Origin: Selaginella moellendorffii
Taxonomy: Eukaryota > Plantae > Lycopodiophyta
Assembly (NCBI RefSeq): GCF_000143415.4
Contig: NW_003314354.1
Location: 100,575 to 164,574, forward strand
Direction: 5' to 3'
Length of the DNA stretch: 64,000 bases
The notes under the pieces: model-generated
What the model was told of the DNA's origin: nothing
Seen by the model: only the letters and a program-made list of their open reading frames with translations
The model's database searches: none
Shown here: positions 1 to 64,000 of the stretch, one piece after another
Numbering within the stretch: the first letter of the stretch is position 1
Layout of the letters: every line of letters starts with the position of its first letter
Translations under genes and position numbers: made by a program

Positions 1-1130
1 TTGGAGGGTGACCATGCAGGGCGTGAATCCCACCTGTCCCCTGGCTCTACAGCCATTCGTCCTTGTCCATGTCACTAGGTGGTCAGCCACCTTTGCAAGG
101 AGCTTGGTGAAGATTGTTGATATCATAGGTGTGATGGTTCGACAGGAGTGTTGGGTCTCCTGCATAGTAGATCAAGACAACTCTGTTAATGTTCCATATG
201 GACGCTCCATTGTCTCATTGAAGAGTTGACACAAGATGGGGACCAACCAGTCGGCATCCAACGTTTGTAAAAACAGGGCTGTGAATCTGCATATGTCAGC
301 CACTTTCCAAACTCCTTCACCTAAGCTATGGTGATACCTAGCATCTCTGTCCACTAGAACTGTTCTGGCAATGTGCTCCCAAGCTTGTATATCTGTCATA
401 TATGCTGGATCTAAAGCTCTGCATTCTCAATGACTACTGGCAGTAAAATGAAGTGCCAATTACAGTAAATTGATAATACTTTCTTTCTTCTGTAAATAAT
501 ACTAAATTTTTATTATTTTGCAGATTAATAATGCAATATTGTGTATATAATATTATTTTACCATTTAATAAAACATTTCAAAATAATCTTTTTGATATGT
601 CCACATAATATTGAGTTTAAAAATTGAACTTTATGCAAAAAATAATCAGAAAAACCTGCATTAAAAATTATTTGAGCAATTTGACATTTTAGTAATATTA
701 ACAGAATGAATTACTAATGCATAATAAATTAAATACTTATTAGATATTATTTTACATTCATAGACTGGGCTTTAAGTAAATCCTTTAAGTTTTTTATTAA
801 TACTTCTTTTATTGACCATTTTAGACCTCTAAATATATAATTATCTTTTGTATTTCAATTTGAACAATATCCAATAGTAAAATGTTATATTCTTATTACA
901 ATATCCACCATCAATATCTATTAGAATTTGAGTTAGATACTATATAGTTTTCATATTCATTGATAATGGTGTTAATATCATTTTCAGTAAGTATATTATT
1001 TCTCCCTCATATTAAATTTATTATTCCAAAAATAAATTTTATTTAAGAAATAAAAATATTATTTAAATATGATCCATTTAATATTTACACATATAAAGGA
1101 AAAATAATAGTGATTAAATAAATATTATAT

Positions 1131-1306
1131 TGTGAGGTCCAAGTGTACGGCTACAATGCTATATCCTAATATTAGCATAGTGTGATTTTGGTAGTCATCA
1201 GATTGGTTTTAATTTGGACTAGTCATTCCTATATATAAACTAAAGTTTTTGGGTTAATTAATATGCACATTTTTTGTATTCCCTTTCCATATTTCATACA
1301 TTCATA
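1131..1306 (+). repeat. Family A LTR (5')
   Basis: Starts TGTGAGGTCC; similar to 23688-23860, 35337-35510 and the reverse complement of 63657-63820; followed by a PBS-like sequence. Confidence 0.8.
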
Positions 1307-3052
1307 TTAGTGGAATTAAGGGGTAATTTTGATTGTCCCTAAGGAGTGTTTGGATTTGGGATTTTGGTTTAAATCTTGCTTTTACATCGTTTAGATTTAG
1401 TTTTTTCTATTTCCTATTTTTTGTTCTTTCCTTTCGGGATTTTAGATTAAATTTAACTTTGTATTGTCTAAATCTCCTTTTCCTTCTAACTTTTTTTTTT
1501 TAATTTTCTTTTGCTCTTTCCTTTTTATTCATCTTTATGGCAGAGCAATAGTCTCCTCCTCCTTTGATTCTATAGTAGCAGTTAGTGCAATTGCTTGATG
1601 CTATGTGATTGCAGTTGAACAATCAAACTCAGTTGATGGCGGGATTCACAATATATGGTATAACTCCTCCTACTCTTGATGTTAATCCTCGTGTTCAGCC
1701 AAAGTTTTTTTGTGGGAATCTTAGGGATGATGTGTACTATTGGTTTAATCACTTCACAATGATTGCCACATATTATTCTTGGGATGATGCTCGATGTTTA
1801 CATGAGTTTTCCACGTGTCTCCAAGGGATAGTGCTGCAGTGGTATAATAGTTTAAGTGCAGCCACTTATGGGGATTGAAGTATTCTCTCAGATGTTTTCA
1901 AATATGCATTCAGATATGTTAACGATTGTGATGATGCCTTCCAACAATTGTATCATTTTTGTCAAGGACCATCTACATCGGTGATGCAATTTAGCATTCA
2001 TTTTTAAAGCTTCTTGTTTCGTGCAAAGCAAATTATGTCAGAGTAAATCAAGCTGGGAATGTTGTGGCCAGCACTTCATCAAAATTTTGTAAAACTTGTG
2101 TATGCACTTGCTTCAACCACCCTTGATAATGCCCTTCACTTGGCACAATGTTATGAGACATCGTTTCTTTCACTTCTCACTGCACGTCCTTCAACTCCAC
2201 TTCTTGTGGGAGATGGTCCTGTTCCAATGGAGGTTAATGTTACTATTGCTCGAGTTCAAGGACATAGGCAAGGACGTGGTTGTGGCCGTGATGTTCATTG
2301 CTAAGCGTGTGATGAAGTTGGTCACACTTATCGACATTGTCGGCATTTTCCGGATTGGTGGCTTCCATTTCCTGGGTGGAGACATTGGCATCAACAATGT
2401 CTTGTTGGTGTTGTTGCAGTGAAAGGTTTGGACACTAAAATGCATTCAAGAAACAAGGAGTCGCACAAATTATGGAGGGACCTTGCGCGAATAAGTCAGT
2501 GACCCCTCCATTTTTCTTTTGGAAGTATCATCAAGGGGTTCACTCGGCACTAGTTTATTTAGTGTTTATTTTCTAAGTTCATTTTTATAACAAGTGGTCT
2601 CCTATTATTCTCTTCATGTTGGTTGATACAGATTTGAGTTTATCTTCTATTACTTGATTTGTTGCCACACATTGCTATTTATGTTTGTGTCATGTGGTAA
2701 AGATAGTTTCATTTTTTATGGCAATGGCTATACACATGCATGTGCTTGGGATGAGGTAGATCTAGTTATGCATATGGGCGATTTTGAGCTTGGATTGCAG
2801 TCATTATGGGTGGTGCCGAGTCAAGCTTTTGACCTCATCCTTGGTATGGATTGGTTGTGGCACAATCATGCCAAGTGTGACTTTGAAGTTTTTCCCCCTT
2901 GTCTTATACTTTTTTATATATATCATCCATTTCTCTCACTTCTATACCTTTTCGTCTCTTTACTTTTATCTTTGCTTCCATTACTTTTGTCTCCCTATCA
3001 CTTTCTCTTATGTTTCCATCTTGTTCTACTCTTTCCTTTTTTGATTCCTCCA

Positions 3053-6000
3053 TGTCACGAATGTGACTTCAGGTATCGAAAGTTACCTATTGACTAGTCC
3101 TTTTAGATATTCTTTCCTTATTGCCACGATGGTAGGAGGTTGGTATTGCTGGACCCATTATCAGTCTCCGCCTAAGCTAGTTGAGAAACTGGTCCTCGCG
3201 TGTGCACTTGACTAGATGAGCATAAGGAAGGAATTCCTAAGTGTCTATTTAGTCAAGCATAATTGACCTGGTTAGAGAAACTCATTCATTGACTTGCATT
3301 TGCTAGTGTTGGGAACCCCCATGATATTAAGCTTGGTCCCTCAATATTCGCTAGATGATAGTTTACCGTGTCTGCCAAACACCCTTGCTATCATGCCCTT
3401 TGTGTTAGTCTCATTTCGGTCTCAAATGCTATTTATGGAAAAGTGTCCAGATTTGCTCGTTTGGCATATCTACGGAATGTAGAGATTGGCCTGAACACAA
3501 TGGTGTTCGTTCCGTGTCCAAATTCACAATCTAGGGACATTCCATATTTAGTAAGTTTCAAGCTTGTCCCAGAGACTAACTCCTAATACTAAAGGAGGCT
3601 TGGGGTGAAATCCCAAAGCATGTGTTCCTCAAGAGAAGGGGAGGGGGGGGGGGGGGGGGTTCCATTCCATGCTAGCTGGTGGAGTACCCATATCCTCACG
3701 TTAGGCCACTGGTATGCCGAAATAGCACTAAATTCCGTTTGGCTCTGTTTTGCATGTTAGTTTTGGCATTAAGTTACTTTGGGCTCCTGTCCCTTCGCTC
3801 CTTGGGCTATATGCTTGGGAGTTGCTCCGTGGTTCGGTTCCATCACTCCTTGGCTCCATGCTTGGGTCTTACAAATGGTAAGTTGTGGGATGGATAGTGG
3901 TGAAACACTAAACCATTTTGTCTAGGCTCGCTATTGGAAGACTTGGGTTGCAATGCTCAATTCTTCAAGGCATGCTCAGAGCTAGTGGCTAAATGTTTTA
4001 GTGAACTTATTGCAGTTGAGTTGGATTCAAGTGGTTATTTAGTTTGTGCTTGTCTATGAACTTTTATCTCACACCTGGGGTATCACATTCATGTTGGACA
4101 AGAATATAACTTGATGACAAGAGTTAGTGTTTGGGTTTTGTGAATGCAAGTTGAGGAGTGATTGTTAGTTGCTTTGCGACTAGTGATTACTTGTAAACTC
4201 CATCAAAGGATTGTTGACACTTGCTTTGCTCAGTGATGATTTAGCAATGATGGGCTTGCTTTACTTGGTGGTGTTGCGGAGGATTGTGTCGTGGCTTGCG
4301 TGGGTTTTCTATGTTAGCATATCGACTCTACCTCTATCGATATCATTTGGTTACATTTAGTTCATAGTGTTGGATTTCATTGAGTCTTGGATGTGGTGAA
4401 TCACTCCTTGATGACATATTATCTGAAACTGAGTATTGTTAAAGGATTAGTCTCGGATACTGACTAAAGTATCTTCGACTTTGGTTAGCTTGGTCGCTAA
4501 AAAGTTTTGGGTGGTGAATCACTCTTGCTTTCTTTTAGTTTTGTTATGGTGTTGATGGCATTGAAGTGATGCTTTGTCATTAACATTATTGATGTTAAGA
4601 TTCAAGTGAGATGAGATGTTACTCCTTAGGATTGACATTGAGTTTCATTAGTCTTGATGAAGATAGTGTTGATGATTTAGTTATGGCTTTGTGTTATCGG
4701 CATTCTTGCATTTGCTAATTAACAACTGTGTTGATGTTCAAATGAACTGAGTGACAAGTTGAGTTAGTTGTATTCTAGATAAGATTGCTTAGTAAGGGTT
4801 GAACTTCGGCTTTTATTTGAAAAGTGATTTAATCATGGACTATACTAACTTTATGAGAGGAAGAATTAGTGTTCGATATTAAACTATTTGAGTCTTTATT
4901 GGATTCGAGTTCGGGATATATTGCTTATTAATGATTCTTCTTGTGCTTGTTATGAAGTGAGTTACGTCTTGCTATAAATGGATTCATGGAGGTTCATTTA
5001 GTAATCACTTGTTGGGCATAGCTTTATTGTGCTTAGCTTTTGGATTGATGTAGAAATGTTCTTCATTAGCTTTGGCATTATGAAGTTTGGCTTATGGATG
5101 TGTTGATGAAGATATTGTGGGTTGCATCACAATTTCTTCTTTAGCATTGAAGTTAGCTTCTATGAGATTTGTGATCATTATTAGGCAAGACTTGATTATA
5201 AGTTTCTTCAAGCTTTTGGTTCTTTGAGTTTTGTGCTCATTGTTCCATTTGTTTGAAGTTGTTGGGGAAGGCATTTTGGCTCATTAGCTTCGATGTTGAA
5301 GTTAGCTTTTGCATCTAGCCATCATTGGTGATGATTGACTATCATCTAGGATAATTAATTATCCTTATCAAAAAGTTTTGCTTGATTATTGTTGGTATAG
5401 AATGATTTGTCATTCTTCAGGATGGTGGATTCCTTTTTAGCCGATGATTCTGCATCTCTTTATTGATGGGATGATTGATGATCTTTCATGATGGTTAGTT
5501 GATCTTTTTGATGGCTTATGGCTTTTCGTAATACCACATATTCTTTGTGGTTTGTTCTGAATTAGTCTCTTGGGTTTGAGATATCAATAGGATGTTACTG
5601 ACATTTGCTTAAGCAACTTTGGTTCCTTGGTATTGTTGACCGGGATCTATTTAGATTGACTTGTGTGATGGTTGGCATGACTAAGTGTTTGTTGGTCTTA
5701 CCACATTTATTATGTTTTGTTGATTGTTGCTCGAGTTAGTCTTGATAGATTAGGATGTTATTTCCTTTGGGTGATACATTCGCGAGCATTGTGCTTGTCG
5801 GTTAAGGATACTTTGTGTTCTTTGAGTTATCTTTCGTAAATTGTTTAGCATATTGTCTACAATCTTCGGTAGTTAAGTTTTCTCATTGAGTTTACTTGAT
5901 GATATAATTGCTATTAAATTTTATTAGATGGTGAATCCTTTGTTTTCCAAAGATTGTGATCTTGGTGGTTCCTATACTGTAATACTAGTTTATTGGATGA

Positions 6001-7794
6001 TAACTTACTTGGAATACTTTTGTGTTCTAATCTAAGATATATTCACTGATAATTAAATCTCTATGATATCATTGTTTATGACTTTGATATAGTCCATTTA
6101 TTGATCTTTGAGTTTGGGCCAGTATAGGCAGACTGGCTTCGACACTTCGTGTGCATGGTGAAATCTTTAGTCATGGGGTAGCTACTGTCGATTGGTCACA
6201 TAACCCGCCTCTCTGTCAATGTTCTTTATTCTGTTGAAAGGGCGTGACCGTGTAAACAACTCTAACTACATGTTTACAGTAGTCTATCTAAACCTTACTG
6301 ATGGGTTTAGTTTCTTTGCTTAGGAGGGTTAGGACCTCTGGCTTCTCTCTCTATGTCCCTGTGGGCAGAGCGTATCACACTTTTGTAGTTGGGTGACACC
6401 CAGAGCAGCAAGGGTGTTTGACTCTGTTAGTCATTTCCTTGTCGGTGACAGCCGGAACGTGTCTGAGCTAGTAGCGCATCCGCGTTAGACAAAGAGGTTG
6501 CCTCCTAACTCATTTAAGTTGGTGCATTTATCACATAGTGTGAGTACCGTGAACTTTTTCTAGAGTTGTTTCCTTGGCAGTATTCTAGACTCGAGTATGC
6601 ATTGACGAGGACGTCGATCTTCCCTAAGGGGGGGAGAGTGTCGCGAATGTGACTTCGGGTATCGAAAGTTACCTGTCGACTAGTCCTTTTGGATTTTCTT
6701 TCCTTACTGCCACGATAGCAGGAGGTCGGTATTGCTGGACCTGTTATCAGTCTCCGCCTAAGCTAGTTGAGAAACTGGTCCTCGCGTGTGCACTTGACCA
6801 GATGAGCATAAGGAAGGAATTCCTAAGTGTCTATTTAGTCAAGCATAATTGACCTGGTTAGAGAAACTCATTCATTGACTTGCATTTGCTAGTGTTGGGA
6901 ACCCCCATGATATTAAGCTTGGTCCCTCAATATTCGCTAGATGATAGTTTACCGTGTCTGCCAAACACCCTTGCTATCATGCCCTTTGTGTTAGTCTCAT
7001 TTCGGTCTCAAATGCTATTTATGGAAAGTGTCCAGATTTGCTCATTTGGCATATCTACGAAATGTAGAGATTGGCCTGAACACAATGGTGTTTGTTCCGT
7101 GTCCAAATTCATAATCTAGGGACATTCCATATTTAATAAGTTTCAAGCTTGTCCCAGAGACTAACTCCTAATACTAAAGGAGGCTTGGGGTGAAATCCCA
7201 AAGCATGTGTTCCTCAAGGGAAGGGGGGGGGGGGGGGGCTATGGGGGGTTCCAAATGTATAGTAGGGATAGTGGGTAGGTCGGGCATGGCCGACCAACCT
7301 GAGGCATAGTCTAGCTCCTGCTTGCGTGCCTGTCCTTGTTCTGCGTCCGGCTTGGGTTTAAGCCCAAGTTCCATTCCATGCTAGCTGGTGGAGTACCCAT
7401 ATCCTCACGTTAGGCCACCGGTATGCCGAAATAGCGCCAGACTCCGTTTGGCTCCGTTTTGCATGCTAGTCCTGGCATTAGGATGCTGGTTGCTCCAAGA
7501 CTGTTCCAAGTTGCTCCGGGCTCCTGTCCCTTCACTCCTTGGGCTGTATGCTCGGGAGTTGCTCTGTGGTTCGGTTCCATCACTCTTTGGCTCCATGCTT
7601 GGGAGTTTAGCACCGTTCCTTCATTCAGTGGCCCAAGGCCCTGAACCTCGGGTTCCACACCACTGTCCTTTGGACACATGGCATGTGACATGTGGCATCT
7701 GTCATGTGGCACAAAGAGGGTTTAGGTTCCGCTTCATGGTGTTATCCTATGGTAAATCACCATAAGATAAAGGGTAAAAACCACGTGCGTTACA
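3053..7794 (+). mobile_element. Non-autonomous LTR element, family C (internally deleted copy)
   Basis: TG...CA ends with 5-bp TSD CTCCA (3048-3052, 7795-7799). 3' LTR 6639-7794 is preceded by PPT AAGGGGGGGAGAG. 5' LTR from 3053 is truncated by deletions. Interior is homologous to the reverse complement of parts of 51897-56170. No long ORF. Confidence 0.92.
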
Positions 7795-9605
7795 CTCCAA
7801 TAGTCTTTGTGTTGCAATGGTTGACCGGCTTATAAAGAGTATGCCAATCTCTTTGAATTTGACTTATCATCTGGGGCTAAAATTGCCATACATCATCTAA
7901 TTCCCACCAAAGGTGCTTGTCTAATCAAGGTTCCTGTTCATCATTAGTCACCCAAAGAGATCAAGATTTTACATGCAAACGTAAAAAAAATGTTGGAAAA
8001 AAGGTGTTATTTGAAAGTTGTGGAGTCCTTGGGTATGTGAAGCTCATTTTGTGATGAAGTTTAATGGGAGTATTTGCTTTTGCATCAACTATTGTCCATT
8101 AAACGAAGTAATGATTCTAGATGTGTACCCTCTTCCTCACACTACTGATCTCTTAGATCGTCTGAAGAGAAGTGTTCACCAAGTTAGATCTTATTTCTGG
8201 ATATTAGCAAGTATTGATGGCCGAAGAAGATATTCTTAAGATTGCTTTTTGTACACCATTTGATTTGTATGAGTTTTTGGTGATGCCATTTGGTTTAAAC
8301 AATGCTTTAATGGCTTTTTAGCTGATAATGGATAAGGTTCTTTATTAATGTCATTTGGTTTGAACAATGCTTTAGCAACTTTCTAATAGATGATGAATGA
8401 GGTTCTTTGTAATATGCCAAAGGTGACTGCTAACTTCATTGATAATGTCTTGATTCACTTAGAGGGGATGTAGAAGGAATATATCCATAATGTTCGTAAA
8501 GTGTTGGATCGGCTATGAGAAGTTGGTCTAAAGCTGAAGTGGTTGAAGCACGTGTTTGGGTCTAATGATACCACTTATCTTGGGTACCGTATTTCTTGTG
8601 AGGCTTTATAAGTTGATCTTGAAAAATTTATGGCTATTCTAAAGTTCCTTACTCTAAACTGTGTGAATGATGTACAATGCTTCCTAGGCAAGGTATAGTA
8701 TCTTGGTCATTTTTTTGATCATTTTTCTGATCACACTGCATTATTATGAGCATTGCTGAAGTCATCAGCATCATCTTTCATTTGGTCTACAGACTATGAG
8801 TGAGCATTCATGGATCTCAAAGAGCTATTGATGACTTCTCGGTTTTGGCATGTCCTGACTACACTTGACCTTTCATTTTGTGTGTGGATGCTTTTAATAT
8901 TTGTTTTAGAGGTGTGTTGATGCAAGAAAGCTCGAGTGTGCTTGGTTAGTGCCATCCCATTGCATATATAAGTTGTATATTACAACTAACGGAGGCAAAT
9001 TACTCTATAATAGAGGAGAGTTTAGCAACAATCTGGGGTTTCAGAAAACTTTATGTATATCTACATAGTTCTTGAATGTTACTGAAAGGTGATCATGCTG
9101 ACGTTACTTCGTTATTAAAGCAGAAGAACTTGGTTGGTTGTATTGCTTGGTGGGATTTGAAGCTTTAGATATATGATTTTGATGTTGTTTATTGTTTATG
9201 AGTTTTATGGCTAATGTTGGTGCCCTTTCTCGATCTCCTCTTCCTTATTTACTCTCTTCTCATATTTCTGACGAGCTTATTATTCCAGCATTTATGAATT
9301 TTTTATATAAGGATTTTATGCTATTGGTGGTTGCTATATTTAATGTTAAGTGTCCACAAGGTGTAGAACAAGATTTACCTTCTCTTGATGAGGTTTATGA
9401 GGCTCAAAAGATTGAGCAATAGATTCAAAGGGTTTGTGATGGTTTGAGAATCCTGCATTACTTATTGATGATTTACCATTTTAGCATTTATATTCTCAAT
9501 ATTGTCTTGAGAATAGTCTTCTTTATTTTGGGGATGGATCTTGATGATTATTTACGGCTAGTAGTGCTTTCAATTTTTATTCTGTGGATTCTCTATTCTA
9601 GGAGG

Positions 9606-9629
9606 AAGCTCTATTTCGTTAAAGTGGGA
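9606..9629 (+). repeat. Left TIR
   Basis: Exact inverted match to 21833-21856. Confidence 0.95.
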
Positions 9630-10294
9630 TTTATTCAGTAAAATGGGACTAGGTACAAATTTTTAAGTATTTGAAAATGACGTGAAATTATATGTTTTTT
9701 GTCCAGGGGCTAGACATATCTGGGGCATGGTGACTAGCGCGGTGACTTTGTGTCCAGACTGAGTCCATCTGGTTGTATAATAAATCTCATTGTCAAGGTG
9801 AACAAGCCGAATCTGAAGCTAAAGAAGAGCGATGGCATGCGCGCACACACTATTTGTTTGTTCATTGAGCGTGTGGTGAGCTTTCCAAGATGAACGTCAT
9901 TCCTATTAGCCAGACATATAACTTAATGGTGAGAACATTTAGATATTATTCAATGTTATCTTTTTCTAACGAATCTAATTGTGAAGGTGTAGCAAGAGGC
10001 ATTGCTAGTCTGGAGAAGTCATTTAACTCATTTGACCCTTAGTGTATTTTCATGAAACTAAATAACATTCATATTATTAAGGAATTTCTCTAGTACCTTT
10101 TTTTTACGACATAGAGGCTTGCATTTCTTTCAAAGGTGATTTAGTAAAAGGCCTGAGGGCACATGCCATTCTATTTCTCAGACCGGTATTAAGATATACT
10201 AGTGCAAAGGGCTACATGCCATCACGCCTCCTCTGATTCAGATTCGGATTGTTCACCTTGAAATAAAATACATTAGAAACTTAGTAAAGGAATA

Positions 10295-13200
10295 TTAATG
10301 AATCTCACCTTGACCCCGGGTTATGAATGCTCTTGCTGCATCTCTTGCATGGTCTGGCAAGGTGATGGTGGCACTTTGCTTCCGCATCCAACCATGCACA
10401 ACATTATCCACCGATATGCTCATGCTGGGATCCCTTGGATTCAGCACCCATCTCTTTTCTAGGCAATCCTTCGTATATCCGGAACTTGGCTTGAACCACT
10501 CCACAGTTACATTGAAGGAGTTAGTTTCCGCGTCCTCCTCTGCATCAGTGATGCAGCGCCCCACCCATATCATTTGTTTTTTATTACTGGGTCTGACAAG
10601 CATGACCATTCCTTTGCAGACCTGTACTGGATTGAATGCTGAATCCGGCTTCTTGTTCCTCGGCCCACAATAGTGATCCTCAACATCGTTATCTGTCACT
10701 GCATTTCCAGAGGACATTGTTCCGCTACTATCTGGTGCTCTGGGTTCTGGCCAAAAGGACTCTTCCAATTCTTCATATACAACCGGCCCATTTTGGATAG
10801 CAGATATAATCTTCTCCCAGTATTCGAGCAAAGGCTTGCACCTCTTAAAATAGGATTCTCCACCAAACACCAACCCCCTCTTCCAGAAGGCAATATGTTG
10901 TCTAATCCCGGCCACTATACTTTCCTGGTCTTTGAGTCCATCCGGGTGCATCGGCCGTGGGGAACCCTGAGGAATCATAGGTTCCCCAGTTATGGGATCT
11001 CTCTTGAAGAGTTCAATGCCGTCCACTGGCAGCCACACTGTGTCCCATTCTCTCATCTTGTACCTCATCACTGGAGCACCATCACGCATGCTGAAATGAA
11101 ACTGAAGAGGCTTGGAGTGGCCAATCAGCGTTTCGGATCCGTCCCTGATGTAGCCTCTTACAAACCCCTTAAAGTCTGGAACCTCTGTCACAAGTGCAGC
11201 TTCAATAGTGCCTTTGATGCAATTTTGGAATTCATCGTAGAGTTGTGGGAGGGTGAGGACATTGGATCGCCGGAGGGACTCTGCCAGGTGACTGAACATG
11301 GCATCGACGTCTTCATGAGTGTGCCCAAACATGAGAAAGCCAAGTGTAACCGTTTCAAATATGCCTTTGGCAACAAGCATCGCCAAGTACGCGAAGACGT
11401 ACATGTTTTTGTTCTCACTGCCAGCATTCTCTGTTTGGAGCAGAAGATGGGGTGGAAGGCCACATCGGCCGCAAGAACTTCCTTGAGATTCTGCTTCGTT
11501 TGGATGAGGCTGTGCATTCACCGGGCGACCAGCCTCGTCGGAATGGCATGAGGCCTCACGTGATAACCCTACAATTTGACGGCCAACATATTCACTGGGA
11601 TGGTATGGGGCCCCACGCGATACTGCAAGCCTTTGCTCCTCCTCCAGCTGAACCCTGTATGGGGTTCGATCGACAAGGGCCTTATGCAAGGGTTGGCCGT
11701 TCAGCTTAGTCTGCGCACTTTGCAGAGACCTTAAGTGTTTTGCTAGGGACGCAATCATCATGTTTGCACCCCCGCCACCCCATAGAGGTACAAAGAAGTT
11801 CCCATAGTTCTGGGCACCATGCCCATGAGCGATTATGCCAAACAGAGACACAGGCAGCTGCATGGATGAAGAGATTGCCTTGAGGGCAGGATTGAGTCGA
11901 GGTAAGCACGTCTTTTTCTGGTCCATTTTGTCGTGGATGATGCAGAGGTAAGAGTCAGGTCTCTCCATGGAGAGAATCCTGTTATGATAATATGCAGTCC
12001 TGCAGCTTCTCTGCTCGATGTTGTGGTCGAGCCGCCTTCTAACCAACGTCTCTCGCTCTTGAGCGCTGCAAGAATTCTTCGACAAAGCCATTTTGATAGC
12101 AGTGCACTCGTCACACTTTGAAAAGCTGGAGTACTTTCCTATACTCACATCCCTGAACCTGTTGCTCCACAATCTACTAAATCTAGATTGGCTCAGCTTC
12201 CTGTAGCCATTACTCTGGAGTTCCCGATTCACATCTTCCAATATGGCCCCCTTGGTATACATGGAAGGGAGAACTCGTTGGGTGTCTCGTGTTCCATCTT
12301 CCAAGAGGTGGGTTTTATGTGGTTGCTGCTCGCTACATGTCTCGACAAACCTCTTGAAGATTGCCTCTCCATATACAACATGACCCCTGGTTTTGTGCGT
12401 ACCGTCGTTCCCATGGACTGCCTGTTGAACCCTTTGTTCCTCGAACTCAGTTTTGATTCTGTAGAATGTGGTTCGAGGGACTCCATAAATGATTCTCCAT
12501 GCCTTCATGCAGACCAAACCCCTCTGGAAGACCATGCCCCCCACCTGATGTTCTGAAGCATCAACAGATGACCGTAATGCCTCATACACAAAATTGCGAG
12601 CTGCCTTCCAGGACAATGTCTTGTATCTTGCTCTCTCCTCTTCAATAGCATCCCAATCAGCATGTTGACAGCACCTCCTCTTGCAACAAGCAACTGTCGA
12701 GACCATTCGAACCTCCATCGCCATTTTCTGCCTTTTCGGTTCGTTGCTCAGATCCCTTTGGCTGCGCTGTAGGAAGGTGTACTTTCTTTTCCCATGAAGA
12801 GATGTTCTGTCATCAGTTGTAGTGGTGTTTGATTGTGAATCCTTCACATTCTCAAACACTAAATGCCTCAATTTCCACCGCACAATGCTTCCAATAGTTA
12901 GACTGTTTTCTTCTGTGTCAACAACCTCTAAAATTGCAACTCCAATATCATCCCAGCCCAATTCTTGATTAGCAACCGCATCTCTTGGATCGACAACTGT
13001 GGCTAAGCCCTCAGCTACCACCTCCCCCTCGGGGTTGTTTAGAAACACCTTTGCCTGAATCCATGTAGCACGGTTCTTAAGATCCACGGAGGGAACATGC
13101 GTCGCACTTGCGCTGTCCCCAACATCTGCTTTCTTTTGCAGATTTTTCAAGGCAACAACAACATTTACCCCGACGACCATCTCTCCTCGTTCAATAGCGA

Positions 13201-13363
13201 CCACATTCCCATCGAAGACAGTCTCTACTGATACAGCAGCATTGCCTTCCCCAAGCCTTTGACAGTGTATAACAAAGTTCCGATCCATAGACACAAGGGT
13301 CCCTTTTGCAACTCTCTTCCCACCATTCAAAATGTAAACCTTTTCCCCAACCCTGAAAGCCAT
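10295..13363 (-). CDS. Sola-like DDD transposase, 1022 aa
   Basis: Motifs IIHDKMDQ, GGANMM, LQTENAGSENKN (usually LQxDN..ENKN) and FLMFGHTHEDVDAMFS; cysteine clusters CCKRRCC and FSKCDEC; two N-terminal VAxG...LG repeats resembling Tnp1/EnSpm-associated domains; lies inside a TIR element with a 4-bp TSD. Confidence 0.85.
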   Translation of the reverse strand: MAFRVGEKVYILNGGKRVAKGTLVSMDRNFVIHCQRLGEGNAAVSVETVFDGNVVAIERGEMVVGVNVVVALKNLQKKADVGDSASATHVPSVDLKNRATWIQAKVFLNNPEGEVVAEGLATVVDPRDAVANQELGWDDIGVAILEVVDTEENSLTIGSIVRWKLRHLVFENVKDSQSNTTTTDDRTSLHGKRKYTFLQRSQRDLSNEPKRQKMAMEVRMVSTVACCKRRCCQHADWDAIEEERARYKTLSWKAARNFVYEALRSSVDASEHQVGGMVFQRGLVCMKAWRIIYGVPRTTFYRIKTEFEEQRVQQAVHGNDGTHKTRGHVVYGEAIFKRFVETCSEQQPHKTHLLEDGTRDTQRVLPSMYTKGAILEDVNRELQSNGYRKLSQSRFSRLWSNRFRDVSIGKYSSFSKCDECTAIKMALSKNSCSAQERETLVRRRLDHNIEQRSCRTAYYHNRILSMERPDSYLCIIHDKMDQKKTCLPRLNPALKAISSSMQLPVSLFGIIAHGHGAQNYGNFFVPLWGGGGANMMIASLAKHLRSLQSAQTKLNGQPLHKALVDRTPYRVQLEEEQRLAVSRGAPYHPSEYVGRQIVGLSREASCHSDEAGRPVNAQPHPNEAESQGSSCGRCGLPPHLLLQTENAGSENKNMYVFAYLAMLVAKGIFETVTLGFLMFGHTHEDVDAMFSHLAESLRRSNVLTLPQLYDEFQNCIKGTIEAALVTEVPDFKGFVRGYIRDGSETLIGHSKPLQFHFSMRDGAPVMRYKMREWDTVWLPVDGIELFKRDPITGEPMIPQGSPRPMHPDGLKDQESIVAGIRQHIAFWKRGLVFGGESYFKRCKPLLEYWEKIISAIQNGPVVYEELEESFWPEPRAPDSSGTMSSGNAVTDNDVEDHYCGPRNKKPDSAFNPVQVCKGMVMLVRPSNKKQMIWVGRCITDAEEDAETNSFNVTVEWFKPSSGYTKDCLEKRWVLNPRDPSMSISVDNVVHGWMRKQSATITLPDHARDAARAFITRGQGEIH

Positions 13364-13715
13364 TCTGAAAGTGCAGAAAAGAAGTTAAGACCATACAAAA
13401 AATGATTGGAGAATGGCCTAAATCATAACATACCAAATAGCATGAGGCCACATGCCATTATTCAAACATGCTATTGACACCCACGTGAAATTTCGCATTC
13501 ACAAAATTGGCATGAGGCCTCATGCCATCTTGATATACACACAGCTGCAGGCAAGTAAAAACATACATGACAATACGCTAGCCATGAAATTGCAAGGGCC
13601 CAAGATGGCATGTGGCCTCATGCCATTTCTAAATGTGGTCCTAAACCATTCCATGGTGAACATACCAGGAAGCACAAGTGCCGAATATCAAGAGGAAGCG
13701 GTAGCCACACCAAAG

Positions 13716-13850
13716 ACAGTGCCGCTCGCAACACCGCAACTACTCGTAGCGCCGCTCGCAACACCGCAACTGCTCGTAGCGCCGCTCGCACAAACTGCCA
13801 CTCGCATAAACTGCCGCTCGCAATGGCGCTCGCAATGCCGCAACCGCTTG
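13716..13850. repeat. CG-rich ~30-bp tandem repeat upstream of the transposase
   Basis: GCCGCTCGCAACACCGCAACTRCTCGTAGC x2 plus partial units. Confidence 0.8.
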
Positions 13851-14532
13851 TAGACGCATAAACCACAGCTCACAACGCCGCTTACACAAGTAGCGCTCAC
13901 TGCGCTCAGCGGAACCAAGAACACGGCGCACAAAAATGATAGACCTAGGAATGAGTTCGAGAATTCAAAAATAACACACGCTTAAACGTCACATCAAATC
14001 CTCTGACAAACCAGATCTTATGATTCCTCTGACAAATTTCAAACTGAGTAGCTTCTAGACTTTGCTGTCGGAGGTTGAACTTTGTCACATCATGTCCTTG
14101 CCTCAATCCAGCTGTGCCATGTCAGTGATTCGAACTTTGCCATGCCATGTCAGCGATCCGCGCCAAGATTATTCGCCGTGTAAAGGAATAATTATGCTGT
14201 GTGTGTACGTCCATTTATGGCAATATAAGGCCACATGCCATTCAAAGAATAATGCTAGTCGAGCATCTTTTGGTGCATTTTTGGGTTCAAAATTGCATGA
14301 GCCCACACGCTATAAAGTTTACCTGTACCAAAAATAGAAACAGCTTTATTTATTTGGGAATTTAAGTGGTTGAGGCATTTTTAAACTTACAAACACATGC
14401 CCTACTTACATTCCTTTGGTTGCTAGCTTTCGTTTGTCCCCTTCACTAGCCTGAGATACATCTGCTCGGCATCTACCTCTTACAGCATTTGCCCAGAAAG
14501 GGCATCTTTCTTCACGCAGCATTTGCCACATG

Positions 14533-14558
14533 TTTAGGGTTTAGGGTTTAGGGTTTAG
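14533..14558. repeat. Interstitial plant telomeric repeat (TTTAGGG)3 plus a partial unit; telo-box cluster
   Basis: TTTAGGGTTTAGGGTTTAGGGTTTAG. Confidence 0.9.
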
Positions 14559-15454
14559 CAATTCAGTAGCTTGATAAACATGCAAATACAGAACTTGATG
14601 CAAAATCCTTGGATATATCACAAATCCCCTAGGACCATAAACACATTTCAATAGAGAGGGTCCTTTCATTTCATAACTCCTTACGTAGATCTTGGTGAAA
14701 CCAGAGTTAGTGAAGTTGGTTTCTTGTGATCCTGCATCTGATTGTGATGTCCCTTTGCAGTGTCGATGGAAAGGTCAATGCACACCAAACTGTAGAATCT
14801 TGGAGCAAAATAACGGTCGGATCTATGGCAAATGCCCCTGAAACATTGTAAGGCTCGTGTGATCTCATGTGGTGTCCGATCGAGATGCTTCTTTGCAGGG
14901 TCATCAAGAAGGACATTGTATACCATTCTATAAAATTTAGTTGCGATCTAACGGTTGGATCTCCAGGAAACTCAAAACAATCTCACGCGTGTCAGAATAT
15001 TCTAGGAATATACTCCTATGTGCTCCTGAAAATGGCATGCGGCCCCACGCCATTCAAGAGATAACGCCAGATGACGCCGAGCATTTTTTGGTGCATTTTT
15101 TGGGATCAAAATTGCATGAGCCCACATGCTTGAACGTCACATCAAATCCTCTGACAATTTATTTAGCTGAACATCTGGCATTTTTGGAAATACAAGATGC
15201 TTTGGAATATCCAATCATGCATGGTATAAATATAGCGAGGGTATTAAATGATATCCCAATCATGATCTTTCTTTTGGATTTCGCGTGCATGCAGTCCGAG
15301 GAATGATGACGTTGCGGATTTCTTTTGGATTTCATGCATGCGCGCGCCGATCCAGAAATTAATGGTGGTGCCCAAGTCCGAGAAATGATGACATGGCGGG
15401 ATTACCAACCGTCGTGACATTTCGCGCGTGTGAGGTTAGGTTTTGCATTTTGCT

Positions 15455-15600
15455 TCGTACTCGCGCTCGCACACTCGCGCTCGCATCGCGCTCCCACTCG
15501 CGCTCCCACTTCTCTATAGGTTTCTCGTGTGCATCGGCGTCCACTCGCGCTTGCATCACACTCGCGCTCGCATCGCGCTCGTGTGCATCGGCGTCCACTT
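15455..15600. repeat. CG-rich direct repeats upstream of the cargo gene
   Basis: CACACTCGCGCTCGCATCGCGCTC x2 and CTCGTGTGCATCGGCGTCCACT x2. Confidence 0.75.
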
Positions 15601-15800
15601 CAAGACACACCCAGTTTGTAACTTCGCCGCCAACTCCGCCGCCCACTCCGCCACCCACACGCAGCCCACTTGGCGTCCCGGGAGATTTCAGCGCCACTCT
15701 CCAACTGTAAGTGGCAGAGTAGCCTTGCTGCTATGATCCGCTGCACACACAGTGCACATTCGCCAGCGAGTCCGGTTGTCACGCCTCCATTCGGCTTCAA

Positions 15801-18800
15801 ATGGTAAGTCTTTTAGGCCAAGTAGAAAATGGCATGAGGCCACATGCCATTCAGTAGCAACATTGGCATGCACCGATTGGGCTCTCGAGTGTAGTCCGGT
15901 TACAGATGGCGTGTAGCCTCACGCCATCTTAGGATGCAGCCTCAAGACATCTGATGCAGTGGTGAATGGCGTGTGGCCTCACGTTATTTCCAGCTACTAG
16001 CTTTTCATCTGTCAGCTCTAATTGTTGTGCATTTTTGAACAGGCGAGGAATTGCGTTCTTCTTCCAGCCACTGTCAATGTGGATGCAGAGAAGGGGGAGG
16101 AGCTCACCAGTTGGACTTTCGGGATGGAAGGCGAGGATCTGAGGCTGTACAACACAGATGGTGGGAGAAAAGAATGCATGGGGATCCTCATCCAAGTGAC
16201 AGACACTCCATGCAGTTCCATGCAAGAATATGGACTGGCACTTGTGGTAGAGACAGCGTCTGCCTTCAAGATCCACCTTGCACATCCTAGCGGCTTCCCG
16301 GAGGGGGGCAGCGGCTATGAGGAATTCCTAGAGGGAGCTAGGGAGAGGTTGTCCAGGAGGCCCACAATTTCAAAGACGCTGCGGGTCTATGAAGATCACA
16401 TGGAATCCACGGACCTCACCTACGGCGATGTTCAAAAACTATATTCCAACATTGAGCCGTTGAGAGTGACTCCAGTTCGCGAAGCAAAGGGGAAGGGGGT
16501 CGATCTGGAAACTACCTCGAAGCAGAAAAGGGTGGTCAAGCTCAAGCCGACATCCGACTCTCCTGCTCCAAAAAAGAAGCTACTTAGTGATGCCATTGCC
16601 TCGGGTTCGAACACTACACCCACCAAAAAGAAGAGCCGCAAAGAGCAGAAAGAGCAAGAAGAGGCAGCAAAAATTGTCGCAGATAATAGTACTTGTTACT
16701 ATTCCAACAAAGTATATACAATCGACGTGAGCCGTATCGACATCCAAAGCAAATACAACCACAGGCTAGTATCTGATGAGTGGGTGGAGAAATTGAAGCA
16801 GAAGATGCTGGCAAGTCCAGTAACACCCGACATCGCAGACGTGATCCCCTACTACCAAAAAATGAAGGGCGAGATGAGGTTTCCAGACTTGATCAATAGG
16901 AAGGTGTTGGACGATCAGAACATCCGGTTCTATGCCGTCTCCGGGCAGCATTCTAGCTTGGCGATGCAAGAGATAGTTGTGGATATTATGGTGGGCGAGG
17001 AGGTGAAGAAAGTCTTCAAGACAAGAGTTGTCCGCCTGATAAAAGGCAACTCGCCCCTCCGATCTATCATATACATCTCCCACGCGCAGAATGTCAAGCA
17101 AGAAACGTGCTACAAATCGGGTCTGCACGAGACATTGGCACGAACACGGAAGCTCTGGGTTCAACTGAAGAAGCCACAAAAACCAGGACAAGGACGTGCA
17201 CTAGCAACTAGCGCCTGGCAGGTAAGCCTCGTTGTATGTGGCATAGCATGTGGCCTCACGCCATTTCCATTGCAGGAATTCTCGAGTCTTCTCTCGAAAA
17301 CACTGGGGGTCAATGACACACTCAGCATCCATAACATTCTACTCGCGACAAAAGTTGTTTTTGACAAATGGGTAGATGTGCTGAGGAGGTACCATGACGG
17401 GGAGTTGCCAAACTCAATGGGTGTGGAGGACGGCCGGAAGCCCAATGATTTGAAGCTCAACGCCTTGCGTTTCTCGCGGTCTCTAGACGACGACGACCTT
17501 CTGACAGTGGCTAATGCTCTTCTACGTGGTGAGGTTGTCTTCAACAAGACCAAAATGACTCCCGGCCATATTGTGACATACGAGGACTTGTGCACGACTC
17601 TGAGAGCTCGTGCGCTATTGAAGGATTGGATCTTCGAGCAAGTGGCCATGGAGAGGGTGAGCATCGACACCACGCAAGAGATGATGGAAGCGCTGGAGTT
17701 GTCAAATGAAGACATCGACGAGTACGTGAAGGGGGCCCCCAAGTTCATCGATCTGCTGCGGGATGCCACGAAAAGTAAAGCTGAGAAGTTGGATCAGTAT
17801 CCAAATTTCATTAAGATTGATGTCGACCGCCGACTTCAGAAACAGCTCGACCCCGCAGCAGAGGCCTATCGAGAACCTTACCGGGTATACTTGAATTCAG
17901 ATGAGGATCAAAGGTGGAGGAGCATCGTTTCCCGCGGAGATGAGCAGGTCAAGAACATCTTTTGTGTGATGGACTTCACAAACGAGGAGATCACTCATGC
18001 AGACGAAGTCAGCTCCATCATTGACTTAATGGTGGGACTTGCGGAGGTGGAATCTTCAGTCCACTATATGATCTACGACTCCAAATCCTATCACAAGTTC
18101 TGGAAGGCCTTGAACGAGGTGAAGGCTCGGTTGAAAGGCAAGGAGATGCGGGAGATCCATGGGATAATGGCTAAGAAGAAGATACCGACGAATGTCCGCA
18201 TCTTCACACTCGCCCTTGTTATTGGTCCTGCAGCAGAGTGGGACTGGAGTGACTTCCCAGCTTCGTTCGACAAGGCCAATCGAATTGATCTTAGGGAGGT
18301 CAATTTACCCGTGCCTGAGGAACTGAAGACGGCTATGGAGCTTTCGAATCCAAAGAAAGCTCCAGGTGCAGCATGGGAAATGCTCAGCTGGGTCTTCAAC
18401 GCAATAGCGGGTGGGTCACCTACTTCCGACTCCAAGGGCAAATGTGTTGTCGAGTACAACTGCGGCGGACTATTCTTTCGAGCCGCACTACTCAAGGGTG
18501 TCCCATGTGTTGCGGTGACAAACTCCATTGAAGAGGTGACTTCAATGGAGCATATAATTACAGTTGCCAAAGAAAAACAGTATCTTCTCTGCGAACCTGG
18601 TGAGTACACACTTTAAGTTTAAATGTTATCTCACAAGCTCTGTATGCAGGAGCGTGGCCACCCCCAGATGCTGAAACGGCGTTAACAGCTACTGTTGAAG
18701 ATACCCATGTTGGGCCGAGCTCACAACCTGCACAAGGTAAGGTCACGTGAGGCCTCACGCCATTTTGATTATAGATCGTTGTGAATATTTAGACACGAGG

Positions 18801-21414
18801 ACTGAAAAGCGCACTGGTGGCGCATCGAAGAAGGACAAACAGACAAGCAATAGGAAAAAAGGAGGTACAAATTATATTTGCAATGGCGTGTGGTCTCATG
18901 CCATTCCTTGCAGAAGAAACTTCTTCAAAGGCAAAACAGGCAAGCACCAGCCAAGCTCAAACTGACAGTGGTCATAAAAAGCGAAAGCACGTTGGACAGT
19001 CGTCGAGATAAGAGGCGTTTGATTCGAAAAGGAAGAAGGGCAACGAAAAGATGATAGGTAATGCCTCGCGGTTATGGCATGTGTGCTCATGCCATTCATT
19101 GCAGATCAAGGGCTGAGTGAAAGCAGGCAGTCACCACCTCATGACTCAGATTCCTATGGCGGACTCCCCTTCCCCAATCTCAATGGAGAGGTACAATGGA
19201 TGAGGGAAGCTTTTCAAGGCAGGGCCACGTTTTTCTCATCTCGTCGTCTTCGAAGGGTGCAAGAATGTGCAGAAACCATGTTAAGACAGTCGGGTGAGGA
19301 TACGGTCCTAGGTCACGCACTAAAACAGGCTATGGATGTCTTGTATTTTGAGATGGAGACTCGGCCAGATGATTTTCCCAAGATGGTCCTGGAAGAACAA
19401 GCCATCCAGCCTGAGCAACCTATGGAAGAAATGCAGGAGGAGGATGAGGAGCCAGAGAAAGATAATGAGCAGGAAGAGCAGAAGGACGAAGAGGAGGACA
19501 AAGAAGAGGAGGACGAAGAAGAGGAGGACGAAGAGGACTTGGATGGTCCTCACAATGGTGACGATCACAATAACGACGACGACGATGATGACGACGATGG
19601 CCAGCCTGAGGTGGCCAAAGAGCGGCGGAGGAAGGTCATACAAGACAAACCATCAGGTAAATAATAATACATCCATTCCTAACCTTTTACCATTTCTAAC
19701 ATTGTCCATGTAGGTCGCAGAGCAAATGGTAAGTAGAGATTATTCAGTTGAATTTACAAACTCTAGCCTTTAGTGTCGAGGAAGGATAGTGCCAAGCAAG
19801 GGTCGAAACGTATGTCCAATCCTTCAGAATCAGCAGTGCGCTCAAGTGATATCGGTCCTAGTTCCTCAATAGCAGTTGATGGTAAATACAGTATAGTCGA
19901 TTCAATGTGCTAATGAGTTTGTTTTTAGTAGCACGGGAGGATACCATCTTAATCGAAGGGAGATATTTGGACATGCATATGGATCCGCCAGTGGACTCTA
20001 CTTGGCTGCAAGAGTCATCAGAGCTGGTGGAGGCTACTATCCATATCAACGCCAAGCAAGCTGACCACGCTCCACTTGATGCTGCCCATACCACTGAGTC
20101 AATCTTGTCCACGTATCCAACTGACGGTGACCAGGCGCCATTGGACCCACATGAGGCCGCCGAGCCGGTCGTATCCTCATTTCCAACGGACTCAACGTGT
20201 GCCCAATCGTCTGACTACGCGCCGTTGGAACCTCCCTACACCGCCCCTGCTGCCTGTTCGGTCATGTCCACTTTGCCAACGGAGGCACCAGCTGAAATGG
20301 CGTGTGATCACACGCCATCGGAACCACCCCATGCCACTGTTGAGCCAGTTGTACCAGAGTCTACAGCTGAAATGGCATGTGCCCACACGCCATCGGATGC
20401 GATTGACCCCACATTGCAGAGGAGAGTATTTCCGCCCTTCACGTTTCCTCGACCAAAACCCTCTCAACGACCATCGGGAGCAACATTCGCTAATATTGTA
20501 GATGGTAAAATTGACTTGTACCATTTTTTATGCTGACGCATTTCATTTCAGAGTCACGGCGAAGGTACTGTATCATTTTTGATCTGAACGGTGTCCTTTT
20601 CTCCCATGAGCGTGGCTCGTCCTCGAATGTCATTGCACCCTCCAAAGCCTGCGGTCGCAAGTTGGTCAAAAGAGACAGATTCACATTAATCACACGGGAG
20701 AAACTGCGGGATCTAATAATGACCATGCGACACTTAAAACAGAGGGCCGGGTTCAATTTGCAATTGGGAGTTTGGACATCCATGATGCGCCACAATGCAT
20801 TAACGTTGCTACAGATGATGCACGATCAGACGCGAGTAATATTACCATTTGACTTTCTCCTAACGCAGGAGGATTGCTTGACTATGGTCCATGTGAGGGG
20901 TAGCAAGCCCATCTTCGTCAAGCCAGAGGCTGTAGTGATGAACCGGACTGCTAGCTCAAGTGAAATCCTCATCATCGATGACTCGCCGATTAAAACTGCA
21001 GCGAACACGCACACATATGCAGTGCACCCCATCTCTTGCAGTATGGAAACTAGGGAGAAGAAACCGTATGTTCTGGGGGACCTTGCAAAACGGCTTGGAG
21101 CGATGGTGATAGAGAACCGGCCAGTCCAGGAGGTGGCTGCAGAAATCAACCAAATGGCAGATGGAACGGTATATCAGAAGCCATTTGATCGGACAGACAC
21201 TAGTCATCATTTATGGCATGTATATTGTCTAGCCAAGCACTATCCGCATCTCCATAATCTGCTCAACCGGATGGGTTCTTCGACCACTGAACATGAGCGT
21301 GGACGTATTAGAGAAGAGATGGCATTACTATTGGGTTTAAATCCTGATAGTGTGGAGAGTGATGAAATTCCAAGATTATTGTATAGGCGTTGGAGGCAAA
21401 AAATAACAGTCTGA
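15801..21414 (+). CDS. Transposon cargo gene, 11 predicted exons (~1639 aa): ParB/DGQHR-like domain, degenerate N4/N6-MTase-like fold, acidic/low-complexity linker, FCP1/NIF-like HAD phosphatase; one in-frame TAA at 19009-19011
   Basis: Predicted exons: 15801-15803, 16043-17221, 17276-18599, 18650-18736, 18793-18864, 18914-19057, 19105-19656, 19714-19728, 19774-19881, 19932-20504, 20552-21414. All introns are GT-AG and the exons total 4920 nt in one frame. Motifs: FYAVSGQHS, VVEYNCGG..RAALLKG, IIFDLNGVLF, GVWTS, LIIDDSP.K. Confidence 0.72.
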
Positions 21415-21832
21415 GATGGCATGTATTTATTTAAAAATGTAACTTATTATGGCATGGGGTTCCATGCCATTGTATTAATATTAAAAGACAATTCTTTGAG
21501 AGGATTTGCATTATACTAGAAGTGTTACAGCATGTTATTGGAAGTTTACGAAGTTGTTTTATTAATAATGGGAAAGTAAAGATTGAATGGGGACTTGGGC
21601 TCCACCTAGACTCGGAGCAACTGAGCCAATATTAAAAGGATGGAAAGAAATTGGACGACGATGACAAGGAGAAGAGAGAGGTGAAGCAGTGGCAGGGGGA
21701 GGAGAAGTGATTGAGTAGACATTTCCTTGTTTAAAATAAAATGGCATGTGCCTCAATGCAGTTGAATTTTGTTATATTTATATACTATATAAAGGTTTGG
21801 AAACCTTATTTTACAAGTGGGATAATGACAAT

Positions 21833-21856
21833 TCCCACTTTAACGAAATAGAGCTT
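21833..21856 (-). repeat. Right TIR
   Basis: TCCCACTTTAACGAAATAGAGCTT followed by TSD GAGG. Confidence 0.95.
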
Positions 21857-22692
21857 GAGGGCATATAGGATATCGTTATGTCACTAAGAAGCTGTATAGG
21901 TCTTTTTATTAGTCAAAAATGCGACATGATGTTTTTTAGTATATATGCAGTTGCATTTGGTGCCAAGCTCGTAATACTCCCCCTTATGTTACAGAAAGAC
22001 GGTTGGAGTCAATTGTAATTTCCCGTTTGTTTCAATTGGTGGCATTTGATTTTATGGGATCTTTTCTACAATCAATTGTTGGCAATAAGTATGTTATTAT
22101 TACTTTTGACTACTTAACTCATTGGGTGGAAGTTAGTGCTATTATTAGTGCCTTTGCAACTGTTGTTAGATACTTCCTCCTCAATTAAGTGGTGTTTTAA
22201 CATTCCTATTCAGAGTGGATTCTTTCAGATAATGGTCCCACATTTATGGCTAAGATATTTCACATTTGGACATCTTAATTGAGAATATGCCACACTTTCA
22301 TGAGTGCTTATCATCCACAGTTTGACGGTTTAGTGGAATGGCTCGTTTAGACCTTCAAAGGGATGATCGTGAAGTATGTGAACTTTCAACATTCAGATTG
22401 GGATGGTTATTTGCTGTCTCTTTAGTATGCATATATCACAGGGGTGAAGAGTTCTATTAGTGCTTCACTATATAAATTTCTGTATAGTCATAATCCATTA
22501 TTACCAATGGGGTTGGATTTACTTTCGTGATTGCCATGAGTTGCTACTGCTAGGTTGTGGGATTAGTATTTGACAAGCTTTCTTCCACTTATCTGAACAA
22601 ATTTTGCCGAAAATCTAAATTATGTACAAGTGGCACAACAATAGCGCTACAACTCCCATCATTGTCCACTTGCAAAGTACAAAGTGGATAAC

Positions 22693-23379
22693 TATAGTGC
22701 ACCTTATCTCTTTCCCCTTAATCCAACTGGAAAAAGGGGCAATTGCTTGATGAGAGAGCCCTTAGTGGCTATTTTATCCCCATTTATCCCCCAAGGTTCC
22801 AAGGATCCACAGTGACAGTATATCTAAATCTCATCCCATGATCACATGCATTACACTCACCTCCCCTTTAGAGATGTCAATATCCTCATTGATTATTGAC
22901 TAACAACCCCTACTCTAACAACCCCTACTGAGACAAGGGGAACCAGCACCTTCATTTCCGCACTAAATCTACCAATCCTTCCATTGTGTAGACCAGCTAT
23001 TCCATGTGAGGCAACTAGTCTTCCACCCGTACCGCAGTCCCACGGTGGATACCTTCGTCTGGGATGCTCTACAAAAGGAAGGACATACGCATTGATGTCC
23101 AATACATACAATTTTCAAATTTAAGGGTAGGAATATACCTTGCTCAAGGGTATATTATATTTTAGGTAGCCACTAATAAATGGGAATCGAACCCGTGCCA
23201 TTTGCTCCGATACCAACTGTAATGCACCTTATCTCTCTCCCCTTAAGCCAACTGGAAAAGGGGCAATTGCTTGATGAGAGAGCCCTTAGTGGCTATTTTA
23301 TCCCCATTTATCCCCTAAGATTCCAAGGATCCACGGTGACAGTATATCCAAATCTCATCCCATGATCACATGCGCTACA
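22693..23379 (-). mobile_element. TRIM (miniature LTR element)
   Basis: LTRs 22693-22855 and 23218-23379 (~162 bp); 5-bp TSD ATAAC on both sides; minus-strand tRNA-iMet-type PBS TGGTATCGGAGC and PPT AAAGGGGAGGTGAG. Confidence 0.92.
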
Positions 23380-23687
23380 ATAACTTAGCGTTAGTCCATT
23401 TTCCCCATCTTACGATATATGGTTTATCTAAGAGGCTCCTTGCTCAGTGGAAAGAACTATATCAGGTGTTGTGGCAAGTTGGACTATAAGTTTATAAGGT
23501 TTGGCATGATGTCTAGTAGACCAATCTTGATGTATGTATAGTGGTTGAAACACTTCATAAAAAGGGATTAGGAATAATTGGTACCACCTATAGATCCACC
23601 GATGCCTCCTCCTAATATTCCTACAAATCCCGGCCCATCTATAAAGGAGCCTTGATGGTTTTTCATTATTCCAAGAGGAGAGGATGA

Positions 23688-23860
23688 TATGAGATCCAAG
23701 TATATGGATATGATGCCGTATCCTAATATTAACATAGTGGGATTTTGGTAGCTGTCAAATTGGTTTCAATCTGGACCACTCGCTCTTGTATATAAGTTAG
23801 GGTTTTTGGGCTAATTAATATACACATTTCTATATTCCATTTCCATATTCCATGCATTCA
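23688..23860 (+). repeat. Family A LTR (central, shared)
   Basis: Preceded by a PPT and followed by a PBS-like sequence, so it acts as the 3' LTR of copy 1 and the 5' LTR of copy 2. Confidence 0.8.
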
Positions 23861-23880
23861 TTGGTGGATGTGAGGGGCAA

Positions 23881-26800
23881 TGTGAGACACAAATCCCTAA
23901 GCCCCAAAGTGGAGCCGAAAGGGTGCCATATGGTAGTGGCCGAAGTGAATGCCAAACAAACGTAACACGTTTGGACTAAAAGCTCTGACTTGAAAGGTCG
24001 AGAGCTGGAGTGGAACTCCCAATGAAATGCTCAAGGAACAAGCACAAAGTGAGTAATAAGTGAGTTTCTAAAAAAGGGACACAAGAGGACCAACACATGA
24101 TACGTGAACCCAAGATGGAGTCCGAGATGGCCGAGATGGAGTCCGAGATGGCCGAGATGGAGTCCAAGATGGACCCGAGATGGAGTCCGAGATGGACCTG
24201 AGATGGAGTCCGAGATAGACCCAAGATGGAATCTGAGATGGAGTCCGAGAAGGACCCGAGACGGAGTCCAAAGTCGAGACCGAGACCAGGACTGGGACCG
24301 AGACCGAGACCGAGATCAAGATCGAGACTGAGGCCGAGGCCGAGACTAAGCCTAAGCCCAAGCCCAAGTCTGAGTCCGAGTTCGAGTTCGAGTCCGAGTC
24401 CGAGTCCGAGTCCGAATTCGAGTTCGAGTCTGAGAGGGTGAAAGCCCAAAGTGTTTGTCTCCCAAACTCTGGGGGGTTTGGTGAGCTCCAAAAGTATAGT
24501 AGGGTGAGGATTCCAGTGGAGCTAGTTTGGCCAAGAAAGGCCAATTTGGCCCAGGAAGGCTGTACCCAAGTGTTGGGTGATGGGATAACCACTGGGAAGT
24601 CCAAGCCTAGAGTGAATACGGACTGTCAAGTGGGGTAGCTTGGTGAAGTGTTTAAGAGCCAACTCTAGTTCCCCCGGGAGATCGAATGGTCGATGCTCCC
24701 AATCCAAGTATGGGTGACACTACCTACTTGGATACCTGGTGTGGCTCAACAAAAGCTCGCTCTAAGCCCATGGCTAAAGCACCCAAAGGTGGAAACGGGG
24801 AGAGTACCCACGAGGCTCGCATAAGGCGATAGTGTTCCAAAATGTTGTCCCAAAGTCCTAGACTGTAGAATGGAAGAGGAGTAGTCCTCTAGTGTGGTGA
24901 CCAAGGATACAGTCATGTGGTGAGAAAGTCCCAGAGGACAATAGGACTTAGTGGTTGGGCCTGTGGGCCTTGTCCCAATGGTAGAGTAGGCAAACTCGGC
25001 CATGGACAGAAAAGGGACTTGGTGGGGACTGTAAAAGGGATATTGGGGAAGACAGTTCCCCTTGTCTGCGGGCATCTTAAGGATGTTAAGAAGTGGATCT
25101 TGGATGGTCACTCTTAGACGGATGGCCTAATTGTTAAGAGACGGGACTATGATGCAAGTGGTTTTGGACCACCGGTGGTACCAAGGTGAATGGGCATGGC
25201 CTTAGCATAACGGGCTAGTATGTTGGTGGTACCTTGGGGTGTTGGTCTTGGGACTGGACACATGGAGCACTTGGACCAAGTGCAAAGGATGAGTGGTATG
25301 GATGCCATTCTCGGGGCTAGCAAGTCTCAAGTCCTGAATTGGACTTAAGGAGGTTGTGAATGAGACTCCTTTAGGTGGTTGGAGGTGTGGTTAAATGACT
25401 AAAGTAGGATAGAAAAATTAGTCACTTACAACTTGGTATCGAAGCTATTCCTTAGTTTGACTTTTATTGGTGCTCAATATATCACTACTGGTGTTGGCAT
25501 CGGAAGGTCCTAGAAGTCGGCTTATCTGTGAGGAGTAGCAAGTCGGGAAGACATGGCTCTCCACTACAGTTTATGTGTGAACTGGTAGGTGAGGTGGTGG
25601 ATAGAAAAGGGCCAATAATGGAGTGACTTCGGGATCTTGGGAACAGTATAAGATTTTCCTCAAAGAGTTGAGGATGTGATCTAGATGAACGTTTGACTCA
25701 ACAAACTGGCTAATGTAGTTGTGGTAAACAACTATAGCTGGGATCATGGGAAAAATAAAGACTCTAAAACCATAAAGGAGTCACAAGATTATCTTTATAT
25801 AGTTGAGGTTGGTGCTCATGAATTTGAGATCAGAATTAATGACCGTGGAAGGTCAAATACAGAAGAGGACACAAGTCCTTGAAATGGTAGCTGAGGCTAT
25901 CCTTGATAAATGTTAGAACAACCCAAGGAGTTGGGGGTGTACTTAGAGGATAAGTTGGTATTCTCATCACATGGACAAGTAGTCCAAAGGGGCAAAGGTT
26001 GCCCCAGGGAACAACATCAAGTGTTGGAGTGACAGTTGCAAAGATAGTCTTTATGAGTAGGACATGAATACAAGAAGTTGTATTCCAGCGAGCTAGCACC
26101 TCAAATAGGACCTTATGGGTCATTGGATTTTAAAGTCCAAAAATGTTAAATGACTCAAGTAGAGTCAAAGAATGGTCATAAGGGATTGCTAAAGCATTTG
26201 GACTAAGGTGTGTTATACCCCACAAAGGTTGGGGAGGATCATAAGATCCAAGTATGAGAACAGTGAGTATCTCATCGATGGCAGAATATGCTATACTAAA
26301 GTTGTGGGAAAAGTGTTCCCAGAAGAAAACAACTTTGACACAAAATTGTGATAAACTCTATAGTGTAGTGCTAATGGATAGTTGGCATAAGAAAGAACTG
26401 TATTGGTCTTGGCAAGAACCTAAACACAAGTAAAAAGTGTCACAAAAGTAGACTCATGGAGCCGATGGTGTGGAGACATCAAACGTGCGAAGGTGTGATA
26501 CCTTGAGGTTACGTTAGTGGGTTCATGAGAACCTCTTGCTAAGGGAATCCCAATGGAAATGGGAATGGTATGGCCTAAGTTGGAAGGCATGTGGTAGAGT
26601 ATGGTGACCTAAACAACGATGGAGGTGTAGAAGCATTAGTAATGAGTTGTAAGACTTGACAATTATGAGGCAACTAAGCAAAAAGGTGCAAAATAATTGA
26701 TGAAATTGGTAGAAGGTAACTACCTAAGACTTCTTATTGGGATAAAGAAGTTAGACATACCCTTATAAGGAATGAATTGCTTATGTTGTGATATAGTAAG

Positions 26801-29800
26801 TCAATATTGTAAAGGGAATGCTCATTGTCAAAGAGGCCATCATTGGGACACCCAAACACTCTAGAACATCTGGAGATGGTGTTTAGTTTGTGAGGGCAAT
26901 AGATAAGGCCTAAGGGACTAAATCCTTAGCGAATGATGGATAGAAGGTGCTATCCAAACGTTCAAAGTTGCGAAGACAGGAGAAGTCCGTCTACCCGAAT
27001 TAGACAAAGCCAAAAATGGAATTTTGGCAAAGCTAGTGATAGGCATATAAAAGAATTCTACTATGTGGGATTATAAGGTGAGCATACCCGGATTGAGGAA
27101 CCACTCTCTAAGCTATCAAGTAGGTTTATCCCCAAGAATACTTGCTAAGGCATGGTAGAAAGTGCAAAGCCATCCTCCTAGTTTGGAAGCGAATAACCGA
27201 AGGAAATGTGTGAGGCCAAAAGCAAATAGTAAGGGGATAGAACCAAACCATAGGAATTCAAGAGCATAACCAAGGGTGGTTATGTCAGTTGGGAGTGGAA
27301 AATTAAGTGGGCACTTGAGCATATTATTACTAGCAACCGTGGTGCCATGGAGAGTCTAAGGCATGAAATTGTCCATATTAAACCATATAACAATTAGAAA
27401 ACTTGCGAAAGGACAAGCCTTAACAAGCTAAGGGACAGAGTTCCTTCAAGGTTCCCAAAGACAATTCTAGATAACGTAGTACCTAGAAAACCAAATGTAA
27501 ATGGTTCATAAAATGTGCGAAATCAGAGTGGCACAGCAGAAGCGTGGTCTTGAAGCTTGCTATAAGGCAATGCTATCAAGGTTGGGGAAGTAGTTCCTGA
27601 GTGTTCAAAGGGATGATTTTGAACGAAAGTCAATGGTCAAGGACTTTCACGTTTATGCATAAAACCATGTTACATTAGTCGGATGATCTGCTAAGTGAGA
27701 GTGGCAAGCCAGGGGAACAAATCCCCTAGTTGAAGGTGCTAACTTCAAAAGGGGTGGCCAATGGGGCTAAGCATGGAGGAGTCTATGCATGATCATAGGC
27801 TTGTCAAGTGAGAGGACTTGGCAATTTGGAGGGACTACGTTTTTAAGCTATGATCTATAGCGCGCTTTGGAAATAAATTGGTGCATTGGCGTGGAGAGTC
27901 ACGCTAGGCATCTAAGGTGATGCCGTCCGAAATGCATATACGGAGGTTGGGTTCGAGTCCTAACCCTTTAGTGCTTAGGTTCGAGTCCCAAATCACTAGG
28001 GCATGGTGATGGTTTGGAATATGAGGATACTCATATTTCGGTGGTTATGGACTCTCAGTGGGGAAACTAACTTGGGCACACCGGGATGCTCTGGAGTCGT
28101 GATGCATGGTTAAATTGCTTAGAGTGAAAGCTCGGCATATTTAACTTGAACACTTTGGTGCAAAGGGCACCAAGGATGTGATGAATGAGATGGGGACACC
28201 CAATCTCAGTTGCTATGGATCTTTGGCTGGAAGGGTTGGCTTTGGTGCACTGCCAAGTGTGGGGGATGCCCCTAGGTCATATTGGTAAACCTGTTAAGGG
28301 GTTAAGATGAAGTCATTAGGTGATCTTGTGGATAAACAAGGACAAGGTCTTTGTTTGGGTTAAGGAATATAATTCTTAGTTCAAAGTGTTGAGTTGAACT
28401 ATTGAGAATAGATGTGGGTTGGTCAAGGTGATCAAGTGGGAAGGACACCTAAAGGGAAATTCATCGTGCCAATATGATGGTATAGTAAGTGAAATTAGTC
28501 TTTATCAGAGACCCATAAGAGGGTCGCCAAGTCTAGCCGTGGACAGAGCTCGTAGCAGAAAATACTAAAGAGATCTACTAAGGGTAAGCACCCTCTAGAC
28601 TTATCAAAGTAGAGCTTTTGCCATGGAACCCAAAGGATATCTCAAGAATGGAGGTAGTGATCCTATGTTGCTCAATGCAATAATCAATGGATAAAAGCAA
28701 AAGACTTGTGGCCAAATATGGGCCATGGAGTTCATTAGAAGGAATCCAAATAGCAAAATTAGGCTTGGAACACTAAGGTGTTAGATGCTAATGGATTGTG
28801 AGAAAGGAAGTGTGCTTCTAAAGATGGATTCCCAAATGCTCCAAGTTGGCAAAAGTGAAAGTTCCAAGGGAGGGAGCGACAAAGTAGCCAAATGATATGG
28901 CCGTGGATAGCTCTAGCACAACTTATGATAATTGGAACTTAGTGCCAAAAGTGGCACAAAATAGAAAGGAGGATGATGGTGCCTTTAAGTGGAGAACTTC
29001 CTAAGATGGGGAAGTGAAGTTGCACAATATGTGCAATGAAAGGTGTCGGAGGCACCAAGGAAATTAACTTTGAGAAGTCAAAATTAAAAGTTCCAATGTG
29101 AACTGGTTATATCAATAGAAGTTAAGACTACTTGAGAATGAGTAGTGAGATTGAGCTAGAAAAGGTGTCTTTAATAGGTTTAGTGAGAGCTAAACTAATA
29201 AAAGGGAAAGAACCACCTGAGGTGGTTAAATAAGTCTCTATGTTAGAAACACTATGCTCTTTAAAGGTTGAATAAGGCATGGTGAGCCTTTGATATCAAA
29301 CCATTGACGAATATTGCTTAAGTGCCAAGGATGGAAAAGGTAATACATGCTGGTGTTACTTTATAAAGTGGTTTATCATTTGATGAAGACATCAAACTTT
29401 GTCTATGGGTGGTGGAGTTGTGAGACACAAATCCCTAAGCACCAAAGTGGAGCCGAAAGGGTGCCACGTGGTAGTGGCCGAAGCGAATGCCAAATGAGAG
29501 TAACACGTTTGGACTAAAAGCTCCGACTTGAAAGGTCGAGAGTGGGAGTGGAACTCCCAATGAAATGCTCAAGGAACAAGCACAAAGTGAGCAATAAGTG
29601 AGTCTCTAGAAAAGGGACACAAGAGGACCAACACATGACACGTAGACCCGAGATGGAGTTCGAGATGGCCGAGATGGAGTTCGAGATGGACCCAAGATGG
29701 AATCTAAGATGGAGTCTAAGAAGGACCCGAGATAGAGTCCGAAGTTGAGACCAAGACTAGAACTGAGACCAAGACTGGGATCGGGACCGAGACTGGGACC

Positions 29801-30889
29801 GGGACTGGGTCCGGGTTCGGGACCGGGTGCGGGTGCGGGTCCGAGACCGGGCCCGGGCCCGAGCCCAAGCCTGAGCCCGAGTCTGAGTTCGAATCTGAGT
29901 TCGAGTCTGAGAGGGTGAAAGCCCAAAACATTCATCTCCCAAACCTTAGGGGGTTTGGTGAGCTCCAAAAGTATAGTAGGGGGAGGACTCTAGTGGAGCC
30001 AGTTTGGCCCAGGAAGGCTGTACCCAAGTGTTGGGTAATGGGATAACCATTGGGAAGTCCAAGGCTAGAGTGAATACAGACTGTCAAGCAGGGTAGCTTG
30101 GTGAAGTGTTCAAGAGCCAGCTCTAGTTCCCCTGAGAGATCGAATAGTCAATGCTCCCAGTCCAAGTGTGGGTGGCACTACCTACTTGGATACTTGGCGT
30201 GGCTCAATGGAACCTCGCTCTAAGCCCATGGCTAGAGCACCAAAAAGTAGAAGGTGGGGAGTGTACCTATAAGGTTTGCGTAAGGCTACGGTGTTCCGAA
30301 ATGTTGTCCCAAAGTCCTAGACTGTAGAATGGAAGAGGAGCAGTCCTCTAGTGTAGTGACCAAAGATACAGTCATGTGGTGAGAAAGTCCCAGAGGACAG
30401 TGGGACTTAGTGGTCAAGCCTATGGGCCTTGTCCCAGTGGTAGAGTAGGCAAACTCGGCCATGGATAGAAAAGGGACTTGGTAGGGACTGTAAAAGGGAT
30501 ATTGGGGAAGGTGATTCCCTCTGTCTGTGGGCATTTTAAGGAGGCTAAGGAGTGGATCTTGGATGGTCACCCCTGGACGGATGGCCCAGTCATTGAGAGA
30601 TGAAACTGCGATGTTAGTGGTGCTGGACCACCGGTGGTACCAAGGTGAATGGGCATGGCCTTAGCGTAACGGGCTGATATGTCGGTGGTACCTTGGGGTG
30701 TTGGTCTTGGGACTGGACACATGGAGCACTTGGAAAAAGTGTAAAGGATGAGTGGTATGGATGCCATTCTCGGGGCTAGCAAGTCCCAAGTCCTGAATTG
30801 GACTTAAGGAGGTTGTGAATAAGACTCCTCCAATTGGTCGGAAGTGTGGTTAAGTGACTAAAATAGGATGGAAAAATTAGTCATTTACA
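23881..30889 (+). mobile_element. LTR retroelement family B, degenerate interior
   Basis: LTRs 23881-25430 and 29419-30889 (TGTGAG...TTACA) containing CCGAGA/CCGAGT hexamer arrays; PBS TGGTATCGAAGC at 25434; purine-rich tract before LTR2; TSD GGCAA/GGCAG (1 mismatch). Confidence 0.9.
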
Positions 30890-31042
30890 GGCAGCTTTGA
30901 TTGTCCTTGAGGAGTGTTTGGATTTAGGATTCTACTTTAGATCTAGCTTTTGCATTGTCTAGATTTCCCTTTGCTTATAGCTTTTTCAATTTCTTCTCTT
31001 TTGCTTTTTTCCTTTTTGTTCATTTTCATAGTAGAACAATAG

Positions 31043-31236
31043 TGTAAGCAACCAAAGAAAACGACTTGAGAGACGGTCCATAGGGTTCAATTATAAAGGG
31101 AAAGGGTCCATGAATAAGAGTGCACCCTCTTTTTCAATCAGTTAAGGGTCTTGGGATATTTGGGGTTAAGTGTCTTTGGGTTTGAATAGTATTGGGCTGG
31201 GTGACCTCCCAAGAAGTTCAAACTCAAGAGCTTACA
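31043..31236 (+). mobile_element. Cassandra-like solo LTR carrying a 5S rRNA internal-promoter-like segment
   Basis: TGTAAGC...GCTTACA, 194 bp, TSD AATAG/AGTAG. Contains GTTAAGTGTCTTTGGGTTTGAATAGTATTGGGCTGGGTGACCTCCCAAGAAGT, which aligns with the plant 5S A-box/IE/C-box region. Confidence 0.75.
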
Positions 31237-31334
31237 AGTAGCTATTTCCTCCTTTGACTTTGGAGTAGCAATTGGTGCATTTGTTTAATCTATATAGTTC
31301 TAGTTGAACAATCAAACTTAGTTAATGGTGGCAG

Positions 31335-32640
31335 GAGAGATAAAAGTGATAGAACCAGAGGTAGAAACAAAGGGATGAAGATGAACAGAAGTGAGAGGAA
31401 TGGAAGAAGTATAAAGAAAGGGGGAAAAGTTTCAAAGTCACATTTGGCATGATTGTACCACAACCAATCTATATTAAGAATGAAGTTAAAAGCTTGACTC
31501 GGCACCACTTGCAAGAATGAAGTTAAAAATTTGACTAAGCACCACTTGCAAGAATGAAGTTAAAAGCTTGACTCGGCACCACTTGCAATAACTACAACTC
31601 AAGCTTGAGATTGCTTATATACACAACAAGGGTCACCTCATCCTGTGTATATGCATGTGTATAGCTATTACTATATAGAATGAAACTAGGTCTGCTGCAC
31701 GAGACAAATGTAGACAACAATGTGTGACAACAGGTCGAGTAATAGAAGATAAACTCAAGCTTGTATCAACTAATATAGAGAGAATAATAAGAAACCTCTT
31801 GTTATAAAATGAGCTTAGAAAGTAAACACTAGATGAACTAGTGCCTAGTAAACCCCTTGATGATATTCCTAAAAGAAAGATGGAGGGGTCACTAACTTAT
31901 TCACGTAAGGTCCTTCCATTACTCGTGTGACCCTTTTTTTCCTGAATGCATTCAATGTCCAAACTTTCCACTACATCAGCACCAATAGGATATTGTTAAC
32001 GCCAACATCTCCACCCAGGAAATGGTGGTTGCCAATTCGGAAAATGTCGACAATACCGATAAATGTGACTAACTTCATCATATGCTCAATAGTAGACATC
32101 ACGGCCATAATCATATCCTTGCCTTTGTCCTTGAACTTGGGCAATAGGAACATCAACCTCCATTAGAACAGAACCATCTCCTACAGGAAGTGGAGCTGAA
32201 TGATGTGTAGTGAGAAGTGGAAGAGGTGACATCTCATAATACTGTGCCAAGTGAAAAACATCATCAAGGGTAAGTGCATGCATAAGTTCTATAAAATCTT
32301 GATAAAGTGTTGGCCATAATATTCTTAACGTGATTTACTTTGATATATTGAGCTCTACATAAAGCAAGAGGCTTCAGAAACAAATACTAAATTATATAAT
32401 AGACTCAGATGGCCCTTGACAAAGATGGTGCAATTGTTGAAAGGCATCATCACAATTATTGGCATGTCCAAATGTGCATTTGAAAACGTTCAGGAGAATG
32501 CTCTAATCTTCATGAGTGGCTGAGCTTAAACCGTTGTACTATTGTAGTGTTGTCCCTTGGAGACACGTAGGAAATTCACGCAAATACCAAGCATCATCTA
32601 AAAATGATATGTGGCAATCACTGTGAAGTGATTGAACTAA
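31335..32640 (-). pseudogene. Inverted gag-protease segment of family A copy 2
   Basis: Reverse complement of ~1740-2990, flanked by plus-strand family-A sequence on both sides. Confidence 0.8.
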
Positions 32641-34611
32641 CTTTCTTCTATATTTCCATCTTGTTCCTCTATTCTTTCTTCCGATCCTTTTAATGGTCTT
32701 TGTGTTGCAGCAATTGACTGGCTCATGAATGAGTATTTCAATCTTTTTAAATTTAACATATTGTCTAGGGCCAAGATTGCAACATGTCATCCTATTTTAA
32801 TTGGGGATGCTCGTCCAATCAAGGCTCTTATTTGTTGTCAATCACAAAAAAAGATCAAGATTTATGCTCAAACATTAAAAAGATGTTAGAAAAGAGTGTT
32901 ATTTGAAAGTTATAAAATCTTTAGGTATGTGAACTTCATCTTATGATGAAGCCTAATGAGAATATTCATTTCTATATTGACTATTGTCTGTTAAACAAAG
33001 TGACGATCCCAAACAGGACTTATCTTGGGTATATATTTCTCATGAAGGCTTACAAATTGATTTTAACAAACTTATGGCTATTTTAAAGTTTGGTACTTGG
33101 AAGTATATAAATGATATACAATGCTTTTTAGGCAAGATGTAGTATTTTAGTTGTTTTGTTGATCATTTTTCTAATCGCACTACACCATTGTGAGTGTTGT
33201 TGAAGTCATCAACATCATCTTTCATTTGGTCTATGGACTATGAGCAAGTGTTTATGGATCTCAAAGAGTTATTAATGACTCCTCCAGTTTTGGCATATTT
33301 TGACTACACTTGACTTTTCATTTTGTTTGTAGATGTTTTCAATATCAGTCCTGGAGGTGTGTTGATGCAAAAGAGCCTAAGTGTGCTTAGTCAGCACCTT
33401 TCCATTGCATATATCAACTGTATATTATAATTAGTGGAAGTGAACTACTTCACAATAGAGGAGTGTTTAGTAGCAATTTGGGGTTTCAAGAAACTTCATG
33501 TATAGTTATATGGTTTTCGGATATTACTAAAAGGTGATTATACTACAATTACTTCATTATTGAAGCAGAAGAACTTGATTGGTCGTTCTGCTCGGTGGGA
33601 TTTGAAACTTCAGATATATAATTTTGATGTTGTTCATCATCTAGGGAGTTTTATGGTTGATGCTGATGCCTTTTCTTGAGATTCTCTTCCTTCTTCACTC
33701 TCTTATCATATTTCTAATGAGTTTGTTATTTCAACATCTGTGGATTTTTTGTATAAGGATTCCATACTATTAGTGATTGTTATATTTAATGTTTAGTGTC
33801 TACAAGGTGTAGAGCAAGATTTACCTTCTCTTGATGAGGTTCATGAGGCTCAAAAGATTAAGCTATAGATTCGAAGGCTTTGTGATGGTTTGAGAATCTT
33901 ATATCACTTATTGATGACTTGCTATTTTGGCATTTACATTTTTAATATTGCCTTGAAAATCATTTTCTTTATTTTGTGGGGATGGATCCTAATGATTATT
34001 TATGGTTGGTGGTGCCTTTGATCTTTATTTCACGCTTTCTTCACACCTACTATGATTATCTTGTTCTAGGCGAGCATATTGTCATATGACTGAAAAGTTA
34101 CGTAAGTTTTTCTATTAGCTGGAGATGTGACATGATGTTATCCGGTATGTGTGTAGTTGCATTTAGTGCTAAGTTTGTAATACTCCCTTTTGTGCTGCGA
34201 AAGGATGGTTGGAGTCAATTGTAATTTCTCATTCATTTGAGTTGGTAGTATTTCATTTGATAGGGCCTTTTCTACGATCAATTGTTAGCAATGAGTATGT
34301 CATTATTGCTTCTGACTATTTGACTTATTAGGTGGAAGTCAGTGCTATTACTAATACATCTGCAACTACTGTTGGATACTTCCTCAATTAAATGGTATTC
34401 TAACATTCTGATTCAGAATGGATTCTTTCAGATAATAGTCTCACATTTATGGCTGAGGCATTTCACATTTGGACATATCAATTAAGAATATGCCACATTT
34501 TCATGAGTGATTATCATCCATAGTTAGATGGTTTAGTGGAATAGCTCGTTCAGACTTTCAAAGGGATGATCATGAAGTATATAAACTTTCAGTATTTGGA
34601 TTGGGATGGTT

Positions 34612-35042
34612 ATGGGGTTTGGTGAGCTCTAAAAGGATAGTAAAGGGAGGACTTCAATGGAAGTAGGAAAGGTTAGTGTGATAAAAAAAAACTATACCCA
34701 CGTGGTAGGCGATGATATAACCACTGAAAAGTCCAAAACTAAAATGAGCATAGATGGACAAGTGGGGTAACTTGGTGAAGTGTTCAAAAGCCAACTCTAA
34801 CTCCCCCAAGAAATTGAATGGTCGATATTCCCAATCCAAGTGTGGGTGGCACTACCTACTTAGATACCTGGCATGGCTTATTGGAACTTTGCTCTAGCCA
34901 CATAGCTAGGGCACCTAGAAGCAGAAGATGGGGAGAGTCCCCATAATACTCATGTTAAGCTACGGTGTTTCAAAATGTTGTCCTAAAGTCTTGGACTGTA
35001 GAAAAGAAGAGGATCAATTCTTTTGTGCAGTGACCAAAGGAT
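34612..35042 (+). repeat. Truncated family B LTR fragment abutting the assembly gap
   Basis: Similar to 24473-24910; lacks the LTR 5' end. Confidence 0.75.
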
Positions 35043-35142
35043 NNNNNNNNNNNNNNNNNNNNNNNNNNNNNNNNNNNNNNNNNNNNNNNNNNNNNNNNNN
35101 NNNNNNNNNNNNNNNNNNNNNNNNNNNNNNNNNNNNNNNNNN
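35043..35142. other. Assembly gap (100 N)
   Basis: Run of N. Confidence 0.99.
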
Positions 35143-35336
35143 GGCTTGACATAACATCTAACAAGTAGATCTTCTAGAAATTATGTATGTGCAACAGCTA
35201 AAAGACTTGATACAATGGAATTATGAACAACTCCACTTATAAATCCACTAATGCCTCATTGTGATGTTCTTATAGATCCTAACGCATCTATGAGAGAACT
35301 ATGATGGTTTTCCATCATTCCAAAAGGAGGGGATGA

Positions 35337-35510
35337 TGTGAAGTTCAAATTTACGGTTATAATGTTATATATTAATATTAGCATAATGGGATTTTGATAG
35401 CCAATAGATTAGTTTTAATCTGGATAACTCGCTCTCATATATAAACTAAGGTTTTTGGGTTAATTAATATGCATATTTCTGTATTCTATTTCCATATTTC
35501 ATACACTTAA
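35337..35510 (+). repeat. Family A LTR (3')
   Basis: Preceded by PPT AAAAGGAGGGGATGA; similar to 1131-1306. Confidence 0.75.
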
Positions 35511-35534
35511 AAGATAAAATACCTAATTAGCATT

Positions 35535-35967
<433 letters not shown>

Positions 35968-36219
35968 ACGAATGTATTTTAAGTAAGCTGTCAATTGCCC
36001 ATGTACGTGTCAGAAATATTTAAACTCGCGTCTTAGGTACAGTGAGGGCGAGGCTACAATGGCGCCGACGCATCAGGAGCACCGATCGATGCCCTGATCC
36101 GCGAGGTACTGTAGATGGAGCGATTGCTTGAAACATCCTAGCAGGAATTTGGGAACAGGAAATAGGGTTTACCAGTCGCTATGCTGCGCCGCATTTGATC
36201 CTTCTTGCTCAAAAAGATA

Positions 36220-38067
36220 ATGCCAGCAGGAGAAAGCAGCATCGCCAAGCCTGCCAAGCGCGTTCCCGAGTGGCTCAATAGTCCAGCTTGGTACACCAAG
36301 CCCAGCCATGGATTCACTCCTCCTCCGGTCGAGGATGTTGTGCAAGAGAAAGAAGCCGTCGCTACTACTCCTCCGGCAGCACAGGAGGAGATTGATAAAG
36401 ATGAGATAGTCGAAGAAAGCGCTACGAAGGACGAGCCTGGGTTTAAGGAAGATAACGATGTGAGTTCTTCGCGTTTCCAGGAGCGAGCATTTCGAAGGAC
36501 GCTGTCTTTAGATGCTCGGGTGGGACTTTTCGTGGTGGAGGTAAGATTTTCTGTTGCTGTGCACGAATGTTTTCCTGACAATCCCGTGATCTTTTCTTTC
36601 CAGCTATCACGTACTAGAATTCATCTGGCAGAACTTCAACGTCTTGCTTCTCAAGGTATTCCCGACGTTGGAGGAATTCGTGCGACTTCGTGGAAGGTAT
36701 GACACACACAAGTTGGATGTACATTCTTTTTCTTATAGATTTTGACTTGCAGCTTCTTCTTGGATATCTGCCTAGGAGCCGCGATGGATGGGATGAAGAG
36801 GTCTCCAAAAAGCGTGCACAGTATGAAGCTTTCAGCACGAGTTTCTGATAAATCCGGTGAGTTCTGAAACGCTTTTTTTTTTTTTTCCTGACAATGGGGA
36901 TTGTTTGGACGCGTTTAGTCAGAGGTGACGAGAAGAACTGCGGGTGATCAAAGTGGTAGTTTGAGCAGCAATAAAGGATTTTTGCCGAGACACGATGTTT
37001 CTCATGGTGATCATCCACTTAGCGTTGGAAGTACTAGCGTTTGGAACCAGTTTTTTAAGGTTTGTTTACTTCCTTTGCATTTCCAATCCAAATAGAATTT
37101 CCACTTCGCAGGACACGGAACTTTTCGAGCAGATTGATCGTGATGTTAAGCGAACTCATCCTGATATGCAGTTTTTCTGTGGTGATAACGAGCGCGCGCA
37201 CGAAAACCAGGTTTGAGTGATTTTTTTGTCTGTGGAAGGTTAGTGATGAGTGCAAGCAGGAAGCGTTAAAACGAGCGTTATTCATATTTGCGAAGCTAAA
37301 TCCTGGGATAAGATATGTCCAAGGAATGAACGAAGTGATGGCTCCACTCTACTACGTTTTCAGGACGGATCCAGACGAATCAAATGCGGTAAATCGTTTA
37401 TTTCTGGAATTTTGTTGTTTTGTTCATACTTAAAAGCTGTTGATTTGTGGTAGTAAAGGTTCACGCGGAGCCAGATGCGTTTTTCTGCTTTGTAGACCTC
37501 CTTAGCGATTTCAGAGATCATTTCTGCCAGCAATTGGATAACAGTGCTGTGGGAATTCGATCAACCATTAGCCAGCTTACAAACCTCTTGAAGATGCACG
37601 ACGAAGAGCTCTGGAGACATCTAGAGCAAGTTTCTAAGGTCCGAAAGTTGTCCTTTAAATGTTTCCTCTTTCTCTCTGTGTGTCTCAAGCTATTAGTGCG
37701 TGGTTTTCTCACAGGTGAATCCACAGTTCTACGCGTTCCGGTGGATAACTTTGTTACTCACTCAAGAGTTTGATTTTGCCGATACTCTCCGGCTTTGGGA
37801 TTCTCTTCTCAGCAATCCCGACGGGCCACTGGTAAGTGGTGCTCTCGATTTCTTTTTTCTTCCTCGCTTTCACCTTGTTTTAACGTCTCGCTCGTAAATC
37901 CTTTCCAGGAAATCTTGCTAAGAGTTTGCTGTGCGATGCTACTGTCCGTGAGGAATCGACTCCTCGCGGGCGATTTCACTTCCAACTTGAAGCTCTTGCA
38001 ACACTTTCCTCGCGTGGACATCCACTTGTTACTTAAAGCTGCCGAGGAGCTCAAGTCCTCCCAATAA
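36220..38067 (+). CDS. TBC-domain Rab GTPase-activating protein (TBC1D13-like), multi-exon; apparent 1-nt frameshift near 36833
   Basis: RVPEWLNS N-terminus, QIDRDVKRTHPD, YVQGMNE, EPDAFFCF, PQFYAFRWITLLLTQEF and LKLLQHFP motifs across short GT-AG introns. Confidence 0.9.
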
Positions 38068-38354
38068 CTTCACTTCTATCCACCTATTCTTCTCGCTTGG
38101 ATTATCTTCCATTCCATTCCCTTGGGTATAATTTGTAGATACAATCTTCGATTTCCTGAACTATAATATTTGTATCTCATCGATGTTTCGATTACTGCGG
38201 AAGAATGGGAAATTTCTTGTAGCTCCCAAAAGACGTGGCTAGCAACATCTCTATCCGTACCGCACGGCAAGGCCACTACTACGTGCCGTACAGTGATTTC
38301 ATACGGATTTAGGGCGCCTTTGCCAATCTTCGTTGTTCTTGGCGGCAAAAGGAA

Positions 38355-40689
38355 ATGGCGGGCGATTCTTCGCTGGAGGTCGAAGAAGTGCCTGTCGCTG
38401 CCACTGCCGCCGCCGCTCCTCCTCCTCCTCCTCCTCCTCCAAATCAAAATCCTCCATCCAGCGGCGCCGGTGGCAGCCCCTGCTTCGACATCTCTGAGTT
38501 CTTGGGGACGCCGGGCCGCAAGGATGGATCCTCCTCGGGCGGCGGCAGCAATGCCGGCGGCAACACCGACGAAGTCTTCTCCAATCTCTCAGGCTTGAAT
38601 CTTTCCCCCTACATGCTGGCTCCGGCGATCCCGATCGCGTGTTGCAAGTCGGAGAGCGTGGATTCTCACCTCCACGACGCGGATTTCAGTGCCCTGCTGC
38701 TCTATCGGGCCCATAATCCGCACCATCGGGCCGGATCCGTGGCTGGATCGGGAGGAGGAGGATTATCGACGGCTGGAGCACAGGGCAATGGCGGCAATTG
38801 CCGGAGTCACAGCGGCAGCGGCGGTGGGGGCGGCGGCAGGGATTTTGGATTCGACGACATGGAGGCGCCATTCGGTCTCTTTGGATCTTGCTCGTCGATG
38901 GATCCATCCGACACCGCGGGAGCACTGGTAAATCATTCTATCGTTTCATCACCCTTCCCACCCGGAGAGGCTAGGTCGTGTTCTTCCTTCCCCATGTTTG
39001 GGCAGCATGGCTCTTTCTTGGCAGGCGATCACTGCTGTGGTGTTGGTGAGGACCTTCACGGGTCTTCCCTGGCCGCCGCCATGGGCGACGTTGTTGTGGG
39101 TGGTGGAGGACACCACAACTCTTTCGCGGGCAGCAATGCTTGCGACCACTGGGGTGTGCTGTGCGATGGAGGCGCAGCACATCACCACAGTGTCCACCAC
39201 CACCACTCCACCACCTCTTCTAACACACCACCATCTTTGCAGCAGCACAGCACTTCTTTGCAGTGTGACTCCTGCCAAATTCTACGCTGCATCATCCATT
39301 CCAATGGTGCTTAGCTTCACACCTCTTTTGTCCATTGCTTCTCTGTCTGGTTTTCCTTTTTGATCATCTTTCCTGTGCTTTGCAGTGCAGTGTTCTTGCG
39401 TACTTGTTTGTGTGTGTGTGTGTCATCGGCTGGCCTAGAGAGTTGAGGGTGGTCTCTTCAATTTTTTTCTCTCTGTGGTGGATGGAGTGAGTGCATATTT
39501 TGTGTGCTCAGCTCATATGGATCCATGTCCTTCCTCCGTTTTCTTTGTTGCCTCCCTCTTTCATACGAGACGCGCAGGTATTTAACCGCGCAGAGCTCAC
39601 AAAAGTGTTGCAGTGGCAGTAATTTTTTCTAACAAGGATTTTGGGCCCCAGGGGTTCAAGACACAAAGCTTGAGATTCATGGTTGTGATAATATAAGCTA
39701 CCATGCAGTGTTGCACACGAGGTTTTGTATCGACGATGGATTCCCAACGGCTTTGGAGCAACAGATGGTCGAGTAAGCCTCGGTGAAACTGTCCAGTTGT
39801 CCTCTGCTTCTTTCTTTTCTAATTCTATTGCTTTCTTCATTTTTCCGAGCTTCTAAAGAATGGTGGCTTTTGATTGTTCCAGGTTTCCAGTGGGAAACGC
39901 CGAGTACGTGAGACAGTTTCTGCTTCAATATAGTCTTCTTCGTAGAAAGGAAGGGTTTGTTCTCCGGCACGACTCTTTGTCTGCTGGAGTTGATCAAGGA
40001 TCAGGATTTAGTTTTGTCCCAGAACGTGGCTACAACGTATCTGGTGCATTTCTCTCCAAACAAATCGGTACGCTTTTCGTGAAACCTTACGTTTCCAGTA
40101 GTAGTTAATGAAGTGCTTTAAACCAGGAGCTGACTTCTCGAGCAACGGCGCGTATTCCAAGCCTGGACAGGCTAAACTACTCCAGAGCGGCTCTACTGAT
40201 GGCACCGACCAGGGAGAACCATCAGCGGCGCCTGCCAAGCCACCAAAGAGCAACGCTGCAGCCCAGGTTCTTTCCCTTGTAGTTTAGTTTTACCTCTCAC
40301 ACTCACCGGTGGACTTTCGCTGGCACCAGAGAGAGCGAACAGGGAAGCTCAAAATGTCCGACTTGGCACAACACTTCCACCTGCCTATCAATGCCGCGGC
40401 CAAGGAGCTGGGGATTTGCCCCACAGTCTTGAAAAAGATTTGCAGAAGGAATGGAATGAGGAGATGGCCACACCGCAAGGTGAGTGACGTGATTACTTCC
40501 TCGCGGTGGCAGCATTGGTTTTAAAGGTCTCTTGTTGCGCAGATAAAGAGCATAGAGCGTATAATCGCGACTTTGGAGCAAACGATCGCGGAAGGCGCGG
40601 GGCAAGGCGACGAAGGCATCCGGATGGAGATTGCGATGTTGAGAAACGAGAGAGCGCAGCTGTGTGCGGGGCTCTTGGGGCAGAATTGA
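38355..40689 (+). CDS. RKD: RWP-RK domain transcription factor (RKD type)
   Basis: HFHLPINAAAKELGICPTVLKKICRRNGMRRWPHRK/IKS, with an upstream CDSCQILRCIIHSNG..KLEIHG region; no PB1 domain, so RKD rather than NLP. Confidence 0.88.
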
Positions 40690-40967
40690 AAAGAGGTGGA
40701 GAGCGGGGGGAGAATTGCTGACCACCTCCTCCTTCGCGTCAAGTGTATATACTTTGGCTGCTGCGGCGATCGATGCTTGTTTGTTACCATTCTTTGATTC
40801 ATTCGTCATTGTACATTCGTGTTTTTGTAAAAAGACAAAAGGAAATTTCTAGTGCTTTTAAAGAAATGTTTTATTTTGGCAAAAAAAGTATGTCAAGGCA
40901 CCTTTTTAATTTATGTCTAAATATGGAGAGGGAATTTCAAACCCTAAAAAGCATGCAGGCGATTATA

Positions 40968-41277
40968 CAACTTCTACAGATCTCCCATCGCGCTCGACGG
41001 CAAACAAGGCGATGAAGTCGTTTCCGCGAGGTGGACATGGAGAAGGTGCGATGCGCAAGGTCGCCCACGGGGGCGGCATCGCTGGGCAGGACTGAAGAAG
41101 GATTGGGGGGAGATAAAGGTAGGGCGTGATGCGGACTGCCCTGCGTGCCAAGTTTGAGCAGCACGCTGATCTGCGGGCTCGCCTGGTGGCTACAAGGGGC
41201 AAGGCTCTTTTGGGCTGATGGCGGCGACGGCAGCGGGAAAAACATGCTGGGCAAGCTCCTCGTTAAATTCCTCTGTA
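40968..41277 (+). pseudogene. NADAR/YbiA-like remnant
   Basis: Pieces in different frames: NFYRSPIALDGK, QAMK, DWG, VMRTALRAKFEQHADLRARLVAT, FWADGGDGSGKNMLGKLL. The catalytic EHYF segment is missing. Confidence 0.75.
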
Positions 41278-41806
41278 AAGCCGGGCCGTGCCAGAACAGA
41301 GTATTTGAACTACATCTCTGAGAAAATCGCAAACTGGAGCGATCATGGACTCCAATCTGTATAGAGGAAACCCTTGAACATTGCAGTGTTGTGTTGATTC
41401 CACATGTACGAACATATCTAGCTTTTTCAAGACATGCTTAGAGTTGTCATGACAGTGGTCACAACTCTTTCTCCAAGAGCCAGCTCGTGGAACCATTATC
41501 ATGGCTCATCTATCCATTTGAGCCATAGGTGAAAATTTGCCCTCATTCACGATACATGATACAAGGATGTGGTTGATTTGATTTAATCTGCTTATCACGG
41601 TAATAGTACAACCTTTTGCCTTGAATATTTAAACGTTATGGACATGGCCATCAACGTTTGTGATTTGTGGCACCTATCTCAAATCAAGCGCGATGAAAAG
41701 GCAGCCACTTATATGCTTATGCGAAAGAACCAAATGAAGAAATTACATGATTGTTCGCCTTTGAAAACAAAAGGACGATAAGATTGTAGTTGCTGAGAAT
41801 TAGAAG

Positions 41807-44800
41807 TCAAGGATTGCTCCTAGAGTGCCTCTGGAATTTTGGGAGACCTTTTAGCCTTTTTAGGAGGCTTTGGATGCTTTGGCCTCTTGATAGCCTTGCA
41901 GTGCTTGGGTTTCTTCTCATGCTTGTTTGCCTCTTCAAATCGATGACAGCTCCACTCCGGCGCATGCTTGTCTGCTTCAAAATCACTAGTGAGCATGGAT
42001 TGGAATTCAAAAGTGAAACAGCATACCGGCAGAGACTGGCTGCGTTGTCCAATGGTTCGCGCAATTTGTAAATGTGGAGGAGAGTAGAACCATCACCAAC
42101 AACAAAACAGCATATCCCATGTCGAGAAGAAGCCCCGATTGAGAGACTTGAAAAGTTTCTAATATACAGTAGAGCCTACCATCATAAACCAGTCAGAAAT
42201 CCAATAAACAAAAAACTTTCGATGCGTACCGATTGATTGGCCATAAGCACGGAATTGAGCTTCTCTGTTTGCTCTAGCAACCTGTCGTGGGCTTTCATTT
42301 GATGAGGTAGAGGTTGTCAATCTGGCTTTCGTAAATCCAGCCTGAGCCTGGAGCCATAGTTTATTCACAAAAAAGAATTATAAAAAAAACGAAAGTAAAA
42401 GAGAAAGCTTACCAGGCGTTCCTGCCACCTTCTGCGAAGTGATAATTGCATCTGGGTTTCATCGTTGACTGCTAGTGCGCCTGTCTCTTTGTCGCTTGCA
42501 AGTGACACTGTTACCGAATTCAGGTCCGAGTTTCCAAGAGCCGCAGAAAAAGTTTGATCCTCAACAGCCGAATTGATGGAGAAAAGAGGTAATGCTGCCG
42601 AAGTATACAAATGTTTAGTAATCCACACAAAAGAAGCTTACCTTTGGCTTGAAAAGCGTTCTGTAAGACGTCAACAACGGCTAGCTTCCTCCGCTTATGC
42701 ACTGGAGCAGCATTGTCTGCACTGATCCTGCAAGCTTTCTCCAAAGCCGCCATCGCTTGTATGGCCTTATTCCTTTCGAGGTTTGCACTCGTTTTGATGT
42801 CTGGTTTGAACAAGTCCAGCTGTGATATAGAGGACGAGAGGTTCTCAGTTTGCGCAGCCAGCACTAAAGGATGCCTTTCGCTTAGCAAATCCATACGAAG
42901 AGTCGGGCCATGTGCTCGCGAGCCTGTCATAAAGCTTAAAAAGCGAAGCAAGCCAGAGAAACAGATAGACGTACCATCTGCTCTGAGTCGAACCCAAACC
43001 GTGTCCATGAGTTTATATTCTCTGTCACACCGTCCATCTGTAACGTCCTGAAAGTTCTACAAAAGTCAGAAGAGGAACACATCGGATACAAATAATTTAC
43101 AGTAATTTTTATGCTTGTCTTCTGTTTGATTAGGCGATATTGTTTCTCTGACGTCTCAGAATGCATTTCAGGTAATATAACTCGCCCATTTTTATCCTGT
43201 TGAAAAAATAAGAAGTAATTTGAGAGAGAGAACAAAACGTCTTACCTCCAGAAGCACGAGACCACGGAGATCGTATTTGGGTACGAACACCATAATACCC
43301 TTCGTCGTGACACCGATGACCTGATAGTTCCAAAAGTTAAGCTTATGCATTCGGTTTTTGTTTCTGCGTACCACAGCAAGCTCTGCTTTGGCTTGTTTCT
43401 GGAGAAACATCAGTAAATAGAGCTCATTGCATTCCTTCTGAGCTCGCTTACTGGTTCGGTGCTTTTCATTCAAGTGTTCCGCGACCTTCAACAAAAACTT
43501 AATTCAACCATCACAGAAATTCCAGTTTTTACCTCCTGAAGCTCAATAGAACTCATTATATGTGGAACTTTGACAATGCCAGACTCTAGGTTTTGCTCCT
43601 GGCACGCTGCTATAAGCATCCGGTGCGCAAGGATGTCAGCATAGCGCCGTATTGGTGACGTGAAGTGTGTATAAAACCTGAGGTTGTGTTAAACGTGTCC
43701 AAGGTAGCTTGATACTTACTCTAGCGCTAATCCATAATGATAGAAATGAGAAGGCTCTAGATTCTCGCCAGTAGAGAAATATTCTGCCTACATGACGAAA
43801 CTATAACATAAAATGTGATCAATGTTTTCGTTACATTTTTTACCTCTGACATTGCACGCGTAACAAGAGCTCTGAAGGCACGCTATTTGTGTGTAAAACC
43901 CACAGTTAGATAAGTTCACCCCCTAAACTGCCAATGTACCTCAACAACAAAATCGCCACTATCGCGCATACGGTCCAAAGAAGCCGCAAGTTGCTGTAGC
44001 ATGGGAGTAAGTGCTAGTAAAATATCGTGAACATTCTTGCCTTGTTGCTTGAAACGTCCAAAACAAATCCTCGCGCTTCACAGCACTGCAATGAACAAAG
44101 ATCCGATATAGGAAGGAAAAAAAATGCCCTCTGGCTAACCTCTAGCAACGTTGTGAAGCTATCAATCTTTGGTGGAGAATGTTTCCGAAGAAGTGCGCAA
44201 CTGGGAAATGCTCTGCATGAAGTACACTTTAAAAACAGATCTAGAATTCCACTAAGCTTACCGGTAGATCTTCTCACCAACACAAGCATTGGCATATATC
44301 ATCATCTCCGCAACTATCCAATTCATCTGATATAAACTGATCAAATGACAATAATGGCGGAAAAACCAAAAACTCACAGGTAGCTCAACTTTCGTTTCCA
44401 CTTGCACAGGCTCTCTTCTCTCATCAATTTCGAACTTTAGTTCCGTACTGGCTAATTCCAAAGCACCATTGACCCGCCTAAATAAGCGTCTGCTCTGAAA
44501 TGTAATGTCAACTAGGAAGTTGAGGCAATTACCATGTTAGCTTACCTGAGCAAAAGTACCAAGCAGAAGGAGGTCACTTTGTAATTGGGACAGATCATTG
44601 GAGCCGCTCTTAATTTCCCAGCCGGGAGGTAAACGTTTTCCCTCCATAATAGTTTCAGCTTGAGCATAGAAGAGCTGAAAGCGAGGAACAGTGTGAAGAC
44701 ATAAAGGATACCTGAAATTTCGCACCTGATATCGAGAACGTATTATCGTTCTTCCAAACCATGTTTTGACAACTTCAAAATTGCTTTGGCGGTCCAATGT

Positions 44801-47279
44801 CCATATTACACTTACAGCCAGCCTATCTTTTCCTCCAACTAACGAGCAGAGATTCTCACTGTAACAGATCAAACTTTCAGGGAGATAAGAAAAATCATCA
44901 AAGCTACCTTAAAACTGAAGGAAGCATATGCCAGCTTTTTCCAACCATATAGACAGTGGTTCCGCGAGATCTAGCCTCGAGGTCTAGAAGACTTCCTTGC
45001 TTCACAAAGTATGAAACGTCAGCTATATGGACTCCTATCTGAAATAAACGAAAGGATTATGCACGTATTCCAAGTAGTGACGGATGGATACCTCGACCAT
45101 GCCATTCTCCAGATCACTCACTGACAGGACATCATCCACATCCTTGCTTCCAGGAGGATCAATGCTGAGAAGAAAAGAAAAGAAGAAGTGACACAAGCCA
45201 GCCTGAATGCCTGGTACCTGCAGCTACGATGAGAAAACCGGATATCTCTCCGAACGGCAAATTCTTCTTCAGGTATACTCCACGGGTTATCCAACGAATC
45301 CTCAGGAAGTTCCTGCAGCGATCTGATGCTGCGGTGAGTAGGAAATAAGAAAAGAGGAGACCTTACAAATTGCTAAATGGAGCTACCGAGATTCCATTTT
45401 CCACCAGTATAGCGTTCAGTTCGGCATTCAAATCGCCGATAGGACCCAGAGATCGCACAACATGGCCCCTTGGAAATCTCGAGTCAAGTTCCCAGTTATC
45501 TATACGCAATATAAATCTTTGATTGGATAGACGTAGTCCTTGGCGAGTGCTAACCTCGACCAGAGGAATGCGCTTGTCCATTGGTACGCACAATAAGCGT
45601 TCCTGCCTGCACGTTGGTCACATATACAAACTTAGTTTCCAAAAAAAAGGCTTACCTCGAAGCGGTTAGAAAAGCTTCATCTTCTTCCAAGAGGCAAGCG
45701 ACGTAGTCTCGTTGGTTCCTTTGTAATATGCCAACGACCTCTCCAGAAATAAGAGCATCATCAGATAAATGTCTGCTACCTTCCTCGTCGTCCAGCACAT
45801 CTTCATTGAGTATGTCTTCGTTTTCATTTTCCGTGAGTCTTAGCTTGCAAGTTTTTACCTGTGGCATAAGAAGATTAAGACACACTAATGGAGGATAAAC
45901 ATACACTTACTACGACTGTATCCCCATGTATCGCCCTGTTTTGGAATACTCGACCAGCAACAACAATTTCCAGCCGCGATGCCTCCCCTTTATTACTGCA
46001 CATGATACTCCATGAGACTGGTCATCAAGTTAGTCTAGAGAATCTACCTAGGACGAACCAATGCTTCTGATGGTGCGTGACGATTAACAAAGAAGACACC
46101 CACCCTCAAGTCCCCTCTCGACATTCCAGCCTCCAGCGAAATTGCTGTTCAGCAAGAGACATACTTGTAAAGCCATCAGATAAAAGAACATGACTTACTT
46201 GATAGATGCTCTTTGTACAATCCCTTGCCTCCTCCGGACGGTGGCATTCTGCCATCACTAAGTTTGGCTTTCACTTCAACTGCTTCTATTATTGTGGCAG
46301 ACTGTAATTGAAAAAAACAGAGAAAGAAAATGATCGAGAACGGTCAAACAAAGAGAACTCACCAGCGATGTGAAGAGGTCAGCCACAGAAGAATCGTGAT
46401 TCCAATACTTTGAAAAATATGTACCGGCTTCGAGAACCTGTAAATCAGAAAATTACTCGCCAGCTTTCGCGTAACTATCAGCTCACTTCAACAGTTGTGC
46501 GAGGCTCAGTTAAATTTCTACCGGAATCCGTCGACGTCAAACCAGTTAGCAGCACCACTGGAACACCTCCGTTGATGTGATTGGCAAACCATACTGTGAC
46601 TTCTTTCAGATAATTCGAAGAAGCCGCTTCGCAGCGTGATAGCCAAGTATATATGCAATGCCGATCGTCAAACACAATGTTGCATCGCCTGTGGTCAGTA
46701 AAGATCGATCTGAACAGATTATGTAGCTTTAAGAACATCCTCGAGAAACCAAAAACGATAAATTTACCGCAGCCTTCGCCAGCTCCGTTGGCCTAATTTT
46801 TCTTGCACCTTCAATGCATGACACACAAATGGTCTCATGAACAAAACCATTCCCGAAAAGGAAGCAGAAAAAACGCACCTCTTTCAGAACGGACGTAAGA
46901 AATATCACAGCAGAGAATTGCGGAAGCTCCAATATCTCCCAGAATTGGAGAACAGCATCAGCATTTGGAAGCTAGAGCAGAAATCCAAGGAATTAATCAA
47001 ACAATGTAGAAAGAAGGAGGAGGAGCTCGCTTCAGTATTACCAGGTAATGCGATGCGTCGGGAGGTAGACGAGGCAAATGCGAAGCACACGAGGAACATA
47101 GAGGACTGCCGCAGGGAATATCATCCCGCAAATAAATCTCCTCCGCCACGATCGAGATCGCTTTGGATCGCCTCTTGAACTTGCAGCGGCGATCCGCCTG
47201 AGCAGCGCCAAGGCATTTAGGATGAGAATCGATCGATCAGCGGCAGTGGACTCACCTTGCGCGCTACCCACAGCGCCAT
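41807..47279 (-). CDS. DIS3L: DIS3-like exoribonuclease (CR3/PIN + RNB + S1), DIS3L1-type, many short introns; 3' end uncertain
   Basis: [90 protein letters not shown]. Confidence 0.85.
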
Positions 47280-47318
47280 GGCGACTCATAAACCCTAGAG
47301 AAATTTAAATTTTATTTA

Positions 47319-48179
47319 TCATTGTTGGAAGGGAGAGTTATCAAAATCGCTGGCCGAGAAAGGCTTGGCACTGGGCTTTAGAAACTCGGGTCCATTGTCA
47401 TGGATGTTCTTGCAAAGCGAGTTATACTCGTGGAGCGTGGTTTCCAGGATTTGCTTCATATCTTTGACATCGCTACGAAGCTTTCCAACTGATGAAAATG
47501 AAAATAAAGAGACCAAAGATTGAAAGGAAGTAAGCAAACCTTGATCGAGATGCGAAGCAGTAGTTCTCATCACCGAGGCCGAATGTCCCAAGCGCTGGAA
47601 CAATTTGAGAGCTAGTTCTTCCACTGCCTCGATCCTGTATCCCAGATCTTCCTGTTGATCGCATCCATCACAAAAACTTAGCAGCCTTCTTTCCTTCACG
47701 AGAATTGAAAGGCTCGGACCTGGCGCTTGCAAAGCTTTGTGGCATTTTCCTTTTGCCACTCGTGGTACAACGAAAAGAGCTCGGCAGTCGCGGTGGCGTC
47801 CAGAGACACTACAAGAACGTAAACAGTAACTTAGACCAGGATAGAGGATAGACCAAGTCTCTATGGTGTTTGCTCACGATTCTCAACCGAGGTTTGGCTG
47901 GGACTAGACTGGCCGAGGAGGATCTCCTTGAGTCCGCTCTCTGGCGAGGAATGGCCGGGGAGCAACGCTCCAGCCTGACTTCATCGGAAGCAAATTCCAA
48001 TTTGAAATGGACAAAGCTTACAACTTTGAGCGAGTGAAGCGCCTTCAAATTTGGATCCACGCCACCGCCCTTGCTCTCGGAGATTGTTGTGATCTCATCC
48101 TGGGCGGTAGAAAATAGAAAAGAAAACTCAAAGCGACAAACCAAAGCACCTTGAGCGACCTGGACTCCGTCGCCCCCAT
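47319..48179 (-). CDS. Coiled-coil protein with MG N-terminus (myristoylation-like), probable BORCS5/LOH12CR1-like
   Basis: Spliced MGATESRSLK/DEITTIS..VDPNLKAL..LYHEWQKENATKLCKRQ/EDLGYRIEAVEELALKLFQR..; family assignment from recalled similarity only. Confidence 0.6.
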
Positions 48180-48460
48180 TGCAAACCCTAGAGAATTTTC
48201 GCATTCAAAAACACAAACAAGTTGCTGGATTCTCTCCAACTACGTTACATTTGCTTGATTATACTACTTGTAATTGTTTGAAGGCTAAATCCCTGACTTT
48301 CAACACGTTTGCAGGCTTCAACCAGATATAAAAATCAACAAAAAAAAAAAAAAAGAGCAAGTGGACAGCCTTCACTTTGCTTTGTCCTAGTATATAATCG
48401 AGAGGATGCATTGGTGGTATCAACAGAACAACTTTCCTCTTTCCTTTTCGAGCTTCGCCA

Positions 48461-49971
48461 ATGTCTTTGATTACACTCATTTCCATCATAGTCTTGATAG
48501 TTACTTGGTTCATTAAATGGACAAGTGTTCGAAAAGATCTTCCACCGGGGCCATGGGGGCTCCCCTTGATCGGCCACCTCCATCACTTGATCCATCTTCC
48601 TCATCAATCTCTCCACCATTTGTCTCGCAAATACGGTCCCGTGATGAGCATCAAGCTGGGAAACAAGACCGCCATCGTCGTCTCCTCCAAGCAAGCCGCC
48701 AAGGAAGTCCTCACCTCTTTCGATAAGGTGTTCGCTTCAAGGCCGTGCTTGATCTCTCCCGAGTCCTTGTGCTATGGATCGCGCGACATCGCGTGCTGCG
48801 AGTATGGCCCCTACTGGAGGCAAATGAAGAAGCTGTGCATGACACACCTCTTCACTGCCAAGCGGCTGGAGGATTTCCGGAGCATCCGGCTGGAAGAAAC
48901 GCTCGAACTCTTGCGTGACATCGCCTCGAATCAAGCAAGGCCTGTGGACATGAAGTCAAAGCTCTCCATGCTCACGTTTAACGTCATCACGCGCATGACG
49001 TTTACCAAGAGGTTCTACGATCGCTGGTCCGCGGCGAGCGATCCCAGGTTCGTGGAGGTGATCCTCGAGGCTGTGAGCTTGATGGGGGCCGTGAACATCG
49101 GCGACTACATCCCCTGGCTGTCATGGCTAGACCTCGGGGGCTATCACAAGCGGCTCGAGAAAACGAGCAAGGAGATTGACGAAGTTCTACAAAGGTTGAT
49201 TGATCAACATCGCGAGGCAGCGCTGCCACTCCGCGACGATCCTGGCGATTTGATCCACACTTTCTTGTCGCTGGGAGTAGACGACAAGTCCATGAAAGGC
49301 GTGATCCTTGTAAGTTGCTAAGAACTCTCCATAGTGTACTAACGTTTTTGCTTTCACAGGATATCCTAGCGGGAGGAACGGACACCACGGCAGTGACTAC
49401 GGAGTGGGCGCTCTCGGAGCTGATAAGAAATCCGGGAACTCTTCAAGAGCTGCGACAAGAGATCCAAAACATTGTGGGCGATGAGCGACTGGTGGAAGAA
49501 TCCGACCTTCAAAAGCTCCACTATCTCAGGGCAGTCATCAAGGAGACATTTCGCTTGCATCCCGCGGCTCCTTTGATGGCACCCCACGAATCAATCGACG
49601 ACTGCGAGCTTCAGGGATACAAGATCCCCAGGAAGACCTGGCTCATGGTGAATCTCTGGTCTCTCGGGCGGGATCCACGCTCGTGGGAATCTCCAGAGGC
49701 TTTCAAGCCGGAGAGGTTTCTTGGAAGTTCGATCGATGTCAAAGGCAATGACTTCGAGCTGATTCCTTTCGGATCCGGGAGGCGAATTTGCGCGGGAATG
49801 TCACTGGCCTTGATCATGGTCGGGCTCACTCTTGCTCGCCTCGTCCAAGCCTTTGATTGGAGCCTTCCAGGGAATGAAGAGATGAACATGGAAGAAAGCC
49901 AAGGCGTGATCATGCGCAGGAGGAAACCTCTAGTAGTAAGTGCAAAATGGAGGCTTAATATGCAATCTTAA
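48461..49971 (+). CDS. Cytochrome P450, CYP71 clan, two exons (intron 49310-49359)
   Basis: N-terminal anchor, LPPGP, AGGTDT, KETFR, PERF and FGSGRRICAG heme motif. Confidence 0.96.
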
Positions 49972-50478
49972 AAATGACAAAAATGACCAAGTTAAATTGT
50001 GTTTAAAAGTATAATATAGCACCCTTTAACAAATTACCCACGAGGCCATCTCAAGCCAAGTAAAACAGGAGAAGCTGTAAGTCACATGGCTGTTTAAATC
50101 CACTTGAGAGGCTGGAGCTCTTACTTAGGCCAAGACAAACATCTCAATAGGAACAATGTCAATTAGTACTGCTGCTCTAGAATTGGCAAGAGCAAAATGC
50201 AATTATGTGTAAAGCATTTTGGCTCCAAAGTTAGCTTGTATAAACTTTAGGAGTTTATTAAATTAGTACATTTAATAGTAATTCACCACACTATTAGATT
50301 TTGTAACCAACATTAAAATATCAGTAAATATTCCATAAGGCTTTCATTTGGGTTTGTCAAGGCATGGTGCTAGCAAGTGTACCATAATACAACTTTTAAA
50401 TTTTTGGCTTTTTTTAGATTAAAAATATTTGTTTTAGATTATTGCTTTAAATTTTAAATTTAGATAAATTTTAATTAT

Positions 50479-53400
50479 TATAAGGTTTAGGGTCTAAACC
50501 CCAATTAATATACCTATATCCCGAACACTCACATTACTGGAATTAAGTGGCATTACAATTTATCCTTGAAGAGCAAAACTTTTTAGCAATGCTTTACTCT
50601 AGTATTTGGGATTATGCTTTTTGTTCTTATTTCTTTGTTCTCTTTTAGATTTAGATTTGCATTTGCTTTTTGCAAGATTTAGAATTTTAACTATCATTAT
50701 GCTAGATTTGCTCTTTCTTTTGATTTTCATTGCATTCTTTTCTTCTATTATACCATGCTGTAGCGCACGTGGTTTTGACCCTTTATCCTATGGTGATTTA
50801 CCATAGGATAACACCACGAAGCGGAACCTAAACCCTCTTTGTGCCACGTGACAGATGCCACGTGTCACATGCCACGTGTCCACAGGAACCCGAGGTTCAG
50901 GGCCTTGGGCCACTGAACGAATGAACGGTGCCAAACTCCCAAACATGGAGCCAAGGAGTGATGGAACCGAACCACGGAGCAACTCCCAAGCATACAGCCC
51001 AAGGAGCGAAGGGACAGGGGCCCGGAGCGACTTGGAACAGTCCTGGAGCAACCAGCATCCCATTGCCAGGACCAGCACGCAAAACGGAGCCAAACGGAGT
51101 CTGGCACTATTTCTGCATACCGGTGGCCTAACGCGAGGACATGGGTACTCCACCAGCTAGCATGGAATGGAACTTGGGCTTAGACCCAAGTCAAACGCAG
51201 AACAAGGACAGGCACGCAAGCGGGAGCTAGACTATGCCTCAGGTTGGTCGGCCATGCCCGACCTACCCACTATCCCTACTATACATTTGGAACCCCCCAT
51301 AGCCCCCCCCCCTTTGAGGAACACACGCTTTGGGCTTTCACCCCAAGCCTCCCTTAGTATCAGGAGTTAGTCTCTGGGACAAGCTTGAAACTTACTAAAT
51401 ATGGAATGTCCTTAGAATGTGAATTTGGACATGGGATGAACACCATTGTGTTCAGGCCGATCTCTACATTCCGTAGATATGCCAAATGAGCAAATCTAGA
51501 CACTTTCCATAAATAGCATTTGGGACCGAAATGAGACTAACACAAAGGGCATGATAGCGAGGGTATTTGGCAGACACGGTAATCTATCATCTAGCGAATA
51601 TTGAGGGACCAATCTCAATATCGCGGGGGTTCCTAACACTAGCAAGTGGAAGCCAACATCATGAGTTTCTCATCACCGTGTCAAGTCTGCTTGACTAAAT
51701 GACAACTTAGGATTTCCTTCTTTAGTGCCCTTCCGGTCTAAGTGCACATGTGATGACCAGTTTCTCAACTAGCTTAGGTGGAAACTGATAACGGGTCCAG
51801 CAATACCGACCTCCTGCCATCGTGGCAGTAAGGTAAGAGTGTCCGTAAGGGCTAGCCGACAGGTAACTTTCGATACTCGAAGTCACATGCGCGACACTCT
51901 CCCCCCCTTGGGAAGATCGACGTCCTTGTCGATGCATACTCGAGTCTAGAATACCGCCAAGGAAACAACGCCATAAAAAGTTCACGGTACTCACACTATG
52001 TGAGAAATGCACCAACTTAAATGAGTTAGGGGGTAACCTCTTTGTCTAACGCGGATGCGCTACCAGCTCAGACACCTTCCGGCCGTCGCCGACAAGGAAA
52101 TGACCAACGGAGTCAGCCACCCTTGCTGCTCTGGGAGTCACCCAGCTTACAAAAGTGTGATATGCCCCTGCCCGCAGGGACATAGAGAGAGAAGCCAGAG
52201 GCCCCAACCCTCCTAAGCAAAGAAACCAAACCCGTCGGTAAGGTTTAGATAGACTACTGTAAACAGGCAGGTAGAGTTGTTTACACGGTCACGCCCTTGC
52301 ACAGAATAAGGAACATCGACAGAGAGGCGGGTTATGTGACCAGTCGACAGTAGCTACCCCATGACTAGAGATTTCACCATGCACACGAAGTGCTGAAGCC
52401 AGTCTGCCTATACTGGCCCAAACGCAAAGATCAATGGATGGACAATATCAAAGTCAGAGACAATGATATCTGAGAAGCTTAATTACTAGTGATTATATCT
52501 TAGAGTAGAACACAAAAGTATTCTAAGCAAGTTATCATCCGATAAACCAGTAGTATTGTAGATAGGAACCACCAACAGATCATCATAATTTGGCAAACAC
52601 AGGAATGACCATCCAACAAAATTCAATAGCTAGTATATCATCAAGGAAACTCAATGATGAAACTTAACTATCAAAGATAGTAGACAGTAAGCCAACAACT
52701 TACTAGAGAGAACTCAAAGAACACAAAGTATCATTGACTAACAAGCATAATGCTCGCGAATGTATCACCTAAAGGAAATAACATCCAAATCTATCAAAAC
52801 TAACTCGAGCAACAATCAACAGAAGAAAATGAATGTGGTAAGACCAACAAACACTCATTCCTGCCAACTATCACAAAAGCCAATCTGAATAGATCCCAGC
52901 CAACAATACCAAGGAACTCAAGTTGCCTAAGCAAGTGTCAGCAACATCCTACTGACGTCTCAAACCCAAGAGACCAATCCAGAGCAAACCACAAAGAACA
53001 TGTGGTATTGCCAAAAGCCAAAAGCCATCAAAGAGAACAACTAACTATCATGAAAGATCGTCAATCAGCCCATCAATGTAGTGATGTATAATCATCGTTG
53101 AAGAAAGAATCTACCATCCCAAAGAATAGCAAATAATTCCAAACCAACAATAATCAAGCAAAACTTGTGATAAGGACAATTAACTACCCTAGATGATAGT
53201 CAATCATCACCAATGATTGCCAGATGCAAAAACCAACTTCAACATCGAAGCTAATGAGCCAAAATGCCTTCCCCAACAACTTTTAACAAATGGAACAATG
53301 AGCACAAAACTCAAGAACCAAAAGCTCGAAGAAGCCTATAACTAAGTCTTGCCTAATAATGATCACGAGTCTCATAGAAGCTAACTTCAATACTAAAAAA

Positions 53401-56400
53401 GAAATCATGGTGCAACCCACAATATCTTCCTCAACACATCCATAAGCCAAATTTCATAATGCCAAAGCTAATGAAGAGCATTTCTGCATCAATCCAAAAG
53501 TTAAGCATAACGAAGCTATGTTTAACAAGTGATCATCAAACGATCCTCCATGAATCCATCTATAGCAAGACGTAACTCACTTCATAGCAAGTACAAGAAG
53601 AATCATCAATGATGGATATATTTCAACTAAAATCCTATAAGGATTCAAAATATTCCAATATTGATCACTAACTCTCCCACTTGTAGAGTTAGCATAGTCC
53701 ACGACTGAATCATTTTTCAAGGAAAAGCTAAAGCTCAACCCCTACTAAACAATCTCATCTAGAACACAACTAACTTAACTTGCCACTCAGTTCATTTGAA
53801 TGTCAACACAGTTGCTAACTAGCAAATGCATGAATGCCAACGACACAAAGCTAAAGCCAAATCATCAACACTATTTTTATCAGAACTAATGAAACTCAAT
53901 ATCAATCCTACAGAGAGACATCTCATTTCACTCAAGTCTCAATATCAACAATATCAATGACAAGGCCTCACTTCAATGCCATCAACACCAGGACAAAGCT
54001 AGAAGGAAGCAAGAGTGAATCACCACTCGGAGCTTTCCAGCAACCAAGCTAACCAAAGTCGAAGATACTTTAGTCAGTATCCGAGACCAATCCTCCAACA
54101 AAACTCAGTTACGGATAACACGTCATCAAGGAGTGATTCACCACGTCCAAGACTCAATGAAATCCAACACTACGGACTAAATGTAACCAAATGATATCAA
54201 CAAAGATAGAGTCGATATGCCAACATGGAAAACCCATGTAAGTCTAACGATACGATCCTCCGCAACACCATCCGGTAAAGCAAGCCCATCACTGCTAAAT
54301 CATCATCGAGCAAAGAAAGTATCAACAGTCTTTTTGACAAAGTCTACAAGTAATCACTAGTCGCAAAGCAACTAACAATCGCCCTTTAACTTGCCTTCAC
54401 AAGACCCGAACACTAACTCATGTCATCGAGTTACATACTTGTCCAACATGAACATAATACCCCAGGTACGAGATAAAAGTTCATAGACAAGCACAAACTA
54501 AATGACCACTCGAATCCAACTCAACCGCAATAAGCTCACTAAAACATTTAGCCAATACCTCTGAGCATGCCTTGAAGAGGCTAGCTATGCATGATCAACA
54601 CTCAGTCGAAACTAAAGTGAAGACCATGAGATGGACTCATATTGGTACACAACCTCCTCATAGACAAAGCTATAATACGGGTACCAACATCTTAACCTCA
54701 AACAACTAAGTTGGACATCACCATCCTTAGCCAAGGCACAGGGCTACCAAGACTAAGTCAAGATCAGTGAGAGCTCACGACTCTCATAGAGTCTTAGCAA
54801 AATGTAAGGTGGAACCTGCCACCGAGCATAATGCTACAAAAGAAAGGCACAAGAGTCACCCTTCTTAGAAAAGTGCAACGACCACTTTTCTACACTAACC
54901 CCAGACTCTATCCAACTCAATTGCCTTAGCCCCAAAAGTCAGCATCCCTTTCGGGTCGCATCATACAAACTACTTACTAAGGTTTAAGCCAACCGAAGCC
55001 AACTCCAACCCCTTCAATAGTTTGTACTGGCTTACGAAAACAGAATGGTTTTCGAGCAAAGTGACCAACAGATCAGCCATTGGAAAAGTCTAAGAAAATT
55101 TGTGGAAAATTTTCCATCCTAGGGAAAGAATAACTCTTAGTCCAGGAATGCAAACTTTCAAGACTCAACCAACTTCCTCCTACTAACAACTTCACATAGA
55201 TTCACCTCAACACAAATTCTCATGACCCATAATATGCTTAAGCATTGAACATCTTTGCCCATTTTTCCGATATCCAACACCGACATCCGCAAAGTGCAAA
55301 ATGAGCATCCAAGGCTTGATCACAAAGACCACATCATCGGATATCCACATTGCACTAACACTCTTCTTCAACCACCGTCGAGATCCAATGTGAAGCCAAA
55401 ACACTAACAAGAAAAATAACATGGAAAATCAAGCTCTAAGGAAAATTCCTCATCACTCGAATCAATAATGCCACTTCCACTAACACAAGTGCTAGTGATG
55501 TCAATGCCCCAACTACACATCTTCTCCATCCAACAATCTACTCCAAGTGTTAACGGATCACCAACAAGCCATAGCAAATGAATGCTATAACCCTTTTCCA
55601 ACATCTTAATGGGCAAACTTTAGGAAACAAGGTACCTACTTAAGCTTAGCATAATGGACCACCATTGAGAATCCAGTCAAAGCTACTACAATGCTACTTC
55701 GTGCAAGTAGACTAGCTTCTCCATCAACCACTTTGGGGTTAATCATCATTTACCCAAGCAACTTCGTAAACACATTGCTCATTATCACATGGATATGATA
55801 TAAATCACAATGACTTGATCATCAATTGAGTAACGCAATGAGCAAAGCTTATGTCATTACTTCAAATGGTTATGTGAGTATCAAATGCCAACTCGATTCG
55901 ACAAAATGCAACATAAATGCCACACTCCACCAATAGAGATTTACGACACCCAACACCACTAACTTTTGTTCACAACACAGACAAGCTTATGCCACTCTCT
56001 TTCCGACCAATCTCAAAACTATTCCAACACCAAGCTACTTAAGGAGCAATAACAAGGTTCCCCGGAAAAGAATTGAGCATTGCAACCCAAATCTTCCAAT
56101 AGCAAGCCTAGACAAAATGGTTTAGTGTTTCACCACTATCCATCCCATAACTCACCACTTGTAAGACCACCATCTCCAACATGCATCAAGGTAGGGACTC
56201 TTGATTGCATAATGTGAACACGAGCAATGAGTCACACCTCGTTGCAAATCATCTCTCCAAGAAGAGAAAATGATTTACGTATTTGATCCTCCGTCCTCGA
56301 TGACTCTCTTTTCGGTCTCATCTTTGACCAAACCTCAAGCTTGCTTTCGCACTGCCTTCAATTCAATCCAAGAAAAGTTTATGAGAGAGCACAGCAATGA

Positions 56401-59400
56401 TTACTTGAACCAATAGACTATTCCCTACAGTCTTGATTGATCCACTTGTAATCATGCCTAGGAAGGATCCACTAGTGCCATGCTAAAGAGCTACGGACCA
56501 GCTTATTTGCCACTCATAACAAACCTAGGGAGGTTTGCTTTCACCCATGGTACATGGAACAACTTATGGAACCACTGGAACCATCGATAGGCTTACATTA
56601 ATCCTGCCAACTCAAAGTGTAACCTCAAGTTGCTAATGCGCCTCACTCACGAGCCCAAGCTCAAACTCGTGCAAATGGAACATCTCCAAACCATCCTATG
56701 AGCCCAAGCGCAAGCTCACATCATAAGGTACAACAAGGTAACCCAAAACCTATCCCAAGGAACCAATGCGAAGTCTTTGCACCAAAATGTGTACCCACTC
56801 GGATCATCGTTTTCATCTCTGCGTATGCAACGAGACTAGTTGCCCAATCTCATTGGATAGTACTCACCGAGACTCATCCTCTGATACCAAATGTAGCGCA
56901 CGTGGTTTTGACCCTTTATCCTATGGTGATTTACCATAGGATAACACCACGAAGCGGAACCTAAACCCTCTTTGTGCCACGTGACAGATGCCATGTGTCA
57001 CATGCCACGTGTCCACAGGAACCCGAGGTTCAGGGCCTTGGGCCACTGAACGAATGAACGGTGCCAAACTCCCAAACATGGAGCCAAGGAGTGATGGAAC
57101 CGAACCACGGAGCAACTCCCAAGCATACAGCCCAAGGAGCGAAGGGACAGGGGCCCGGAGCGACTTGGAACAGTCCTGGAGCAACCAGCATCCCATTGCC
57201 AGGACCAGCACGCAAAACGGAGCCAAACGGAGTCTGGCACTATTTCTGCATACCGGTGGCCTAACGCAAGGACATGGGTACTCCACCAGCTAGCATGGAA
57301 TGGAACTTGGGCTTAGACCCAAGCCAGACGCAGAACAAGGACATGCACGCAAGCGGGAGCTAGACTATGCCTCAGGTTGGTCGGCCATGCCCGACCTACC
57401 CACTATCCCTACTATACATTTGGAACCCCCCATAGCCCCCCCCCCCCTTGAGGAACACACGCTTTGGGCTTTCACCCCAAGCCTCCCTTAGTATCAGGAG
57501 TTAGTCTCTGGGACAAGCTTGAAACTTACTAAATATGGAATGTCCTTAGAATGTGAATTTGGACATGGGATGAACACCATTGTGTTCAGGCCGATCTCTA
57601 CATTCCGTAGATATGCCAAATGAGCAAATCTAGACACTTTCCATAAATAGCATTTGGGACCGAAATGAGACTAACACAAAGGGCATGATAGCGAGGGTGT
57701 TTGGCAGACACGGTAATCTATCATCTAGCGAATATTGAGGGACCAATCTCAATATCGCGGGGGTTCCTAACACTAGCAAGTGCAAGCCAACATCATGAGT
57801 TTCTCATCACCGTGTCAAGTCTGCTTGACTAAATGACAACTTAGGATTTCCTTCTTTAGTGCCCTTCCGGTCTAAGTGCACATGTGATGACCAGTTTCTC
57901 AACTAGCTTAGGTGGAAACTGATAACGGGTCCAGCAATACCGACCTCCTGCCATCGTAGCAGTAAGGTAAGAGTGTCCGTAAGGACTAGCCGACAGGTAA
58001 CTTTCGATACTCGAAGTCACATGCACGATACATGCCATCATTAATCAAAGAGTATGTCATTTGAGGCTGCTAATGCTACTTTATTGGATCAAACTTTTGA
58101 TGCTCTAAACTATGATCATGTTAGTGTTGCATCCATCTTTGGTGTGTTGTCATCTCTAACTTCTGTAGGATGTGATTACATAGTTTGTCCTATTCTCAAT
58201 GTTTTGCCATTTATTGTTGATATGGAGCATGATTGTGACATTGATTGGTGAGCTATAGATGATGCAGTCTAGTTTTTGAAGAATGTTCAAAGATTAAGTT
58301 TATAAAAAAATGATGTGTATGAGCTCAAATGGATTCTAGATTGTTTTGACAAACTTGATTATTATGGAGATAACTTTAGAGATGAAGTGAAGATTTTGCA
58401 GGGTAAGTGTTAATTTTTTAATTTGCCATTTGATCCTTTCTCTTTACCTTTTGCTCTTTTCCAACCTTTTTTTGTTTTTCAGCTTAACCCACCTTTTTAT
58501 GTTCCTATTATTTCCTTATTTATAGTGTTTTTTTCTCCTAGCACATCGATCATTTATTATTCTGATAATTCTTATTCTAAGTTTAGTGTTGAGTTAAGTG
58601 ATTTTTGTCCTCATATTAATTTGGATGTTGAATGTGTGCATGAAGTTAAGAATCTTGCTTTTCTTTCATTAGCAAAGTCTTTAATCAATTTTGGTGTTGA
58701 ATATTTCCTTATTCCAAGGGTTGAGTCACTTTGGCTAAAGTTTTTGGTTGAATGTATATCCCCACTTGTGAATACCATTAAAAAGACTTTGCTTTACTGT
58801 TGATGCTGAGGAATTTATATATTCTTTTGAGAGTGTAGAGATTATTATTGATTTTCCCATCTCAAGTGTTAAGTTGTGTGTTGAGGAGGTTGAGTGGTGT
58901 GAATCTTTTGCTTATATTATAGTGCCCAAAGTATTTTATGATGAGAAATCTTCTATTTTCCAAGTTTTGAGCATTTGTCATTCTTTTTATTTCCCCATTT
59001 CTGTATTACCAATTGCTGCAAATTCCTTTTTTGATACTTCTTTATCCATTTTTTCTTCTTCCTCAATTTTTCTTGTTTTCTTCTTTCTACCCTGACACTT
59101 TCAAAAAAAAATTTCTTCGAAGGAGGGGGTAAAAAAGATGGATGGGAATTTAGCCCTGACGATGGAGTGAGGATGAGTGAATTCAATAGTGGAGCAAAGA
59201 CAAATGACATAGATTGTGGAGTGAGGATGAGCATAATGAACTCAAATGGAACATCCAACTTTGACGTAGTGAGGCCAAACAAACTATAATAACTCTCAAA
59301 ATTCCTAATTTCAATTTAAAGTTATGGCTTTGATGTTGATTTAAGCATTTAGCAATTCTATATGGAGTTGCATTGGTTTATCAAGATTTCGTAGTTGACT

Positions 59401-59737
59401 AATATTTATGCCATAGCTTTGGGTTTTAATTTAGTTATAGTTATCAACAACTTTGTTGATGGTTTTGTAAAAGCTTTAAATTCTTATGACAGTTTGTAAT
59501 CACCTAGCAGAAGCTCTAAATGTTCCACCTAATTTATTGTTATTATCTTTTCATCTTCCGGAGGGGAGGATGATGTAAGGTTTGTAAATATATGTATGTA
59601 TATATATGTATACTAATTATAATACTATAGTATATGGATTATCCATTTGAAACTAAATTTAGTCCATCCATTCTTGTATATAAGTAAAGGTTTAAACCTC
59701 AATTAATATACCTATTCCTATATCCTGAGCACTCACA
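50479..59737 (+). mobile_element. Old degenerate LTR element (family E, related to A), interrupted by family C
   Basis: Deleted 5' LTR 50479-50533 ending CACTCACA plus a PBS-like sequence; PPT GGAGGGGAGGATGA and 3' LTR 59574-59737; no TSD recognised. Confidence 0.6.
50759..58030 (-). mobile_element. Full-length non-autonomous LTR element, family C (LARD-like)
   Basis: LTRs 50759-51896 and 56892-58030 differ at roughly a dozen sites; TSD CATGC on both sides; minus-strand PBS TGGTATCAGAG (56879-56889) and PPT from 51897; 5-kb interior without a long ORF. Confidence 0.95.
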
Positions 59738-60949
59738 TTATAAGCTATATGTATCTATAAATTAATTATATATTAATATGGTACCAAGCTTCAAGTTATA
59801 ATTCTGTTGTGAGTATTTAAGTGATAATAAAATGATGACTAACATGCATTATTTCCCCTTTCAATTATATTTTGAGACTCTTACTAGAAAAGCTCTAAAA
59901 TCCAAAGCTTTATTTTAGAGCTTCTGTTGATATAAGCAAACCCAAAGGTAAATCATATCATAATATGAGTTCTAAAAGTAATAAAAGGTTAACAAAATAC
60001 TTATATTCATCTAATAAAGAAAATGATAAATTGATTTTACTACTATATCTTTGCATTGAACACATCTATGAACAACTTGAAAGAACCACTACCATATTTA
60101 GTGTGTAATTCCTATAATTTGATGCTTAGTCATATGACTGTTTAGAATTATTTATACAAATTCAATAGAAGATTCAACAATAGACCATAGTGCTTATTGT
60201 GACTCTTGACTTGTATGATGTTGGCATGTTTTCTTTAATGGTAATTGTAGAATGACATCCTTATTAAAATGAAATTTAGATTTTATTTTTCTATTGTAAT
60301 TTAAAATGTTAGCAATTAATATTTGTGAGTGTTAATATTGAGAAGCACAGCATATTTCCTTATCAATATGACACAAGAAACAAAGTATAAAGCTTATTGG
60401 TAAAAACACTAATAGTTATAATTTTCTTGTATTCTTTTATAGATTACTCCAAATTCAAAGTAGGATATATATTCAAAAGAGTGAGCACTCTACCCAATAG
60501 TATAATTGAAAAGAAATCATTCTCCTTTGGTTAACAAATTACACAATCAATGATGGTAGAAACTCTAAATTGCTGGTAGCATCTCTAGCTTAATCAAGTC
60601 ACCCTTTCAAAAAAGGAAATATGGAAAGAGAGGATGAACAAGTGATATGGTAGAAAAATAACACACTTATGTTGACAACAGTGGCATAGAAGAAATCAAC
60701 AAGTATTAGGTAGAGACAACCTTTATCAAGAGCTTAGAAAACAACATATATAAGTGATTTAGCTTATATATTATAAAGGACCTAACATATTAGGACAACT
60801 ACCTAATATCCCAGCCAAAATATTTGGATGCACATGAATATATATATTAAGAAATATCTCTAGCAACTTTCTATTTGTATGTGCAATGCACAATAAAAAA
60901 ATATTATGAAAAATATGACTAACTAAAACATTGTCAAAATATGATTATA

Positions 60950-63820
60950 ACATATATATAGCCATTGCTATAAAGAATAAAAATTGGCTCCACCGTATAA
61001 CGCAAGTGTAAACGGCAACATGTGGCAATAGGTCGAGCAATAGAAGATAAATTCAAACATGTATCAACCAATACAAAGAGAATAATATAAGACCTCTTGT
61101 TATAAAAACAAGCTTAGAAAGTAAACACTGGATGAATTGATGCTAAGTGAACCCTTTGATGATACTCCCTAAAGAAAGATAGAGGAGTCGTTAACTTATT
61201 CAAACAAGGTCCTTTTATTATTCGCGCAACTCGTTATTTCCCAAATGCATCTCGATGTCCAGACCTTCCACTACAACAACACCAACAGGACGTTGTTGAT
61301 GCCAAGGTTTCCACCTAAGAAATGGTGGTTGCCAATCTGGAAAATGCCGATAACACCGATAAGTGTGACTAATTTCATTATACGCCTAATAACGAACATC
61401 ACAACCACAATCACAGCCTCGCTCTTATCCTTGAACTCGAGCAACAATAGCATTAACCTCCATTGGAACAGAACCATCACCCATATGAAGTGGAGCTGAA
61501 GACATGCAGTGAGAAGTGGAAAAGGCGATGTCTCATAACATTGTGCCAAGCAAAGAGCATCATTAAGGGTGGTGGGAGTAAGTGCATGCATAAATCCGAC
61601 AAAATCTTGACGAAATGCTAGTCACAACATTCTTAGCTTGATCCGCTCTGACATATTTGGTTCCGAACGAAGCAAAAGACTTCGGAAACGAACACTAAAT
61701 TGCATCACCAACTCAAATGGCCCTTGGCAAAGATAGCATGTCCAAATGCGCGTTTGAAGACGTCCGAGAGAACACTCTAATCCCCACGAGTGGCTGCACT
61801 CAAACCATTGTACCACTGCAATGCCGTCCCTTAGAGACACATGGGAAAGTCACGCAAACATCAAGCATCATTTCAAGAATGATATGTGGCAATCACTATG
61901 AAGTGATCAAACTAATGGTACATATTATCCCCAGAATTCCCGCAAAAGAACTCTGGCTGAACACGAGGATTGGCACCAAGAGCAGAAGGAATTGTACCAC
62001 GTGCCATGAACACTGCCATCAACTAAATTTGGTTATTCAATTATAAGCACATAGCTGTAAGCCACAAATTTTTCCTTTCCAATTTGCCAGCTTACCTCGC
62101 CTATCCGACCAACTCTGCCTTGGCTTGTGCTAAGTTCCCTCGCCAAGGTTCTCGTCTATGGTACCAGCTCCTACTTGGTTTCAGCTACTTACTGCACGAG
62201 CAACGGAGTGTTAGCCATCCCTAAGTTGTAAGGAACCGACTCCCCGAGATGTCGTAGGCTAAAGGATCCCCAAAAGCTTGACCGAAATGACAAAGAGTTC
62301 ATCGGATGGGACCAAGTCGAGGATCGAGTCCAAGACCGACTCTAGGACCGAGTTCGAGATAGAGTCCGGAATCGAGTCCGAGACCGACTCGGGGACCGAG
62401 TTCGAGTCCGAGTTCGAGACCGAGTTTGAGACGGAGTCCGAGATCCGAAATCGGGTCCGAGACCGAGTCCGAGGTCGAGTCCGAGGTCGGGTCCGAGATC
62501 GGGTCCGAGATCGAGTCCGAAATCGAGTCCGAGACCGAATCCGAAGTCGGATCCGAAATCGGGTCCGAGATCGAGCCAGAGACTAAGTCCAAATACTAAT
62601 ACGGGTCACGGGGTGAAAGCCCAAAGCGTGCGTCTCCCAGGGGGGGGGGGGGGGGGGGGCGCGGGGGGTTCCAAAAGTATAGTAGGGATAGTGAGGTCCA
62701 GGAACCAATTTTGAAGGGACTCTCCAGTTGGGCTTCCAAACCGACTTGAGGTTGGGACTGGGACTGAGGGGCCTTGGGTGGGAGTGAGCATGGACTTGGC
62801 TGGTGCTGGAGGGGCCATCCAAGGAAGTGCTCAAGAGCAGCTCCCACTCCCGAAAGGGAAACCGACTGCGGTGCTCCCGGCTCAGGTGGAGTGGTGCCCC
62901 GCTTGAGTACCTTGTGGCTCATTGGTCCTCGCCCTTCCGGGGGCTTGGGCCTTCCCTTCGGGATGGAAGAGGGGGGGTAGAGGTACCCATACCGGGCCGT
63001 TAGGCCACGGTGTTTCGCCCCGACGTCCCGAAGCAAGTGCTGCACCCAAGGCTTGGGATTTAGAGGGTCCCATGATCAAGTCTTGTGGTACCAAGGGGTG
63101 TTAGGAATCTGGAGGCTTGGTGTGCTTGGCTGCTTGTGCCTGCGGGGAGTGTAGCCGAACCTTAAGTCCAGTCTAACCTGGGGAGGGGGATTGGGAGAGA
63201 TTTGGGAATCCATAGATGAATGGCTAACACTCCGTTGCTCGTGCAGTAAGTAGCTGAAACCAAGTAGGAGCTGGTACCATAGGCGAGAACCTTGGCGAGG
63301 GAACTTAGCACAAGCCAAGGCAGAGTTGGTCGGATAGGCGAGGTAAGCTGGCAAATTGGAAAGGAAAAATTTGTGGCTTACAATAGCTTCAAGCAATTAT
63401 ACCAACTGCTGCTCCAAAATCAAAGGAGGAGATTGTTGATTTGCCATAAAAATGAATGAAAAGAAAAGAGCAAAAGAAGAGAAATGACAAAAAGTTAAAA
63501 AGAAAAGGAGATCTAGACAATCCAAAAAGTTAGATCTAAATCAAAATCTTGAAAGGAAAAAACAAAAGAAAGGAAATGGAAAAAGCTAGATCCAAATTAA
63601 ATTCCTAAATTCAAGCACTCCTTAAGAACAATCAAAGATGCCTTCACCTCCACCAATGTGAGTGTATGGAATATAGAAAGGAAATACAAAAAATGTGCAT
63701 ATCAATTAACCCAAAAACCTTAGTTTAAGTGGTCTGGATTGAAATCAATTCAACAGCTACCAAAATCCCACTACACTAATATTAATATATAGCATTGTAG
63801 CCATACACTTGGCCCTCACA
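60950..63820 (-). mobile_element. Truncated family A Gypsy copy (LTR 63657-63820, PBS, gag remnant)
   Basis: Reverse complement of 1131-2740; PBS TGGTGGAGGTGAAGGCA. Confidence 0.85.
62056..63382. mobile_element. LTR-derived insertion with 163-bp terminal inverted repeats
   Basis: 62056-62218 and 63220-63382 are inverted, 162/163 identical; TGT...ACA ends; TSD ATAGC on both sides; an internal solo LTR appears to start TGTAAGG at 62227. Confidence 0.9.
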
Positions 63821-64000
63821 ATATAATATTTTTTTTAGATAATAAATAGGCACATAAATGTTTTTTGAAAAAAAAATTTAGAAAAGAAAAATACTATAAC
63901 AAAAAAACTTCTATATAGATTAAAAAAAATAGAAATACTTATAACACACATCATATTTTGGCTAAATACTAAAGAAGTTATATGCTATTTGCCACTTGCT

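Follow-up and report, generated by a model that had tools for sequence, protein, structure and literature searches.

Why does one 22-bp palindrome recur in a 64-kb stretch of Selaginella moellendorffii DNA (the whole stretch that was analysed, hereafter the window), and what might read it? An earlier note, made from the letters of the sequence, had described about 23 dispersed copies and expected them to be enriched over shuffled controls. Both points held: a pattern search returned 18 matches at ≤3 mismatches, compared with 0 in 100 dinucleotide shuffles, and at ≤5 mismatches there were 22 copies, every one within 9832–21762, with 0 in the remaining ~52 kb of the window. Copy 23, at 14220, has 6 mismatches.

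A dispersed palindrome inside a DNA transposon

Flank similarity linked just 4 of the 23 copies (the pairs 9832/10201 and 14292/15111) and the flanks of the other 19 were unrelated, in agreement with the earlier claim that tandem duplication does not suffice to account for them. Target-site duplications (TSDs) of at least 3 bp surrounded 1 of the 23 copies versus 1.6 expected, that is, none above chance. Together, these observations indicate that the copies are neither a tandem array nor MITEs; the possibility, raised in the same note, that they belong to a separate tiny MITE with its own TSDs is ruled out by the lack of a TSD at each copy. The centre of the palindrome is itself symmetric (G at position 10 in 22 of 23 copies, C at position 13 in 20 of 23), and the 22-bp motif is less interrupted than a two-arm site would be. 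The spacer between the arms is 6 in 20 copies, with any other length found at most twice, except for a shifted self-match at 11. No compensated off-consensus arm changes occur among the 23 copies, and the variable pair is an A·C mismatch in 7 of them. The fixed spacer, the lack of compensation and the A·C pairs fit a double-stranded protein site rather than a hairpin, and support the palindrome as a candidate double-stranded site for a dimeric protein. Single copies are mostly imperfect, and the perfect dyad symmetry first described holds for the consensus only.

All copies are enclosed by a pair of 27-bp terminal inverted repeats (TIRs) with GAGG on both outer sides, which delimit a complete transposon (Table 1) with two divergent genes, gene 1 (−) and gene 2 (+). 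The host site is a decayed gypsy pol region, and in a second, uninterrupted gypsy copy of the window these anchors are separated by exactly 4 bases (34070–34073), confirming the 4-bp TSD. In public sequencing runs from the same organism, depth was ~10-fold higher inside the transposon ends and other contigs diverged past 21856; the family majority in these reads is ~99% identical to the window copy. The transposon family is young and multicopy. Termini of the pattern AA(N5)ATTTCR(T/G)TAAA also close 7 related loci, 4 of which are one clade with four different flanks. The palindrome has no visible similarity to the TIR, the core of which is conserved in the 7 related loci bearing other palindromes or none seen.

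Table 1. Features of the transposon and positions of its palindromes in the window.
Feature	Position	Strand	Basis or remark
Complete cut-and-paste DNA transposon, 12,251 bp	9606..21856	.	TIR pair; read-depth step and loose ends at boundaries; empty-site paralogue
Left 4-bp TSD, GAGG	9602..9605	+	Empty gypsy copy
Left TIR, 27 bp	9606..9632	+	Begins AAGCTCTATTTCGTTAAA; fits clade pattern AA(N5)ATTTCR(T/G)TAAA
Three subterminal degenerate palindromes (9832, 10148, 10201)	9832..10222	.	Left end
Gene 1, DUF7869 transposase, 1022 aa	10295..13363	-	Pfam E 5.7e-40; alignment; model and fold search
Two coding palindromes (11543, 11600)	11543..11621	.	Poorly conserved insert of transposase core
Predicted first intron of gene 1, three palindromes (13437, 13507, 13605)	13365..13665	-	GT-AG context
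Divergent spacer, four palindromes (14220, 14292, 15032, 15111)	13666..15800	.	Two pairs within 80% identical duplication
Gene 2, predicted 11 exons, 1639 codons	15801..21414	+	Ten GT-AG introns
Predicted first intron of gene 2, three palindromes (15829, 15906, 15966)	15804..16042	+	
Predicted 54-nt intron, palindrome 17243	17222..17275	+	Homologous gene calls end here
Three predicted 47-56-nt introns, one palindrome each (18742, 18883, 19074)	18737..19104	+	
Two coding palindromes (20297, 20372)	20297..20393	.	Low-complexity linker of gene 2
Two subterminal palindromes (21449, 21741)	21449..21762	.	Right end
Right TIR, 27 bp	21830..21856	-	
Right 4-bp TSD, GAGG	21857..21860	+	Empty gypsy copy

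The left end of the transposon holds 3 palindromes and the right end 2. Each of the two first introns has 3 and the spacer between the genes 4; a further 4 are in mini-introns, and the coding copies are 2 in the transposase insert and 2 in a low-complexity exon of gene 2. Non-coding positions account for 19 of the 23, and 4 of 23 are coding although coding sequence makes up 65% of the transposon (P = 3e-6); within gene 2, 7 of 9 palindromes are intronic although introns are 12% of the gene (P = 1e-5).

The two genes of the transposon

Relatives of gene 1 comprise 11 at 27–36% identity and one sister copy at 97%. Its structural model (pLDDT 62) predicts tandem Tudor/KOW barrels, a CENP-B-like double helix–turn–helix (HTH; Z 6.1, units ~45 aa apart), an integrase-type RNase H core (residues 458–718, Z 8.3) and a C-terminal chromo/Tudor barrel. 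The alignment shows conserved HDKMD, xDN and GHTHED motifs; the second catalytic position is Glu in the window copy and Asp in the relatives and the family majority (reads at 11429). With its TIRs, its TSD and a transposase of predicted RNase H fold, the transposon has the features of cut-and-paste DDE/DDD elements. Sola elements have a 4-bp TSD and a DDD triad, with GRG/GAG termini (Sola2/3) or an AWWT target (Sola1); the transposon resembles them in its 4-bp TSD and its DDD-type RNase H core (in the family majority, the window copy having Glu), and differs from them in its termini (AA(N5)ATTTC in the window and the 7 loci) and in its TSD (GAGG, not AWWT). CACTA/Plavaka elements have CACT(A/G) termini and a 2–3-bp TSD, and the AA termini and 4-bp TSD place our transposon outside them. 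GingerRoot, described in the accessible part of its source with a 6-bp TSD and a 100–150-bp TIR, is likewise excluded by the 4-bp TSD and 27-bp TIR.

Gene 2, with introns modelled from GT-AG context, frame continuity and homologue ends, encodes in order a ParB/Noc/KorB-like N-domain with a helical domain, a degenerate N6/N4-methylase-like region, an acidic linker and a NIF phosphatase. The window copy carries a single stop, at 19009, a position at which the family majority reads differently. Twenty of the 22 database matches are homologues (P0017 and P0022 were dropped as repeat-rich chance matches), those with names coming from Selaginella and Riccia, and many end at the position of intron 2 (the 54-nt intron 17222–17275). 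The predicted model of the first 670 residues matched ParB (Z 11.2), Noc (Z 10.3), pNOB8 ParB (193 residues aligned) and KorB 8qa9 (Z 8.9, rmsd 4.8, 195 of 208 residues, model 44–342), and, for the ParB/Srx N-terminal fold, 7bm8 (Z 10.7, rmsd 2.4, 98 residues) and PadC (Z 9.7). The ParB, Noc and KorB matches span both the predicted nucleotide-fold N-domain and the predicted helical (HTH) DNA-binding domain; Foldseek gave E-values of at least 1.7e-3 only. For a liverwort homologue, the Atlas model matched ParB_N+HTH_ParB clusters in structure, and the nearest clusters by Atlas language-model features were DUF3723 (0.94). The ParB-type nucleotide-binding motif is GxxR, with an arginine. That position reads SGQHS in gene 2 and most of 13 aligned homologues (DGQHT once, SGAHS once), with Arg in 0 of the 13; replacement of the arginine by serine makes sliding as a nucleotide-gated clamp doubtful.

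Further along gene 2, the Atlas structure of a Selaginella homologue matched PF01555 clusters at TM ~0.4–0.6, with one row meeting the naming bar, and our own model of the methylase-like part of the window gene was of low confidence. The position of the methylase catalytic motif (DPPY/SPPY) reads DFTN, DLRR or DATT, and the absence of this motif suggests that the methylase-like region is likely inactive. Pfam placed the NIF phosphatase at the C-terminus, with no match over the N-terminal half of gene 2 and no DUF3723 match on gene 2 or its homologues. A PDB sequence search with both alignments gave nothing useful, NCBIfam gave no match, a word-based homologue search for gene 2 returned one protein already known and no longer forms, and a viral-contig scan for gene 2 was empty. 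Neither a 2-oxoglutarate (2OG) oxygenase nor a ParA gene was seen in the transposon.

Private dyads of related loci and traces of methylation

Among 80 related loci fetched by their transposase, none carries the palindrome of the window, and many have one of their own. Of these, we surveyed 34 mostly intact ones (L012, with 8 stops, among them); at least 1 kb upstream is present in 12, and 11 of the 12 carry 4–12 copies of their own, different dyad, with some counts including one chance in-ORF match and the 4-copy loci L002 and L008 lying near the background maximum (shuffles gave mostly 1–3 and at most 4, window controls 2–4). The dyad-bearing relatives fall into 9 clusters at 85% protein identity. 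Their dyads measure 18–24 bp, in many cases 22; members of one clade have similar dyads, and those of different clades are unrelated. The dyads gather upstream of the transposase, frequently in tandem; L020 has further copies downstream, in coding linkers and within an intron. Excluded from the counts were palindromic tandem repeats at L043, L044, L069 and L076, a long way from transposases that have decayed. On these data, a private dyad is a clade trait, with a spelling specific to each family.

Neither HMM nor tblastn (E<0.05) found gene 2 in any of the 80 loci, among them L036 and two with long upstream stretches, L009 (10 kb) and L034 (5.6 kb). Many of the relatives' contigs stop within the palindrome array, ahead of the expected place of gene 2. 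L036 is bounded by a matching TIR pair and spans 7.1 kb, with palindromes but without space for gene 2; it lacks a TSD, and its transposase contains a stop. L009 lacks its left end, and the array of L034 resumes at the contig start. Given these gaps, none of the three fully excludes a partner gene.

The earlier note saw the arms of the palindrome vary mainly at CpG positions and took this to fit 5mC deamination, or a reader that accepts both T and 5mC. Of the 40 differences from the family majority listed for 13400–17300, 29 have the form C>T or G>A in the window copy (CG 13/388, CHG 8/292, CHH 8/1212), so both methylation and deamination have acted on it. Three palindrome changes (11604, 14236 and 19079) occur in the window copy alone, and the 11 palindromes of 13400–17300 contain 1 of the differences listed. 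The scarcity of differences within palindromes indicates that most of the CATG/CACG variety is fixed in the family and tolerated; the deamination reading holds only in part. CG deamination affected 3/187 sites within 200 bp of palindromes versus 10/201 beyond (P = 0.09); at 300 bp, a post hoc choice among four thresholds tried, P = 0.025. CpG o/e was equal near and far, and palindrome-centred protection from methylation is suggestive at best. The CpG o/e of the transposon (0.71 versus 0.31 and 0.40 in the flanks) is explained by its youth.

Candidate readers of the dyad and comparison with known systems

We consider it likely that the reader is encoded by the transposon itself, as gene 2 or as the transposase. 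For the narrower proposal, built on sequence and predicted structure, that a dimer encoded by the transposon, namely the ParB-like protein of gene 2, docks at these family-specific sites, we see about an even chance. Arguing for gene 2 are a fold class that consists of palindrome readers, a dyad unrelated to the conserved TIR core and the fact that most relatives' contigs break where gene 2 would follow; the precedent of PAG3, as given in the accessible part of a preprint (bioRxiv 10.1101/2025.02.11.637652), makes it more probable. Arguing against it are the 80 related loci, none of which shows gene 2 (TIR-bounded L036 included), the SGQHS in place of GxxR, the Foldseek E-values (at least 1.7e-3), the weak evidence of local protection from methylation and the stop in the window copy.

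If gene 2 is the reader, its protein would dock as a dimer on the 22-bp dyad, presumably with one 11-bp half-site per subunit, and the transposon would thereby recognise and regulate its own copies. Bound at the clusters of the spacer and of the two first introns, the protein would sit at both promoters, where it could shield the transposon's activity from host methylation, in the manner of VANC and TnpA, or might instead tune transcription, possibly via the attached phosphatase and the probably inactive methylase-like domains. New sites may arise by short tandem duplication, as seen in relatives, and be retained where coding allows. We infer such a purpose, anti-silencing or autoregulation, by analogy with VANC, TnpA, VirB and KorB. 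A wider extension, which we put forward tentatively and hold to be rather unlikely, is that a land-plant DUF7869 clade uses a ParB/parS-like code, each private ~22-bp palindrome being paired with a co-evolving ParB-fold protein that would spread to keep the element unsilenced, as a counterpart of the VirB/KorB clamp, with the DUF3723 genes of Starships in the same class.

The palindromes could instead be sites for the transposase and its double HTH, serving extended subterminal synapsis or self-activation, with gene 2 as cargo or helper, a possibility that we take seriously and nevertheless doubt. Arrays accompany the transposase in relatives without visible gene 2 (L009, L034 and TIR-bounded L036 among them), dyad similarity follows the transposase tree, and the two HTH-like units of the model recall those described, in the accessible part of a preprint, for TnpA and for TPases, of which that of AtMu1 activates its own family (bioRxiv 10.64898/2026.08.24.746577). 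However, the AtMu1 TPase is described there as binding at TIRs, whereas the palindromes lie outside the TIR, mostly kilobases from the ends; the TnpA/TPase motifs are given as 8–10 bp, with palindromes unmentioned in that part of the text; and L031, L035 and L036 have different half-sites despite a nearly identical HTH1 recognition helix. Exploitation by the transposon of a host transcription factor or chromatin protein could account for the enhancer-like clusters in both first introns and the divergent spacer, but is improbable: the palindromes of different families, though similar in length, are unrelated, so that one host factor could not read them all, and the surrounding 52 kb is free of copies at ≤5 mismatches.

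The earlier note had offered a dimeric protein or a hairpin; the dimer site is supported, and RNA hairpins, for mini-intron splicing or as small-RNA sources, seem highly improbable. Three copies do end 9–11 nt before a 3' splice site, and two of those introns fold better than shuffles (z −2.3), but two other palindrome introns fold like shuffles (z 0.1 and −0.3), 5 of the 10 gene 2 introns have no palindrome, copies also occur in the spacer and near the ends, no Rfam match was found, and the arms show no compensation, A·C mismatches and a fixed loop length. A neutral origin, with the palindromes left behind by local duplication or conversion or by a tiny MITE, would agree with the tandem arrays common in relatives and with the two window pairs that lie in duplications; we consider it improbable, as 19 of 23 copies have unrelated flanks, TSDs are lacking, the motif persists beside diverging flanks and 9 protein clusters show this design again.

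Pairing of ParB with inverted repeats is already known as a proposal for red-algal Plavaka, in which PAG3 is an accessory gene with an N-terminal ParB-like part, inverted-repeat arrays are its proposed target, self-binding is proposed only, and the same cassette holds a PF01555 methylase, PAG2 (Petroll et al., bioRxiv 10.1101/2025.02.11.637652, accessible part). As far as that text goes, our transposon shares with PAG3/PAG2 the ParB-like accessory gene, the inverted-repeat sites and, as a candidate resemblance, the PF01555-like region. It differs in its land-plant host, in its DUF7869 transposase with a 4-bp TSD and AA termini rather than CACTA-type features, in the fusion of ParB, degenerate PF01555-like region and NIF phosphatase in one gene with no 2OG oxygenase, and in sites that stand singly through introns, exons and both ends rather than only in tandem arrays beside the gene.

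In the accessible text on Arabidopsis VANDAL elements (PMC5735166), VANC motifs are family-specific, 8–9 bp long and non-palindromic, and lie in introns and in intergenic and terminal non-coding DNA; like them, our transposon has clusters of a family-specific motif in non-coding DNA, gain by tandem repeats (here in relatives) and a second gene, whereas its motif is a 22-bp palindrome, VANDAL is Mutator-like and the N-terminal half of gene 2 has no Pfam match. TnpA of Spm and the AtMu1 transposase are described as sequence-specific activators with short, non-palindromic, mainly terminal motifs (bioRxiv 10.64898/2026.08.24.746577, accessible part); motif clusters that diversify with the element lineage and a tandem-HTH DNA-binding domain are shared with them, and a 22-bp dyad throughout the transposon is not. 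By analogy with what these sources make accessible, the palindrome system appears to work like the VANC/TnpA motif systems and the proposed PAG3 system; it is a member of neither.

Among bacterial systems, as given in the accessible parts of the sources, VirB is an anti-silencer (PMC10770331) and KorB a long-range repressor (PMC11790492). Gene 2 resembles KorB/OB, VirB/virS, Noc/NBS and ParB/parS in its predicted N-domain and DNA-binding fold and in palindromic sites on a mobile element, and is unlike this class in having no GxxR arginine, no ParA seen, a longer site and a setting in eukaryotic chromatin. DUF3723 is described as a conserved cargo gene of fungal Starships (bioRxiv 10.1101/2021.12.13.472469, accessible part), and is likewise an accessory gene of a eukaryotic mobile element, nearest to the liverwort gene 2 homologue by Atlas features; in contrast to our transposon, Starships are fungal tyrosine-recombinase elements, and Pfam DUF3723 has no match on gene 2. 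Among the papers listed in literature searches, none described this transposon, none named DUF7869 and none joined DUF3723 with ParB.

New here, relative to the accessible part of the PAG3 preprint, the distribution table of which could list land-plant cases, are a land-plant DUF7869 clade with long private dyads and, in one family, a ParB–methylase-like–phosphatase fusion. Reading and protecting one's own sequence is an ability known from only a few plant transposons (VANDAL, Spm and AtMu1), and these have short, non-palindromic motifs. With its long private dyad and two candidate readers, and with at least 9 related families that have different dyads, the present family provides a swap system for the co-evolution of protein–DNA specificity, and the red-algal idea of ParB and inverted repeats becomes testable in a land plant. 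If a ParB-fold protein is indeed the reader, a bacterial site-and-clamp module would have been reused by eukaryotic transposons, and orthogonal 22-bp sites of this kind may offer targeting tools.

Predicted domains and introns of the element's genes

Three Tudor/chromo-type barrels were predicted in the gene 1 transposase (window positions 10295-13363, minus strand), and these could possibly act as histone-mark readers. For P0026, a liverwort homologue of the predicted ParB-like gene 2, the closest clusters in the Atlas protein-cluster resource were those of DUF3723 (a Starship cargo gene), hinting that DUF3723 may be ParB-like; none of the papers searched names both DUF3723 and ParB. Nine of the introns predicted in gene 2 (17222-20551) are just 45-57 nt long, which is very short for a plant, and a loose end at 18952 in one sequencing run, with an additional palindrome and splice-acceptor unit, suggests a subfamily carrying an extra exon-intron module.

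Repeats in the element and at related loci

Near the left end of the element lies a 62-bp inverted repeat (79%; arms at 9778-9839 and 10215-10275), each arm of which terminates in a palindrome half, and the spacer between genes 1 and 2 holds four TTTAGGG telomere-type units (14532-14558). Among the related loci fetched by transposase, L004 includes a fold-back copy (2105-3664), with the element's 5' portion occurring a second time in reverse orientation. The family-specific dyad of L020 is odd in length (17-19 bp), with every copy in the same orientation, whereas those of other families are even and ~22 bp. Palindromic tandem repeats were also found at four loci.

Palindromic tandem repeats at related loci, each several kb away from a decayed transposase
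Locus	Positions
L043	20716-21490
L044	5747-6350
L069	5489-6180
L076	16432-16980

Neighbouring genes and retroelement

Outside the element, the window contains a transcription-factor gene of the RWP-RK type, RKD-like (38313-40500, plus strand; motifs CDSCQILR..HSNG and RWPHRK, the latter at 40462); a two-exon cytochrome P450 gene (48398-49971, plus strand; Pfam p450 match); and an LTR retroelement (50759-58031; LTRs of 1140 bp, 98.9% identical), with a second, related copy at ~3053-7794.
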